In this document: positions 1 through 64,000 of the stretch, in pieces
How the letters are laid out: every line of letters begins with the position of its first letter
Position numbering within the stretch: the first letter of the stretch is position 1
Source of the DNA: Candidatus Bathyarchaeia archaeon
GTDB taxonomy: Archaea > Thermoproteota > Bathyarchaeia > Bathyarchaeales > Bathycorpusculaceae
Assembly: GCA_049516875.1 (NCBI GenBank)
Contig: JBEKSS010000001.1
Location: forward strand, 416,001 to 480,000
DNA: 64,000 bases
Direction of reading: 5' to 3'
Translations under genes and position numbers: made by a program
Notes under the pieces: model-generated
Seen by the model: only the letters and a program-made list of their open reading frames with translations
What the model was told of the DNA's origin: nothing
Database searches by the model: none

Positions 1-282
1 AAAATCTATACGAAAGACATGCCGCTGACAAAAGACGTGAGCATGACACAGCTGGCGACACTGGCCAAAAACTACTCTGGCGCCGACATATCAGCCCTCT
101 GCCGAGAAGCAGCCATGTACGCTTTAAGAAAAGACGTGAACACGAAAGAAGTCACAACGGCGGACTTCGATGAAGCCAAAAAGAGAATCGGACCGTCAAT
201 CACCCCTGACATGGAAAAATGGTACAAGAGCTTCATGCAGCAGGCCAGACAGGTGCAAAAACCCGCCACCCCGGTAGCCTAG
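1..282 (+). CDS. cdc48: Cdc48/VCP-like AAA ATPase, C-terminal fragment (5' end outside the window)
   Basis: AAA lid motif 'YSGADISALCREAAMYALR' and Cdc48-type tail 'DFDEAKKRIGPSITPDM'. Confidence 0.85.
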   Translation, partial: KIYTKDMPLTKDVSMTQLATLAKNYSGADISALCREAAMYALRKDVNTKEVTTADFDEAKKRIGPSITPDMEKWYKSFMQQARQVQKPATPVA

Positions 283-292
283 GTGACCAAAC

Positions 293-526
293 ATGCCCAT
301 GCCCACAAAAACCTGGAAAACCCTTCCCGCCTACTTCACATTAATTGCATTCCTGCAAAAGAAAGGCGCCGTAGCAGACACGGAGCTCTACGAAGCGTTA
401 ACCGATGAATTCGAAGACTTAGGCTACAAGGACTTCAGCGACCTGTTGATGCGACTGGAAATCAGCGGGAAAATACGCGTGACTTCCATGTCTCGCGGAA
501 AGAGACGGGTTGAGCTTCTAACGTGA
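293..526 (+). CDS. Small winged-helix hypothetical protein
   Basis: 77 aa; GGTGA RBS upstream; wHTH-like 'FSDLLMRLEISGKIRV'; tightly follows cdc48. Confidence 0.65.
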   Translation: MPMPTKTWKTLPAYFTLIAFLQKKGAVADTELYEALTDEFEDLGYKDFSDLLMRLEISGKIRVTSMSRGKRRVELLT

Positions 527-554
527 GAAACAGCAGGCCTGAAAAACGACCCGC

Positions 555-1781
555 GTGCAACAAATGAACGAATCTTCAGATGTGATAGTCGTCGGGGCAG
601 GCCCAAGCGGCTCCTTCACTGCCCTGAAACTCGCAAAACTCGGCAGATCCGTAACAGTTTTCGAGGAACACAGCCAAGTAGGAGTTCCCTCACACTGCGC
701 CGGACATCTAAGCATGAAAGGCCTGAAACAGCTAGGACTGCACCCACTTCCACCAGAAATAGTCGAAAACACTTTCTACGGTGCAAACTTTTTTTCCTCG
801 AAAGGAAACAGATTCTCAGTACGCCTTTCTCAACCAGTAACATGTGCCGTCGACCGTGTCAGGTTTGACGAGTATATTGCAGAAAAAGCACAAGATGCGG
901 GGGCAGGCTACAGCCTGAACTCCCGGGTCGAAGCTTTGATCATAAAAAACGCCTTCGCCGAAGGGGCAGTAGTCAAACAGGAAGAGACAGCTGAGAAAAG
1001 GCAGGCAAGCGTTGTCGTGGACGCGGAAGGAATATCCTCGACGATAATTAGGGAAGCAGGCCTGCCCAGACCTCAAAAATTTGTGAAAGGAGTAGAAGCA
1101 GATGTTGAAAACGTCAAAGACGCAGAGTCGGACGCCGTTGACGTTTATCTCGGAAACAGCTATGCCCCCGGCTTCTACGGGTGGTTGATCCCGAAGAAAG
1201 ATGGAACAGCAAAGGTTGGATTAGCCGCAAGAACGGGAAACCCAAAAGAGCTCCTGCAAAAACTCATGCTTAAACATCCAGCAGCCTCAAAGAAACTGCG
1301 ATCAGCAAGAACTTTGAAAGCCACGTTTCACCCGATAACGCTTGGAGGCCCAACCGCACAGGCCTATTCAAACGGGTTCCTAGCCGTCGGCGACGCAGCT
1401 TCACAAGTAAAGCCCACCACAGGAGGCGGCGTGATTCTTGGCATGACTTGCGCACGGGTCGCGGCTGAGGTAGCCTCTGAAGCCCTAGACAGAAACGACT
1501 TCTCCAAAGAGTTTCTAGCCAAGTACCAGAACAGATGCAGAGAACTCCTCGGTTTCGACATGAAAATCATGCTCAGAATGAGAAGAACGCTTGACGCGTT
1601 GTCTGACGAAAAAGTTGACGAGGCAATCGCCATGTGCGCAAAATTCGGCTTGGACAAAACCCTTCAAAACGTCAAAGACATAGACTTTCAGGGACAAACC
1701 GTTCTACATGTTCTGCGAAGCCCGCGCATGTTGACAGCTCTTGCCTACTTCTTTTTCGCTAACCTATCTGCGAACCTTTAA
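555..1781 (+). CDS. Geranylgeranyl reductase family FAD oxidoreductase
   Basis: GAGPSG Rossmann motif, 'YGWLIPK', 'VGDAASQVKPTTGGG'. Confidence 0.9.
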   Translation: MQQMNESSDVIVVGAGPSGSFTALKLAKLGRSVTVFEEHSQVGVPSHCAGHLSMKGLKQLGLHPLPPEIVENTFYGANFFSSKGNRFSVRLSQPVTCAVDRVRFDEYIAEKAQDAGAGYSLNSRVEALIIKNAFAEGAVVKQEETAEKRQASVVVDAEGISSTIIREAGLPRPQKFVKGVEADVENVKDAESDAVDVYLGNSYAPGFYGWLIPKKDGTAKVGLAARTGNPKELLQKLMLKHPAASKKLRSARTLKATFHPITLGGPTAQAYSNGFLAVGDAASQVKPTTGGGVILGMTCARVAAEVASEALDRNDFSKEFLAKYQNRCRELLGFDMKIMLRMRRTLDALSDEKVDEAIAMCAKFGLDKTLQNVKDIDFQGQTVLHVLRSPRMLTALAYFFFANLSANL

Positions 1782-1823
1782 AATCCCACATGGACAAACA
1801 GATACGGAAGGGCAGGTGAACCC

Positions 1824-2186
1824 ATGTCTGAGTTTCGTTACAAACAAGTCATAGTCTTCCGTTCAAACCTAAGGTTGAGCAAAGGCAAGATGTCAGCTCA
1901 AGCTGGGCACGCAGCGGTCTCAGCCGCAGAGGAAGCTCGCAAGCACCACAAAGAATGGTTTGAAGGCTGGTCTAGGGAGGGACAGTGCAAAATCGCCGTT
2001 AAAGTGAAAAACGAAGAAGAACTGACAGAGCTGGAAATAAGAGCCAGGGGAATGGGTTTGCCGTATGCACTGGTTATCGACAGGGGCCTCACAGAAGTCC
2101 CGCCTGGAACAGTGACATGTCTCGGAATCGGCCCTGCCCCCGTGGAAAAAGTGGACAAGATTACCCGCAGCCTTCCGCTTCTGTAA
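1824..2186 (+). CDS. pth2: Peptidyl-tRNA hydrolase Pth2
   Basis: 'KQVIVFR..L.LSKGKM.AQAGHA' and 'D.GLTEVPPGTVTCLGIGP'. Confidence 0.95.
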   Translation: MSEFRYKQVIVFRSNLRLSKGKMSAQAGHAAVSAAEEARKHHKEWFEGWSREGQCKIAVKVKNEEELTELEIRARGMGLPYALVIDRGLTEVPPGTVTCLGIGPAPVEKVDKITRSLPLL

Positions 2187-2199
2187 ACGGGCGCCAACT

Positions 2200-3585
2200 T
2201 TGCAAGCTCCAAAACTTGAAAAGCAGATAGGGATCGAAGTCTACGCCACCAGTTCAGCAGGCATCGGCGGAAGCATCCGCGAGAACGTTGAAGACTTCGT
2301 CGTCGAAGAAGTGTTGGTTGACGGCTCAAAGGCCCAAACAAAGGCTTCAAAAAGCTGCGTCAATAGCCAAGTGTTGGGCTGTTCAACGGCCAAGAACCGC
2401 TATTTGCTTTGCGTCATGGTCAAACGGAACTGGGACACACTTGTGGCTGTTGAAAACATCGCCAACCAGCTGGGCATAGGCTCAAGGCAAATTCAAATTG
2501 CAGGAATAAAAGACGCAAAAGCCCTAACCGCTCAATACATCACAATCGAAGGCGGTTCACCCGAACAAGCTCAAAAAATCCATGTCAAAGACATAGAAAT
2601 CCGCCCGTTGGGCTATCTGAACAACAGGCTCTCGGCCTACTACCTCTTGGGTAACAGTTTCCACATACGCATCAAAACCGTAAATCACCCCAAAAAAGTA
2701 ATCAATGAGAGAGTAACGAAAACGGTTGAAGAACTCAAAGCGATCGGCGGGATTCCTAACTTCTTCGGGCACCAACGCTTCGGAACAACCCGTCCGATAA
2801 CACATCTCGTCGGAAAAGCCATCATAAAAAAAGACCCCGAAAAGGCTGCAATGCTGTTCCTAGCTAAGCCAAGCCCGCACGAACACCCTTCATCGCGAAG
2901 GGCTCGCAAACAACTCCGAGCAACACGGGATTTTGAAGAAGCTTTGGAGGATTTCCCAAAACAACTACGCTACGAAAGATCCATGCTCAGACACTTGGTC
3001 AAACACCCAGAAGATTTCGCCGGGGCCTTTAGAACACTACCGTTCAAACTGCAGGAGATGTTCATTCAAGCATACGAGTCCTACTTGTTCAACAAGTTCC
3101 TGAGCAGAAGAATCGCACAGGGGCTACCGCTAAATATGGCTGAAGTCGGAGACTACGTTGTAGCCATAGAGCGCTCAGGACTCCCCGTGCTGACTATCCA
3201 CAAAACAGTCAACCTAGAAAGACGGACAGAAATCAACAACTTGATGCAAACTGGAAAACTGCGACTCGCAATTCCACTGATTGGATTCAAACAGTATCCT
3301 TCACTAGGAGTTCAAGGAGAAATCGAAAAACGAATCCTAGAAGAAGAAGACGTTTCTCCCAGAGACTTTCGTATATCCGCGATGCCTGAAATCAGTACCA
3401 AAGGAAGACTCCGGGCCGCCATAACTCCGATCAACAATCTCTTGACGGACGAAATCTCACTTGACGCAAATAGACCGTGTAGACACGAGGTTGAAGCAAC
3501 GTTCATGCTGTATCGCGGCTCGTACGCAACGATACTGCTAAGGGAAATCATGAAACCAAGAAGCATAATAAAAGAAGGATTCTAG
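2200..3585 (+). CDS. truD: tRNA pseudouridine(13) synthase TruD
   Basis: 'EDFVVEE', 'AGIKDAKALT.Q', 'PNFFGHQRFG', 'GSYATILLREIMK'. Confidence 0.95.
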   Translation: MQAPKLEKQIGIEVYATSSAGIGGSIRENVEDFVVEEVLVDGSKAQTKASKSCVNSQVLGCSTAKNRYLLCVMVKRNWDTLVAVENIANQLGIGSRQIQIAGIKDAKALTAQYITIEGGSPEQAQKIHVKDIEIRPLGYLNNRLSAYYLLGNSFHIRIKTVNHPKKVINERVTKTVEELKAIGGIPNFFGHQRFGTTRPITHLVGKAIIKKDPEKAAMLFLAKPSPHEHPSSRRARKQLRATRDFEEALEDFPKQLRYERSMLRHLVKHPEDFAGAFRTLPFKLQEMFIQAYESYLFNKFLSRRIAQGLPLNMAEVGDYVVAIERSGLPVLTIHKTVNLERRTEINNLMQTGKLRLAIPLIGFKQYPSLGVQGEIEKRILEEEDVSPRDFRISAMPEISTKGRLRAAITPINNLLTDEISLDANRPCRHEVEATFMLYRGSYATILLREIMKPRSIIKEGF

Positions 3586-3588
3586 TAA

Positions 3589-3911
3589 TAGCGCGCATGC
3601 CTGTTCCTAAATCCGTTTGTGGGTTGGATGTGTTTGCTTCTTCGTTTCCGTTCTTTGGCGGCTGCGGTTCCAGAGTATGCAAACCGTCGCCAGGATGATG
3701 CGAGGCCTTGGGCTGTTGCGAGTTGGAAATTACAGTTTTTGATGGTGCACTCGCGCGTCACCAGAGGTTACCCAAATCTAGGCTTGTGTGCTGACACACC
3801 CTACCCCGGGTCTACTGTATGATACAAATATGATCCAACACGGCGACAGCGTGCCCTCTGCCGCCCAACTTTGTTGCAGCTTAGAAGGGAATTTAGGACA
3901 CATGCGCACTA
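3589..3911 (+). ncRNA. Candidate ~320-nt structured non-coding RNA of unknown family
   Basis: Paired termini (TAGCGCGCATG..CCTAAAT with ATTTAGG..CATGCGCACTA) plus several nested helices with G-U pairs on the + strand; no convincing ORF. Confidence 0.5.
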
Positions 3912-4017
3912 AGGCCTAGTGTGGAGGTCCCTTTGTGTGTGTCGAAGCGAAATAGCGGCCAATATTCTAAAGCTTTATCACTTGGTGAATCGTGAATAGT
4001 GGACAAGATGACTTGCT

Positions 4018-5025
4018 ATGGAAGCAGCTGAAGCCGCAAGAAATGCCCTAGAGTGTGTTCTGGAAGCAAAGAAGGGCGAAACGATCATGATTTTTTGTGA
4101 CGATGAAAAGATGGACGTCTGTGAGCCGTTTTCCATAGGCGCCCTGAAGCTAGGCCTGAAAACACGCTTGGTCAAGCTGAAGACTGAACCGACCCTACGA
4201 AAAGAGATTCCTCCAGAGATCAAAGAAATCTTCACGAAACAAAGAACAGACATTTTCGTCAACTTGCTGCGTGGAAACCGAGAAGAGACAACTTTCAGGA
4301 TAAGGCTCACCGAGATGGAAACCGAAGACCACAAAGCACGCCTTGCCCACTGCCCGGGCATCACACTGGACATGCTGACCGACGGCGCCCTAGCCCTAAC
4401 CATAAAAGATCATAGAAAAATGCAAAACTTCGCAAGCAGTTTGATCCAACAGCTAAGACAAGCATCCCGTGTGGAAATAACAAACTCAGCAGGCACAGAC
4501 ATTTCGATGAGCGTTGAAAGAAGGCCCTTCTTCACGGATACGATGATAGACTGGAGCAGATTAAGTTGGATGAACATGCCAACTGGAGAGGTCACGGTGG
4601 CACCTGTTGAAGATTCGCTTGAAGGCGAACTGGTCTGCGACATGGCGATAGGCGGAATAGGCCCAATAAAAGCGGCTGTTGGGATCACGGCAAAGGATGG
4701 AAAGGTGCAGAAAACCAAGTCTCAGGACGATCAAGTACTGAGAAGTGTTGAAGAATCTTTAGAGACTGACAGCCGAGCAAAAATCGTAGGCGAATTTGCT
4801 TTCGGAATTAACCCAAAAGCAAGATTTGTTGAGGAGTTTCTCGAGGCTGAGAAGATCCTTGGCACGGTTCACATAGCCTTTGGCAACAACTCGGACATGC
4901 CTGGCGGAAAGAACCCGTCAAGTAACCACATGGACTTTCTTATATCAAAACCTACGGTCAAAATCGTCAACGAGGACAGCTCCACTTTAGATGTGCTCGT
5001 AGACGGAACGTTCAAACACTTGTAG
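4018..5025 (+). CDS. Aminopeptidase, M29/aminopeptidase T-like
   Basis: 'NMPTGEV', 'GEFAFGIN', 'EAEKILGTVHIAFG', 'NHMDF' metal-binding motifs. Confidence 0.88.
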   Translation: MEAAEAARNALECVLEAKKGETIMIFCDDEKMDVCEPFSIGALKLGLKTRLVKLKTEPTLRKEIPPEIKEIFTKQRTDIFVNLLRGNREETTFRIRLTEMETEDHKARLAHCPGITLDMLTDGALALTIKDHRKMQNFASSLIQQLRQASRVEITNSAGTDISMSVERRPFFTDTMIDWSRLSWMNMPTGEVTVAPVEDSLEGELVCDMAIGGIGPIKAAVGITAKDGKVQKTKSQDDQVLRSVEESLETDSRAKIVGEFAFGINPKARFVEEFLEAEKILGTVHIAFGNNSDMPGGKNPSSNHMDFLISKPTVKIVNEDSSTLDVLVDGTFKHL

Positions 5026-5087
5026 ATTTGTACATTTGAAATGTTTAAATGCAGAAAGCAAATTCTATGACTGGAAGGTCAGGACGC

Positions 5088-5351
5088 ATGTCTGACAAAA
5101 CAGAGGAGAAATTGCCCATATCCGACTTCTACAAAGTCGTCGACTCCGTGACCATTTTCAAAAATCAGAAATGGTGGGAAGCCATAGTTGTCTTTGAATC
5201 ATACGGAAAACGGTCAATCGGCATGTACCTCTGGCAAAAAAGGGAAGACATCTGGAAGAGAAAACACAAATTCAACGTCAGGAATTTAGAAGAATGGAAC
5301 AAGCTCAAAAACGCTGTAGAACAACTCGCACCTAAACTCGCGACAAAATAA
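5088..5351 (+). CDS. Conserved-looking hypothetical protein
   Basis: Clean ORF, probably starting at MSDK; Trp/Lys-rich beta-strand content. Confidence 0.6.
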   Translation: MSDKTEEKLPISDFYKVVDSVTIFKNQKWWEAIVVFESYGKRSIGMYLWQKREDIWKRKHKFNVRNLEEWNKLKNAVEQLAPKLATK

Positions 5352-5423
5352 TCCGTTTTTGCAATTCAGCATTTCAATTCTTATTCCAGATTAAGATCTG
5401 AAATTGAATAGTCTTATTACTCG

Positions 5424-5873
5424 ATGCTTGGAAACAAAAACAAGGCGAACAGTATGGATGCCTTAGAGCAAGAAACACAGCAAACTCCAGAAGACTGGGA
5501 AGAAGTGGGCGAAGAAAGTCTGGAGCAAGAACATGAAACAGGCCAGAAGACTGAGAAGGAAGAGAACGAGACAGCAGAAGAGAAAGTGCATCAAAAAAGA
5601 AAAAAGAATGAACGAAAGCGTGTATCTAATCTGACGCAGGACAGAAGCAGCTTTGTCCATGGACTTGCCGCCGGTCTTGGCATCGGATGCATAGCGGCAT
5701 TTGTCATGATGTGGATAGCAGTGTTTTTCACTCCGCGAATATCATCAGGAATCACTTATGAAGCCATGTTGTCAACGTTCATTTATCCACTAATCTATCT
5801 TTTCGCACTCGGTTTGATCGCATTAACAGTGGGCATCGTAAGGGAATTTTACCCTGTGAAAAGCCGAATCTGA
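5424..5873 (+). CDS. Membrane protein with acidic N-terminus and two TM helices
   Basis: Glu-rich N-terminal half, two hydrophobic segments at the C-terminus. Confidence 0.7.
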   Translation: MLGNKNKANSMDALEQETQQTPEDWEEVGEESLEQEHETGQKTEKEENETAEEKVHQKRKKNERKRVSNLTQDRSSFVHGLAAGLGIGCIAAFVMMWIAVFFTPRISSGITYEAMLSTFIYPLIYLFALGLIALTVGIVREFYPVKSRI

Positions 5874-5971
5874 ACGCAAAACACATAGTGTGCTCTAAAG
5901 CTGTGTATGACGCACAAACAGCAGCATGGATTATTCCGGATGACAACTAGAAAGTGGGGTATTCTAGTCCT

Positions 5972-6733
5972 TCAAAAGGTGTATTTGTCACCTTCAGATA
6001 AGATGCGCTCTAAAGCCGCATTGAAGCTCAGAATCCCCTCCGCTTGTCTTGGCTGAAATGGGAGTCAACAGAAACTTCAAGCCCAGTTTGTAAATTGCCT
6101 GCATCACGTTTCTGCTCAGCAAACGCTTCGTTCCCTCAAGTTTTTCATCAATTGCGGATGCCAAGGCATTTGGGTTAGATGACCAATCCACAACCTTGTT
6201 GACCTCTTGTTTGGGGAGCAGATCACACTTCGACAAAAGATGCACTTGAGGTAGGAGGAAGCGGGTGTAGACCGCTGACGAGAGAAAAAGGTTTGAAACG
6301 TAGTTAAGCGGGTTAACCGAAAAAACGGCGTCAAACAGGTAAACTATGGCTTTAGGTTCTTTGGTGAGCTCGCTGCGATGTATGGTCCGCTGGCTCTGAA
6401 AGCAAACAATTCCATCTGCCCCGAGGTGTCCACCAAGACTATGTCAGATTGCAACTCCTCAATCTCCTTCGAAATCTTCTCCACTTGATCCGCGATCAAG
6501 TCTGCAGCCATTATCAAAGCCCCGTTTGGACCTAAACCATACTCTTCCATCAAGCTCCCAACATCAACTTAGTCGCGAACATCCACTTCGGGCGAGTACG
6601 GAAGCGTTGACACTCCCGGGTCTAGATTCACTGTCACAACGTCCTGCTTAGACATTTTCAACCATTCGCCAAAAGTCGCCGTAAGCTGAGATTTACCAGA
6701 ACCAGCAGTTCCTATTATGAAAACAATAAACAT
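5972..6733 (-). pseudogene. GPN-loop GTPase pseudogene
   Basis: Begins MFIVFIIGTAGSGKS; has 'NLDPG', 'GLGPNG', 'DTSGQME'; in-frame TAA at 6569-6571 and frameshifts near 6370 and 6035. Confidence 0.85.
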
Positions 6734-6812
6734 GCCCTAACAACACACCTGCCCAAACATGAAACGCCGCGCATGATATCAGGACTTCACTCCGAAGTTC
6801 AAGCTTTTCTTG

Positions 6813-7973
6813 TTAAGAAGGAATATCTGGCGGCTGAGGTTCAGACGGCTCTGAGCCGGCGTGCCTTGACGCTAAAAACACAACTATACCGACGCTGACC
6901 AAAACCACAGTCATACTCAATAATGCAATGAAAAACCATGACAAAACCGTTACAGTTCTCGTCGGGCTGTCTCCAGCAGCGTAATTCTCATTTCCAGACC
7001 AGCTTGCGCGAAGATAACATATACCGGAAACGCCTGAGAGCCAGACGTATGTGAAACACCCACTGGAGTCTGTGGAAGCTGTGCCCAGTTCTGACCAGGG
7101 CAGACCGTTTGCTTTGATGTAGATTGTGATTGTTGTGTTTTGCAGAGGCTGTGAAAGCTGCCCTGAAAGCGTGAGTGAGCTTCCCTGAGTTAGAAACGCG
7201 GATGAAATGTCCAGTGAAACGGTTGAAACTGCCAAGGCATTGTAGCTTGCCGTAACCTGCCCTGGAGCAGATTGTTCACAGTTTTCAAGTGTTACAACTT
7301 GCACTGTTGCATTCGTCAGATCATCTGGGCATTCACCAACTCTCCATCCTTCCTTCCAGTTTTCTCCTGTGCATTCAGCCATGTAGTATCTTATACCGTC
7401 ATGCAGCACGTAGTCGATTTCCCCCCTTGCACAGCGTGGCTCATGTGAAAGGTTCACGCCGATGTTCATGTGCTCCTCGCTTTCATAGTAAAAGAGCACT
7501 ACGTCCAGCCCGCCGGCTTTCATGATAGACGCTGCGATGTAAGAGAACAGGTCGCAATCTCCTTTGTTTGCCGCAATTGTCTCAACTGGATATTTGGGAG
7601 GCTTGGTCTCTTCATAGGGTATTTGGTGGACAATCATCAAAACGCCGTTTGCAAAATCCTCGTCGTCAGAGTATATTTCTCGCAAACAGTCAGCGATCGG
7701 TTTCAAAGCATGAGGCGTGATGAATATAGCGAAGTCATTTTCGGAAATCTGTACATGACTCTTCTCAACATAGTACTCCAGGAGTGACTCTGAAACTACA
7801 ATATTCAACCTGTAATGTGTGGACCCACTTGGGCGGTCTAAGAGTTCATAGACAAAGGCATAATTCGCTGACAAGACACTAGGAGGCAAGCATGAAAGGC
7901 TAACGGAAACAATCAGCACAACGAAAACTAGTTCAGACTTAATCTTCATCTTCATCTGGAAATGTTGTTGCAC
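6813..7973 (-). CDS. Secreted, membrane-anchored transglutaminase-like protein with Ig-like domain
   Basis: Signal peptide; 'KGDCD', 'EHMNIG', 'YMAECT' putative Cys-His-acid triad; Ig-like beta region; C-terminal TM helix. Confidence 0.7.
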   Translation of the reverse strand: MQQHFQMKMKIKSELVFVVLIVSVSLSCLPPSVLSANYAFVYELLDRPSGSTHYRLNIVVSESLLEYYVEKSHVQISENDFAIFITPHALKPIADCLREIYSDDEDFANGVLMIVHQIPYEETKPPKYPVETIAANKGDCDLFSYIAASIMKAGGLDVVLFYYESEEHMNIGVNLSHEPRCARGEIDYVLHDGIRYYMAECTGENWKEGWRVGECPDDLTNATVQVVTLENCEQSAPGQVTASYNALAVSTVSLDISSAFLTQGSSLTLSGQLSQPLQNTTITIYIKANGLPWSELGTASTDSSGCFTYVWLSGVSGICYLRASWSGNENYAAGDSPTRTVTVLSWFFIALLSMTVVLVSVGIVVFLASRHAGSEPSEPQPPDIPS

Positions 7974-8039
7974 GCGAAATTTATGGCACTTATGAAGAGT
8001 GAATCAATAGCGAAAAAATGGTCTGACCGTCCACATTAA

Positions 8040-8327
8040 ACGTTCATGAAAGCGCGCGCCAAAACAAGGGAGTTCATCCGAAAAAAAATATCTCAATGCC
8101 CAACTTGACTGAAAGATCTGATTTTTCTTTGAAGTCGACAAAATCGTGAACATAAGTCGGCATTTGTTGGACAAAACGGTCTGAACGCTCCCTGAGAGGA
8201 CGTAGCAGAACATGTTCTGTGAAGCCAATCTCGTGGATTTTTCTTTTTTTGCAACATTGACACAATCTGCCATACTTCCCTCAGCGTCAGGAGAAGCTCG
8301 CGTGTGAACATGATAATCTGTAATCAT
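8040..8327 (-). pseudogene. Truncated, frameshifted PHP-family (histidinol phosphatase-like) gene
   Basis: 'MITDYHVHT' and 'IGFTEH...KLGIEI' lie in different frames around a poly-A run; the C-terminal half is missing. Confidence 0.75.
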
Positions 8328-8377
8328 CTTATTCCACCTAGGCACAACCAAGAGAAGAGAACGTTGGAAACCTTACG

Positions 8378-9193
8378 TCATTTTGTGATTTTTCCACCGT
8401 TCTTCTGAACAAGTTCAGATAGTTGCGACACAGCCATGTCCAAACGGTTTCTGGCAGCTGAAGTATCATCGGCAGTTGTTGAGAAATGAAGTTCGATATG
8501 TGACTTTTGCCCCTCGATCTGCACTGGAGACCTCGTGTAGACATGTGATTTCACGTAAACGTAAGGGTTGTTATGCATGACTTGGTCAATCAATGGTGCC
8601 AAGTTTGACTCCATAATGCCATCTGCGTAAATGCTTACCTCAAAAAATGCAGATTTCCCAGCCTCTTTCTTGATGGTCTCTACCAAAGACTCGTTAAAAA
8701 TGGCTTCCATTTCGGGAGGAACTCCTGGCAAAGCTATTATGAACGTTCCTTTCACCTTCGCCATCATACCTGGAGCGGTGCCAACAGGATTGGGCAGTGG
8801 CTCTGTGTCTTCGGGCAAGGTTGCCATTTTAACCCGTGGCGGTGTCAGTTCGACCTTCTCGATTCTCCCCTGCTTGAGGTAGGCATCATACTTCTCTCTT
8901 ACCATTTTCAAAGCTTTTCCGTTGACTTCGAGCCTGCGATTTAGACCTTTGGCGATTCCTTCGAGTGTTTTATCGTCAAAAGTCGGCCCCAATCCCCCTG
9001 TTGTTATTACGAACTTGGGTTTTCGGCGTAATGCTTCCTGAAGAGCTTCTGCAATTTCATCCACATCATCGCCTATGACCGTAATTCTCTTCACCATCAG
9101 TCCTAGTGAAGTGACGCGTTTAGCCAGCCAAGTGGCGTTTGTATTCAAAGTTTTTCCGATCAGCAATTCATTGCCAGCACAGATTATTTCCAA
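8378..9193 (-). CDS. CinA-like (molybdopterin-binding domain) protein
   Basis: 'GNELLIGKTLNTNA', 'TTGGLGPTFDDKT', 'NPVGTAPG', 'LPGVPPEM'. Confidence 0.9.
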   Translation of the reverse strand: MEIICAGNELLIGKTLNTNATWLAKRVTSLGLMVKRITVIGDDVDEIAEALQEALRRKPKFVITTGGLGPTFDDKTLEGIAKGLNRRLEVNGKALKMVREKYDAYLKQGRIEKVELTPPRVKMATLPEDTEPLPNPVGTAPGMMAKVKGTFIIALPGVPPEMEAIFNESLVETIKKEAGKSAFFEVSIYADGIMESNLAPLIDQVMHNNPYVYVKSHVYTRSPVQIEGQKSHIELHFSTTADDTSAARNRLDMAVSQLSELVQKNGGKITK

Positions 9194-9488
9194 AGAGCGT
9201 TCACCTTCGTTTCTAGTTTACTGGCTTGTGGAATATAACTATCGCTCAGAGGCAAGGCTTGTGTTCATGAACGTAGTTATTCTTCATTTCTTGGAGATCT
9301 GAAAATTGTTTTGAAGGCACAGAATAGAGAAGCAACAGACGTTACGCTTCTGACGTGTGCATGTTCCTTGCATGAGATTGAAAATTCGAGTAGACGATAT
9401 CTCCAAACCTAATGAGATTATTAGAATGAACGATTTCCTAGCACCATGCTATTTGCTGTTTTTCGGTTTCGAAAGCTGCGTGAAGTGC

Positions 9489-9695
9489 CTATTGTTTCTT
9501 GCTTAGATACCATTTAAGGTATTCTTTTTTCTTCCTTTCCCGTTCCTCTTCCTTGGATTCCAAGTTGGGTCTCAGTTTATCTCTTAGTTCCATCAGTTCT
9601 TGCTGAGTCACGGACAGTCCGCAGCTCTTGCACACGTAATGTTTTGTGGCTATCATATACTGCATTTCGCCACCGCATTCTGGGCAGTAGGGCAT
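9489..9695 (-). CDS. Small Zn-ribbon protein
   Basis: CPECGG...CKSCG followed by a charged helix. Confidence 0.75.
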   Translation of the reverse strand: MPYCPECGGEMQYMIATKHYVCKSCGLSVTQQELMELRDKLRPNLESKEEERERKKKEYLKWYLSKKQ

Positions 9696-9766
9696 TCTTG
9701 TTCACTTTTTTTGTCTCATGAAGTGAGAATGGTTTGAGAAATAGCTTTCGGCTGTGGCGGGCAAGT

Positions 9767-10864
9767 TTAGGCTATGAAATTTAATAGATCCGCGTCTTTG
9801 GCCAATTGGATTGCTCTCTTCATTTCTTCACGTGTTAATCTTCTACCTAATTCGGGAACCTCAAACGCCTGCCATTCGGGTCTGTATTGAAACATGACGT
9901 TCACTCTTGTTTCGACACCCAAGTTTTTGGCAATCCAATCAAGGATTGGTTTTGCACAACACTCTAAATGGTTTGGCAGAAGAAGTACCCTTACTATGAG
10001 TTCTCCATGTTTCTTTGCTTCCAAGTGATTATTTACACACGCTTCCCAGTAGTTTGGAGCGTCGGAGATTTTTTCTGCGCATCGGCCTGGTCCGTACTTG
10101 AAATCCAGCAGGTAAACGTCGGCAAAGCCAGCCAGGAGCGCCGCGCTCTCTGCGCTGTAGTAGCTGTTTGAGTTCCAAACAACAGGAATACTCGTGTCAA
10201 CATGTTTGAAGGTTTTGAGCCACTGCTGAAGCCATGGAGTAGGCTCTCCTCCAACGAGGTTCACATTTCTGCAACCGTCAAGACGCAGCCGTTCAACTTC
10301 ACGAGCTAGATCCATAGGCTCGTAGACTTCGCCATTTTCAATCCATTGGGAAATCGTCCAGTTCTGACAGTGCTTGCATCGCATCGTACAGCCCAAGGTG
10401 AAAACTGTTCCGGAAGGCACAAGTTCTGGCTCTTCACCCATGTGTTCAAAAATACTTGAAACGGTTATGTCCAAACTGCATTTACAGTAGCCAGACTTTC
10501 CCTCCAACCTGTTGACACTGCATTTGCGCACGCAAAGATGACAGGCGGATAGAATCCTATCTACAATTTCGATTTTCAGGTCCAAGTAAGATTTTTCTGG
10601 AGTTGCCATTGCTTGAAAGTCTCTCTTTCCATCGTCAATTTCTCTCTGAATTCTACCGAATTCTTGCGTAAGCCTCGCGTGTTCTCGCCAAAGCTTCTCA
10701 GTGGAATCGTTTCTGTTGAATTCTGCTGAAACTTTCTTAGCTATCAGGAATTTTGCTGGCCCCCTGTTCTGCAGGAGAGCAAAGTATCTGGCTAGACTCC
10801 TCTTGACTAGTCTATCGTTTAATACCGCAACCGCATCTGGACGGAGAAAGCTCCACATTTTCAC
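9767..10864 (-). CDS. PflX-like radical SAM protein (pyruvate formate-lyase activating enzyme-like)
   Basis: 'CHLCVRKCSVNR', 'HMGEEPEL', CxxxCxxC 'CTMRCKHCQNW', 'GGEPTP', 'MFQYRP'. Confidence 0.88.
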   Translation of the reverse strand: MKMWSFLRPDAVAVLNDRLVKRSLARYFALLQNRGPAKFLIAKKVSAEFNRNDSTEKLWREHARLTQEFGRIQREIDDGKRDFQAMATPEKSYLDLKIEIVDRILSACHLCVRKCSVNRLEGKSGYCKCSLDITVSSIFEHMGEEPELVPSGTVFTLGCTMRCKHCQNWTISQWIENGEVYEPMDLAREVERLRLDGCRNVNLVGGEPTPWLQQWLKTFKHVDTSIPVVWNSNSYYSAESAALLAGFADVYLLDFKYGPGRCAEKISDAPNYWEACVNNHLEAKKHGELIVRVLLLPNHLECCAKPILDWIAKNLGVETRVNVMFQYRPEWQAFEVPELGRRLTREEMKRAIQLAKDADLLNFIA

Positions 10865-10890
10865 TCATTTTCACTCGAGTGATCGAACTG

Positions 10891-11946
10891 TCAAAACAAG
10901 GCGTACGGATAAGATTGCCCGCTAGCGTGTAGTTTACCCTTAATTGGGATTTCATGCCCGCACACTGGACATCGCATGTCCTTCGTCAGATTCCATCGCG
11001 TTATCACGAAATTGTAACGTTTTATTAGGGTTTCATTGCAGTTCGGACAGTAAGTGTTTTCGCACGGATGCCCGGGCACGTTTCCAATGTAAACATAATT
11101 TAGGCTCGCATCCTTTGCAGCAACGTAAGCTTTCTCCAGAGTTTCAATAGGGGTTGCCGGGATAGTGGTTACCTGATAGTCCGGATGGAAACGCAGTAAG
11201 TGAAACGGCGTGTCCTTCCCAATTCCATCTCGGACCCAAACGGCAAGCTCTTTTATTCTCTCAATCGAATCCCCTGATTTGGGCACAATGAGGTTCGTGA
11301 TTTCTATGTGAATGTTGTTCCGCCTCATTTCCTTCAAGGCCTCAAAGATCGGTGCAACTGAAGGAACAGATGAAAAGGTCTTGTAGAATTCCGGATCTGC
11401 ACCACCTTTGAAGTCCACCGTCGCAGCGTCCAAGTATGGAGCTATGGTTTTCACTGCTTCTGGCGTCATGTAACCGTTTGTTACAAAAGTGTTGAAGAAC
11501 CCTACTTGGCGAGCAAGTTTGGCAGTGTCATATGCATATTCGAAGAAAATCGTTGGTTCAGTATACGTGTAGCTTATTCCTTCGCAGCCGTTGTCTCTAG
11601 CGGCTTTTATTACGTCTTCGGGAGGAAAGTGCTTGCCACTTATCTTCTTCTCTTGGCTTATCATCCAGTTGTCACAGAATTGACAGCGGAAGTTGCAGCC
11701 AACCGTGGCAATAGACATCACCAAGGCCCCTGGGTTAAAGTGGGCAAGCGGCTTTTTCTCAATGGGATCTATAGCTGCGGATATTGCCTTGGCGTAGTTG
11801 AGTGAAAAAAGAGTACCTCCTTCGTTCTTTCTTACTAAACAGAAGCCTGTACCGCCGTCATTTATGAGGCATTTTCGCGCGCAGAGATGACAGTTCACCT
11901 TTCTGTCTTGAAGTTTTTCGTAAAGCATTGCTTCATGAAGGGACAT
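10891..11946 (-). CDS. AmmeMemoRadiSAM-system radical SAM enzyme
   Basis: 'CHLCARKC', 'DPIEKKPL.HF.PG', 'GCNFRCQFCDNW', 'YTYTEPT', 'YVYIGNVPG'. Confidence 0.88.
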   Translation of the reverse strand: MSLHEAMLYEKLQDRKVNCHLCARKCLINDGGTGFCLVRKNEGGTLFSLNYAKAISAAIDPIEKKPLAHFNPGALVMSIATVGCNFRCQFCDNWMISQEKKISGKHFPPEDVIKAARDNGCEGISYTYTEPTIFFEYAYDTAKLARQVGFFNTFVTNGYMTPEAVKTIAPYLDAATVDFKGGADPEFYKTFSSVPSVAPIFEALKEMRRNNIHIEITNLIVPKSGDSIERIKELAVWVRDGIGKDTPFHLLRFHPDYQVTTIPATPIETLEKAYVAAKDASLNYVYIGNVPGHPCENTYCPNCNETLIKRYNFVITRWNLTKDMRCPVCGHEIPIKGKLHASGQSYPYALF

Positions 11947-11999
11947 TCAACCAGCCCTTTGACCGTTCATGTAAATCTTAACATGAGCAAGTATAAGAT

Positions 12000-12617
12000 C
12001 TATTCGCTTGTCTCTGAAACAGGGTTATCTTTGATTTCGAAAACTAATGGTGGAGACGTGGTTTTCACGTCCAATTCTATATCAAGCAAGCCTTCCAGAA
12101 AACCAGCCCAGATTTCAGATTCACTAATGAAAGGCGTTTTTATAAGGAGATATTTATCCTTCAGGTAGAAGTCGCCGAATCCTTGCACTCGCAAGCGCTT
12201 GAAAACGTCCGGCCATTTCTCACGGTTTGTGGTTTCTATTCCAGGTGCGGTTTCTATAGAAACTCTTGCGGCCTCGCCCATGTTCTTCCCGATCTCACGC
12301 CATTTTTCCATTGGAACATTATGAATCAGGATGTCAAGCAGCTCCGCATTCACGAAAGCTATCCGACTTATCCCACAATAATATTCGCCTGGAAAACGCC
12401 AATCATAAATCATCATGCTTCTGTAGACATCAAGCATTTTCGAAATAAGCGGCTTAATGCCCGGTTCTTTTCCCTCCTTAATCAAAGAGTCGATGAATTC
12501 TCTTTCGTCTTTCTCCAAGATTATTGTTGTCCTCTTGGCTGAGGTTTCGTTTTTCCTTATTAGTTCTTGGAGCTTTTTCTCTTTGTCTTCCTGCATAATC
12601 ATTATATTTTTCGGCAT
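12000..12617 (-). CDS. Hypothetical protein, possibly RHH plus V4R-like regulator
   Basis: 205-aa ORF co-directional with the radical SAM pair; N-terminal 'KRTTIIL' strand-helix pattern. Confidence 0.6.
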   Translation of the reverse strand: MPKNIMIMQEDKEKKLQELIRKNETSAKRTTIILEKDEREFIDSLIKEGKEPGIKPLISKMLDVYRSMMIYDWRFPGEYYCGISRIAFVNAELLDILIHNVPMEKWREIGKNMGEAARVSIETAPGIETTNREKWPDVFKRLRVQGFGDFYLKDKYLLIKTPFISESEIWAGFLEGLLDIELDVKTTSPPLVFEIKDNPVSETSE

Positions 12618-12803
12618 ATTTTATATAATTTGCGTTAGCACGGAAGCATATCAAAACATATCCACGCATCGGCACAGGCTATCCAGCATTGAGGACAGGT
12701 TATCACAGAAGGATCATTCTAGCTCACCACTAGCGCCATGAGCACTACGAGATAATGATTACAACCGAACGATTTTTAATAAGCCTAAGCATCTTTTAGA
12801 ATC

Positions 12804-12860
12804 GCCGATGACGAGCTCTTTTTGTCTGAAAAAGATGATGTACTCTAGGGTATCTGAGGC
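12804..12860 (+). ncRNA. C/D-box methylation guide sRNA; integration target of the element
   Basis: GCC stem, box C ATGACGA (12808-14), 11-nt guide, D' CTGA (12826-29), C' ATGATGT (12835-41), 12-nt guide, D CTGA (12854-57), GGC stem; TTTTAATAA ~25 nt upstream. Confidence 0.85.
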
Positions 12861-12861
12861 A
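12843..12861 (+). repeat. attL core, 19-bp direct repeat CTCTAGGGTATCTGAGGCA
   Basis: Identical copy at 28406-28424; ends about 50 bp before the integrase start. Confidence 0.9.
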
Positions 12862-12913
12862 ATTCTTTATAATATGTGAGGTATTTTATTCTTTTTCGCA
12901 GGAGAGAAGGCTT

Positions 12914-14167
12914 ATGGATTGGCGGCGCAGGTACGATTACGGCGTCTCGCGCCTGGAAGTCGACGCGTTCATCCAGGAGAACACGTGCGTTCAGCGGTTC
13001 TTGAAGAAGTATGCTGAGTCAACCAGGTACAATTTCAGCCGGTACCTCTGCATGTTCTTCAAGTGGCTACGAATTCGAAAAGGCCTGGAGCTGAGCCCAA
13101 GCGAGTTTCTGCAGATGCTCAGCGAAAAGCGTCAGGCTCATTCAGTTGAGGACCGGTGCTGGGGCAAAGACCTTGTCCTGGAATACACCCGTGACAATCC
13201 AGACATGAAAGGCAAGTCGCACAGTCTCCTGTACGGCGCCATGTTCAAGAGCGTGAACCTGTTCTGCAAGGCCCACGAAGTGGAGCTGGCCATCGCCCGC
13301 GGCGCGTATGGCGAGAAGAAAAAGAGGAAGTACCGGCCTGCCCCTTACACTGTCTCCTTAGCCAAGAAAGTCTTAGGCGTAGTCAACCAACGGGACCGGG
13401 CGATCTGCATGCTCGGTCTCCAGACTGGGCAAAGCATCCAGCAGGTGCTCGAGGAGATTAACGATCAGTACGAATACATCGTCCGGGAAATCTCTTCGGG
13501 AAAGCAAAGGATCCGCTTTGACTTCCCGGACGGGCGGAAGGGCAACGGTTTCAAGTATTACACGTTTTGCTCAGTTGACGCTATAACTGAGGTCCAGAAG
13601 TGGCTGCCTATCCGTAAGAAGTGGCTTGGGGACCGAAAGAGCCCGTACCTCTTCATTCAGCGGGATGGGTCGAAGATGACGCCTCAGGCTTGGCGGAGTC
13701 CGTTCCGGGAGCGCCTTGAACGTCATGGAGTTTACAAGGGTCCTTACTCCGTCGTTTTTCACATGTTCAGGAAAATCTTTGAGTCTGAGGCCAGTCCTCC
13801 AGATAGAGGCATTAGCAAAGATTATGCGCGGTTCATGATGGGCCACTCGGTTGATGAGGAAGAGCTTGATCAGTTGGATATTCCAGGGGGCACGTATGAT
13901 GAGGCGCCGTTTACGCATCCGGACGCAGTTGAAAAAGAATACGCGAAGCTGGAGCCCTACATCAACATCTACACCGGCAAAGCAGCCCACACGGAAGAAG
14001 GGGAAATCGGCGACATGCGGCGGCAGCTGAGCAGTCTAACTTCCCAAGTCGGCCAGCTGACGAGTACGTTGGAACTAATGCGAGTACCATTCCCAACGAA
14101 GGAAGCGATAGAGGGGCCAATAGCAGCTATGAAGAAAATAGCGCCAGAAAATGTCACCAAAAAATAG
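12914..14167 (+). CDS. Tyrosine recombinase/integrase
   Basis: HxxR 'HMFRK', 'FMMGH', catalytic Tyr in 'GGTYD', N-terminal SAM-like domain; adjacent to attL. Confidence 0.9.
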   Translation: MDWRRRYDYGVSRLEVDAFIQENTCVQRFLKKYAESTRYNFSRYLCMFFKWLRIRKGLELSPSEFLQMLSEKRQAHSVEDRCWGKDLVLEYTRDNPDMKGKSHSLLYGAMFKSVNLFCKAHEVELAIARGAYGEKKKRKYRPAPYTVSLAKKVLGVVNQRDRAICMLGLQTGQSIQQVLEEINDQYEYIVREISSGKQRIRFDFPDGRKGNGFKYYTFCSVDAITEVQKWLPIRKKWLGDRKSPYLFIQRDGSKMTPQAWRSPFRERLERHGVYKGPYSVVFHMFRKIFESEASPPDRGISKDYARFMMGHSVDEEELDQLDIPGGTYDEAPFTHPDAVEKEYAKLEPYINIYTGKAAHTEEGEIGDMRRQLSSLTSQVGQLTSTLELMRVPFPTKEAIEGPIAAMKKIAPENVTKK

Positions 14168-14374
14168 CGACTGTGGAAAGACAGGGCAAACTTGAACGAA
14201 AAAGGCCTACCTTAGCAGCGCAGAAACAGCCTCTTCCTCATAGTATATTACAGAAACTCAATGCATGTTGAAGAGCCATGGTAGAGACGGAGCAAAAGTG
14301 AAGCAGTTAGCCCAGCCTTGGCAACGCTGAAATGCCTAGTCATCCATTAACAAATATGGTGGCGCAATCCGCTA

Positions 14375-15427
14375 TTATTCCACACTTCGTTTTTGGCGGT
14401 AGCGTTTCCTATATCCATGGAACTTCTCCAAGATAGAAAAAACCCCATAGGAAAACAAAGCACCGAGGCCAAACAGAAAAACGCCAAACCAGTTCAGATC
14501 ATGCAATGCAAGTATACTCACATAGAAAAACAAAGCAGCGAAGCAGCCGATGAACATTCCTCCAATCATCGTAGCAACTGTCTTCTTTGCGCTTTCTGTT
14601 TTGGTATACTTTTCTTCCTCAAACTCAAGTTCCATTCCAAGATCTTTCGGAGTTATCCCTTGTTTCAAAATTCTCTCTGCAATCTTTGAACCTTCAGCCG
14701 TCAGAGAGTAACTGGCTTTGTGGGGTTCACGCCAGGCCCGGAAGATTCTTCCTCCAGTGATTCTCGCAATTCTGGTCTTGAATTTATCCATCTTTGTAAT
14801 CGGCTCAGGGCTAGTCTTCACAAACTCGGGGTAACGTTTCAATATCGTTTGAATCTCACGTGGCGATATTTTTCCTCGCAGAGACGAGTAAAGTTCCTCG
14901 GTGGTCGCCGTTTGTTCCGCGGGGGTACGAATTCCTAAAAGGAGAGAAGTGAAGAAGTAGAAGTAGCCGAATTTTTCAATGAATGACTTAAGATCTTCTT
15001 TGTTCATACCTTCGATGCTTCTTAGAATGTCTTCCGGATCTGGTTGCATTTCTGCCAAAGGATTATCTGATTTGTAAGCCCTCAAGAATTTGCCAACGAG
15101 TTGTGCATGCGATGTTTCCCTATAGCATTTGTAATTAGTCTTGAACTTTCCCAGGGCTGCTCTTTTTCCTTCAGGAGTCAGCGGGCTTCTCACGCCAACG
15201 TAGCTCGCTAACTTTAGCCCTTCGAGTTCCCTAAGAGTATCATCAACGAGACCTATGCTGATCTGTTGTCCGACTGGCCCTTGATTTCGAAGCTTCTGCT
15301 CAACGTCGATCGACGTCGCTTCTTTTTTGTCAATCAAAACGCCGAAGATTGCATATTTCTTTTCGTTTCTCAGGAGTCTGAAAGATCTGTACAACATCTC
15401 ATTCACACTTAATGACATATGAACCAT
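14375..15427 (-). CDS. Cargo protein: tandem wHTH-like regions plus two C-terminal TM helices
   Basis: 'DTLRELEGLKL', 'YSLTAEGSKIAE' wing motif; hydrophobic C-terminus. Confidence 0.65.
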   Translation of the reverse strand: MVHMSLSVNEMLYRSFRLLRNEKKYAIFGVLIDKKEATSIDVEQKLRNQGPVGQQISIGLVDDTLRELEGLKLASYVGVRSPLTPEGKRAALGKFKTNYKCYRETSHAQLVGKFLRAYKSDNPLAEMQPDPEDILRSIEGMNKEDLKSFIEKFGYFYFFTSLLLGIRTPAEQTATTEELYSSLRGKISPREIQTILKRYPEFVKTSPEPITKMDKFKTRIARITGGRIFRAWREPHKASYSLTAEGSKIAERILKQGITPKDLGMELEFEEEKYTKTESAKKTVATMIGGMFIGCFAALFFYVSILALHDLNWFGVFLFGLGALFSYGVFSILEKFHGYRKRYRQKRSVE

Positions 15428-15541
15428 TACCTCATACGCATATTCTCAAAAAGTCAGAATCACTATTTCTTGATTCTGAGTTTCTCAGAATTAAAGATTT
15501 CCCTGATTTGGCCCTAGGTACTACTTGTTGTCCGACCGAAA

Positions 15542-16327
15542 ATGAGGAAAACGATTGAAACGGAAAGGAAAGCAGATGCAGGGCTCGAATTAGACGAAGT
15601 GAACCAGGAGAGCATTGACGAACGGCTTCAAGAGATTGAGAAAAAACTGACGAGAATCGAGAAGGAATCGCGTGTTGGTGTAGACGATCAGCTTTTTTAC
15701 GGATTGGTTCTCTCTTTTCTCTTGTTTTTCTTGGCAGTTCCCCTGCCTGATGTTACAAACTTCCTCTTGGCCAGTTTCAAGTTTGATCTTAGTACCGCGT
15801 CAAACGTTGCTCTAGGTTTGAAGAATACTTTTGTCGCGCTCTTACTTCTGTCCGTTGTATCCAGGTACTATGCCGCAGTGAAGCCAGCTAAGGGATATCG
15901 TCTGTGGTCGATTGAATTCCTTTTTGTAGCGTTCGAGCTCTTTGTGTGGAATCTAACATTTGCCATAGCAAACCCACTTGTCCCACCACCAGGATACACT
16001 ATAGAAAACAGTTTCGTTTCTCTCTCAGCCGCATATGTTGTGCTCTTAGCAATCTTTTTGCTGATAGGAAAGTTTGTCGAGAGCAGAATCCTTGGATTCT
16101 ACGCAAAGAAAGAGCTCATTTCAAAGAAACATGCCCAACCGATTGCATCAGCCTTTTTCATATCTTTCTTAGGAACAGGAGGCCTTGTACTTCTGCTACA
16201 AGAAGTGGCCTTTTTTGATGCGAACACTCTGTTCAGTGCCTTAGATCTAAACATCGCTCTTTCACTTTCGTTCGCCTTCTGTTTTTCCGTTTACCTTATC
16301 TTCTTGCGAAAGAAGAAAGTCTTATGA
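15542..16327 (+). CDS. Cargo multi-pass membrane protein with N-terminal coiled coil
   Basis: 'IDERLQEIEKKLTRIEKE' followed by about 6 hydrophobic segments. Confidence 0.7.
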   Translation: MRKTIETERKADAGLELDEVNQESIDERLQEIEKKLTRIEKESRVGVDDQLFYGLVLSFLLFFLAVPLPDVTNFLLASFKFDLSTASNVALGLKNTFVALLLLSVVSRYYAAVKPAKGYRLWSIEFLFVAFELFVWNLTFAIANPLVPPPGYTIENSFVSLSAAYVVLLAIFLLIGKFVESRILGFYAKKELISKKHAQPIASAFFISFLGTGGLVLLLQEVAFFDANTLFSALDLNIALSLSFAFCFSVYLIFLRKKKVL

Positions 16328-16398
16328 AGATGGTTGCAATGCGACTTGGACCAAACGATCCCCTGCCATCCAAGTGTTAATGGGTATTAACAGATATT

Positions 16399-17184
16399 TC
16401 ATGGCTTGTCTGCTTCTTGGAGCAGATCCTCTTTTGTGTAAAGCTTGGAAGAAAGTGCCTTGTCAAGTGCTTTCCTGATATATTCACCGGCGATTCGTAC
16501 GTCGACTAAGGGTATCTCTTTTCTTCCGCCGTGGACGATGGCCCCTCTCAAATCATAGAACTTACCTATTTGTTTGGCCATTTCCTCTCTCTTCAATTCG
16601 TCAGGTTCTATGAAACTGGAGAGTCTACGTTTGAGATTGCTCTTGTAATTCCCCCCGGTTGAAAAGAGTGCTTCGGCGGCAATCGCCAAGTCGATAACAA
16701 CCTCTACTTGCATCCTACTACTGGCTTGCACAGCATTGTAGTAGTAGCGAAGAGCCAACCCAAGCTGTTCATCCATTATTCTTTGCATGTCTTTTTCCAG
16801 GTGAAGAAAGCGTTCCTTTGTCAAGAGGATTGATTCACTGAGTATGGATCCCATATCTTCATCGAGGACTGTGACTTTCCTGTAGTTAGTGAAAGAAACT
16901 CTTCTTCTCCCAAGCTCGTCCAATGCAGATATAGTTGTACCAATTCCGGAACGATAGGTGGCAGGTCGACCGGTCAATAGGGCATTCAATAAGAGAAAGA
17001 AATCCACGTATGAGCTGGCTGTGATGAAATAATCGGGGGCATCCTCGACACCAAAGTATGCAATGGCAGCTGACTCATTCTCGCCAAATACTTGTTCTAA
17101 GACAAATCTCTCGCAGACCTGAAGCTGACCTATTGTTGATGGCAGCAAGCTCCCTCTAATGAGAAATTCTACCTGTTTTAGCAT
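16399..17184 (-). CDS. HEPN (ApeA-like) domain protein, putative RNase or anti-virus effector
   Basis: 'LAIAAEALF' and Rx4H motif 'YDLRGAIVHG'. Confidence 0.75.
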   Translation of the reverse strand: MLKQVEFLIRGSLLPSTIGQLQVCERFVLEQVFGENESAAIAYFGVEDAPDYFITASSYVDFFLLLNALLTGRPATYRSGIGTTISALDELGRRRVSFTNYRKVTVLDEDMGSILSESILLTKERFLHLEKDMQRIMDEQLGLALRYYYNAVQASSRMQVEVVIDLAIAAEALFSTGGNYKSNLKRRLSSFIEPDELKREEMAKQIGKFYDLRGAIVHGGRKEIPLVDVRIAGEYIRKALDKALSSKLYTKEDLLQEADKP

Positions 17185-17334
17185 AGTATTTCAAAATATA
17201 TGATTGCCTATTTGAGCCTCATGCTTCAGGCAAGCCATGGACGCTACCTATGAGGTACGAAGCCCCAGCGCGCGCGTCAGAAAGTCTATTGCGCGCAACA
17301 GACTTTTCTTGAAAATGGACTCGTTTCAGACCTG

Positions 17335-18357
17335 CTACGGTGGCGATTTTTGGAAAACCAGCCCGCCAGTCAAACCCATGCAAGCCCACTCCAGACCGAT
17401 GGGTTGGTCTGCCGCTACGAAGTAGTCTCCATACATGGTGATTCCTCCTGCCTCCGCAGCATTCAGATATGCGGCGAGTCTAACGTCGTGGACGCTGGTG
17501 TCTCTCTGAGTTGTGTTCAACCCAGTTTTCTCTACTTTTAGGACTCCATCGACCCACAGCCTGATTATGCCCGCCGAAACATGCAGATAATCATAGACTT
17601 CCACACAGTACCAAGTGTTCGCCACAGGGTTGCTGGGGCTAGACTCTAAATAATTGACTCCGGCACCTTCCCAGTGGCTAAGGCCCCAGTAGAGGTTAGC
17701 GCCGCTTTTTTCTATTATCGGAAGTAGGTCCCAGGTTCCTGCACCGGCACCTACTAAGCCCCAGCCGGGACCGAACATATGAGGAGTCCCATCTGCAGTG
17801 GGCATTGCAGACAGCTTGATGTATGCCCTGACGTAGATTTCTGGCGCGACGGGTGAACCAAGGTCCTTGTATGCGCTGCCTCCATCGTTGAGGGCCGTTA
17901 GACCTGTTATTTTCATGTTGTAGATTCCATGATGGGGGTTTGCGTTCTCAACCGTTGTCACTCCGCTGTTCCAGTTATGGGTTCCCGTCCATGCGTTGAA
18001 GTTGCCGGACTCGAAACCGTCTGCGAAGACCACTGTGAAGAATTGTTTCAAGTAGGTTCGTTGCTGCGCTGAGATTCGTGGAAATACGAATTTGTGAACG
18101 TATTCTTCTAAGGCTTTCTTATCCTTTAGAACTCTAGGCGGAACACGAAGAGGAACCGTGAACCGTTCAAGACAGTAAGGACACATATGGCTGGCGCCAG
18201 ATACTTTTCTTCTGCATCTTGGGCAGATGTGGTCCCACATCGGCAGTCCGGAGCAGGAGTCACAACGCCAACAATCGGACCGCATCAACTTAACGGACCG
18301 CATCAACTTAACATAGGCGACACAATACAGTTTCAGCAGCCAATATGGCAGTCTCAA
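17335..18357 (-). CDS. Zn-ribbon plus ConA/LamG-like beta-sandwich protein, putative adhesin or receptor-binding protein
   Basis: GGAGG RBS before TTG; CPRC..CPYC; 'FADGFESGNFNAW', 'TWYCVEV', 'IRLWVDG'. Confidence 0.7.
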   Translation of the reverse strand: MRLPYWLLKLYCVAYVKLMRSVKLMRSDCWRCDSCSGLPMWDHICPRCRRKVSGASHMCPYCLERFTVPLRVPPRVLKDKKALEEYVHKFVFPRISAQQRTYLKQFFTVVFADGFESGNFNAWTGTHNWNSGVTTVENANPHHGIYNMKITGLTALNDGGSAYKDLGSPVAPEIYVRAYIKLSAMPTADGTPHMFGPGWGLVGAGAGTWDLLPIIEKSGANLYWGLSHWEGAGVNYLESSPSNPVANTWYCVEVYDYLHVSAGIIRLWVDGVLKVEKTGLNTTQRDTSVHDVRLAAYLNAAEAGGITMYGDYFVAADQPIGLEWACMGLTGGLVFQKSPP

Positions 18358-18378
18358 TTCAGGACCTCCATTTCTCGA

Positions 18379-18603
18379 CTACCACACTGCATTGAGGCTT
18401 CGCTGAGCATCTTCAAAAAGCAGCAAAGCAGACTTCAAGTAAGACTGCGCCTGCTCAAGCCTTCTTCTCTCGTCCGAAGAAAGAGGCAACGAGCCGATCA
18501 TGGAACACAGCTTCCTCGACATCTCGAGGACGTCCGCAACGTAGTCGCCGGGATATCTGTAGCCAAGAAGAGGCTTATTTCTGAGCCACTCTCTAAAATT
18601 CAT
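18379..18603 (-). CDS. Small helical hypothetical protein
   Basis: 74 aa, within the tightly packed minus-strand module. Confidence 0.6.
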   Translation of the reverse strand: MNFREWLRNKPLLGYRYPGDYVADVLEMSRKLCSMIGSLPLSSDERRRLEQAQSYLKSALLLFEDAQRSLNAVW

Positions 18604-18625
18604 ACGCGATGCCCCCGCGAGCTAC

Positions 18626-19108
18626 TTAAAAAGATATTCCTACCTCTCCTAAAACTTTGATGTACCCTGATGTTGGTCCCGGAGCGCCTGTCCATTCGAG
18701 ACTGTGCCACATTATTCCTGGTGTCTGCAGACTGAAAGGAATGTTTACCGCTTCTTCGTATCGAGTGGCACTGGCTTTTGCGGGTGCACTTTGAAAGAGC
18801 AGTTGCATGATCAAGTTTAAGCCTGCATCACCGCCTGAAGCAAAAGTAGGGTTGTCTTGCCAAAGCCGTAAAGTGTAGGTTACTGGGTTTGTGGGTTTCA
18901 TGTAGTACGTTATGTCACGTATGTTGCCCGTCCGCAAAGTAGGATGACTGATTTGAGTAGAGGGGACGTATTGACCAAACCAGCGAGTCGGCGGAGTATT
19001 GATGTCTTGACTTGTGTCGAAAAGGTGCCAGTCCCAACCGGTAACAGGATTATACGACCTAAACCAGAAAAGGTCAACCGGTCGTTTGGTGCCGATACTC
19101 AATGCCAT
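18626..19108 (-). CDS. Beta-rich hypothetical protein, possible jelly-roll virion component
   Basis: Abuts the upstream gene; aromatic/Thr/Pro-rich strands. Confidence 0.6.
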   Translation of the reverse strand: MALSIGTKRPVDLFWFRSYNPVTGWDWHLFDTSQDINTPPTRWFGQYVPSTQISHPTLRTGNIRDITYYMKPTNPVTYTLRLWQDNPTFASGGDAGLNLIMQLLFQSAPAKASATRYEEAVNIPFSLQTPGIMWHSLEWTGAPGPTSGYIKVLGEVGISF

Positions 19109-19675
19109 TCAACCAACTCCTACAGCATCCAAGTACAGAAGACCATTAAGAACTACGGCTGTCACGAAGACGGCGCTGACATTCAGCGGATACGTATATG
19201 GCGTGTTGGCCAATAGGTAATGTCGAACCCGAGTGGCACTGTTGAATTTGACCCAGCAGTTTTGGTTTGCCATCAACGATAACTGTGTTGCCGTGAACAA
19301 AGGTACTGTTGGGTCTGCCTGATGTGCATTGTATCCGATATCATACTCAGTTTCTATAAGCGTAAAAGGAACTTGCGCGTAGTCATCATAAATGAGCGAG
19401 GGAGATGTGGTAGGATTTGATTCCGCTTCCTCAACCGCCCCGCAGTTTCCGTCGACTACGGTCACGCTTTTATTTGCACGGATATCATTCAATGCATGAA
19501 CTCGATAAACACCGGGACTATTCTTTTCCACGTCGTATGGAAAATAGAAAATGAAGATTTCGCCCCAGTCACCTACCGCAATTGCTATCGCAGCTATGCC
19601 GATGCTCCCCACGGGGGGTTTTTGTTTGTAGCTCATTGCTTTTCCTCTCGTTCGCTCAAGTGCGCGCACGCGCAC
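19109..19675 (-). CDS. Beta-rich hypothetical protein, possible spike or vertex protein
   Basis: Abuts both neighbours; alternating beta pattern in the C-terminal ~80 aa. Confidence 0.6.
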   Translation of the reverse strand: MRVRALERTRGKAMSYKQKPPVGSIGIAAIAIAVGDWGEIFIFYFPYDVEKNSPGVYRVHALNDIRANKSVTVVDGNCGAVEEAESNPTTSPSLIYDDYAQVPFTLIETEYDIGYNAHQADPTVPLFTATQLSLMANQNCWVKFNSATRVRHYLLANTPYTYPLNVSAVFVTAVVLNGLLYLDAVGVG

Positions 19676-20188
19676 CTAAACGGTGAAATCAAACGGATAA
19701 GCTTTTAAGTCTCTTTCAGCCAAATCTGCTGCTGTTGGTTCTTTTTTGCTTCTTGCGCCCTGAAAATCAGGTTTTTGCACGACGTTTCTGATTTCGCCAT
19801 CCCAATGGTCTGAAGTAGTCTCGCCTCCTCTGAAACCGACGATCGCTTTTTGGTCCGTGGTGGCATTATAATTCAAAGCGCGGCCATGCGAAGTTAGCGA
19901 CGGTCTCGAGGGATCCGGAACCCATCGCTCCAAACTGGCGTCTCCATCGACTGATTTCAACTCATTTTGCAAAGGCTGAGGCTGCGTGGCGACTCCTTTT
20001 ACCTGAGGAACAGAATAACTTGCCCAGTCCAACGCAAAAGCCTCATTTGGATTGGCACCAAAAAGTGCAACTGGGCGTGGCTTTTGAGGTTCCAGCCTAG
20101 AAACTGACTGGCCTCTGCTCTGCACTCGGCTAATAGGAGCCTGGAGCCTGGCGCGGATCCGCGCTCGGACAATCTCTATCAATGACAT
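19676..20188 (-). CDS. Low-complexity protein ending in PFDFTV
   Basis: GGTGA RBS; Arg-rich N-terminus; Pro/Gln-rich. Confidence 0.65.
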   Translation of the reverse strand: MSLIEIVRARIRARLQAPISRVQSRGQSVSRLEPQKPRPVALFGANPNEAFALDWASYSVPQVKGVATQPQPLQNELKSVDGDASLERWVPDPSRPSLTSHGRALNYNATTDQKAIVGFRGGETTSDHWDGEIRNVVQKPDFQGARSKKEPTAADLAERDLKAYPFDFTV

Positions 20189-20198
20189 TCAAATCACC

Positions 20199-20426
20199 CT
20201 AAAAGGTGAAGTCCCATGGAAGGCGGGCGGTCTGCGGGGGTCTATACGTAAAGTCAAATTTTTCGGTGCCGCCAGGAATTCTAAATTCCATGTCGTAGGC
20301 TTCTTTTTGGCTTGCAGGCACGCGCTGGCTAAAATCGCAAATCTCGTGGTAGCCTGAAGGCATCCGCAGGTTTTTGACTGGGGGCTCGCTGGGAACGCTG
20401 ACCCACTTCCCGTTTACGTTCGCCAT
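20199..20426 (-). CDS. Small protein ending in PWDFTF; first gene of the module
   Basis: GGTGA upstream; shares the DFT motif with the next gene. Confidence 0.6.
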   Translation of the reverse strand: MANVNGKWVSVPSEPPVKNLRMPSGYHEICDFSQRVPASQKEAYDMEFRIPGGTEKFDFTYRPPQTARLPWDFTF

Positions 20427-20831
20427 GTGGCTCAAAATCTTTCACCTAATCATATTAGCGCGGTTTTGCTACTTAAACTTTGTTTTTTAGGCTCCGTCAA
20501 CGATTTGGACGGCGGGGCAAATCGAATTTTGTCAAAGAACCTTTTGAAACAGTCTGATTTAGGAATACGCCGTATTTGTTAATGGTTTTTGGCAAAAACT
20601 TAACTTGAACGTATTGTTAGTATCTTGTGAGGCGGAATGGGTGGGTAGACACAAAGTCCTCAATAAAGTCGGTGAGTTGCTGGTCAGTTTCATTGACGAG
20701 AACGGTATAAACCACGAATTAATCTCTATTTCGTATCAACAAACGTGCGCGCGCAGAAAAATCGATGCCTCTTTACTGTTTGTTCCCCCAGAGAACACAT
20801 GGAACTCGTGCGCGCGCCCGAAAATCCGAAA

Positions 20832-21174
20832 AATGGTTATGGGAAAACATGATACGCCCTTTGACAAGGTAATTGGTGAACTCGCCGCCTTCTACAATGA
20901 GAGGGGAAAGTGTATGATTGCTGTGAAGATGAAGCTTGGCGACGGTCGATTGGAAACATGGTTGAATCCGCAAATTCTGGAAAAACTGGGGGAGATAAAA
21001 GCAGCGAGGGACCGAGTCAGCGCGATCGCTAATAACGGCGGGACAGGGCTCAATTTCTTTTCGAAAACCCTGAGAATGCTGGAGGCGGACGCCATTGTCG
21101 ACTTTGGTGAAAGGCCAGAACGCTTGCAAATCGAGTTTGACAACTTTTCTAAGCCTTTTCCTTTGACCTGGTAG
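20832..21174 (+). CDS. Hypothetical protein (start uncertain; ORF open from 20605)
   Basis: Globular-looking C-terminal ~110 aa; convergent with the repressor gene. Confidence 0.5.
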
Positions 21175-21196
21175 TTCCTGAGCTTCTTTTCACTTT

Positions 21197-21688
21197 TCAG
21201 CCTTCTTCTGGCGATTCTGAAGGGTAGTTGAGGCTAAGCATTACCCGGGTTCTCGAGTCCTTCACAACTTCCTTGAGTTTCTTGGCGAAATCCGTTGTTA
21301 GAGCCTTGACCGCGCTCTCTTTCTGTTCTGTCAGTCCGTGCACGGCAACAGTTCCATTTGTTTCTGGCGCTACGTTCTTGAAAAGAAGTATGTCCAAATC
21401 AGCAAAGGAAAAAGAGGTTTTCAATTGTTGTTCCTGTTCCAGAGCCTTTTTATTCAAGACTCCTGGTGGTGTAAGAAAGTATCGCCGACGTTTGCCGACC
21501 AACATGAAGGTCGCCAGTCCCTGGTCCAGGATGGTTGGCAGGTAACAGGCCAAGGTCTTCTTGCTCATTTTTGCTTCTTTTGACAAGTCGTTGAAGCCTA
21601 ATGTTCTATCTTGTTCAGTCGCTTTTGCCAAGGCACCTAATACTCGCAGCGTTGTATCCTGTTGTCTCCATTTTCCCCATTTAGTCAT
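21197..21688 (-). CDS. Winged-helix repressor (ArsR/MarR-like)
   Basis: 'LGFNDLSKEAKMSKKTLACYL..LLDQGL' style HTH and 'RRRYFLTPPG' wing; divergent from the replication operon. Confidence 0.75.
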   Translation of the reverse strand: MTKWGKWRQQDTTLRVLGALAKATEQDRTLGFNDLSKEAKMSKKTLACYLPTILDQGLATFMLVGKRRRYFLTPPGVLNKKALEQEQQLKTSFSFADLDILLFKNVAPETNGTVAVHGLTEQKESAVKALTTDFAKKLKEVVKDSRTRVMLSLNYPSESPEEG

Positions 21689-21709
21689 TCTTATCTCCCT
21701 GCATGAATT

Positions 21710-21756
21710 GGTTTACTTATTTACAATTTAGTTCCTTATGTAAACCGTTTATATAA
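21710..21756. promoter_or_regulatory. Divergent promoter/operator: GGTTTAC..GTAAACC inverted repeat plus bidirectional TTTATATAA
   Basis: Arms at 21710-16 and 21740-46; TATA at 21748-56; lies between divergent regulators. Confidence 0.6.
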
Positions 21757-21791
21757 GCCTTTGCGTAAAGTCTTGACTAAGGTCGTGAAGT

Positions 21792-22022
21792 ATGTCCGAA
21801 AACGAACTTGACGATAAACATGTGATTCTGAAAAGATACAAGCTACGCGTCGCAGGCGCTCAGGGTGCTACAACGGAGATCAGCTTGCCTCCCGACGCAC
21901 TTGCCCGCGAGGCTCGAAGGCTTGGCATAGACGAGAGAGAAGCGGCCAAGAAGCTTATCGGAGTGTGGAAATTCAATTCGTTTCACGGTTTGCATTTAGA
22001 TTTTGAAGTGAAGCAAGGATGA
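21792..22022 (+). CDS. Small AbrB-like DNA-binding protein in a Cro-equivalent position
   Basis: 'YKLRVAG...TTEISLPP' swapped-hairpin-like pattern; first gene of the rightward operon. Confidence 0.55.
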   Translation: MSENELDDKHVILKRYKLRVAGAQGATTEISLPPDALAREARRLGIDEREAAKKLIGVWKFNSFHGLHLDFEVKQG

Positions 22023-22285
22023 TTAAAACAGAAAAAGAGTCCGAGAGCCCTGCAAGGCTCGCGGAGAAAAGCTACGACTTCAAAAGAACATTGTCTTTTC
22101 TAACTGATAGACTTTGCGGTGTCAAGGTTCTTCATGATATAGATTTTCTAAGTTGTGGCAATTGCGTGAGTTGGGCCGGTCGATGCTTGCGAGGAGCCCG
22201 ATACAAGATTGCAGCCGATAGCCCTTGCAGCGAGTTTATTCCAAAAAACCAAGCGACTTTCTCAGCTTTGAGGGTGTCCAGATGA
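22019..22285 (+). CDS. Small Cys-rich hypothetical protein
   Basis: 'CGNCVSW..RC...PC..F'; ATGA overlaps with both neighbours. Confidence 0.6.
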   Translation: MIKTEKESESPARLAEKSYDFKRTLSFLTDRLCGVKVLHDIDFLSCGNCVSWAGRCLRGARYKIAADSPCSEFIPKNQATFSALRVSR

Positions 22286-22764
22286 GCCAGATTTCTCTGG
22301 ACCAGGCTGCCGTCTACACCAAGCTGTGCGAACTTGACGCTTTGAAGAAACTTGTTGAAGAGCAACGCGCAACGATTGAGGCTTTGAAGGAACGGATCAT
22401 CAAACTGGAAGCCGATGCTGGCGTCACAGAAACAGGTCTGAGCGCAATTGCCGGTGCACTGGAGCTTCGCGGGATCCTCAAAAATGGCGAAGCGGTTGAA
22501 GCTTCCGAAAAAGAGCCCATGGTAGCCGTGAAAGAAGAAACCTTCACATGCTTGACGTTCGAGGACCAGCGGGGTTCGAAGCTCGGGGAGTTTTCAGTCG
22601 CATACAGAGAGAATAATGTCATCGATAAGTGGACGTCAGCCTACAACGTTCTGCAGCAGAGCAATGCTACAATAAAGAGCCGTTACCACGGACCAGGGTA
22701 CGTTCATTCTTACTGGTTGTATGCTGAAAATAGAATCTACCGCCAAAGATTGAAGGGGAGCTGA
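22282..22764 (+). CDS. Coiled-coil hypothetical protein
   Basis: Start MSQI overlaps the upstream stop (ATGA); heptad region 'LKKLVEEQRATIEALKERIIKLE'. Confidence 0.65.
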   Translation: MSQISLDQAAVYTKLCELDALKKLVEEQRATIEALKERIIKLEADAGVTETGLSAIAGALELRGILKNGEAVEASEKEPMVAVKEETFTCLTFEDQRGSKLGEFSVAYRENNVIDKWTSAYNVLQQSNATIKSRYHGPGYVHSYWLYAENRIYRQRLKGS

Positions 22765-22838
22765 CAAAAACGGGCAAACACATTGTCAAAGAATTCACGT
22801 TCGAAAGGCCTAACAAAGAGAATCGACAACTGGAAATC

Positions 22839-25625
22839 GTGAGGGTTGAGGTTGGCCTGGAGAAGGTCGCGCGCGGTTACGAGTTCTATGTTGGAGAGAA
22901 GCGCGTAAAGGTGGGCAGTGTCGAAGCAGATGATTTAGACGCGAAAGCTGTGGCTGAGCAGCTTGGGCTTCCTGTGCCTCCGGATCCTGTAGGCTCTCTT
23001 CATCAAGAAGGGAGCAGGACGATATCAAAAGCAGAGTCATTCGTGTATAAGTTGGCTCTGATATATCGGCTCAGTCCCGAGAAAAAGCTCACCATGCCGG
23101 ACATTACTTGTTCGAGTATTGACGGTCGGAAAGGCGTTTCGATAGATCCAGGCGTTTTTCTGTTGGTTGAGAAGGACAAGTCATGGCGCCTCCAGCTGAT
23201 TGACACTGAAGAGAAATTTGATAGTAGTGAGAATCGTTCGCTCACAGCGGGGTTTCATGTTGGCAGTCTGGACGAATTGAAGAAGGAGGCCGTGTTGAAA
23301 GAAGCGTTGAAACTCTGTTTCAAAACGCAGCTTGTTCCCCTTATCGTTGCCAGGATTGTTGAAGTGATTCAGGCTGAGCCTCAAGAAACGTGGACGGTAT
23401 GCGAAAAAGAGCAGCCAGAGGAAGAAGGGGGACAGGTGAATATTCCCGTTGAACTGCCTACGAGCGAGGCGGTGAGCGACGTTTTCGCCTACCAAGGTGA
23501 CAGAAAATTTAACAGTCGAATCCAGATTAAAAGTTTCGGTTTTCCTCAGAGCAGGTTTCTTGAGCTGGAGTTCTCCTGCAATCGAAGCCGCGAAGACCTG
23601 TGCGCTATATGCACGTTCGAAGGCTACAAGATGAGTCTGAAAGAAAACTTTGATGCTTCAGCCTTCGCCACGTATTTTGACAGCGACAGTCCAAAGGACG
23701 CGTGGAAGATTCTGAAGCAGAACGGGACGGTAGCGGGCTGCGATAAGATTTCAGTTAAAGGTGAAAATGAAACCGCCGTAACCCAAGCCATAGTTAGCGA
23801 TCGACGTGGAAACGAGGCTAAAGCATGGTTTGTCTACGACCATGAAAAATGTGACCTTCGCACATCCCCGAACTGGATATACAGTCAAGGATGGCTTTGC
23901 CGGGGACTGAAGGGACGAATAGGCGTACTGGTAACGGAGTTTCAAGCGGAAAGCGAGGTTATGATGCCTAAGGCAGAAACCGTTGAAGCCTCCAAAGAGT
24001 ATCTGCGTTCAATCAGGACTGAAGACGAAGCCACAGTCTGGAAGGTCGCCAGGGCTCTGCATAAGAAGTCCAACTTGAAAGGATTAGAGGCGACACGCGG
24101 GTTTGTCTCAGACTTGCTCTTCATAGGAGCTCCTGTCTGGACAAAGACTCCGGAAGGCCCTCAAATAATCGGCATGACAAGCCTGGAGTGTGGAGAATCA
24201 ACAACAGCGAAAAGCCAGCGAGAACGAGAAGTCGTTGATTGGCTGAAAGCAGGCAAATATGAGAGTGGAAGAAAAACATCTGCAGGCTTGGCTGCCGGCG
24301 CTGAAAAGATTGAGGGAATAGGCTGGGTTATGCGGAAAGGCCTCTTGCCCTCAGCCGACCTTTCATTCATAATTCTGGACAACATGTTCCCGCACGCGCT
24401 CGACGAACACATTGAAAGTAGACGTAACGGAATCATAGAGCTTTCAACGATCAAGTCATGTGAACTGTGGGGACGGACCAGGCTTAAACTGTTAAGCAAT
24501 CCTGCTATGCCCTTCGACCAGCACCTGCACAAGTGCGTAGCCCTCAAAGTCTACGATTCCAAATTCATAGCACGCTTCACTTTCGTAACCTTCACCTACG
24601 GAGAGAAACCTGACGTCAGATACGATCCGAAGATTGAAGAGTTGTCTGAGAAAGACCAAGCAGTCCTCAACGCAGCGTGGAACGTGCTGAGATGGAACCT
24701 CAGCCAAGAAGTGACTTACACGGTTCCAGTGAAACTATGGCCTAAAATAATGGAGTACAGCAAGCAGCTGGAGCTCACCTTCGGAAACGAGGAGATCCCA
24801 CTTTTCCTCAGGGCAAACCCGCACAAGGTAGCGACGTTAGCCTATTGTTTCGCACTCTTTGAGGGAACCGAACCCACCGAAAGGCACGTTGAGCAAGCCA
24901 ACCAATGGCTGACAGAATGCGGCGTCGACATGGAAATGGACGAATTCACCGAAGAATGGAAAAAAGAACACACACTTTCTGAGGAAGAGTACTCAGGTCT
25001 GAAGCTGGCGATTGAGGCTCAGACATCTTTCGATATGAAAGAGCACGGCGGGGAACTTAGAGACTCGGAGCTCTTCAAGTTTTTCGAATACATAGCGAGA
25101 CGTGGACAGGCTCAAATGGAAGAGATAGCTGCAGCAGCTAGTCTTTCTGATCAGACTGTGAAAAGACGGGCTAAAGAGATGAAGGGGTTGGGTCTGATAC
25201 AGAGTTCGATCAGGGGCTATTTTTTCACTCCAAAGGGCGTCCGCTTCTACAAACGATGGTTACGTGGCCTCAATGGCCCTAATGGCCTCACTTTTAAGGG
25301 TCACAAGCCTTTTGGCGGCGGAAAAGTGCCTGAGACCCCTAAAACCGAGGCCAATGAGGCCATTAAGGCCACGACTGATTTTCTATGGACAAAGGTGCCG
25401 GCAGCTGAGAAGTGCGAGCTATGCGGCCAGTTTGCTGTTGAGTTTGAAATCAACGATACCCGGCAACGGCAGACCGTGAGACGCTGTGAGCCCTGTTTCC
25501 ACAAGATTCGCAGTGAGTACAGAAACGCGGTCTGGAAGGAGACATTGGAACAAGAGCCTAAGAAGGATGATGGATTAGTCAGGGGCTCGGTTGCGGTTCT
25601 CAACGGCACATCTGGGAGGCCATGA
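22839..25625 (+). CDS. Divergent MCM-family helicase with C-terminal wHTH and Zn finger
   Basis: Walker A 'GESTTAKSQ', 'TSAGLAAG', 'GWVMRKGLLPSADLSFIILDN', arginine finger 'FIARF', C-terminal CELC..CEPC. Confidence 0.8.
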   Translation: MRVEVGLEKVARGYEFYVGEKRVKVGSVEADDLDAKAVAEQLGLPVPPDPVGSLHQEGSRTISKAESFVYKLALIYRLSPEKKLTMPDITCSSIDGRKGVSIDPGVFLLVEKDKSWRLQLIDTEEKFDSSENRSLTAGFHVGSLDELKKEAVLKEALKLCFKTQLVPLIVARIVEVIQAEPQETWTVCEKEQPEEEGGQVNIPVELPTSEAVSDVFAYQGDRKFNSRIQIKSFGFPQSRFLELEFSCNRSREDLCAICTFEGYKMSLKENFDASAFATYFDSDSPKDAWKILKQNGTVAGCDKISVKGENETAVTQAIVSDRRGNEAKAWFVYDHEKCDLRTSPNWIYSQGWLCRGLKGRIGVLVTEFQAESEVMMPKAETVEASKEYLRSIRTEDEATVWKVARALHKKSNLKGLEATRGFVSDLLFIGAPVWTKTPEGPQIIGMTSLECGESTTAKSQREREVVDWLKAGKYESGRKTSAGLAAGAEKIEGIGWVMRKGLLPSADLSFIILDNMFPHALDEHIESRRNGIIELSTIKSCELWGRTRLKLLSNPAMPFDQHLHKCVALKVYDSKFIARFTFVTFTYGEKPDVRYDPKIEELSEKDQAVLNAAWNVLRWNLSQEVTYTVPVKLWPKIMEYSKQLELTFGNEEIPLFLRANPHKVATLAYCFALFEGTEPTERHVEQANQWLTECGVDMEMDEFTEEWKKEHTLSEEEYSGLKLAIEAQTSFDMKEHGGELRDSELFKFFEYIARRGQAQMEEIAAAASLSDQTVKRRAKEMKGLGLIQSSIRGYFFTPKGVRFYKRWLRGLNGPNGLTFKGHKPFGGGKVPETPKTEANEAIKATTDFLWTKVPAAEKCELCGQFAVEFEINDTRQRQTVRRCEPCFHKIRSEYRNAVWKETLEQEPKKDDGLVRGSVAVLNGTSGRP
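25263..25373. repeat. Imperfect ~110-bp palindrome with three 9-bp iteron-like units per arm (candidate origin)
   Basis: Left arm GTGGCCTCAATGGCCCTAATGGCCTCACTTTTAAGGGTC matches the reverse complement of the right arm at about 41/51 positions; 8-nt loop. Confidence 0.75.
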
Positions 25626-25707
25626 CTGTGGAAACGCAAAGACCCCTCCCTAAACAACCTCAGACATTCTTCTCGTGTTTTGAGTCCATTCGAGGTGACA
25701 TACAAGA

Positions 25708-26004
25708 ATGAAGAAATCCAAACTAGAACATGAACCCTTGGAACAGGGGTATGGAAAAGGCGCAGAGGAGCGAAAAATCGTCCCCTCGTCTGTCTTACGA
25801 CGGAAGAAGCAGAAGGTCGAGAAACTATGGTTGATTCAATACTTCGAGGTGCGCAGACATTCCAGAACTTTGTATCTGCCGTTGGATCCGACAACTGTGC
25901 GAATTCACGATATCGAACGCGGCGACATTGTCAAAGCTGTTCTTCTGGCACTTCGCAAAGCGCCACGTCCAGACGAGCCCATAAAGGACCCAGGAGAGCT
26001 CTAA
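25708..26004 (+). CDS. AbrB/MazE-like DNA-binding protein
   Basis: 'VRRHSRTLYLPLDP..VRIHDIERGDIVK'; GAGGTGA RBS. Confidence 0.65.
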   Translation: MKKSKLEHEPLEQGYGKGAEERKIVPSSVLRRKKQKVEKLWLIQYFEVRRHSRTLYLPLDPTTVRIHDIERGDIVKAVLLALRKAPRPDEPIKDPGEL

Positions 26005-26006
26005 AC

Positions 26007-26162
26007 ATGAGTGAAAATGCCATAGTTCAGCCTCTCGGAACAAGTAAGAGACTGTCAGTTCCACTGAAGCGCGAGCGGGACTTTGACCCTGAAAAGCAGC
26101 GTGAGCTCAGAATTCGATGTGAGCAGTTAGCCAAAGAAATTCTTGCGAGGAAGAAGAAATGA
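26007..26162 (+). CDS. Small basic hypothetical protein
   Basis: 51-aa ORF filling the gap between coupled genes, ATGA overlap with the next gene. Confidence 0.5.
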   Translation: MSENAIVQPLGTSKRLSVPLKRERDFDPEKQRELRIRCEQLAKEILARKKK

Positions 26163-26599
26163 CGACTCAACAAGAGACTGGCCATCTTTCCGTCCTTGTT
26201 CAACTGGTCCATGATGACGAGACGCGCCTTGGCTACGCTACGAAAGAACATTTGCTCGACATTTGCCAATTTATAGTGGACTCACAGGGGAAGTTCGGAC
26301 GCATAGAGTATTCTGAGGCCATAAAGACACTCGCACATTATCACCTGGCAAAGCTCGCAAACAACCACAGCTTTCGCAGCACGTGCCGGCGTCTCATCGA
26401 GGCTGAACGTATGAAGCCTTACATTGGCCGCTGTAGGCGCTGTGGTAGGACCATCTCAAACCCGATTAGCCTAGCGACAGGTTACGGTTGTGTGTGCCGA
26501 AGAAAACTCGCGGTCCCGAAACCAGGAGCTGAGCAGGACAAGGTTGAAACCCTCACTTACAAGGAAGCCGCGAAAATTCACAAAAAGTTGAGGTGGTGA
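26159..26599 (+). CDS. DUF6011-like Zn-finger protein
   Basis: 'CRRCGRTISNPISLATGYGCVC'. Confidence 0.7.
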   Translation: MTTQQETGHLSVLVQLVHDDETRLGYATKEHLLDICQFIVDSQGKFGRIEYSEAIKTLAHYHLAKLANNHSFRSTCRRLIEAERMKPYIGRCRRCGRTISNPISLATGYGCVCRRKLAVPKPGAEQDKVETLTYKEAAKIHKKLRW

Positions 26600-26898
26600 A
26601 AATGACTAGACTATCATACTCTAGCATACAAGTGTTCTACAGACGCGCAAAAAGAAATTTCAAGGCGAAGTGCGGTCACAACATCAAAAAAGGCCAATGG
26701 TATCTAGTTGTAAACGATTATGCAATGTACCAATTGTATCACTGGAGCAAATGCTTAGACTGTGTGCTACAACAAAATCCACGCACCCTGGCACGATGCC
26801 TGAAAATAGAGAACGCTGGAACATGGCTTATGGTATCGGCACCTAAGCCGTTGGTGGTCCTGAAACTATTCTCGCTAGTTGGAGGTGAAAAGAAGTGA
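26593..26898 (+). CDS. Zn-finger hypothetical protein
   Basis: 'RAKRNFKAKCGHNIKKGQWY...CLDC'. Confidence 0.6.
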   Translation: MVKMTRLSYSSIQVFYRRAKRNFKAKCGHNIKKGQWYLVVNDYAMYQLYHWSKCLDCVLQQNPRTLARCLKIENAGTWLMVSAPKPLVVLKLFSLVGGEKK

Positions 26899-27362
26899 CT
26901 GAACCATTAGAAATTAAACCGTACAAAAGGCAGAAGATTCATCCGCCATCAGAAAGTACAGCAATATTCGTTAAAGATTTCTTGTTGAAGCATGGTAAGG
27001 GCTATTCATATGGAATGTGGAAAGCTTGGTCTGATCATCTTCACAGCCTCGGGTTCAAAGAACCGAAAATAGAATCGTTCAGAAAATACCTGTGGATTCT
27101 AACCAAACTGGGTTTAATTAGAAAAACCAAGGCGCCATCTTACAAGATACAAAGCCGATTCCTACGCGAATACTATGAGCTGAACCCAAAACAGATAGGC
27201 AATGAAAAAGCATGGGCAAACCCTAGTTTCACTCTTTACGGAGACAAAGCCCGGCTTGGACGTCGCCGATACCGAAAGCGGATCCTCGGTTTGCCTCCCA
27301 AAAAAGTTGGTCGACCGAAGACCAGGTGGGTACAGTCAAATGAGTCTTCAGAGCAATGTTGA
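26895..27362 (+). CDS. Basic wHTH-like protein with AT-hook-like tail
   Basis: 'ESFRKYLWILTKLGLI', 'KKVGRPK'; GGAGGTGA RBS. Confidence 0.6.
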   Translation: MTEPLEIKPYKRQKIHPPSESTAIFVKDFLLKHGKGYSYGMWKAWSDHLHSLGFKEPKIESFRKYLWILTKLGLIRKTKAPSYKIQSRFLREYYELNPKQIGNEKAWANPSFTLYGDKARLGRRRYRKRILGLPPKKVGRPKTRWVQSNESSEQC

Positions 27363-27579
27363 GAATCTTAACTTAGCTTCCTATAGGAGTTTGTTACTCT
27401 CTTGAGAGGGCTCTTAACCGTCTTGCCTACTGTAGGCTTTAACAGACTTGAGGATTGAAACACAAAGCCGTCAAGGTGTTACCACGTTCTACGCTCTTAA
27501 CTGGCATGGAAAAAAGATGTGTTACCCACAAGCAGACATGAAGTTAAGATAAAGCTTGACTGGCAGGTGTGAGCCATAC

Positions 27580-27828
27580 ATGAGACACAATGAATCCAAA
27601 AGAAAGGTGTTAGAGGCCATCTCAGACCTAAAAGAACCAGCCCCGCCAGGTATCGTCGCTGAATGGCTTTCCCTCGAATACAATGTCTCTTTAACTGACC
27701 GGGCTTGTTCCATGGAGTGTTTACGTTTAATGAGACAAGGACTATTGCGTCGTCACCAAGGGCTCTACACTATTTCAGAAAAAGGCGAGCAAAGGCTTCA
27801 GTGGCTTCGTACTAACTGTCAAAGTTAG
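27580..27828 (+). CDS. Small winged-helix protein
   Basis: 'LRLMRQGLL...LYTISEKGEQRL'. Confidence 0.65.
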   Translation: MRHNESKRKVLEAISDLKEPAPPGIVAEWLSLEYNVSLTDRACSMECLRLMRQGLLRRHQGLYTISEKGEQRLQWLRTNCQS

Positions 27829-27919
27829 CACTACATCTACTGGCTCTTATTCAACGGCATACTCAACCCCACTAGAACAGACTAGGCGCTGCCAGACCAG
27901 AAATTTTATGAAAAACCGA

Positions 27920-28295
27920 GTTGCCACGTGGCAAGTGTCCAACCGTTTGTCAAAAATGAGAAAATTCGCTGACGGTCAGTCAATAATGAAATTGCCGAAA
28001 AAGACTGTAACACGCCCACGTTTCTTGAAAAAATTTTATTACACCTTGCGGTTCCGAGTCCCCTCAGAAAATTCGAAAAAGGGAGGGGATTGAGGGATAT
28101 GGAACATTCGCGTTACAATGTGCGCAATTCATTAATCCTCATTAACAAATATTTAATGAGATGAATTTTTATATTTTCTCCGAAAATTGTGACTCGCCCC
28201 ACGTCATCATCAAAATCGAATTTCAGACATCCATGCTGAGCGTATCTGAATTGACCGATTTGAGCAGGACGGTTAGGCACTTGCCACATGGCAAC
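27920..28295. repeat. 27-bp inverted repeats flanking an AT-rich hairpin
   Basis: 27920-46 vs 28269-95 match at 24/27; CTCATTAA-N7-TTAATGAG at 28138-60. Confidence 0.75.
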
Positions 28296-28405
28296 CGCCC
28301 CACCGTTCAAAAATTCAACGATTTTTCTGGAGACGCCCTTCAACCCCACATCTCTTTCAGAAAAACCCCTCATACATCCCTTACTACCATGAAAAACAAC
28401 AGGGC

Positions 28406-28424
28406 CTCTAGGGTATCTGAGGCA
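28406..28424 (+). repeat. attR core, 19-bp direct repeat
   Basis: Identical to 12843-12861. Confidence 0.9.
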
Positions 28425-28456
28425 GAAAAAGATTCCAACACCTCAAGAAGCGCGCG

Positions 28457-28696
28457 TCATGAAATGACTTTGCTCTTAATGAGATACCATATGAGTACTA
28501 GGCCTATTATTAGCGAAACAAATCCGCCGGCGAAAGAAAAGAAGATGCCTCGCTTGAGAAAACTAGATGCTATATAAACCACGTAGGGCGCACCGAAAGT
28601 GAACAGTCCTGCGAGGATGATCAATAGTAATTTCCAATACTTTGAGTTCATCATTCCAGTTCGGGTCTCTTTAGTTTCTTTAGCCATGCATTTCAC
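28457..28696 (-). CDS. Small two-TM membrane protein
   Basis: Two hydrophobic helices; follows the PAC2 gene. Confidence 0.65.
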   Translation of the reverse strand: MKCMAKETKETRTGMMNSKYWKLLLIILAGLFTFGAPYVVYIASSFLKRGIFFSFAGGFVSLIIGLVLIWYLIKSKVIS

Positions 28697-28729
28697 ATTC
28701 CGACGGGTATCTAAATTTCACGTTTTCTC

Positions 28730-29374
28730 TTATAACCCTTCCTTCACTTCGTTGCCTAGGGCTTTCATTAAGAATTTGAACACGGAAAAACCAGCTCCGC
28801 GATCCGCCTTAAAACCCGTTGTTGCCCCCAACAGACATATGCCCTCCAACCCACGTTCCTTCGCAAGAGCCAACGTTAAACCTGTGGCCCCGACTATCCT
28901 GCCCTTGCTGTAGATCACTGCACCTTTTTCCATAAACTCCAAGGCAAGCCGAGGCGAAGTAGCTGCCACATACACCTGCGACTTTTCTTCGGTCATGGGC
29001 ACACCACCAACCGTTACAAGAAAACTGCAACCTTGTTTCTCAACAAAATCCAATGTTTCACCGCAGAGTGCGTAGTGGGCGGCAATATCGTCAAAAGAGG
29101 GCTGCGTGTCTCCAGTCATTATGATGAAATCGTTTTTCTCCATGGGCGCGGCATAAAACTCGTAGCGGGGCAAACGGCAAATTCCCTTTGAATTGACTGA
29201 AACATAATCAGGGAAATAAGGTGAATACAACTCCGCAAAGGGTTTTGCACTGCAGAATTTCAGCAAAAGATAAGCTGCAATCTTCCCGACGTTTCCGAAG
29301 CCAGGCAGACCCTGGACAAAAACTGGATTCTCGAGGACCGGACTGGAAATTCGACGAAAATAGGGCGTTTCCAA
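28730..29374 (-). CDS. PAC2/proteasome assembly chaperone family protein
   Basis: 'QGLPGFGNVGKIAA', 'TGDTQP', 'GRIVGATGL'. Confidence 0.88.
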   Translation of the reverse strand: METPYFRRISSPVLENPVFVQGLPGFGNVGKIAAYLLLKFCSAKPFAELYSPYFPDYVSVNSKGICRLPRYEFYAAPMEKNDFIIMTGDTQPSFDDIAAHYALCGETLDFVEKQGCSFLVTVGGVPMTEEKSQVYVAATSPRLALEFMEKGAVIYSKGRIVGATGLTLALAKERGLEGICLLGATTGFKADRGAGFSVFKFLMKALGNEVKEGL

Positions 29375-29667
29375 TCTAACTCACACCAACATCAATACGT
29401 AAACAGTGTAAGCCTAAAACGTTTCCTTCCCCACAATGGCCATCGCAAATTGCTGTTGATGCTCCCTAAACCCAAAGAGCTTGTCAAATCCCTCAACGAA
29501 ATAGAGGATTTCAGGAGTGAAGAATTCCAGAGCATCTGCCAAAAATAGTCATTTGATCTAAAACACAGAAACGCTTCTTGTATGTGTATGGTCATACACA
29601 CAAACCATTAACTCAACCCTGAAATCAAAATCGTTTGCCATAACAAGACACTGAAAAAGGAACGGAC

Positions 29668-29967
29668 ATGCAAGTGAGAAAACTAAGATACGAAATCTTG
29701 CTGGGGGTAGCTTTGATGTGCGTTTCTGTATTGTCAATAATTTGGGTTTACAGCATGGTTTATGCCGCGTCTGAAATTGGAACCATGGAACGCAAAGATA
29801 TGAAGCAATGGTCCCTGGTTCTCGTACTCCTGAGCGTAACCACCTTATTCATAGGAAGTGTAGGCGGATACCTCATCGGCAAATATCTGCATGTTCCACA
29901 CGGCCAATCGGAATTTTCAGGCATAACCAACCAAAATGCCGGTGCAGAAGCAAAACGACAACCCTAG
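29668..29967 (+). CDS. Small two-TM membrane protein
   Basis: Two hydrophobic segments. Confidence 0.6.
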   Translation: MQVRKLRYEILLGVALMCVSVLSIIWVYSMVYAASEIGTMERKDMKQWSLVLVLLSVTTLFIGSVGGYLIGKYLHVPHGQSEFSGITNQNAGAEAKRQP

Positions 29968-30160
29968 TATGGCCCTAGTCAAAACCGTGAGAAAGAGTAT
30001 TTCAACAAGCAACACTTGAATATCCCGAAGCCTCGTCTAAATCTCCCAGATGATCTAATCGTCTGCTATTCTCATCCTTCAACTTCGTACAATCAGAAAC
30101 CTCAATTCCTATCTGTAATTCATAACCGTTTTATGCGAACATCAGCTAGATCAATTCCTA

Positions 30161-31846
30161 TTGAATCTGCCTCGGGGACGTCTGTCGTTGCCGGCCAAGG
30201 ATTACGAAAGACTCCTACTTGATTCCATCGATGAAGCATTATCTTCAATGGAAGAAAACCTGAAGAAAGTGACTTATGCTCAATTGGAAAGCCTCGGCGT
30301 CCCAAAGTATGAAATTCCCCGCAATGTCGGAGCGTTCACAAGAGTCATTGAAACAGTTTTTGGGGCAGGCGCTGATGATATCAAGATCTTAATACTGAAG
30401 CGACTTTATGAAAAGAATGGATGGCCTTTCAGAAGGATAGAGTTTGATGAGCTAACATTTTCGGAACAGCTCGAGCGTGCGTGTGGGAGACTGTATTCGG
30501 AGATCATCAGCAATATACAGAGTCCTGTGGCCGTCTTTCATCTTGAAGATATTAGTCATCCAAGTTCGCTCAGGCTTATCGCTATTAACGCTAGTGGAGC
30601 AAGAACAACTGGAGTGAATGCAGAGAACACTATCGGAAAAACTATTATCGAAGTGTACCCCGAGATTTTCGGGACCGACGTCCAAAATACCATTGTGGAG
30701 GTAATTCGCTCAGGAAGGACAAAGAATCTGGGAAGGTTTCAACGCCGAACTGGGCACGATCTGGAGAACAATCTTTCTGCCACAGCTTTTCCGTTCTCGA
30801 GTAATTGCGTAGGTTTGGTTTTCAAGCAAGCCGCAGAGCGTGACGCAATCGACACAAAATCGACTGAGGACGAAAAGCGTTTCGAAGATGATACGTCAGG
30901 TGTAGGCGAGTGGAGATGGGAATCGGACACTTTGGGACGACAAATCTCCGCTGATCGATCACATGCACGAGAGAGGTGGACTCGGAAGGAGATTACACAC
31001 GAACCACACCGCGCCGACTATTTTTCGATAAGGGGAAAAGAATACTTAGAAAGCGGGAATTTGCTCAAGGCCAGAGAGTTCTTCCGACAAGCTGAAGACA
31101 TGTACCAAAGATCAAACGAAACTGAAGACGCATTTAAGAATGCATCCTTCCGCATTAGAACGTACATTTTTGAAGAAAAAATAGCCTTGCAAGAGTACTT
31201 TGAAGCTGTGGAGGAGTATGCTCATAAGTACGCAGATCTTTCTATGCATGAAAATTTCATAGAAAATCTTGCCTACTACCGACAATGGAAAGGTTACAAA
31301 TACGACGAAGAACACAGATTTGAGGATGCGAGAGCATCCTATGCAGAAGCAGAAGAAATGTTCTTGGCATTGAAGCAAAGGAACAGAGCACTCTTCAATG
31401 CATCTCGACGCGTTTTAACTTACAAGAGTGAGAATATGATGGAGATGTATGAAAAATGGGCGGAGGAGTTCTTCGACGAATACAGCGAATTCTCAGAAAC
31501 CAAATATTGCAAAGAAGTGCGTGCCTGCTATTACTCCTATAAGGCTGACAAGTCCAGCGACCCCCCTAAAACCATGGAGTTTCGAACCGAGGCTGAAAGA
31601 CTATTCTTGGAAATCAATCAGAGAGAACCAGCGTTTGAGAATGCATGCAAGCTTCTTGATTTGTACTGGGAGAACATCTCTTCCAAAGATGAACAACTAA
31701 CCCAAAGATGCTTAGATGCAACCGAAAGATTTCTCGGGAAATATATAGATTTCTCGGAACATGAATACTACCGAAAGAGAATGGCTGAGTATTACCTTTT
31801 GCAAGCTCGGACGCTTGCTTCACAGTTGAAGCAGGTCTTACGCTAG
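30161..31846 (+). CDS. Signal-transduction protein: helical N-domain, PAS domain, TPR-like repeats
   Basis: 'IDEALSSM...FGAGA..I' N-domain; PAS 'IAINASG...IGKTIIEVYP'; repeated 'AE..FL...R..AF.NA'. Confidence 0.65.
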   Translation: MNLPRGRLSLPAKDYERLLLDSIDEALSSMEENLKKVTYAQLESLGVPKYEIPRNVGAFTRVIETVFGAGADDIKILILKRLYEKNGWPFRRIEFDELTFSEQLERACGRLYSEIISNIQSPVAVFHLEDISHPSSLRLIAINASGARTTGVNAENTIGKTIIEVYPEIFGTDVQNTIVEVIRSGRTKNLGRFQRRTGHDLENNLSATAFPFSSNCVGLVFKQAAERDAIDTKSTEDEKRFEDDTSGVGEWRWESDTLGRQISADRSHARERWTRKEITHEPHRADYFSIRGKEYLESGNLLKAREFFRQAEDMYQRSNETEDAFKNASFRIRTYIFEEKIALQEYFEAVEEYAHKYADLSMHENFIENLAYYRQWKGYKYDEEHRFEDARASYAEAEEMFLALKQRNRALFNASRRVLTYKSENMMEMYEKWAEEFFDEYSEFSETKYCKEVRACYYSYKADKSSDPPKTMEFRTEAERLFLEINQREPAFENACKLLDLYWENISSKDEQLTQRCLDATERFLGKYIDFSEHEYYRKRMAEYYLLQARTLASQLKQVLR

Positions 31847-31894
31847 CTGAGCCTATAACCTGGATTTTTTCTGTCGATACAATCTCAATCGCGC

Positions 31895-33478
31895 TTATGG
31901 CGTTAGTATTTGCTGAAGATTTCCAAAGGCTCCGCCAAAGGATATATTCATAAGTGTTTGAGCACCAATCCACGCTGCACCGCTTAATAGAAGCAGGATT
32001 CCAGCGTACATGAGACTGGTGCCCCAGAACCCACCCCGAGCTTCCTTCAGAGCTAGTGAATTAAGAATAGTTGTAAGCAGGATTATGAAGACGTTTCCTA
32101 TGTTTATTACATCGGTTGGTATCGTCCCGAACGTGAAGTAAGGTACCGACGTTAGGGTCTGGGAGAAGTACTTGGTCAAGAAGGTTAAGATTGTCAGCAG
32201 AGCGACGGTGATGGGTTGAAGAAGATATGTCGTCGCTTCTATGCTCGAAGCCACTGCCGCTCTTTTCTTCCTAAACTCCAGATTCTTCACACAGTTGTTC
32301 CCCAAGATTTTGCCCACTTCCAAAAGATCAGCACCGTAGTTGAACGCGTCTAAGAACATCTTGTTCGTCATATAGACAGAATATGATGCAGCTTCTGAAG
32401 ACAACAGGCTCAAGGTCTTGGTGTTGTCTATACCAACCTTGACCCTTGCATAAGCCCGCCTCAACAAATCTTTGAGACGACCAAGTTCCAGGTACAGAAC
32501 GTAGGAAAGAGCATTCTGCAGACTTGATGACGATGACATGTTTTCGCCTAGACCCTTGATAAGCGTAGGATAGTTTTCATTGACTTTAACAACGAACGTT
32601 TCAAATCTGTAAGCAAAAAATCCCGGGAGCAGAAACGCTAAGCCGCATACGAAAAAGCCGTACGGGTAGCCGAATATTATGCTAACCAGCACCGCGGGCA
32701 CTATGCACGCAAAGGCAATCGGCAAAGTCACTTTGAAGCGCGTATACATTTTAGGCGGCATATTCTTGTCAATGTGGACAAGAACATCCTTAGGCACAAC
32801 AGCTCTAAGGCCGAGATACATCAATATAAGACATGCGGCTGCCACAAAGTATCCGAAATAGACAATGCTGGGCGCATTAGTGAAAACGACGAGTATGTCC
32901 AATATCAGGATTATGAATACTGAAACGCTTGAGAGCGTACTGTAGACACCGCCAAGCATGTCAATAGACTTTATCGCCCTTTCATAGTAACCGGAATACT
33001 CTTCAACCATCGTTGACGATTCTAACTCTAGGAAACTCTTGGGGCGTGTCGACGAAAAAGCTTGTTGACATCTGATTAAAACATCCTTGAATGGCGGCTT
33101 AGTTGTGTTCGCCATTTCAGACGTGGCCTTGGTAACTCCGTAACCGTATTCCTTTGCTAGTTTGCGGATTCCGCTGAAGACTTCACTGTAATAACCATAG
33201 TCCTTTGTTTCCGCAATGGTTTTGACAAGGTCATCTGGCGTAGTCTCACCGTGGGAAATTGAATACATATGAAGAAGTAATGTGACAAGCTGCTCGTCAA
33301 TCTTCGTGGGAATTTTCTTTCTGATGAAGAACAGCAGAAATACTAGAGTGCAAGCTACTGAATTTACTGCAATAAGGCTTACAATATCGCTCCTAGTAAA
33401 CAGGTACAGCGAGACTAGGACATTAATTACCAGAATTAGCCCTATCTGCTTTTTCAACGAGATTAGTCTGACAGCCAT
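31895..33478 (-). CDS. flaJ: Archaellum assembly membrane platform ArlJ/FlaJ
   Basis: Multi-pass protein with two T2SSF-like halves; directly after flaI. Confidence 0.85.
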   Translation of the reverse strand: MAVRLISLKKQIGLILVINVLVSLYLFTRSDIVSLIAVNSVACTLVFLLFFIRKKIPTKIDEQLVTLLLHMYSISHGETTPDDLVKTIAETKDYGYYSEVFSGIRKLAKEYGYGVTKATSEMANTTKPPFKDVLIRCQQAFSSTRPKSFLELESSTMVEEYSGYYERAIKSIDMLGGVYSTLSSVSVFIILILDILVVFTNAPSIVYFGYFVAAACLILMYLGLRAVVPKDVLVHIDKNMPPKMYTRFKVTLPIAFACIVPAVLVSIIFGYPYGFFVCGLAFLLPGFFAYRFETFVVKVNENYPTLIKGLGENMSSSSSLQNALSYVLYLELGRLKDLLRRAYARVKVGIDNTKTLSLLSSEAASYSVYMTNKMFLDAFNYGADLLEVGKILGNNCVKNLEFRKKRAAVASSIEATTYLLQPITVALLTILTFLTKYFSQTLTSVPYFTFGTIPTDVINIGNVFIILLTTILNSLALKEARGGFWGTSLMYAGILLLLSGAAWIGAQTLMNISFGGAFGNLQQILTP

Positions 33479-35202
33479 GTGAATTGTCCCTCTTTGACTT
33501 TTCTGTACACTTCTTCCACACCGACACTCTCAACTTCTATTACTGTATTCCATACATCTTTGAATCGAGGATGTTTGTCAGCCAGGGCCGTCAGTATCGC
33601 TGCACGCATTTTGAGCTCCTCATACAGCTCAGGAAGCCTTTCTGGAGGCCAGCCTCTGTAAGGAAGAATCTTTGCTTCCAAAAGAAAGCTTGTGCCTGAA
33701 AAGCGCAACAAGTCTTCGTCTGAATCGAAAGTGAAGATAGGCAGAAAGTTAAGCTGGCCTTCCTCTTGGTCGTAGTTTATGATCTCGTTAACAGAAGTTA
33801 CTCTTCTAACCAGTTTAAGTCCCCTCTTGATCCTATTCTGAAAAATAGCCACGTTCAGGCCGTTCATGTGGGACTTTGGAACGTCTATAGGGGATGAAGT
33901 CAATCTTTGAAAAAGCGTCTGCAGGTCTCCAGCGTGTATCGTGGACACCACTGGGTGACCGGTTTCGATAGCTTGAAAGGCTATCTGACCTTCCTCACCC
34001 CTAATCTCTCCCACAATTATCTGATCAGGCCTTTGCCTTAGAGCCGCCTTCAGTAGGTCAAACATGGTTACTTTGCTTCCGGTGTGCAGTCTAGTGACTT
34101 CTCTCACCCAGTTTCTATGAGCCAAGTTCACTTCAGGCGTTTCTTCAATGCTTACAATTTTTGCATCCGGCTTAATGAGCCCTACGAAGGCGTTCAGGCT
34201 TGTTGTCTTTCCTGACGCAGTTTCTCCGCACATGAAGAAAGAGATTCCCATCTCCAGAAGAATCCACATATAAGCCCCCAACTCAGCTGACATGGTTTTC
34301 CACTTTATACAGTGCGCCACCGAGATTGGTTCTTTTGGAAACTTTCGTATCGTGAAATTGCTCCCTTTGATGCTTATGTCCTCGCCAAAAACAATGTTGA
34401 ACCTAGACCCATCTTCCAGGTGTACGTCCAGAATGGGGTTAGTGTAGCTTAGAACTTTGCCGTGTCTTTCAGCCAATCCTCTCAACAAGCTTTCCCCATC
34501 TTCCAAAGAGATATTGGTGTTACTTTCAAGCGCGCCGAAGAACTTGTGATAGACGTATACGTGACCCGCTCCCGGCACACTTATGTCTTCAAGCCAAGGA
34601 TCTGCAAGGAAATCGTCAAGTACACCGTGACCCACCTTCTCCCTCAGAAAGTGGTATAGAACGTTCTTTTGCTTACCTGGAGGCAACTTCAGTGTTCTCT
34701 TCTTGACCGCTTCCTTGAACAGCTTCTCAATGAGCCTTTCCTTTTCCTTTGCACCTTCAGCAACGATTGTCTTTTCTGTTATTGCCTTTGCAATCGCGTC
34801 CTCAACCTGTTCGAGAATTTTTCTGGGCGGTTTCTCAGGCTCGATGATATTGTATTTACCGTATTCTCCTCCAAATTTTATATGAACAAACGCACCTAGC
34901 CCAATTGGATAGACGATATCCAAAACAAACGCTGCAGACATCAAATCAGAACCACTCCCAACCATACTCGGGTCAATAACATATTCTGGCGTGATCCCTG
35001 CAGCCTCAACGTACGATTTCAAATACGGATACTTCTCATAGGCCTCTTCGAGAGTCTTCGGTAGTTCCAAGTCGTATAAACTTACAAACTTTGCCTTTTC
35101 ATTCCTCTTTTTCTTGTCACTTTTGGGGACCTGGACTTGGATCGTTTCTTGACCCGCATTTTGATTAGGCTTAGTCTTTGAAGTGGAGAAAGGGAGTTTC
35201 AT
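33463..35202 (-). CDS. flaI: Archaellum ATPase ArlI/FlaI
   Basis: Walker A 'GETASGKTT', 'ALRQRPD.IIVGEIRG', 'TGH'. Confidence 0.92.
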   Translation of the reverse strand: MKLPFSTSKTKPNQNAGQETIQVQVPKSDKKKRNEKAKFVSLYDLELPKTLEEAYEKYPYLKSYVEAAGITPEYVIDPSMVGSGSDLMSAAFVLDIVYPIGLGAFVHIKFGGEYGKYNIIEPEKPPRKILEQVEDAIAKAITEKTIVAEGAKEKERLIEKLFKEAVKKRTLKLPPGKQKNVLYHFLREKVGHGVLDDFLADPWLEDISVPGAGHVYVYHKFFGALESNTNISLEDGESLLRGLAERHGKVLSYTNPILDVHLEDGSRFNIVFGEDISIKGSNFTIRKFPKEPISVAHCIKWKTMSAELGAYMWILLEMGISFFMCGETASGKTTSLNAFVGLIKPDAKIVSIEETPEVNLAHRNWVREVTRLHTGSKVTMFDLLKAALRQRPDQIIVGEIRGEEGQIAFQAIETGHPVVSTIHAGDLQTLFQRLTSSPIDVPKSHMNGLNVAIFQNRIKRGLKLVRRVTSVNEIINYDQEEGQLNFLPIFTFDSDEDLLRFSGTSFLLEAKILPYRGWPPERLPELYEELKMRAAILTALADKHPRFKDVWNTVIEVESVGVEEVYRKVKEGQFTWLSD

Positions 35203-35931
35203 TTAGATCTTTACACCACCAAGAGGCAGCACTCTTAAGCCGAGGTGCGGGTTGACTTCCAAACTCACTGATTCCTTCCGGTCACCACTGGTTCCCCACA
35301 GTTTGACGATTTTCAGCACTTTAACCTGGACACCTGCGACTTTAGCGTTCGAAATCCGAAAGTAGACATCTGATGAGGCTTTAAGCTTCATGCTGGAATT
35401 TTCCGGCAAGAAATTCGGATGGAAGGTTAGAATTATTGTTTTTCCAATCGAAACCAGATTCTTCATTCTTGTGATGAACGTTAGAAACACGTGTGGTGGA
35501 GTGTCAGCTGCTAACATGCTAAGGCTGTCGATGACAATGAAGTCATATCTTTTCTTGTACATCTCGAGAAAGTTTCTCGTAACCTTGAAGAACATCGATG
35601 ACAGAAACTGGCTCCATTTGCCTCCTTCGACATGTAATGCGAACACATCCAGCTTTGCACTTACGTAGTACGGATAAGGATCTATTTTTATTGATTTCAT
35701 CATCCCAAGATACTCTTTGGCCGTTGTCTCGCTCGTTATGACGCAAACCCTGAAGCCTGCTTTCAACGCAGAGTACACTATCTGCTGGGTGAGCGCAGTC
35801 TTTCCAGAGCCAAAATCCCCCTCAATCGACGCTAGGCAAGGATACGGAAAGCCTCCGCCTAGACTTTTGTCAAGATCCTTTATGCCTAATGATATTACAG
35901 TCATGTCTGAACTCCCTCTAACACTCTTCAA
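35203..35931 (-). CDS. flaH: Archaellum RecA/KaiC-like ATPase ArlH/FlaH
   Basis: 'LDKSLGGG', 'GDFGSGKT', 'IVIDSLS'; upstream of flaI. Confidence 0.9.
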   Translation of the reverse strand: MKSVRGSSDMTVISLGIKDLDKSLGGGFPYPCLASIEGDFGSGKTALTQQIVYSALKAGFRVCVITSETTAKEYLGMMKSIKIDPYPYYVSAKLDVFALHVEGGKWSQFLSSMFFKVTRNFLEMYKKRYDFIVIDSLSMLAADTPPHVFLTFITRMKNLVSIGKTIILTFHPNFLPENSSMKLKASSDVYFRISNAKVAGVQVKVLKIVKLWGTSGDRKESVSLEVNPHLGLRVLPLGGVKI

Positions 35932-36057
35932 CTATTATTCATGAACTCGAAGTCATATTGCAGGGCGATAAACGTTCGAACAGTCGAAACATCTCTCACA
36001 TCGCCACCTTCCACGCCCTTTTCGTGCCAGATTAGTTTCCTTTTCTTAGTCAGACTC

Positions 36058-36121
36058 CGACTTCAAATCCAGATTGTCAGTTCACAAGCTTCGACGAAAC
36101 AACTATTTGACCCTTCTGAAC
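36058..36121. promoter_or_regulatory. Copy 1 of a duplicated ~60-bp upstream element (before flaH)
   Basis: Near-identical to 40009-40068. Confidence 0.65.
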
Positions 36122-36141
36122 CACAAATACATATTAAAAAT

Positions 36142-37842
36142 TCAGATCGCGAGTTTTCTTCTCTTGCATGATGCTCTTATTCCAAATACAACCGCAAGTA
36201 ATGTCATCATGATGAACAACAATGGCGTTTGCAATGGGGAAAACTCCGGCACAACTGTATATACGTAGTATTGTCCTTGGTTGTCTGCAATTTTCTTGTT
36301 TCCAGCCTTGTCATACACGAGTATTCTGTACTCTACTTGAGTATTCGCTTGTTGTCCAGGAACACTGCACTCGTACAAACCCGTAGCAGGATTAAAGGAC
36401 ATTTGGAAGTCAAACCAGGAGCCGTTGCTGTTCATAGTGTATGACAATATTACATTTTTGACACCGCTTCCGGCATCGGTAGCGTTCACCAAGATTTTTG
36501 TTCCTTGCATGGGCTGAACTTCATTCTCAGGTATGCGCGATACATTTTCAATCACCGGAGCAGTCGTGTCAAGCATCGCGTTGGCCGAATACGTGTCAGA
36601 GACTAGTGCGGCATTGTCCATGAATTGGGCATAGACTGTTTTTGGTCCGTCACCAGATACGAGTGACCAGTTCCTTGAAGAATTGAAGGCGTCCCAATCA
36701 GACCATGTCATATTGTCATTGCTGAAATGCATTTGAGCAACACTCGAAACAGCGTCACTTGCGAAAAGCGTCAAGATGACCGACGTTGAGTTCACGTAGG
36801 TCAGATTTCCGCCAATAAATATGGAACCGGTGGGCGGAGTCCTGTCAAGCTTTATTCCAGTCAAGACGTTGTGAGGAAGTTCTTCGTTGCCTACATTGTC
36901 TACGCTCCAATATTCCAGCGTGTTGTTGGCGCTTTCCAGAGTGATTTGCGGTTGGTCGTTTGTGCTTACGTTTTGTGTTTGGCCGTTGTTGACTCGGTAG
37001 TAAGTTTCTGCTACACCTGATTCATTGTCGGTAGCCGTGAGCGTTATGGTGAAGTTTGAGGTGTGCCATTTTCCGTCATAGTCGTTGTTTGTGATTGGTG
37101 GGGTCGTGTCGTTTGCGACCGTAAAATTAGCTGAGTCTTCGATTGTCTGTCCGAGAATTGTTGTCTGTGCCGTAGCCGTGTACTGTCCGTATTGCTCGGG
37201 CAGATAGAACGTAATGATGAGCTGCCCCTGGGCATCTGTAAGGTTATTCTGCACTAGGATCGTAGTGCCGTTCGGAGCTGTGACCTGAAGCGACACGTTC
37301 ATTGAGGATATTGGCGCACTGTTATTCTGAATTGTAGCTGTAAGAGTTGCCTGTTCTGCCATGCTGTAGTTCTGTTTGTTGCTTTCTACGCGTATCTCAT
37401 AGGTGTCGATTCTGTACAATGTGACGTTGTAGATGTCTATGCTGTAGTATTCATAGTTTACCAAGGAGAAATACCATGTGCCTGTCGTTGGGATGGTGTA
37501 GTTTCTGTCGAGTACCGTTGCATTCTCTGACCAGTGGGCAGAAACGTTCAACCAATTAGAAGCATTGCTCTGAGCGTATTCCCACGAGTTCTGGCAGAAG
37601 AAGGAAATCTGTTCTGAAGCATTGAACACGATTCTGACATTCGATCCTGTGGCCAGTTCTGTGAACGGAGACCAAGCTTGTCTTGGTGGAATGGAGAATG
37701 AATAAAAGAAGAGCTGAGTTTCTATCGACGTTGCGTTCTTTGTCATGGCTAAGGACAAAGCAGACCCATGGGCTAACAATCCGGCAAACAATATCGCAAA
37801 AGTAGTAATAAGGGCTAGTGACTTCAGCAAATTTTCTACCAA
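36142..37842 (-). CDS. Surface glycoprotein with Ig-like repeats and PEF-CTERM-like anchor
   Basis: Signal peptide; many NxS/T sequons; 'DTTPP', 'YWSVDNVGNEE'; 'VVPEF', TM helix and basic tail. Confidence 0.8.
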   Translation of the reverse strand: MVENLLKSLALITTFAILFAGLLAHGSALSLAMTKNATSIETQLFFYSFSIPPRQAWSPFTELATGSNVRIVFNASEQISFFCQNSWEYAQSNASNWLNVSAHWSENATVLDRNYTIPTTGTWYFSLVNYEYYSIDIYNVTLYRIDTYEIRVESNKQNYSMAEQATLTATIQNNSAPISSMNVSLQVTAPNGTTILVQNNLTDAQGQLIITFYLPEQYGQYTATAQTTILGQTIEDSANFTVANDTTPPITNNDYDGKWHTSNFTITLTATDNESGVAETYYRVNNGQTQNVSTNDQPQITLESANNTLEYWSVDNVGNEELPHNVLTGIKLDRTPPTGSIFIGGNLTYVNSTSVILTLFASDAVSSVAQMHFSNDNMTWSDWDAFNSSRNWSLVSGDGPKTVYAQFMDNAALVSDTYSANAMLDTTAPVIENVSRIPENEVQPMQGTKILVNATDAGSGVKNVILSYTMNSNGSWFDFQMSFNPATGLYECSVPGQQANTQVEYRILVYDKAGNKKIADNQGQYYVYTVVPEFSPLQTPLLFIMMTLLAVVFGIRASCKRRKLAI

Positions 37843-38005
37843 GGTAGATTATCTCTGTCTACAAATATAGTTTACGAAGTGGGCCTTCGTTCTCTCAGAG
37901 GCGACCTAAGCCTAAGCCGAGAGAATAGGCCCATTCTTGCTCGTAGTACATGGCCTGTGCCGGAAGAGGAGGAAGGATCCGTTTTCGGGTTTGTCAATCG
38001 CACTG

Positions 38006-38614
38006 TTAGCCAACGTAGCCCACAGCTATACCTGCTGGAGGACCTGACAGTCCGCCTACCATGCCTAGAGTACGTTCGCCGTATTGGTTTACGAAAATTT
38101 CTTGTTCAGCACTTATTCCATAGTGGGTAGCGAAGACCACTGTAATGACGCTGTTTGTGAGTATGTCTGGTGCAGACGTTGGCAATTGCACGTTTATGAG
38201 TGCCTGTTCTCCAGGCTTGATGCTCTGATGAGACGCAACGTCAAACGATTCGTTGGTGCCAGTAGCATTGATAGCCAGAACTGTATAGTTCTCTATCAAG
38301 TATGTTTGCCAATTAGTAGTGTTGTACGTGCTTGTGTTATACGTGATTATGACGCTGTTCCACGCGAACGTCTCATTCCTAAGGAAAATGTCTCTGGAAC
38401 CAGTGTTTTGCACAGAAAAATTGAGCGATCTGTTTTCTACACTTGTGATTGTGAGCCCGAGTTCGACGCTGAGTCTGATGCTGTCACTTGATGTGGAGTT
38501 CACTAGGGACCCTACGTTGTTCATGGTTGTAAGCAGCGCGGTTGAGACTGCCCCAATAAAGGCTATCCAACCTACTAAGACAATTGCTGAAGCTATCGAT
38601 ACTGAGAGCCCCAC
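38006..38614 (-). CDS. flaF: Archaellum stator protein ArlF/FlaF
   Basis: 'MGLSVSIASAI' N-terminal TM, 'VQNTGS', 'IKPGE'. Confidence 0.8.
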   Translation of the reverse strand: MGLSVSIASAIVLVGWIAFIGAVSTALLTTMNNVGSLVNSTSSDSIRLSVELGLTITSVENRSLNFSVQNTGSRDIFLRNETFAWNSVIITYNTSTYNTTNWQTYLIENYTVLAINATGTNESFDVASHQSIKPGEQALINVQLPTSAPDILTNSVITVVFATHYGISAEQEIFVNQYGERTLGMVGGLSGPPAGIAVGYVG

Positions 38615-38628
38615 TGATAATCACCATT

Positions 38629-39126
38629 CTAGGGAGGTGAAAACATGTAGCTGCTGGAAATCCCCCTGTATGGGACGACTTTTGCCTCGTAAAGGCTGCC
38701 GGACACGTTTGTCGCAGGGTAAACCTGTATTATGGCGGCTTCTCCTATCTCAACAACGCCGTTTCCGTTTGCGTCAGTCATATTGAACTGTCCGCTTCCC
38801 GTGCTCGCGTTTGAACTGTAGGAGTAAAACATGGCCTGACCGTAACTACCGACGTAGACGCTGATAAGATCAAAGTCTGAAATTGAAAGACTTCCAGTGT
38901 TTTTTAAGTATATTGTGAACAGAGGACTTGGATCTGATGTCTGGTTAACGACCGCGTAGACTATGTCCAAGCGGGTGTCCATGCTCTTCTTAGCATTGTC
39001 AAGGTTTTGCATTATGTTGCTCTGAAGGGACGTCCCAGCGTATATCGCATAGGCTGCAAATCCGCTTGCCAGAACGACGGATGCGATCACCATTATTGCT
39101 TCGGTTATTGTAAGCGAAAATCCCAT
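38629..39126 (-). CDS. flaG: Archaellum stator protein ArlG/FlaG
   Basis: 'TITEAIMVIASVVLA', 'IYLKNTGS'. Confidence 0.82.
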   Translation of the reverse strand: MGFSLTITEAIMVIASVVLASGFAAYAIYAGTSLQSNIMQNLDNAKKSMDTRLDIVYAVVNQTSDPSPLFTIYLKNTGSLSISDFDLISVYVGSYGQAMFYSYSSNASTGSGQFNMTDANGNGVVEIGEAAIIQVYPATNVSGSLYEAKVVPYRGISSSYMFSPP

Positions 39127-39966
39127 TTACGGCTCTCCAGCCTTGCATTTCTTCAACACACGCATTATGAGCCCGCTCAGATCCTGTGGGTCCATTTTTA
39201 CACCTGAAGCGTGCGCTGCGCCGTAGATGCTGAGAATCACTTCTTCAGCTGATAGGTTCTGAGATCTTGCTCTGACGACGGCGCCAACCAAGTTTGACAC
39301 GTGCTCACTGTATCCTTTTGGCATGAAATCGGAGAACTCGCAATAGTCACATATTCTGTGTATACTCTCTTCGTCAAAGCCTAAGTCTAGCATCGTGTAA
39401 ACCCACTGCACGATTGAAGTCCCTTTGTTCACGCTGCCCATCCCTTCCAAGGGATTATCAATCATCCTTTCTTTCCCTCCTCCAACTTGTTTTTCCGCAG
39501 TGAACTTGTTCTCAGGCTTCTCAATCTCAGAGGCTGCCGACAAGTCAGCAGCATCTTTTGTTTCAACGTAACTTTCAACGACGAAACCAAGTTCTCCTTC
39601 AGCCTTTTTAGGCTCGCATGCTGCAGACATCTGTGCTCCTGCGGCACTCTTTGCTTCTTTTCCCCCTGCTTGCTCCTTTGCCAAGAGTCTATTTTCAATG
39701 ATTGGTTTTGCTTGAACTACTTTGTTGAGGTCTTCCTCGCTTGTGATAAGCTGCAAAAGATTAAACGGGTTCTGAGATTCACTGATAAGGCTTCGAATAT
39801 CCACGATAGTATTCTTCAAATCCTCGACGGTATTCTTAAGGGTCATGAAATTGTCAACATCGACCTTGAGCTTCTTAACATCCTTCTCAACCTCTTCAAT
39901 CCTCGTACCATCGTTGGCAGCCGTATTTGGATTTCCACTCGCTACGACATTCGGATTCTCGCTCAT
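39127..39966 (-). CDS. ArlC/D/E (FlaC/D/E)-like protein
   Basis: Coiled coil, 'LISESQNPFN' FlaC-like motif, C-terminal 'IVQWV..ML..G' helical domain; GGTGA RBS before MSEN. Confidence 0.65.
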   Translation of the reverse strand: MSENPNVVASGNPNTAANDGTRIEEVEKDVKKLKVDVDNFMTLKNTVEDLKNTIVDIRSLISESQNPFNLLQLITSEEDLNKVVQAKPIIENRLLAKEQAGGKEAKSAAGAQMSAACEPKKAEGELGFVVESYVETKDAADLSAASEIEKPENKFTAEKQVGGGKERMIDNPLEGMGSVNKGTSIVQWVYTMLDLGFDEESIHRICDYCEFSDFMPKGYSEHVSNLVGAVVRARSQNLSAEEVILSIYGAAHASGVKMDPQDLSGLIMRVLKKCKAGEP

Positions 39967-40008
39967 ACCATCACCTTCGATCCTGTTCAAACATTCTTGA
40001 TTGGATTT

Positions 40009-40068
40009 CGACTCTAAATCCAGATTGACACTTCACAAGCTTCGAAGACCTATTTGACACTTCTGAAC
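40009..40068. promoter_or_regulatory. Copy 2 of the duplicated upstream element (before the flaC/D/E-like gene)
   Basis: Contains TTGACACTTC twice; near-identical to 36058-36121. Confidence 0.65.
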
Positions 40069-40322
40069 TTGGAATATGAATCAGTAATACAGTTTAGCAG
40101 CTCGACCAACGCACTGTTCCAGAAGTCTTCTTTTTTCCGAAAACGCTGGATGTGAAGGAAGCTGAGCGCTGAAATCAACGCAGCTCAGCTAGCACGTGTT
40201 TCAGGAATATTGTTCAAAGAGAAAGATTACAGATTTTCACAGGAGATCTTGACAAGCTCTTCATAAGGTTCATACTTGCGGCTGCGATTACACTTGAGCT
40301 AGGGCAAGCCAAGCCCTAACAA

Positions 40323-40727
40323 ATGCCTAGAAGGATCCGACTAAAATTGATCACAAAGATTGCAACCATTTTCATCTCAATCGCCATAATTGCATGGGTA
40401 ACCGCTAGCATGCTAGTTCCTCACATCATTAGCCCACCCCCTCCGTCGACCCTACTGAACAAAACCGTCACCCTCACCGACGAAAACTACGAAGTAGGAT
40501 ATCCCCTCACGCTCAGAAAAGGTGAAAGAATTGACGTCAAAGCCTCAGGCAACGGCCAACCCATCGACTTCAGAATAACAGATAACGAGTCCTCAACGCT
40601 TATAGAAGAGACAGGAAACACGTTCTATGACGTGCCTTGGACGGCCCCTGCTGACGGCACCTACACATTCTATGTCAGCGCCAACGCGGGAGACGTCGTG
40701 GCCACGGTGATAGTGGTTAAAGGCTAA
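40323..40727 (+). CDS. Membrane-anchored small beta-sandwich protein
   Basis: N-terminal TM helix, Pro linker, 'WTAPADGTYTFYV'. Confidence 0.7.
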   Translation: MPRRIRLKLITKIATIFISIAIIAWVTASMLVPHIISPPPPSTLLNKTVTLTDENYEVGYPLTLRKGERIDVKASGNGQPIDFRITDNESSTLIEETGNTFYDVPWTAPADGTYTFYVSANAGDVVATVIVVKG

Positions 40728-40854
40728 TGTTTTTCCCATCTATCGTTCTCTAAATCGTTAACAGAAGGATCATTGATATGTAGTGAAAATTCATAAATTT
40801 CTTTAATACAGTGAGCCAACAAGAAAAAACTAAACACAACTCCAAGGTGAAAAA

Positions 40855-41052
40855 ATGTCCGCGGAAGTCGTTGTCCCACGTCCGGTTGAGACCAAAAAAA
40901 ATAGCACAGGCGGAAGGTGCCTGTTGTGGCGAATGTGTCCTGTCGTCTCCCTGAAGGAGAAGGATTGCATCCACAAGGGCAGTCCATCTTGCAAAGAGTT
41001 CATCAGATGGCTGAACAACTCAGAAGGGCGGTACACGGGAGACCTGCGCTAA
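40855..41052 (+). CDS. Small 4-Cys hypothetical protein
   Basis: AGGTGA RBS, TTTAATA upstream, 65 aa. Confidence 0.45.
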   Translation: MSAEVVVPRPVETKKNSTGGRCLLWRMCPVVSLKEKDCIHKGSPSCKEFIRWLNNSEGRYTGDLR

Positions 41053-41967
41053 CTAACGCATGACAACTGCCAAACCAGCAAGACTCAGGACAAACGCGCC
41101 CATACATCCTTTTTTTCTCACCTTGCAGACTAATTTCTCGCAAACGCAAGACCACGAGCCAACCCGAACATGACTTTGAGCCAGTAGGACACGTTCCAAA
41201 ACGAACCAATGAAGAGCCAAGGCAACTAAGCAAAGTTTGCCATCCAAAAAAAGAAAACCTTCATCCCAAACGTCTCCGAACACAGATAACTTCGTTCCCA
41301 GCCAGCCCCTTTTGAGCACTAAGATTCCTGATTCAGGCACTCTAAAGGAAGGACCCAAATTCCGACACGCGCTTATTCAGCAAGAACGCCGGTAGGCAAG
41401 ATCCAACACAAACCTTTCGGCATCAACGCCATGGAGAGCCTTCCATTCGTTGAATCATCATTATAATCCCTACAGCCAATGGCAAAATCGCTATGATGCA
41501 GCCGTCACTATCTATCTTAAACTATCACAAACATCACAACAGTCCAACGCTATCAGCAACGAGTAGACGCATGTGAGAGGTGTGGAGGTGAAAATTAAGG
41601 CCGCAACCGCTTTTAACACCTCTCGCACGGGCACCTGAGCTTTTGGCTGTGGACACGCAGACGATACAGAGCCATGGTTCACCAGTTTGGCAAGCCCGAA
41701 ATATATCTTTAATATTAATACTTAATAAGGATTCTCGTTGAGTTATACAACAGAAATACAGAAAGCCAAAATACACTCTAAAATGTCGACAGCACAAAGA
41801 GTAACCGTTTGTTTTTCATAAAGGAGACATAGAATCAGGCCACCTCACGGCTTGTTTTTCGTTCGGATAACCTCTTTCTATTGCAACTGAATCTGGATTG
41901 AAAATTAAGATTCCATATTCATAACTGATATCAATATAGAATCGAAAAGGTGACTTCGTGATAGCCT

Positions 41968-44900
41968 TTGGCAAAAGCTCTAGCCTTGAAAAGGAAGCTA
42001 TTGGTTCTAGGCATAATCATCATGATGATTTCATTATTTGTCAAACTAGAACCCGACGCAAAAGCCCAATCCAGCTCAGAATATCAAAGATACGTGCATA
42101 ATTATTCAAACAGCACTTACATGGAAAAGCCAATGTTTCCAGTACTGATTAATGACTCCCAAATACTTGTGGGTCAAAACTGGACAATAATCTGTCCCTT
42201 GCAGGCAAGTCATTCTTATCATGTTTACCTTTACGGCGCCTGGGTGAACAACGGATCGCAACCAAAAACAGACTATGACGTCTACGTCTATGGCCCAAAC
42301 GGCATACTCGTGGGCGTCCACACAGAATCCGCAGGACTCCTTGAACACCTAGGAGACACCGTAGACACACCGTTCTTCACACCAAAACAAACCGGCAACT
42401 ACACCTTCATAATAGCAAACAACGCAGGCACAAGCCAAGCAGCACAACAAGCAACATTCATGATCATCGAAAACATCCAAACCAACAGTCAAGAACGAAA
42501 CAATCCTGAACAACGTGCCACTAGCATGGGAGCCAGGACTATACGGCAACGCAACCAGCACAACCACCACGCCAGGCACAAACGCCACGATAGGCGGCTA
42601 CAACTTGGACAGTGAAGGGTACAGAGGAGTAGCCTACGCAAGCTGCGAGTACCCAGGCCAGGACATGCTCATAAACTACACCTCACCACACACAGGACAA
42701 ACTCTCTACCACCTAGTACTAATAGGCGAATACGGAGCAGGAACAGTGAACTTTCTAGTCAGAACAATATTCGACGCTTCCCTACAACCATCAATAGTCC
42801 CGGGCAAAGTGTATTTGGACACTAATGCTACCATAGTTTATGTCTCAAAGTCCACAGACTTGGTGAACGCAACCCTGCAATACTCAACCGACAATTGGAC
42901 AAGCACAACGACAATTCCAATGGCAATCCTGGCAGACAACAGAACCTGCACAACGGTCATTCCCGCACAGGCTGCAGGCACACTTGTCAGCTACAGAGTT
43001 CAAGCCTACGATTATCTAGAAGACGCGCTTGTCGCTGGCGGAAACTACACTGTGAGGCAACCTTCGACAACTTTTTTGGCAAAGCCCATGTTCCCAGTAA
43101 TGTTCAACGATTCCCAGATTGAGATAGACCGGGACTGGAGCGTCGTATCCACCTTGCAGGCAAGTCATTCTTATCATGTTTACCTTTACGGCGCCTGGGT
43201 AAACAACGGATCACAACCAAAAACAGACTATGACGTCTACGTCTACGACCCAAACGGCATACTCGTGGGCATCCACACAGAATCCGCAGGACTCCTTGAA
43301 CACCTAGGAGACACCGTAAACACACCGTTCTTCACACCAAAACAAACCGGCAACTACACCTTCATAATAGCAAACAACGCAGGCACAAGCCAAGCAGCAC
43401 AACAAGCAACATTCATGATCATCGAAAACATCCAAACCAACAGGTTAACGTTCCGGACACGCTGGACATGTACGAAGCAAGACTATATCTCATGGCCGAT
43501 CCAACAGTCAAGAACGAAACAATCCTAAACGGCATACCGCTAGCATGGGAACCGGGGCTATACGGCAACAGAACCGACATCTTCGGCGGCTACAACTTAG
43601 ACAGTGAAGGGTACAGAGGAGTAGTCTACGCAAGCTGCGAGTACCCAGGCCAGGACATGCTCATAAACTACACCTCACCACACACAGGACAAACTCTCTA
43701 CCACCTAGTACTAATAGGCGAATATGGAGCAGGAACAGTACAGTTCCGCGTCAAGACCGTTTTTGACCCTTCTCTGCAACCATCGATCCTCCCGGGCAAT
43801 GTATATCCAGACACCGATGTGACTATAGCTTACGTTTCAAAGTCCACAGACCTGCTCAACGCAACCTTACAATGCTCAACCAACAATTGGACAAGCACAA
43901 CAACAATTCCAATGGAAATCTCGGACGACCAGAGAACGTGCACAGCAACAATCCCCAGACAGGTAGCTGACACATTTATCCTCTTTGGAGTCCAAGCCTA
44001 CGACTCTCTGGAAAACAGACTTGTCGCCACGGGAAACTACACTGTAATACGAAGCTCGACCTTTCTTGAAAAACCCATGTTTCCCGTATGGTTTGATGAA
44101 TCGCAGATTGAGATAGGGCGAGACTGGAACATCACGTGCCCGCTGGAAGCAAACCACACCTATCACATCTACCTTTACGGCGCCTGGGTGAACAACGGAT
44201 CAGACCCAAAGACAAACTACGACGTCTACGTTTACAAACCAGACGGCAACTCCGAAAGCAACCACACCGCATCCGCCGGGCTACTTGAACACTTGGGCGA
44301 CACGTATGACGCACCCTTCTTCACTCCAGCACAAAGCGGCAACTACACCTTCAGAATAGTAAACAGCGCGGGAGGAAGCGTTGCTGCTCAACAGGCAACG
44401 TTCATGATGGTCGAGGATGTTGAATGCAACAGCTGGCATCAACGCTACATCGAAGGTACAAACAACGGTACCCAAGCTCCTGACACTAGCTGGGCATACG
44501 AGTTTGTAACCGAAAGTCAGAACGTGCAGGTTCTGATCAGTGTTCCAGAAACGTTGGCCATGTACGAGGCTAGGCTGTACCTCATGGCCGATCCAACAGT
44601 CAAAAACGAGACAATCCTAAACGGCATACCGCTAGCATGGGAACCGGGACTATACGGCAACACAACCAGCACAACCGCCACACCAGGCACAAACGTCGCC
44701 TTAGGAGGCTACAATCCGGAGAGTGAAGGATACCGAGGTATAGCCTTTGCAACAAGCGATCATGCAGGCCAAGACGTGTTCATCAACTTCACCTCACCAC
44801 ACGCAGGAAAGACCCTCTACCAACTGGTACTGATAGGCGGAAAAGGCAGCGGAACGGTGGAGTTCCTAGTCAAAACGATTTTTAATGCCAGCTTGCAACC

Positions 44901-45579
44901 GTCAATCGTCCCGAGCAGACTATATCCAAATGACACCGGCATAGTCGCCTACGTTTCTACGTCAACAGACTTGGTGAACGCAACCTTGCAATACTCAACC
45001 GACAACTGGGCAAACGCGACCACGATCCCGATGGAAATCTTTGACAACAGAACGTGTAGAGTAACGATTCCAGGGCAAATTGCTGGAACAAACGTGGCGT
45101 ATGGAATCGAAGCCACCGATTTGTTAAGAGATGTTCTTGTTGCCAACGGAAGCTACACTGTGAAGAACCCCTCAATGCTGAACGTAACTTTGATTCGAGA
45201 AACTGTAACATTGGGCGATAACATAACCGTCAAAGGCTATATGATTCCACAAACTGGTGGTGTGCCCATCACAGTGTATTTCAACTCTGAAAATGACAGC
45301 GAAAGCACAATGTGTTTCACGCTTGCAGACGGTTCTTTCGCGGCCAGCTTTACACCTAACGCTATAGGGGCTTGGAATGTTCAAGCAACATTCTCTGAGG
45401 ACACGTCAACTTATGGAAGCATGAGCCAACAACTAGTGGCAATCGTTGGAGAACCATCCTTTCTAGCACAATATTCACTCTACATAGGCGTAGGAGTTGC
45501 CGCAGCAGCAATAGGTTCAGTAGTCTTGATGCTTTATCTCAGAAAGTGGCGTGGCCGCGTGGTAGAAGAAGAATGGTAG
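41968..45579 (+). pseudogene. Large surface protein with three ~320-aa repeats, split by two frameshifting deletions
   Basis: Signal peptide in ORF 41968, C-terminal TM in ORF 43468; repeat signature 'YLYGAWVNNGS.PKT.YDVYVY' occurs three times; breaks near 42488 and 43443. Confidence 0.75.
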
Positions 45580-46781
45580 TAGACTTTCGTGTCGATTGAA
45601 CTAGAGTTTAGTCTCCCTGAAATACCAAGATGTGGCAAGTTCGTAACAGGAAATGAATCACCATAACCGAAACTTTGTTCTTCCCATTTAAAAACGATGA
45701 ATTGACTATGAAGGTTAAGATCTGAGGAATCGTGTTAATTTACACTTCAAACCTTTTGGGATGGAGTTGTGTCAGTAACGAAGACACGGAGAGGATGTAC
45801 GTGCTAGCTCTTAGCCAAGTATTTCACAGGATCCGCCTCTTGCAAATTCTAAAGACTTGCTCAAGCATCCAGCCACAATTGGGCATGGCTCTTGATTGCA
45901 GCATCGAAGCTTTCAAACCTGAGATATAGTGTGCTCAGTTTTTTGGACTCGCGTTCTCTAGATTCGTCTTGCAGAGAATTGTCTTTTGCAACTCACAGTA
46001 CAGCTTTTTTGCCTCTGTCAACTACGTCTCTAACTAACTGAGACTGTCGAAGTTGCTGGTTCTTCGTTCTCAAGGAGAGCGTCCGAACTTACATCTGCTC
46101 ATCTTTTTTACTAAAAGCAACTGCTCTCCATACATTCTTAAACCTGCCTCACAGCAGATTGCGTCAACGACATAACTATGGCAGAACAATGTAGTGATGG
46201 AGTTTTCGGTATCAATGCCGCAAAGGATGAAACCAGAAAACAAAAGACAGGAACTTAGTTTTCCCGTACCCTACGGCAGATTGTCTAACAATGAGCACGC
46301 AAACGTAATTTCATGCGCTGGGTTTTCGGGCCAACGACCTATGTTATGAACCAACGTATCTGTATAGTCAACTGTCGCTTGAGCCAAGTTTATAAGACAT
46401 GCCAGTCATCAACTGCCCACCCGTTGCACAGGAACCCAAGCTGTCTGAAGTTGAAGCTGAACAAATCATAACTTCAACTTTCCTTTTCTCGTCAGTATGC
46501 TCAGAGCGGGTTCTATTCAACGTTGAAGGATCTCTTCTGCGCTTGTTGTTCGCAAAGATCTTTATGACTTCTTTATTTTTTCGCTGACTTCCACGGGGGT
46601 TCAGCGAGCATATGTATCGACGTTCCGGTAATCACGTTGAATCTAATCAATCAGATTGCCAGTCTTCACAAACTTACTAACTGTGCAGGCCAATAATAGA
46701 ATGCCTCAAATCCGTTTGCGCTGTGGTTTCAAAAAAATAAAAGGAAAGTGGGGGAGATATCTCGGCTTGTGTAGGAGTTTT

Positions 46782-47426
46782 CTAACCGAGATCGATAATC
46801 TGCTTTTGTGGTAGACCGCCTGGGATTTCTCTCTGTATCATCAAAGCTGCGCCTCTGCTGGTCCTGATCTCAACCTTGAACTTAGTGTAGGGCTGTAAGG
46901 GGTAGGCCGTGCCCAAGTAGACGACCATGTATGCTTTTGCGTTTTGTTTGAGAACCGTGTCAGTCGTTTGTTGACTGTTGTAGATGAAGCAGGTAGCATT
47001 TGGTGCAGTGCCCATTAGATTCATTAGGGTTACTATGTCCTTATCGCTCCGGCTCACTGAACCACTGTATATATTGGCAAGCGACCAGTTTCCGCCTTGC
47101 ACTGCAACTACTACGGTATTATTAGCCATGTCCACTTGCTCCTGACCTACTGCGAGCTTCAACGGGATAGCGAGAAACGTCACGTTACCATTGGTGTCTG
47201 TCGCTCCCGCAATGTAGCCGTCGAGTTCAAGAGCGCTCGTCGCTTCCTGGATGCCCTTGTCAATCGTAGACTTCGCCGTCTGCGCCGAGTAGAAACCCAT
47301 GTTGATGACAACGTAGGCCAAAGCAGCGGCTATCACCACGAAGGCAATCAAAACGATTGCAGCTTCAATACCGACGATACCGCGCTTATTCTTGCGGATG
47401 CAACGCATTAAGGTGTTCATTGCCAC
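46782..47426 (-). CDS. flaB: Archaellin
   Basis: Class III signal peptide 'KRG|IVGIEAAIVLIAFVVIAA'. Confidence 0.92.
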   Translation of the reverse strand: MAMNTLMRCIRKNKRGIVGIEAAIVLIAFVVIAAALAYVVINMGFYSAQTAKSTIDKGIQEATSALELDGYIAGATDTNGNVTFLAIPLKLAVGQEQVDMANNTVVVAVQGGNWSLANIYSGSVSRSDKDIVTLMNLMGTAPNATCFIYNSQQTTDTVLKQNAKAYMVVYLGTAYPLQPYTKFKVEIRTSRGAALMIQREIPGGLPQKQIIDLG

Positions 47427-47430
47427 TCAC

Positions 47431-48132
47431 CTAACTGCCTACTATGCTCCAACCTGTGGAAAGCTGGGCGGAAACTTTGAAATCAACGGAGATCGGTGCG
47501 TCTTGCTGTGGCCTAATCTGGATGTAGATGGTTTGGCCGTGAGTTGGGCGGTCCTGTGGTGCGAAGTAGACCATTAGAAATCCTTTTTCGCTGCTGTCAA
47601 GCGAAGTGTTGTTGTTACTATTGCCTATAAACAGCTCCGCCGCAGTTATTGTGCCTCCATTGGACAATGGTGTCGAACCCGTATAGTTGACCAAATTGTC
47701 CATTTTAGTACTATATGGATCGATGGTGTTGCTAGTACTGGCGTTGACTCCATAGTAGCAATTTGCGATTGCGCTTTGGCCAGAGATTGTCAAAGTAATT
47801 TGGGTTGAATTTGCGTCCATTGGAACGTATCTTACTCCGACTACTTGTAGCGGGACCATCATGGCATCAACGTAGTAAGGAGCAGTAGCATTGGCTCTTA
47901 GCATGATGTCTCCGTCGACAATCAGAGGGCTGCTTGCTTCTGATATGCCGTTCTGGATTGTACTTTTGCCGCTTTGTGTTGCGAACAGACCCATGTTGAC
48001 GACCATGAAAGCGAATGCAGCAGCAACAATGACGAAAGCGATGAGCACGATTGCAGCTTCAATACCTACCATACCGCGATTCTGTTTCAGTAGTTTTCTT
48101 AGGCTTTGTTTTATTTTCATTTTCTTTTTCAC
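47431..48132 (-). CDS. flaB: Archaellin
   Basis: 'NRG|MVGIEAAIVLIAFVIVAA'. Confidence 0.92.
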   Translation of the reverse strand: MKKKMKIKQSLRKLLKQNRGMVGIEAAIVLIAFVIVAAAFAFMVVNMGLFATQSGKSTIQNGISEASSPLIVDGDIMLRANATAPYYVDAMMVPLQVVGVRYVPMDANSTQITLTISGQSAIANCYYGVNASTSNTIDPYSTKMDNLVNYTGSTPLSNGGTITAAELFIGNSNNNTSLDSSEKGFLMVYFAPQDRPTHGQTIYIQIRPQQDAPISVDFKVSAQLSTGWSIVGS

Positions 48133-48454
48133 CTGAGCCTAAGAGTATTGACTATTGCGATATAATACTCTGTGCGTCACAGCACCTACAAACAACACTC
48201 GCCCCAAAAAGGATAGTTTGACGTTTGCGCTTGGCCGACGACCATCAATTGGGCAGATGTTGTGGGACCTTGAGGTCGGAATCGACTGAGCGCCTGAAAG
48301 CCTGGACTCCCCCCTCCGTTTTCTAAGACCTTTCTGTAGGTTTCGGTGCACGTCTGTTGTTTTATCCATATCTAGGGGAAATAGCGGGTTCAGCAACGCT
48401 GTCCTGTTCTGCGGTTGAGACGCGGAAAGGGGGTTTAGAAGCGTGTAGGTTTGC

Positions 48455-49111
48455 TTAGCTGCCTACTGTTAGCCATCCGTTGGTGAGATCTGGCGAGACG
48501 AAGATCTCAACTGAGAGTGGAGCACCGTTCTGTGGTCGGATGTCGATGTAGATGTGTTCCCCCTCGGCTGCCTGGTCGGTTCCGCTGAAATAGAATACCA
48601 AGAAGCCTTTCTCGTTAGAGTCGAGAGATGAGCCACCATCATTGTTGCCTATGAAGAGTTTTGCGCTTGTGCTGCTGTTTCCGACGGCGTTTACGAGTGT
48701 ATCAAACTGAGCTGTGTAGGGGTTAGTGTCGTTTATCCCCTTGTAAACGTCGGCGATTGCAGTGTGACTCCCCACTCTTAACGTTACTACGGTTGAGTTT
48801 TGGGCCATTGACACGTATTGTGTTCCAATAGTCTTCAATGGAATTACCGTGGCGTCAACTTTTCCAGAGCTTCCTCTCAGGTATATGCTACCATCAATCA
48901 TCAGTGGACTACTCACAGCCGATATGCCCTGCTGAATTGTGTCTCTTCCCCTCTGCGTTGCGAATAAACCCATATTGACCGCCATGAAACTGAAAGCAGC
49001 AGCAACAATGACGAAAGCGATGAGCACGATTGCAGCTTCAATACCTACCATACCGCGATTCTGTTTCAAAGATTTCTTCAGTGCTTTCCTAATATTCATT
49101 AGAGCCTTCAC
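48455..49111 (-). CDS. flaB: Archaellin
   Basis: 'NRG|MVGIEAAIVLIAFVIVAA'. Confidence 0.92.
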   Translation of the reverse strand: MKALMNIRKALKKSLKQNRGMVGIEAAIVLIAFVIVAAAFSFMAVNMGLFATQRGRDTIQQGISAVSSPLMIDGSIYLRGSSGKVDATVIPLKTIGTQYVSMAQNSTVVTLRVGSHTAIADVYKGINDTNPYTAQFDTLVNAVGNSSTSAKLFIGNNDGGSSLDSNEKGFLVFYFSGTDQAAEGEHIYIDIRPQNGAPLSVEIFVSPDLTNGWLTVGS

Positions 49112-49535
49112 CTTTAGTTGCGCTCAGTATTCAGAATATTTAGATATAATCTATTGTATGTCGCAAACCCCACAGACAATGCGTCCCACGGGATTTTGCA
49201 CACACCTGAAAAGATTTGCAGGCTGAAGTGTTACAGTGAATGGCGGCCACGTTGACCCGTTGCACCTTGAGATATCTGAAGATGAAATATCCCTCAGCGT
49301 CTTGTCAGACAGCTGCCAAAATGTGTAATTCATTTGACGGGACTTGGTAGAAAGGGATCAGAGTGACCTGCGACAAGGGGATTGCCTCAACTGCAAACTT
49401 CACCTTCACACGGATGGCTGAAGTCTGACATCCAATTGACGTGGCTAAATACAAAAATGCATGCTTGTAAGTTGGTCTGGTGCTAACATAAACATGCTGA
49501 TTAGACGTGAAGGTCAAAAAAGCAAGCCAATGGAC

Positions 49536-50513
49536 TCAGCGTCGCAGGCAGACTTCTTGAACTGTTTTCGCGGTTTCATTCAGTTTGGAGAACAGCAATT
49601 CAAGTGTTTCGATGAAAGCGTTGTAGTTTGTCCAAAGAGCCACTGTTTTGGATTTCCTTTTGTCGATGTCATCCTCTCTTTCATCATTTTGTTGAATCGC
49701 GATTAACAGTTCCTTTCTGTCAGATATGATGAAGCAAGGTATGTTATCGACATCTACGACTCGGTGCTTGTGACCTGCCCAACTCATTTTTCCCAAGAAG
49801 AACCTGCCTTTCAAAGAGTTTTCCGTCAGCAACGCGATGTCCAGCTTCTTCGAGCACACTTCCAGGTTGTCTATGAAATCACTATGGTACAGTTGACCCA
49901 AATATTCGCCTGGGGCAAATATCTGAATTTCTGTTCTTGCCCTTTCAAGAAGTTCATTTGCTTTAAGAAGTATTTGCTGACCGCCTTCGAGTATTTGGAA
50001 AATCTCTTTCTTGCTGCTTTCAAGTTTCGGCTGCGGCATAGACGACCAAAGGTCGACCAAGCCAGCTTTTTCCTTCTCCAAGAGCCTGATTCTCATTTTC
50101 TGAGCTTCTATCAACAGGTCTACCGCTTTTTCCAGGGGCACCGCCGTAAACTTCAGCGGTTTTTCGAAAACCGAAAAAACGATACCTTTCTTCTCCAGAT
50201 CACGCAGAATTCTGTACGTCTCTGTCCTATGAAGCATTATTGCCTCAGCGACTTCGGCGGCCTTTCTTTCCCCCGCTCTCGCAAGATAGACGAAGACCCT
50301 TATCTCGTTTTTCAGCAGTCCGAATCTGGACAGGGTGTCCTCTATCATCATGAGCTGCTTGTTAAACCCCTTGTCTCTTTTGACGAACTTCCATGATTCA
50401 TTCTTCTCATCATATACCTTGATCAAATCGTCGATTTTTTCCATTGACAGTTCCATGACCATTCTCCTACGCTCATCGCGATCTGAGCTTGACGGCCAAT
50501 TCTGATGAAGCAT
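49536..50513 (-). CDS. TrmB-family transcriptional regulator
   Basis: 'FGLLKNEIRVFVYL...RTETYRILRDLEKKGIV...PLKFTAVP'; PLD-like effector domain 'FIISDRKELL'. Confidence 0.85.
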   Translation of the reverse strand: MLHQNWPSSSDRDERRRMVMELSMEKIDDLIKVYDEKNESWKFVKRDKGFNKQLMMIEDTLSRFGLLKNEIRVFVYLARAGERKAAEVAEAIMLHRTETYRILRDLEKKGIVFSVFEKPLKFTAVPLEKAVDLLIEAQKMRIRLLEKEKAGLVDLWSSMPQPKLESSKKEIFQILEGGQQILLKANELLERARTEIQIFAPGEYLGQLYHSDFIDNLEVCSKKLDIALLTENSLKGRFFLGKMSWAGHKHRVVDVDNIPCFIISDRKELLIAIQQNDEREDDIDKRKSKTVALWTNYNAFIETLELLFSKLNETAKTVQEVCLRR

Positions 50514-50780
50514 ATACTTTACGCTTATGAACTCAAAATCTGAATCAGAAATTCACGGTTGACAGACCTCGCTCTGCAATAAGAGCAAAATCGCATTGAC
50601 AGCGCGTAATTTGCTTGGACTCGATGATATCGGCAGGGTAGAGTGTTTGGAGACGGTTGTGTCACGCCACGAGGAGAAACGAGTCGGATTGTTGTTTATG
50701 AATCGGTTTTGGGCATATTTCGACGACAGAAGGATAGTTTAACTGTCTTTTAAACATCTTTCTTTTTGGAGAAATTCTAA

Positions 50781-51143
50781 GTGGGGCTGATGGAGTTGAT
50801 GGAGAAAGTTGAGACGCGGTCAGGAAATGCGCATCAAGTAATACTGAGCTATAATGGAACAGTGTTTTACGTGTCCACGGTTCGCGTTCACTTTTGTAAA
50901 GGGGATATGAAGCATGAGGCGATATTCTGTGCCAAAGAAACAAAGGATGGTCCATCGAAAGATTTGGCCATGGAAATACCGCAAGACCTGTACGAGGTCT
51001 TGCTAAAATATGTCCGCCTGAATAACCCAGATCTTATACTCGTCTTGCAGGTCGAGGGCAGCAACTGCAGATGGGGTTTCACAAGCGAAACCTGGCTAAG
51101 ACAGTATTCACGCAAAGATAATTCCCGAAACTACGTTGTCTAG
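50781..51143 (+). CDS. Hypothetical protein
   Basis: About 120-aa ORF, start uncertain. Confidence 0.45.
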   Translation: MGLMELMEKVETRSGNAHQVILSYNGTVFYVSTVRVHFCKGDMKHEAIFCAKETKDGPSKDLAMEIPQDLYEVLLKYVRLNNPDLILVLQVEGSNCRWGFTSETWLRQYSRKDNSRNYVV

Positions 51144-51451
51144 CTCGGCGTTGAAGACTCCAGCATCATATGCAGGATAGCAGAAGAGACAAGGAATCAA
51201 CTGAGAAAGTCCGCAAAATCGCCCTTGTGAATAAGAGCCTCCTACACACTGAGATTTAGCAAGAAATAGTCCGAAAACGCCAAACACGACAGTTAACGCA
51301 AGCAGCGATAAAGTTCAGTTTGCATTTTGATCTTGAATTCATAACCTATTTATTCGTACAAAGACACCTTTTCCAAGAAAAGAGGAACCCGATTGTCAAT
51401 TAGTAAACACATTAAATTCGTTCAGAAAGAACACTTTCTTGGTGATGTGAA

Positions 51452-52750
51452 TTGAGGATTGGTTTTTTTGTTTGGGAATACCCACCGGCGCTTGTCGGCG
51501 GTTTAGGCACTTATGCTGAGTACATAACGCGCCAATTCGTTTCCATGGGCAACGACGTAACAGTTTTTACCCTTAACCCGGGAAACCTCAAAACTCGAGA
51601 AATTCTGAAAGGCGTGGAAGTTCACAGACCTTTGATTGCCGATGCAAGCAATGTTTTCCCGATGTTCGTCATCGACGACTTGAAAAAATGGGGGACGAAT
51701 ATACGCATGTTCAATGACATATTCATCTATAACATTCTGAGCGCGTCAAAATTCATAAACAGCATGTTGAAAAAGGAAGGCTGTAATTACGACATCGTCT
51801 GCGTGCATGATTGGCTGAGCAGCATATCCGGTCTCATGGTCAAGAATGAAACAAAAACACCAGTGGTCTTTCACGTCCACAGCACCGAGTGGGGTAGAGC
51901 AGGAGGGCAAGGATCAGAAGTTGTCTCACACCTCGAGTGGGCAACGTCCCAGAAAGTGGACAAAATCATAACTGTCAGCCATTCCATGCAAGAAGACTTG
52001 GTCAGACACGGATGGCCAAAATCCAAAATAAGCGTAGTCTGGAACGGCGTAGACCCTGAATATTACAATCCCAGAACCTGCAAACCCGAGGACGTAGAAG
52101 CAATACGCAACAGGTATGCGATAAAACCTGACGAAAAAATGGTTTTGTTCCTCGGAAGACTCACCTGGGTCAAAGGTGTTACAAACCTCGTTCAAGCAAT
52201 GCCCATGGTATTGGCGGACTATCCTAACACTAAACTAGTGATTCTCGGAAAAGGTGAACAACAAAACGACATAATCGAAACCGCAAACAGACTCGGAATA
52301 AGCGAAAAAGTTGCTTGCAGGTTTGAATTCGTACCAGAAAGAGAACGTATCCTACATTACGCAGCAGCAGACGTTTGCATTTTCCCCTCCACTTACGAAC
52401 CGTTTGGAATAGTAAGCCTGGAAGCCATGTCAATGGAGAAACCGATAATTGTTGGAGCCCAAGGCACAGTTGGATTCACAGAGCAAGTCATTCCCACTGG
52501 ACCTGACCAGAACGGCGTTCACGTAAACGGTGGCAACCCATCCGATATTGCATGGGGCATCAAGGAAACCCTATCTGATCCCGACAGAGCCAAAAAATGG
52601 GGAATAAACGGCAGAAGAAGGGTGTTGCAATATTTCACATGGCGAGAAGCTGCAGAACAGACTCTTCGAATATATGAAATGGTTCAACATCCACCAGGAC
52701 ACGAGGAATTTAAATTAGTCGATTTGGTCGAGAAGCTAACAAGAACATAA
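51452..52750 (+). CDS. Glycosyltransferase family 4 (glycogen synthase-like)
   Basis: 'WEYPP..VGGLG', 'HDW', 'YEPFGIVSLEAM'. Confidence 0.92.
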   Translation: MRIGFFVWEYPPALVGGLGTYAEYITRQFVSMGNDVTVFTLNPGNLKTREILKGVEVHRPLIADASNVFPMFVIDDLKKWGTNIRMFNDIFIYNILSASKFINSMLKKEGCNYDIVCVHDWLSSISGLMVKNETKTPVVFHVHSTEWGRAGGQGSEVVSHLEWATSQKVDKIITVSHSMQEDLVRHGWPKSKISVVWNGVDPEYYNPRTCKPEDVEAIRNRYAIKPDEKMVLFLGRLTWVKGVTNLVQAMPMVLADYPNTKLVILGKGEQQNDIIETANRLGISEKVACRFEFVPERERILHYAAADVCIFPSTYEPFGIVSLEAMSMEKPIIVGAQGTVGFTEQVIPTGPDQNGVHVNGGNPSDIAWGIKETLSDPDRAKKWGINGRRRVLQYFTWREAAEQTLRIYEMVQHPPGHEEFKLVDLVEKLTRT

Positions 52751-52881
52751 GAAGCCAAATGATTCTGCGCATCTCATAGTTTGTGACACCTACGCGCGCG
52801 CAAGTAGAGAGCCACAATCAGATGTTGCTGCCGTTGTCAAAATGCGAAAGGTTTATTAAATATCAATACTGCATATATACC

Positions 52882-53037
52882 TAGCGAAGGGCTGCCGACC
52901 AGTTTGGACCTAAGCTTGCAGACTTGAGTTCTGATTGCTTGTGTTCCTCGAATCCCGGTCTTGTCGTGCATCGCGGTTCTTGACGCAGCTCGTAGCTCAG
53001 GGTTGGCAGCCCCCGGGCAAAGAACACAACTTTTTTT
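52882..53037 (+). ncRNA. Candidate ~155-nt hairpin sRNA with its own promoter and U-tract
   Basis: BRE/TATA CGAAAGGTTTATTAA at 52845-59; 12-bp stem 52889-900 with 53001-12; T7 at 53031-37. Confidence 0.55.
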
Positions 53038-53075
53038 GCTATACATGTTTGCTGTTTTTAACGAAAAGTAACACC

Positions 53076-53145
53076 GGAGAGGCGGAGACGCTGGGTTCAA
53101 GCTTAATTTTGGCGAACGTTCCCAGAGTCGAACCCTTTCCAAACA
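53076..53145 (+). ncRNA. Candidate H/ACA-like hairpin
   Basis: GGAGAGG/CCTTTCC basal stem, internal loop, GAC-CTGGG/CCCAG-GTC upper stem, ACA 2 nt after the stem. Confidence 0.35.
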
Positions 53146-53152
53146 GTCTACG

Positions 53153-53575
53153 TTAGATTGCACGCATGTTGGAAAGCTTTTCAACCATATCAATCATTTT
53201 CTGATCAACGCCAACCGTCCAGGCAATGTTACTTAGGGTAATCAAACCGACAAGCTTTCCATTCTCCACGATAGGAAGCTTCTTTATCTTCTTTTGAAAC
53301 ATGAGCCTGGCAGCCTCATGGATTTCCATGTCAGGGCTTCCCACAATTAGCTTCTTTGTCATGATGTCTGATACAACCAGTTTTCTAGGATCCCTAGCTT
53401 TTTCCAGAACCTTCTTCAGCAGGTCTCTCTGAGTCACAATCCCTCTTGTTTCTCCATTATCCTCGATAATCAAACATCCTATGTTGTTCTTGTTCATCAC
53501 CTTTACCGCGTTGTCTACAAGAGCGCAGGAACCTACCTTCACTATGTCCTTGACCATGACATCTTTAGCCCTCAA
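53153..53575 (-). CDS. CBS-domain protein
   Basis: Two CBS motifs, 'GIVTQRDLL' and 'LPIVENGKLVGLIT'. Confidence 0.9.
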   Translation of the reverse strand: MRAKDVMVKDIVKVGSCALVDNAVKVMNKNNIGCLIIEDNGETRGIVTQRDLLKKVLEKARDPRKLVVSDIMTKKLIVGSPDMEIHEAARLMFQKKIKKLPIVENGKLVGLITLSNIAWTVGVDQKMIDMVEKLSNMRAI

Positions 53576-53774
53576 GAAATTCCTCCGTTAGGAGGTAAGC
53601 CATCTTTTTCTTTTAAGGAATTGTGTGTAATAGGGTTTACTCTCAGTGGAATAGCACTTTCTAGTTAAATTCTGTTGCATATCGTTCGCGGCATCGAAAA
53701 CCTTATTTCAGTATGCTTAAATTGAAGTGTGCTGTTAACTTCCGAAGGCGAATCCTAGGCTGTTAGCTTGACGC

Positions 53775-53874
53775 AGCGGGGTGGGGTAGCCAGGATTAAC
53801 CCGCTGGGCTCATAAAAGCTCGGTTGCTTCGGGAAACCCAGAGATCAGTAGTTCAAATCTACTCCCCGCTACCA
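53775..53874 (+). tRNA. Initiator tRNA-Met(CAT) with a 21-nt intron at 37/38 (53815-53835) and encoded CCA
   Basis: AGCGGGG/CCCCGCT acceptor stem (A1-U72), CTGGG/CCCAG anticodon stem, CAT at 53811-13, T-loop TTCAAAT. Confidence 0.92.
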
Positions 53875-54066
53875 AGAACATACGTAATGGCTCCTCTTCA
53901 AAAATGCTTCATCCCATTCCCCCATCCTTTAAGCTTTGAACGCTTCTCTTTTTGAATGCCTGCCTTTTCAAATCTGCCAACAAAGCAAGGTTTGATACTT
54001 GATTCAGCATGAGAAGGGAATTAAAAGTATTAATACCTCAGGGTTCCACACCTAACGTGAATTGTT

Positions 54067-55588
54067 ATGCACATTAATGCCATAGAGAACTCCTTGCTTC
54101 AGGCCACGGTTAATCCATTCCTCAAGCGGATAATCAGCCTTATAGATAAGAAATGTCCGAGAGACGGAAGTCTTCTTCTGAACTCTCTGAAGGACTTTCT
54201 GGGCGAACCGGTTCCTCTATGTCCAACATGTAAAAGTGTAAGCACCAAAATGGCTAAACACTTCTACAGACTTGGAAGCAACTTTTTACACGCAGATATG
54301 GACTTCATGCGCAACCAGTTTCTGAACGATGAGTTCGGAGAGGCCTGGCTCAGGGGGTTTGGCCTCATGATGAAGGGTATAGAGAAATACGGCGTACGCA
54401 TCCCTTTTACGCCAGCAGGACCGTTTGAAATTGTTTGGAACGTCACTTATCGATGCAATCTGAGATGTAAACACTGCTACGAAAACGCTGGTCAAAAGCG
54501 CCCAGAACTCTACTGACGAAGCCAAACAAGTGTTAGATAAAATCTCGAAGTTGTCGGGCATCGGTCTGCCAGCGCTGTCCTTCAGTGGTGGTGAACCGCT
54601 TGCGAGAAGGGACTTTTTTGAACTTGCAGCCTATGCAAGAAAACGTGTGGGCTACTTAAGTATCGCTTCAAATGGCACATTGATTACGCCAGACAATGCA
54701 AAAAGAATCAAAGATGTCGGAGTCGACTACGTGGAGATAAGCATCGATGGAGCAACGCCCGAGGTTCATGACTCGTTTAGAGGCATTCCAGGTGCGTTTG
54801 AAATGGCGATTGAAGGTGTAAGAAACTCTCTTGAAGAGGGCGTGGACACTTGCATTGCAACCGTCTTGCACAGGGACAACGTGAATGAGCTGGATAAGCT
54901 TGCCGGATTATCAAAACAGTTGGGTACGAGGTTCATGCATTTTAACTATGTTCCGACGGGAAGGGCAAAGGCTCATGTTGAACTGGATTTGACTCCGGAC
55001 CAGAGGTACCATGTGCTTGAAACCATCGGCAAAGAGATAGTCGGGCTTTACATGCAGAAGAAAGAGGAGGAAATCAAGTCTGGGAAGTCGGACATTAAGG
55101 TTGACAAGTTTTTCAGCACATGTCCGCAGTGCGCAAGCGTTACAAAGGACCTATCGCAAAGACAGAGAGGGAAGTTTATGGTGGAAGCTCACTATGCCGC
55201 GAAGCAAGGCGTTGAGAATGTCGCCAACTTCTTGGGGGGATGCGGTGCTGGACGGCTGTACTGCTGCCTCGAACCAAACGGAGACATAAAGCCCTGTGTC
55301 TTTTTCCAAACGTCCAAGGAAACAGTTCTTGGAAACATGTTGAAAGATAGCTTTGAAGAAATATGGGACACGCATCCGCTACTGTGGAAACTTCGCATAA
55401 GGGAAGACCTTGAAGACTGCTTAATAGGCGGAGAGAAAGTGGGCTGCGGAGAATGCCCTGACAAGTACATATATGGAGGGTGCAGGACCAGAGCCTACAG
55501 CTACTTTAATGGCAATGTGAAAATGCCGGATGTCGGCTGCATTCACAATGAGCCTCTATGGGAAAAGATATCTAGTTCAAGGAGATAG
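54067..55588 (+). pseudogene. Radical SAM/SPASM protein split by a frameshift near 54510
   Basis: CxxxCxxC 'CNLRCKHC' in ORF1, 'SGGEPL' and SPASM cysteines in ORF2; 'YIYGGCR' lacks the expected Cys. Confidence 0.8.
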
Positions 55589-55630
55589 CAGGGAAAGAAA
55601 CCCTAGACATCTACCTCAACAGTTAACAGA

Positions 55631-55828
55631 CTACGCCTTTCCTTTCTCTTCCTTCCCGAAATACGAAGTCCATTTGAGTTTGCGCGCATCTCTTCTCAAA
55701 AACAAGGAGCTTTTTCTACACTTACTTGAACAGAACCACAAAAGCGATCCATCATTCTTGATGAACATCATGCCCGTCCCCGCTGGGAATTCGTTGCCAC
55801 AAAACGAGCATTTCCTGGGCCTCGGCAT
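55631..55828 (-). CDS. rpl24e: 50S ribosomal protein L24e
   Basis: 'CSFCG...PAGTG.MF...[10 protein letters not shown]'. Confidence 0.95.
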
Positions 55829-55860
55829 CAGCGATCTCTCCGGATAACCTTGGTCCTAGC

Positions 55861-56091
55861 TTATCGGTTAATCTTCCTTGCTTCTCTTTCTGTTTCCCTG
55901 AGCATCAGAAGGTCTTGGGCTCGCACGGGTCCTTTCACATTGCGCGTTATGATGCGACCCTTGTCTTTCCCTTCGAGGATGCGTACTCTAACTTGCGAGA
56001 TTTCTCCGGTTACACCTGTGCGTGCTATGACTTGAATTACCTCTGCCGGCGTAAGCTCCGCCTGCTCAGCCTCTCTCTCCCCTCTGCTCAT
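55861..56091 (-). CDS. rps28e: 30S ribosomal protein S28e
   Basis: 'RTGVTGE..QV.V...[22 protein letters not shown]'. Confidence 0.95.
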
Positions 56092-56471
56092 TAGGTCGTT
56101 CCTCTTCTCAACTGCTCAACTCTTGTAACAATCTCTTTGACCAACCCTGCGGCATCTCCTTCTTTAACAACGCATGCCGCTCCAGCAGGAACGTCAATAC
56201 CTATGGCGCTGCCAATCTTTTCCTTGCTCGGGACAAATATGTACGGAATTTTTCTTTCTTCACACAGCAAAGGCAAGTGGGCAACGACTTCTGGTGGCTG
56301 GACGTCCTCGGCTATCACTACAAGTTTAGCCTGGGCTCTTTCAATCGCCTTCGTTGTTTCGTTTGTGCCTTTCCTAACCGTGCCTGTTTTTGCAACTATT
56401 TGCAGGGCTTCATAGGCGGCATCTGCTAGCTCCTTCGAAACTTCAAACTTCACATAGAATGGCTTGGACAT
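56091..56471 (-). CDS. rpl7ae: 50S ribosomal protein L7Ae
   Basis: '[35 protein letters not shown]'. Confidence 0.96.
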
Positions 56472-56819
56472 AAGCCTCTCCCTTCAAATGCACAGTCTAA
56501 TCAATAGATCTCATTTATGAAGGTTTCTACTAACATTAGCTCCGAAAGCAAGCGACTAAATCACGGCCCTCTGCATTGCCGCCAAATGATGAAATCTTCT
56601 AAACGTTGGATTCTAGCGGTTCCATTCATTTCCTCGTCTCTTCTGCTGATCAATGTATTGACTTTCTTGATTGACAATCTGGGCTTGCAAGCCACAGGGA
56701 AGTGTCACAATCTTACACAAAGCCACGATGTTGACCGTGATCAGTGCAGACTGAGAGCGCGAGTCATGTACCCACGAAGATTCAACCACTAGAGAATTTC
56801 GATCTGGGTTTGCCATCAC

Positions 56820-57300
56820 TTCATTCTTGTCTTTTTCGACCTTAGTTTTACAGTCCCATATACCATGGCAAAAACTAGCAGAAAATAGAATGGCAAGTCT
56901 AAGATGAATGGCGCCCAGGCAATTCCCACTCCCTGCAGTCCATACTGGATTACGGTTCCTTCCCCATGTTGGGCAGGTCGGCTGGATCCGCTCAGAATAA
57001 TCTGTAACCACTCCAGAGAAATGCCGTAGTGGCGGATGATTGTGTAACCGAGAGGTTTGTTGCTTCTGTTCGAACATAACTGAGATATGCCGCGAAATTG
57101 AACAGAAGCAGCAGAATGAGGACCAAAACAAACTCTTTCACAGACAGTTCAAAGCTCTCCAATATTCTGGAGAACAGCCCTTTCTCTTTGGAGGTTTTCA
57201 CTGAAACGTGCACCGGAATGGTCGTCACGTCTTCATCACAATGAGGACAGTTCTTTGAGTTTTGGTGAACCAAGCGTCCGCAATGAGGACAGAAAGATAT
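56820..57300 (-). pseudogene. Degraded double-Zn-ribbon membrane protein remnant
   Basis: 'CPHCG..VHQNSKNCPHC' then hydrophobic segments broken across frames. Confidence 0.35.
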
Positions 57301-57729
57301 TGCTTGTTCCGAATAGAGGCTTTGCCTGCAGTTTGGGCAGACGTGTTGGTTGGGGTCTTTCTAGGAAGCGCCGCAATGTGGGCAGTGACCCCCCTTGTAC
57401 CGCTCCTGCCAAATTGAAGGAAGTGTCGTTTAAAGCTCCACTATTTCCTTCACTATTCCGGCGTTTTTCGCTGCCAGGTCTCTTCTGCTAACCGAAAACC
57501 AATCACCCACAGGCGCATTCTTTGACCCCATCTTGTCCATTTATTCACTCCACTGACTTGCATTAGACACTTCAGTTCAAGCATCAAATCAACAAAAGCC
57601 AAGCTTAAGACTTCAAACCGAGCTATTTTGGAGTATTGAACCTAGCGCAGGTGAAGGCCTGGACGTAGAAAGGTTTAAATAGGCTGCATGGTTGAAGCAC
57701 TTCGCTTTTCATGAGGGGATATTAAAAGT

Positions 57730-57987
57730 TTGCAGAGACTAGGCCTAATCCTCCATGTAACTCCATCCCATAACATCATAGCAAAGATTGAAAACGTACC
57801 CAGAATTGGTGAAACAGTCGTGGATGAGAATCTGAAGCCTGTTGGAAAGGTTTTCGACATACTTGGTCCGGTGTCTTCGCCTTACGCAACGATAGCTCCC
57901 ACGATTCGAGACCCTGAGAAACTGGCTAACAGGAAAGTGTACATACTCCCCTCAAAGAGGAGAAAGGAGAAAAACAGGTATGGATGA
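57730..57987 (+). CDS. gar1: H/ACA RNP protein Gar1
   Basis: '[14 protein letters not shown]'; directly upstream of tfb. Confidence 0.88.
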
Positions 57988-58954
57988 TGGTGAAGAAGTG
58001 CGGGCAGATTCAACGTCTGCACCGCCAACGCAAGGCCCTGAACATGTGAAGATACAGAGCTGCCCAGAGTGCGGCAGTACCAGAATCATGCGAGATTATG
58101 AATGTGCCGAACTCGTCTGCATGAACTGTGGTTTCGTGCTGGCTGCGAAGATAACTGACAGAGGACCGGAATGGAGAGCTTTCGACGATGAACAGAGGAC
58201 CAAGAGGACAAGGGTTGGCGCGCCGTTGACGTACACAATCCATGATAAAGGCTTATCAACGATGATTGACTGGCATGACAGAGACATTTACGGCAAAAGC
58301 CTGTCACCTGGACAAAAAGCACAGGTATATCGTCTTCGAAAATGGCAGCGTCGAATAAGAGTTTCAGACGCAACAGAACGTAACCTCGCATTTGCATTAT
58401 CTGAAATCACGAAAATTGCTAATAACCTGAACCTTCCAAAGAGCATTCTTGAAACAGCGTCAGTGATTTATCGAAAAGCCGTCAAAGAGCGACTGATACG
58501 AGGAAGATCGATTCAAGGTGTAACAGCCGCAGCCATCTATCTGGCCTGCAGACAATGCGGGCTGGCTAGAACACTGGAAGAGATAGCACAGGCGTCAAGT
58601 GTGAACAAGAAGGAAGTAGGCCGCAGTTACCGCTTCCTGATTAAAGAGCTCAACTATTCTATTCCACCGCTTAAACCAAGCCAGTACATAACAAAGTTCT
58701 CGAACCAGCTGACAATGCAAGGGAAAGTTGAGGAAATCGCCCACAAAATCTTGGCAGCCGCAAAAGAACTGAAGCTGACTTCAGGTCGGGGTCCAACCGG
58801 CATCGCAGCCGCAGCAAGTTACATCGCTTCAGTCTTAACTGGAGAAAGAAGGACCCAGAGAGAGATAGCCGAGATAGCACAAGTGACTGAGGTCACAATT
58901 CGAAACCGTTACAAAGAGCTTGTTGAACGACTGGCATTCCAAATTACGCTCTAA
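57980..58954 (+). CDS. tfb: Transcription initiation factor IIB (TFB)
   Basis: Zn ribbon, 'GPEWRAF', two cyclin repeats, '[13 protein letters not shown]'. Confidence 0.97.
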
Positions 58955-59163
58955 ACCCTCTTCCCTTTTTCTTAGTGTCGACACTACATCATCCCATTGC
59001 TCTAGACCCTTTCATCAAGAGCTAAGCGGATTTTTCATTCTACTGGTTCCATTTTTTCACTGAATTTGCAGGCAATTGCTAGGCCTTTCAGGTTCGGTTT
59101 GGTGTTCACTGCAAAACGCATTTTAGACCCAATGTGTGATGTTAAGGGGGGAGGAGAAGCTAT

Positions 59164-59592
59164 TTGGTTAATTGTCCAAAATGTGGAAATGATGTGAAGA
59201 CTCCGGCTAAGACTTGGCCTATTCCTTCGAGAGAATCTTTGAAAGAGGATGAAAAGCCCCGGCTTGTTGGCATATTTGAATGTCCAAATTGCAAGGCTAG
59301 GTTCAGATCCGCTGTGGAGACTGAAACTGAACTCAGAGAGACAGTAAACATTAAGAACATGGTTGAAAGAATTAAGTGCATAAAAGGGGAACTCATGCAG
59401 ACATTGATGAATCTTCGTGAAAAAATAAACACTCTGGAAACCGAACGTGCAAGTTTAATGGTTGAAATTGAGAAGCTGAGAGAAGTTGCAGAATCAAGAG
59501 TCGACGCTCTTGAAAGCGAGGTAAGCATGCTGCGAAACGAAGTAAAATCTCTGAGAGACCTACTGGGGTACAAGGAAGAAGAAAAACCGTAG
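59164..59592 (+). CDS. Cren7-like Zn-ribbon domain fused to a coiled coil
   Basis: 'CPKCG...P.KTW.I...VGIFECPNCKARFR' followed by ~80 aa of heptads. Confidence 0.6.
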   Translation: MVNCPKCGNDVKTPAKTWPIPSRESLKEDEKPRLVGIFECPNCKARFRSAVETETELRETVNIKNMVERIKCIKGELMQTLMNLREKINTLETERASLMVEIEKLREVAESRVDALESEVSMLRNEVKSLRDLLGYKEEEKP

Positions 59593-59648
59593 AGAAACTG
59601 GCTGGCAGCCTCATTTGCAACTGTTCTGGCTTTTCGCCCTGCTACACA

Positions 59649-60044
59649 TTAAGAAGACAAATATTGCTTGTAGTATTCCGTTGCCTTGGCTACTGCTTTT
59701 TCCGGATCATTCAAGATTAGATATTTTTCAGCAGTAACCCTTTCTGCTTCACCATAATACTCCACTACTTTCTTCGTGTTACCTTCGTAAATTGCCAATC
59801 CACCGGCAACCTCATACCACATCCGGGCACGCGAGACGTCTTTTTCCTTATCGGCCTTTTTGGCATTGTCAACAGCTTCTTTCATGGAAACATCAACTTT
59901 CCTAGGGTCAAGGAACATGACAGGAGATAAGGCTTCATACGCCTCCCTGTCGCTTCCGCAAATTTGTTCGAGGCCTGTCAAATTTCTCATCGTCTCCTTA
60001 CTCGCTTTGCTTTTCTCTTTTCCTTTTCCAAACATTTTTGCCAA
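59649..60044 (-). CDS. Hypothetical protein
   Basis: 131-aa clean ORF with a helical, TPR-like C-terminal half. Confidence 0.65.
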   Translation of the reverse strand: MAKMFGKGKEKSKASKETMRNLTGLEQICGSDREAYEALSPVMFLDPRKVDVSMKEAVDNAKKADKEKDVSRARMWYEVAGGLAIYEGNTKKVVEYYGEAERVTAEKYLILNDPEKAVAKATEYYKQYLSS

Positions 60045-60133
60045 TTCAAGCCTCTCTTGCTCGCGAATACTTTGGATCTAACTCTACTATAAGAGGGGTT
60101 AATCTTAAAGGTTTGTCCTTCTATTAAGTACGT

Positions 60134-60711
60134 ATGCCATACAGGTTTACGTTTGACCTTTCAAGGATTCCGCGTTTCTTCTTCACCGAGGTGACAAGAG
60201 CGGCCTACGAAAGGGGTATGCACAGAAGGGTCGGCAAAACCGTCCAAGAAATCATAAGGAAGTTCAAGATTCAGGAGGCAACAGGTCTCAACCTGTCTGA
60301 TGCCGTGGCTCTCCTCGAAGATCTCATAGATGTACAAGCCAGAAACCTCATAGAAAGAGAAAGATTCATTCAAACAAAAAGAAGGGCGTTGCTTCTGCCT
60401 CACTGCTCCAGAAAATTCATGGACAACCGATGCAAAGCATCCTTCGACCCTAAAATCCCATCTTACGTCTGCGCTCACTGTTCTCCAGACTGCCAGATTG
60501 GAAAAGCCGAGCTTTTGGCCAAGAAAAAAGGCTACGACGTTTACATCTTGCCCGGCGGCTCCTGCATTCCGAAGATTTTGAACGCGAACCACTATGAAGG
60601 CATAATAGGAGTCGCTTGCGGTGAAGAGATAAGAACCGGCGGGGAAGCATTGAAAGCCATGAACATAAGCGGCCAAACCGTTCCATTAATAAAAAACGGC
60701 TGCGCAAACAC
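60134..60711 (+). CDS. DUF116 family protein (true stop lost; ORF runs on to 60769)
   Basis: 'LLLPHC', 'CAHC..DC.IG', 'ILPGGS', 'IGVACG.E', 'GCANT'. Confidence 0.8.
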
Positions 60712-60860
60712 TCTCGTTTCTTCCAGCGCAAGTTCTTGCTGTGACATTTCCGGCATTTCACCGCAGTAGCAGCATTTCTTGCACCGCAATGTCGGCATAT
60801 CTTCATGTGAAGCCTGTGTTCCTGAGCAAGAGTCTTCTTAAGAGGATCAAGTATCGGCAT
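60711..60860 (-). CDS. rpl40e: 50S ribosomal protein L40e (stop codon missing at the junction)
   Basis: 'KICRHCGARNA..A.KCRKC.S..LRWKKRE', then reads into the antisense strand of DUF116. Confidence 0.88.
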
Positions 60861-60951
60861 TGGATCATTCTCTCATTTGTGGCTAAGAGTGAAGCATTCC
60901 AGTGTCAAATATACTTTTTGCCGGCTAGCCCCATAACACGTTTGCCGCCTT

Positions 60952-61827
60952 TCAAGCTTTGATCAGCTCGGTTAAAAGCTCCGCCACATCGCTGGGTTTT
61001 TCAGCCACTTTCACTCCGGCATTTCTGAAGACTTCAATTTTATTTTCAGCCGTTCCCGCTTTGCCCATAACGATTGCACCTGCATGCCCCATACGTTTCC
61101 CAGGTGGAGCCGAACGTCCAGCTATAAATGCCACCACAGGTTTCGGATACATTTCCTCTGAAATGTATTTTGCCGCCAACTCTTCAAGGTTGCCTCCAAT
61201 TTCACCTATCAGAACAACAGCTTTCGTCTGAGAGTCAGCTTCAAACATCTTCAAGGCATCTATGAAATTCAATCCTGTTATGGGGTCTCCTCCCAAGCCA
61301 AGACATGTCGACTCCCCCAACCGCTTTCGGGTCAAGCCCGCGGCTATTTCGTACGTAAGCGTCCCGCTGCGCGAAGCCATGCCCACGCTGCCCGACTTGA
61401 AGATGTGTGAGGGCATAATGCCCAGTTTGCACGCCTCGGGCGATATTATGCCAGGAGTGTTTGGCCCGATTACTGTCGCTTTAACCTGTCTCGCATGAGC
61501 CATTACGCTGATTGCGTCCTTGATGGGAATGTGTTCAGTTATTATAACCACGGTTTTTATCCCGTTTTCCATGGCTTCCAGAGCCGCATCTGCAGCGAAT
61601 GGAGCCGGCACGAAAATTATTGAAGCGTTCGCATGGTGTTTCTCCTGTGCCTCCTCACCCGTATTATAAACTGCCACACCTTCAACTTGAGCTCCCCCCT
61701 TACCCGGCGTCACACCTGCGACTATTTTTGTCCCGTATTCCAGCATCAGCCTCGTGTGGAAACTTCCCTGAGTCCCAGTTATGCCCCAAACGATTGCACG
61801 CGTGCTCTTGCCGATTATTATCCCCAA
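60952..61827 (-). CDS. sucD: Succinyl-CoA synthetase alpha subunit
   Basis: 'GVTPGKGG', 'IGPNTPG', 'SRSGTLTYE', 'RMGHAGA'. Confidence 0.96.
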
Positions 61828-61829
61828 GC

Positions 61830-62978
61830 TTACGCACCTCCTTTCTTAGAAATCTCAACGGCTCGCTGCGCGGCTTCCTCCATGCTTTCCAACACGTGAA
61901 TGCCGGCCTCCGTTAGTATCCTTTTTCCCTCCTCCTCATTTGTGCCCACCAGCCGGATGACCATAGGTGTTGTCACTCTGGCCTTCTCTTTAGCCTGCAA
62001 GATTCCTCTTGCAACCTCGTCGCAACGGGTGATTCCCCCGAGGATGTTTATAAAAAGCACCTTGACCTTCGGGTCTGAAAGCACTATCTTAAGGGCAAGG
62101 GCCGTTTTCTCGGAGGGAGCCCCTCCTCCCACGTCCAGAAAGTTCGCGGGTTTTCCACCGTAATACTGAATCGTGTCCAATGTTGCCATCACTAGGCCTG
62201 CTCCGTTGCCTATGACTCCGATGTTCCCGTCAAGCTTCACGTAAGCCAGATCGTTCTTGACAGCTTCAAGCTCCTGTGGACTGAGTTCACTCTCTCCCTC
62301 AAGAAGCCTCTTCTTGTATTCCTGATGGCGGAACAGGGCGTTGTCATCAATTATCATCCGCGCGTCCACCGCCAAGAATTTTCCGTCTGTGGCCTCCACC
62401 AACGGGTTCATCTCGATCAGTTCTGTATCGTAGTCCATGCCGACAAGATAGAGCTTTTCGAGAATCCTTCCAAGTTCTGAGATTTGGGTGCCAGAATATT
62501 CCATTCTTCTCGCGATCTGCCGTGCCAGAAAAGGATGGAAACCGAACTCGGGGTTTATGGGGGTTGCTATCACTTTCTCAGGGGTTTTGGATGCTACTTC
62601 TTCTATGTCCATTCCCCCGACACCAGAAGCAATTGCGACGTATCGCTGTCTGAACCTGTCGGTTGTCAAGCCGAAGTACAGTTCTCTTTTGACCTGAATT
62701 TTCTCTTCGACCCACACGCTTTTGACAGGTATGCCTTTTATCTGCATGTCTAAGAGTTTCTCGGCGGTTTTCTCAGTTTCCTCAACAGAGTTGGCGAACA
62801 GAATGCCGCCTGCCTTGCCTCTTCCTGCAACCAAAACCTGCGCTTTAACCGCAACCGGCATTTTCAGCCCAGCCGCAACCTCACGCGCTTGACGGGAATC
62901 CGACGCCAACCCGCCTTGAGGCACTGGAACGCCGTGTTTCGAAAGTATGTTCTTTGCTTCATATTCAAACAGTTTCAA
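61830..62978 (-). CDS. sucC: Succinyl-CoA synthetase beta subunit
   Basis: 'EYEAK', 'KAQV..AGRGKAGG', 'EMNPL', 'NGAGLVMATLD', 'ANFLDVGGG'. Confidence 0.96.
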   Translation of the reverse strand: MKLFEYEAKNILSKHGVPVPQGGLASDSRQAREVAAGLKMPVAVKAQVLVAGRGKAGGILFANSVEETEKTAEKLLDMQIKGIPVKSVWVEEKIQVKRELYFGLTTDRFRQRYVAIASGVGGMDIEEVASKTPEKVIATPINPEFGFHPFLARQIARRMEYSGTQISELGRILEKLYLVGMDYDTELIEMNPLVEATDGKFLAVDARMIIDDNALFRHQEYKKRLLEGESELSPQELEAVKNDLAYVKLDGNIGVIGNGAGLVMATLDTIQYYGGKPANFLDVGGGAPSEKTALALKIVLSDPKVKVLFINILGGITRCDEVARGILQAKEKARVTTPMVIRLVGTNEEEGKRILTEAGIHVLESMEEAAQRAVEISKKGGA

Positions 62979-62991
62979 TCAAACACTCTCC

Positions 62992-63450
62992 TTATCTTAT
63001 CGTTTCTATTGCAATGTAGGATTTGGTGTCTTGTATGCCGTCAATTGAGGATAACCTTTTTAAGACTTCGTCGAGCTGCCTCCTTTCCGTTATCACCAAT
63101 GCGTCAACATCGCCTGCGATTCTGAAGGCCCTTTGAACCGCAAGTTCCTTGATCTTGTCGTAGACGTAGCTTCGCTTCAGAGGCGAAACCTTGATGAATA
63201 TGAAGGCAGGAGTTGAGGACATCCCAAGCGCGCTCAGCCCCTCGTCAGTCACGTCTATGAAACCCCTTCCAGTCCGTATATAGCTCAGGTCTCTGAGTTT
63301 TCGCAAGTGAACGTTCAAAGCCTGTCTGCTTATGTTCAACTGCCTTGCCAACTCGTCCTGCTTCAAATGCAAAGTGTACGCGTTTGTCGACTTGCCCTTC
63401 TCGTAGAGCAACCGCAACAGCTGCCTTGTACGTTTTGTAAGCGTTTCCAA
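62992..63450 (-). CDS. Lrp/AsnC-family regulator
   Basis: HTH 'QDELARQLNISRQAL' and RAM domain 'IAGDVD'. Confidence 0.85.
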   Translation of the reverse strand: METLTKRTRQLLRLLYEKGKSTNAYTLHLKQDELARQLNISRQALNVHLRKLRDLSYIRTGRGFIDVTDEGLSALGMSSTPAFIFIKVSPLKRSYVYDKIKELAVQRAFRIAGDVDALVITERRQLDEVLKRLSSIDGIQDTKSYIAIETIR

Positions 63451-63658
63451 ACTGTCTCCCCAATCGTTACATTTTGTGAAGCTCAGTGTTTACAATAGTA
63501 AGGTTTATTTAAATGTTTAGCAAAAATCAGACAAACGGGTTCATTCCAAAATCGGTTTTTTGTTAACTGAAGATTGAAACCGTAATGTATTTATTTGCCG
63601 AGAAAGAAGGTTATCGAGCCTACATAAAAATGGAAACTAGGAGCGAGGCGGTAAAAAA

Positions 63659-63937
63659 ATGTCAGAAAGCAATGCAGTGTTGATCGGAAACAAGCCAGTA
63701 ATGAACTATGTACTGGCATGCATAACCCTCTTTCACGGCGGAGCAAAAGAAGTAAACGTTAAGGCGCGAGGGAGAGCCATAAGCCGAGCAGTTGACGTCG
63801 TCGAGGTCGTCAGACGCCGATTCTTGCCAGACGTAAAGATCAAAGGAATTGGCATTGGAACACAGCAGATGGCACCCAGAGAAGAGGGTGGCCCGCCTTC
63901 AAACGTCAGCACAGTCGAAATTTCGCTTGAACGATAA
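63659..63937 (+). CDS. albA: Chromatin protein Alba
   Basis: '[12 protein letters not shown]', '[14 protein letters not shown]', 'NVS.VEI.L'. Confidence 0.96.
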
Positions 63938-64000
63938 AACACCGTTTCTACACAAACCAATGCTCCGCCGCCCCTCCTTTGTTTGCGGAGGGCCAGTCCA

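Follow-up and report, generated by a model that had tools for sequence, protein, structure and literature searches.

The C/D box sRNA gene

The window (the whole stretch of 64,000 nucleotides analysed) comes from a peat-soil Bathyarchaeia MAG which is 97.5% complete, has 5.4% contamination and contains a truncated 23S rRNA. It carries a short gene with the layout of an archaeal C/D box sRNA, here termed sRNA-A. When the sequence was re-read, all the parts of the sRNA described in the initial annotation were found in place. They are listed here with the predicted promoter elements.

12765-12782, + strand: predicted promoter-like BRE/TATA element CCGAACGATTTTTAATAA, 22-39 nt 5' of the sRNA-A start
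12773-12782, + strand: TATA-like sequence TTTTTAATAA ahead of sRNA-A
12804-12860, + strand: C/D box sRNA 'A', 57 nt, with boxes C, D', C' and D and a GCC/GGC stem
12804-12807, + strand: 5' end, GCCG
12808-12814, + strand: box C, AUGACGA, with one deviation from RUGAUGA, at position 5
12815-12825, + strand: D' spacer, 11 nt
12826-12829, + strand: box D', CUGA
12830-12834, + strand: AAAAG between boxes D' and C'
12835-12841, + strand: box C', AUGAUGU
12842-12853, + strand: D guide ACUCUAGGGUAU, 12 nt
12854-12857, + strand: box D, CUGA
12858-12860, + strand: 3' stem, GGC

At gathering scores, Rfam gave zero matches in the whole window. In a permissive search, snoPyro_CD (RF00095) aligned to 12804-12860 over its full length (model positions 1-58 of 58, E 5.8e-4) with 26.8 bits, which is below the gathering score of 45. 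Genome-wide, sRNA-A was the top RF00095 match (E 0.00185), followed by a single weaker one. The genes for fibrillarin (PF01269, 321 bits) and Nop5 (Nop domain PF01798, 256 bits) are neighbours on contig C6 of the same genome. No real tRNA gene lies near the element described below; the lone ARAGORN call, at 53775-53874, has a four-letter anticodon and is without Rfam support.

Of 30 related genomes in a regex scan, 20 had sRNA-A at the syntenic position, and the orthologues number 22 when the lysogens G058 and G248 are included. Throughout this set the GCC/GGC stem, the D-guide stretch GGGUAU and, apart from the letters given here, the boxes are invariant, the D' spacer is variable and the flanks drift. 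Box C reads AUGA[AC]GA, box D' is always CUGA, the consensus of box C' is [AG]UGAUGN, and the D spacer never deviates from 12 nt; box D occurs as CUGA (19 orthologues), CGGA (two) and CCGA (one). The D' spacer, with 9-11 nt, is below the norm. The stem and a 3-nt bulge (GAU) before the GA are unchanged in all 22 orthologues and hence provide no covariation signal. A AACCGAAC..TTTTTA or TTAATA-type box is found at equal distance upstream in all of them.

The initial annotation had named UACCCUAGGG as a possible 23S rRNA target of the D guide, and this segment is indeed present in the partial 23S contig of the host. The D guide forms a 10-bp pairing with the host's own 23S rRNA immediately 5' of GGGAUAACAGGC. 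The proposed complementarity holds in all five genomes in which both sRNA-A and the 23S site were available: 10-11 contiguous pairs with at most one wobble were found, with UACCCUAGGG and UACCCCGGGG both represented among the targets. N+5 of the guide falls on the 23S position equivalent to E. coli 2441. When G-U pairs were freely allowed, 90 of 500 shuffled D guides reached 10 pairs on the partial 23S. As this is a weak test, what speaks for the target is conservation, together with the perfect 10-bp Watson-Crick match in G012. The same kind of test was uninformative for the D' guide (316 of 500 shuffles), for which just G-U-rich matches and no convincing rRNA or tRNA target were found, and which we treat as an orphan. 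Among 26 ARAGORN tRNAs, a set from which intron-containing tRNAs may be missing, there was no target for any of the four guides of sRNA-A and of the second sRNA described below (sRNA-B). Judged by its sequence features, sRNA-A would be an expressed, methylation-directing guide.

Attachment sites, integrase and the 15.5-kb element

A block of DNA that begins directly after sRNA-A has the features of an integrated mobile element.

12843-12861, + strand: attL core, comprising 11 of the 12 D-guide nucleotides, box D, the 3' stem GGC and one more A
12862-28405, no strand assigned: integrated mobile element of 15,544 bp, bounded by the two cores, missing from four of four congeners and from contigs of runs X8 and X4
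12862-12913, + strand: left arm (P' arm), in which TATA-like TTATAATATG precedes the integrase gene
12914-14167, + strand: divergent tyrosine recombinase (integrase), 417 aa, supported by PHROG and AF2/Foldseek and, below the cut-off, by Pfam
22839-25625, + strand: 928-aa ORF, candidate MCM-like replicative helicase
26159-26599, + strand: DUF6011 protein, 146 aa (PF19474, 28.7 bits, cut-off 26.6)
28378-28388, + strand: candidate arm-type motif CCCTTACTACC in the right (P) arm, 18-28 nt before the core
28406-28424, + strand: attR core, the putative displaced original 3' end of the host sRNA-A gene; next to it comes the host sequence that borders the sRNA in congeners

Both 12843-12861 and 28406-28424 read CTCTAGGGTATCTGAGGCA, an exact 19-bp direct repeat, in agreement with the initial annotation. 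It was the longest direct repeat detected within 11000-30000; we calculate a chance expectation of about 0.01 exact 19-mer pairs in 64 kb. The sRNA is intact at the integrase-proximal end and the displaced 3' fragment forms the far direct repeat, an arrangement found likewise in G058, G248 and G303.

The empty site that had been predicted, ...CTGAGGCA-GAAAAAG, is present in all four same-genus genomes (G001-G004), in which the left- and right-flank matches overlap by 18-19 nt. It was also found in contigs of two public peat metagenomes. In run X8, a contig joins 12842 to 28406, skipping 15,563 nt with 19 letters shared, and in run X4, a contig passes from 12861 straight into GAAAAAGATTC, the sequence of the right flank. 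The element itself is covered by other contigs of X4, so that occupied and empty sites occur in one run. Joints skipping 15.85 kb in runs X9 and X17 land at 28709-28722 and probably derive from relatives with a different spacer after the sRNA.

The integrase gene is the first in the element and starts 53 nt after attL. Its product scored 22.3 bits with PF00589, under the cut-off of 27.1, and matched the phrog_1 integrase (E 2.3e-5); a profile search of PDB sequences gave Tn1549 Int as the best match (E 0.048). An AF2 model (mean pLDDT 76) yielded seven Foldseek matches with E<=0.001, to XerA, XerH and lambda Int, the best being the archaeal XerA 4a8e (E 2e-5). The other top-ranking entries listed were tyrosine recombinases as well, IntI, Tn1549 Int, XerD, Cre and SSV1 Int among them, and the TM scores were modest (0.3-0.5). 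The protein is thus predicted by modelling to have the two-domain tyrosine recombinase fold. In all eight homologues compared, K209 (RKGNG), H283 and R286 (HxxR), H311 (MGH) and Y328 (GGxYD) are invariant. The canonical first arginine is not evident, the expected TGxR stretch reading LQTGQ.

The repeats, the empty sites, the attP sites of free viral genomes and the second sRNA target (both described below) and the integrase fold argue for site-specific integration of the element into the 3' end of sRNA-A with rebuilding of the gene, which we consider highly probable. The element's attP would duplicate the terminal 19 bp of the gene, namely box D, the 3' stem and the greater part of the D guide. 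Recombination inside this identity, with strand exchange presumably inside AGGGTATC, would place the element directly after the gene. The 3' end of sRNA-A at attL, beside the integrase gene, would then be remade from element DNA, and the original 3' end would be moved to attR, 15.5 kb away. sRNA-A would be a good target because its guide must match an invariant 23S segment by the peptidyl-transferase ring and is conserved across genera for this reason. The guide match would also restrict the host range of the element.

Further motifs around the cores may be involved in the reaction. An imperfect inverted repeat, GCCTCT/[TC]GAGGC, flanks AGGGTATC in three of five attP sites and in the G000 attR and is only suggestive of core binding sites. 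Stretches resembling [CT][AT]TAC[TC] were seen by eye at about equal distance in the attR of G058 and G248 and in four attP sites. In the left arm, AAT..TTATA.TATGTG.GGTG is conserved in the attL of G058 and G248 and in five attP sites; this arm may serve as a promoter or an arm site.

Few of the remaining genes could be assigned. The 928-aa ORF had no Pfam match; it gave phrog_10371 helicase (E 9.6e-4) and PDB Mcm6 (E 0.84), and its nearest ESM Atlas clusters were viral MCM and MCM-Toprim proteins (score 0.92, TM 0.59). Its product is probably a replicative helicase of the MCM type, to which a primase is perhaps fused; this assignment is to be taken as a lead only. The DUF6011 protein has a homologue in the sRNA-B element of locus L090 (44% identity, E 1e-27). 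Beyond these two and the integrase, Pfam and PHROG searches assigned nothing, and most ORFs remained unmatched.

The integration may be real and the 15.5-kb element nevertheless a defective remnant or satellite which is immobile by itself. We regard this as somewhat unlikely. Pfam and PHROG searches found no capsid, portal or terminase genes in the element, its integrase is the sole gene common to it and the related viral contigs, some of which are complete viruses, and a circular or attP junction of this element was not seen in runs X4, X8, X9 and X17. The element may for these reasons of gene content be plasmid-like or defective. However, the two 19-bp cores remain identical, the integrase has an intact ORF with its conserved motifs, a probable MCM-like replication gene is present, and occupied and empty sites coexist in run X4. 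The element of the window may thus still be mobile at present.

Related integrations, viral attachment sites and a second sRNA target

The initial annotation proposed looking for integrase homologues beside C/D sRNAs, and such cases were found: in two further genomes the homologue lies beside sRNA-A, and members of a sister clade lie beside a second C/D sRNA. G058 and G248, which belong to two other genera, carry integrases with 79% and 73% identity, respectively, placed after sRNA-A, with attL and attR on separate contigs. In IMG/VR, the core lies directly upstream of the integrase gene and is preceded by non-sRNA DNA in 6 of 12 loci with related integrases. An attP junction of the expected kind was seen in these related viruses and not for the window's own element. 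Direct terminal repeats were present in three of five records checked. One of the genomes, G319, is a complete tailed virus of 37,157 bp (direct terminal repeats, CheckV 100%) with one core copy; it encodes a large terminase (4e-92), a portal protein (2e-36) and an HK97-type capsid protein.

These viral sites bear on the origin of the sRNA gene itself. If it were the element's own guide RNA, the 'attR' copy would be a decayed second gene, and the 35 nt before the attR core, which are 83% identical to sRNA-A, would fit such an origin. This similarity was not reproduced at the attR of G058 and G248 and is taken as chance. Moreover, the full sRNA-A gene with its promoter lies between the same two host genes in element-free genomes, and the free viral genomes hold the 19-bp core alone, without boxes C, D' and C'. 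An element-borne sRNA is hence hardly credible.

The suggestion that an imperfect attP could rewrite the guide RNA was borne out for box D and not for the guide. In the G058 lysogen, the host box D CGGA was replaced by the element's CUGA; no attP seen differed in the guide letters. Variants at position 2 of box D (U, C or G) are common to host genes and viral attP sites. Lysogeny might in this way edit the modification of the host ribosome, a virus-derived box D and 3' stem altering how the sRNP assembles or how stable it is, and thereby the 2'-O-methylation of a 23S nucleotide next to the peptidyl-transferase ring or, with the sister clade, of 16S C1402 (see below), an effect that we consider unlikely.

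The sister clade of integrases targets the second C/D sRNA, sRNA-B, whose gene is unoccupied in the window's own genome. In G303, the sRNA-B element has a 17-bp repeat 28,120 bp from attL, and the congener G231 has an empty sRNA-B site with both flanks homologous. For the G312 element, the second att copy is only an 11-bp candidate at 17.2 kb; for the G316 element, none was found within 40 kb, and the G314 and G315 contigs end too soon to span it. The sRNA-B motif was detected in 22 of 41 relatives, compared with two matches of a reversed control pattern. Since 16S rRNA was not found in the window's own genome, nor in four of five relatives searched, pairing was run on the 16S of G012. The D guide of sRNA-B forms a 9-bp pairing there, and its N+5 nucleotide is the equivalent of E. 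coli C1402, a known conserved 2'-O-methylation site.

The second target also helps to decide whether the attB is an RNA gene at all. The 57-nt segment might be a conserved intergenic sequence, either regulatory or a fossil att site, which is C/D-like by accident and serves as an intergenic attB. The Rfam score below gathering, the orphan D' guide, the weak shuffle test of the D guide with G-U pairs and a look-up of the locus that gave no RNA run containing it are compatible with this. Conversely, four boxes, a stem and a promoter-like box at fixed spacing are kept in 22 genomes, whose D' spacers and flanks drift, the guide follows the 23S site in all five genomes compared, the target of the sister integrases is C/D-like as well, with N+5 on 16S C1402, and fibrillarin and Nop5 genes are present in the genome. 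An accidental resemblance is thus very unlikely, and we retain the reading that the integrases target C/D sRNA genes.

Target specificity tracks the integrase clades. In the tree, the users of sRNA-A (A clade) and those of sRNA-B (B clade), with 9 rows each, form two supported clades which are united in one clade (100/100); identity to the sister clade is 43-49%. A third group of 7 rows shows no sRNA target, and one of its rows abuts a protein-gene end. Regex and permissive Rfam searches revealed no adjoining RNA gene for homologues L086/L139, L089, L092, L094, L095 and L140, nor for the weaker matches L066-L068, L070 and L071. At L086, host homology stops about 85 nt before the integrase gene, apparently at the end of a protein gene. 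Among named phage records there was a single distant integrase match (21% identity), in Geoglobus ahangari pleomorphic virus 1.

This pattern has to be set against another route of entry, by homologous recombination at a chance repeat or by transposase target duplication, with the integrase being incidental. The integrase is highly divergent and under the Pfam cut-off, and its activity is a prediction. On the other hand, three lysogens and six viral contigs have the same core beside a homologous integrase, the specificity follows the clades, the predicted fold is that of a tyrosine recombinase, and an exact 19-bp repeat exceeds the length of a target duplication. Such a route is extremely improbable, and integrase-driven recombination at the sRNA gene is the explanation that we adopt.

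Relation to known systems and biological meaning

Archaeal tyrosine integrases usually target tRNA genes. Textbooks give integration at the 3' end of tRNA or tmRNA genes as the rule, and island-finding software is based on it. An intact int gene beside attL is known from bacterial P4-type islands and from archaeal integrases of the pNOB8-type or 'type II', e.g. those of SNJ2 and pTN3. The system described here resembles the tRNA- and tmRNA-targeting ones in that attB is the 3' part of a small, stable and conserved RNA gene, the attP copy regenerates this gene at attL, the displaced fragment marks the far end and the integrase gene adjoins attL. It differs from them in its target, a C/D methylation guide of 57-65 nt, of which the core comprises guide, box D and terminal stem, and in an integrase too divergent for the Pfam cut-off. 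SSV-type (type I) integrases are likewise tyrosine recombinases of archaeal viruses, and SSV1 Int was among the structural matches. Their attP lies within the int gene, which is split upon integration, according to the available text of two papers (PMC3119797, PMC7253208), whereas in the present system int is not interrupted and has attP 53 nt upstream of it.

The targets listed in the available text of a review of archaeal integration (PMC8371274) are tRNA genes, protein genes and intergenic sites, and the terms sRNA, snoRNA and ncRNA are absent from that text. Conserved small non-tRNA RNA genes are used in bacteria: the attB of phiEf11 is within ffs/4.5S RNA (PMC12540744, available text), and the RNA targets of the ProBord survey were 74.8% tRNA, 13.5% ncRNA and 11.7% tmRNA (PMC13626063, available text). 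As far as these texts go, the RNAs are bacterial and of classes other than C/D sRNA; snoRNA and sRNA do not occur in the available main text of the survey.

sRNA-A can be compared with known archaeal C/D sRNAs (RF00095 and the sR families of Sulfolobus and Pyrobaculum; PMC6009581, available text). Box order, spacers of about 12 nt, a short stem, a guide to the conserved rRNA core and the pairing of one conserved with one drifting guide are shared. In contrast to these, sRNA-A is under the Rfam gathering score, has A or C at position 5 of box C and a D' spacer of 9-11 nt, and its host is a mesophilic peat Bathyarchaeia genome with just two snoPyro_CD candidates. Duplication, rearrangement and MITE-like mobility of sRNA genes were described in Pyrobaculum (Lui et al. 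2018, PMC6009581); the strings 'integrat' and 'virus' are absent from the available text of that study.

Searches of full texts, in which most subscription journals are not covered, yielded no description of C/D sRNA genes as att sites, although the supplements of PMC13626063 and of Krupovic et al. 2019 (PMC6563490) might list some. Term searches of the available text of PMC10848311, PMC3119797 and PMC7994747 gave no mention of them. Co-mentions of 'box sRNA' and 'integrase' (TIGR-Tas; the Haloferax volcanii genome) appeared irrelevant from their titles and the start of their abstracts, and a co-mention of 'D sRNA' and 'integrase' concerns brown-alga transposons. The use of a C/D sRNA gene is a new variant of RNA-gene-targeted integration.

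The finding adds a new class of integration targets, archaeal homologues of snoRNAs, used by an integrase clade that has two or more target specificities. The hosts belong to an archaeal group that is among the most abundant and is still poorly cultured. The att sites in sRNA genes give exact boundaries of Bathyarchaeia proviruses, which are missed by tRNA-based tools, and, since attP has to agree with the guide of the host, they allow viruses to be linked to hosts by sequence. For a lineage in which very few guide RNAs can be recognised, integration is also independent evolutionary evidence that both C/D sRNAs are genuine and conserved genes. Finally, the question arises whether a box D supplied by a prophage alters rRNA methylation. 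If lysogeny edits a guide RNA, this would be a lysogenic conversion acting on rRNA modification, and the shared box D variants would reflect repeated exchange between hosts and viruses.

sRNA-A and its predicted target in 23S rRNA

The initial annotation had proposed a C/D box sRNA with boxes C, D', C' and D and a GCC/GGC stem, the 3' part of which is repeated downstream. The features discussed are:

12804-12860: sRNA-A, a predicted 57-nt C/D box sRNA gene
12843-12861: first core copy (attL)
12862-28405: the element, a 15,544-bp insert
12914-14167 (+): predicted integrase gene (417-aa ORF)
17335-18357 (-): 340-aa ORF
26159-26599: gene of a DUF6011 protein
28406-28424: second core copy (attR)

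All the proposed parts were read in sRNA-A (GCCG-AUGACGA-GCUCUUUUUGU-CUGA-AAAAG-AUGAUGU-ACUCUAGGGUAU-CUGA-GGC), in the order box C, 11-nt spacer, box D', 5-nt linker, box C', 12-nt spacer, box D and 3-bp terminal stem. If GCC/GGC is taken as the stem, the 3 nt ahead of the first GA of box C are GAU, which we read as a probable kink-turn geometry. Nothing in the 64-kb window matched Rfam at its curated thresholds. In a permissive search, sRNA-A aligned over its full length to the Pyrococcus C/D family RF00095 (26.8 bits, E 5.8e-4, below the gathering score of 45), and the 23 weaker matches were mostly to C/D families too. Across the 2.43-Mb genome, in which the fibrillarin and Nop5 genes are adjacent, sRNA-A was the best match to RF00095 and only one other candidate was found. 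Separately, ARAGORN called a 100-nt 'tRNA-???' with a four-letter anticodon at 53775-53874. Since Rfam finds no tRNA at gathering score in the window, the call probably reflects an error or an unusual gene with an intron.

Of 30 related genomes scanned, 20 had a strict sRNA-A pattern, flanked by the same pair of host genes; the ten without it were mostly other families or contig ends. Two lysogens bring the orthologues to 22. Their boxes, stem and spacing are constant, a promoter-like box lies 22-39 nt 5' of the gene, and variation of the D guide is limited to N-C-[UC]-C-U-[AG]-GGGUAU, while the D' spacer is variable, its length (9-11 nt) as well as its sequence.

The complementarity of the D guide to 23S rRNA, first put forward as a possibility, was borne out. 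The host's own partial 23S contig includes ...AAAAAUUACCCUAGGGAUAACAGGCU..., and in the alignment to E. coli rrlH, GGGAUAAC lies at 2445, with positions 2438-2447 forming the paired segment. The fifth guide nucleotide 5' of box D faces the equivalent of E. coli 2441. All five genomes having both the sRNA and the 23S site showed 10-11 contiguous pairs, with perfect Watson-Crick pairing in one (G012) and one G-U pair in the window's own genome; guides of the CCCUGGGG type pair with both UACCCUAGGG and UACCCCGGGG targets, with one wobble each. Shuffling with G-U pairs freely allowed was a weak test (90/500 for the D guide); by our calculation, ~4.5 kb of rRNA should contain ~0.01 chance 10-nt Watson-Crick matches to a 12-mer. 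Guide and target share sequence because the target core CCCUAGGG is a palindrome, which does not affect pairing.

Occupied and empty sites and the integrase

The 19-bp core, i.e. the 3' end of sRNA-A plus one base, recurs as an exact copy at 28406-28424, as had been claimed. The predicted empty site was also found. Of 41 related genomes, 32 matched the left flank including sRNA-A and 33 the right flank; the four same-genus genomes all show an 18-19-nt overlap between the two matches, and the sequence found after 28424 in the window directly adjoins sRNA-A there. For four public peat or wetland metagenome runs, Logan contigs were compared with window positions 11500-29500. One contig of run X8 passes straight from 12842 to 28406, 19 letters at the joint being compatible with either side, and one of run X4 continues past 12861 into GAAAAAGATTC, the right flank; further X4 contigs span the whole element and both junctions. 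Occupied and empty forms therefore coexist in nature, and sRNA-A is, as judged from these contigs and the related genomes, a host gene at a polymorphic site. No circular junction of the element was seen in the contigs of the four runs. Summed contig depth in X4 was ~194-197 over the element vs 260-390 over both flanks, which fits a mixed occupied and empty population, contig depth not being a share of cells. The window's genome is a MAG with 5.4% contamination; its contigs C18 and C19 (~5 kb each) have G+C contents of 0.59 and 0.39 vs ~0.47 elsewhere and may be the source of this estimate.

The 417-aa ORF begins 53 nt past the first core copy. Its score against the Pfam integrase family stayed below the cut-off (22.3 vs 27.1 bits), it matches phrog_1, and its RKGNG, HxxR, MGH and GGxYD motifs are kept in 8/8 homologues; the usual first arginine of tyrosine recombinases is not evident in it. 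Its AlphaFold model (pLDDT 76) gave seven structure matches at E<=0.001, all to tyrosine recombinases (best archaeal XerA, E 2e-5), which also fill the top ranks listed. The phrog_1 match, the motifs and the predicted fold together point to a tyrosine recombinase. Most other ORFs of the insert are orphans; the annotated exceptions are the DUF6011 protein and a 928-aa protein nearest to viral MCM/MCM-primase Atlas clusters, a kinship which we regard as a lead only. Besides the integrase, the DUF6011 gene is the sole one common to an element targeting a second sRNA, sRNA-B (L090:5034-5390; 44% identity, E 1e-27), and could belong to a shared module for integration or replication. The 340-aa ORF contains a perfect 18-bp tandem duplication (two copies of CGGACCGCATCAACTTAA, 18276-18311).

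Related integrases, viral attP sites and a second sRNA target

An integrase search of 301 genomes of the order gave matches in 24 (E<=1e-5). The two closest, in G058 (79% identity) and in G248 (73%, truncated at the end of a contig), both lie directly 3' of an orthologous sRNA-A, with a second core copy on a separate contig, between non-sRNA DNA on its 5' side and a host-like flank on its 3' side. In G058, attL reads ...GGGTATCTGAGGCG and attR ...GGGTATCGGAGGCA; the element therefore supplied the working gene with its box D and 3' stem, the host's original box D being CGGA, and strand exchange, to judge from these ends, must have occurred within CTCTAGGGTATC.

Scanning IMG/VR with the integrase alignment yielded 12 loci. 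In six, the core CTCTAGGGTATC[TC]GAGGC stands just upstream of an integrase with 76-78% identity, and the DNA preceding it is unrelated to boxes C, D' and C'. The anticipated attP junctions thus exist in related viruses, and none was found for the window's own element. Of the remaining loci, L137 (49% identity) follows sRNA-B, four are cut <40 nt from the gene and one showed neither feature. Four of five viral records checked carry a single core copy and the fifth two, at its extreme ends; IMG/VR assigns direct terminal repeats to three of the five. One record (G319; 37,157 bp, CheckV-complete) encodes a large terminase, portal, HK97-type capsid protein and baseplate hub, and is therefore a temperate tailed virus. 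The integrase is all that the viruses with the attP core have in common with the window's element.

Box D varies at its second letter (U, C, G) in host genes and viral attP alike: CCGA occurs at the empty site of G021 and in virus L134, CGGA in G005, G248 and the original G058 gene. The pattern may be a trace of sequence exchange between the copies in viruses and those in hosts. A motif containing [CT][AT]TAC[TC] lies ~18-30 nt before the core at window 28378-28388 and in the P arms of L130, L132, L133, L134, G058 and G248, in element right ends otherwise unrelated, and could be an arm-type binding site.

Whether homologues of the integrase also adjoin C/D sRNAs had been posed as a test, and they do so beyond sRNA-A: integrases 43-49% identical to that of the window (four loci from the order search and seven from genome_contigs, some genomes in both) adjoin sRNA-B, a different C/D-like RNA with the 3' end ...GACUCGACGGGCGAA-CUGA-CA. 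Its layout is GGAUGAUGA ... GAGAGUCA ... GUGAUNU ... CUGA, with both guides conserved and CAGA, UAGA or CUGA as D' box; Rfam aligned it weakly to sR2 (21.1 bits). sRNA-B belongs to the host as a single-copy gene; in the window's own genome (contig C11, around 89040-89110, minus strand) no element occupies it. Its 3' motif was found in 22 of 41 relatives (L147-L169) vs two matches for the reversed control pattern. Two full copies, on different contigs, were seen in G031. The D guide forms 9 bp with 16S CGCCCGUCG, the N+5 nucleotide being E. coli C1402, a well-known conserved 2'-O-methylated cytidine; the C'-D spacer, ~15 nt, is above the usual length. The D' guide matches 23S UGACUCUC over 8 bp. 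A 17-bp repeat is found in G303 at a distance of 28,120 bp from the sRNA-B attL, and in its congener G231 a complete sRNA-B is directly followed by the homologue of G303's far flank. In L137, the stretch separating the sRNA-B end from the integrase gene includes a tRNA-like T-arm fragment (GGGATTCGAACCCC), which may be a remnant of another att site.

In a midpoint-rooted IQ-TREE of 25 integrases, nine sRNA-A or attP-A rows form one clade (support 100/100) and nine sRNA-B rows another (100/98); the two unite at 100/100, apart from seven other rows. No RNA target was recognised for these seven, one of which adjoins the apparent end of a protein gene. Several rows are closely related to one another (especially L084, L091 and L093) and so do not count as independent events; L093 has only 65 aa, and two rows per clade have no upstream sequence.

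Proposed mechanism and choice of target

The reading we favour is classical tyrosine-recombinase integration: attB is the 3' end of a C/D sRNA gene, attP bears the same 19-20 bp, and insertion restores the sRNA gene at attL. An imperfect inverted repeat, GCCTCT / [TC]GAGGC, surrounds AGGGTATC in three of five attP sites, and this together with the G058 polymorphism would place strand exchange in the 3' half of the guide.

That small RNA genes serve as integration targets is a well-known principle. The full-text literature that was searched contained no description of integration at C/D sRNA genes; what appears to be new here is the C/D sRNA gene as the target. The guide is of the CUCUAGGG type in all three lysogens and CCCUGGGG in most other genera, which is consistent with, and no proof of, a host range limited by the guide. 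C/D sRNA genes are a sensible choice of target: both guides have to match invariant rRNA centres and are therefore conserved across genera, like tRNA genes.
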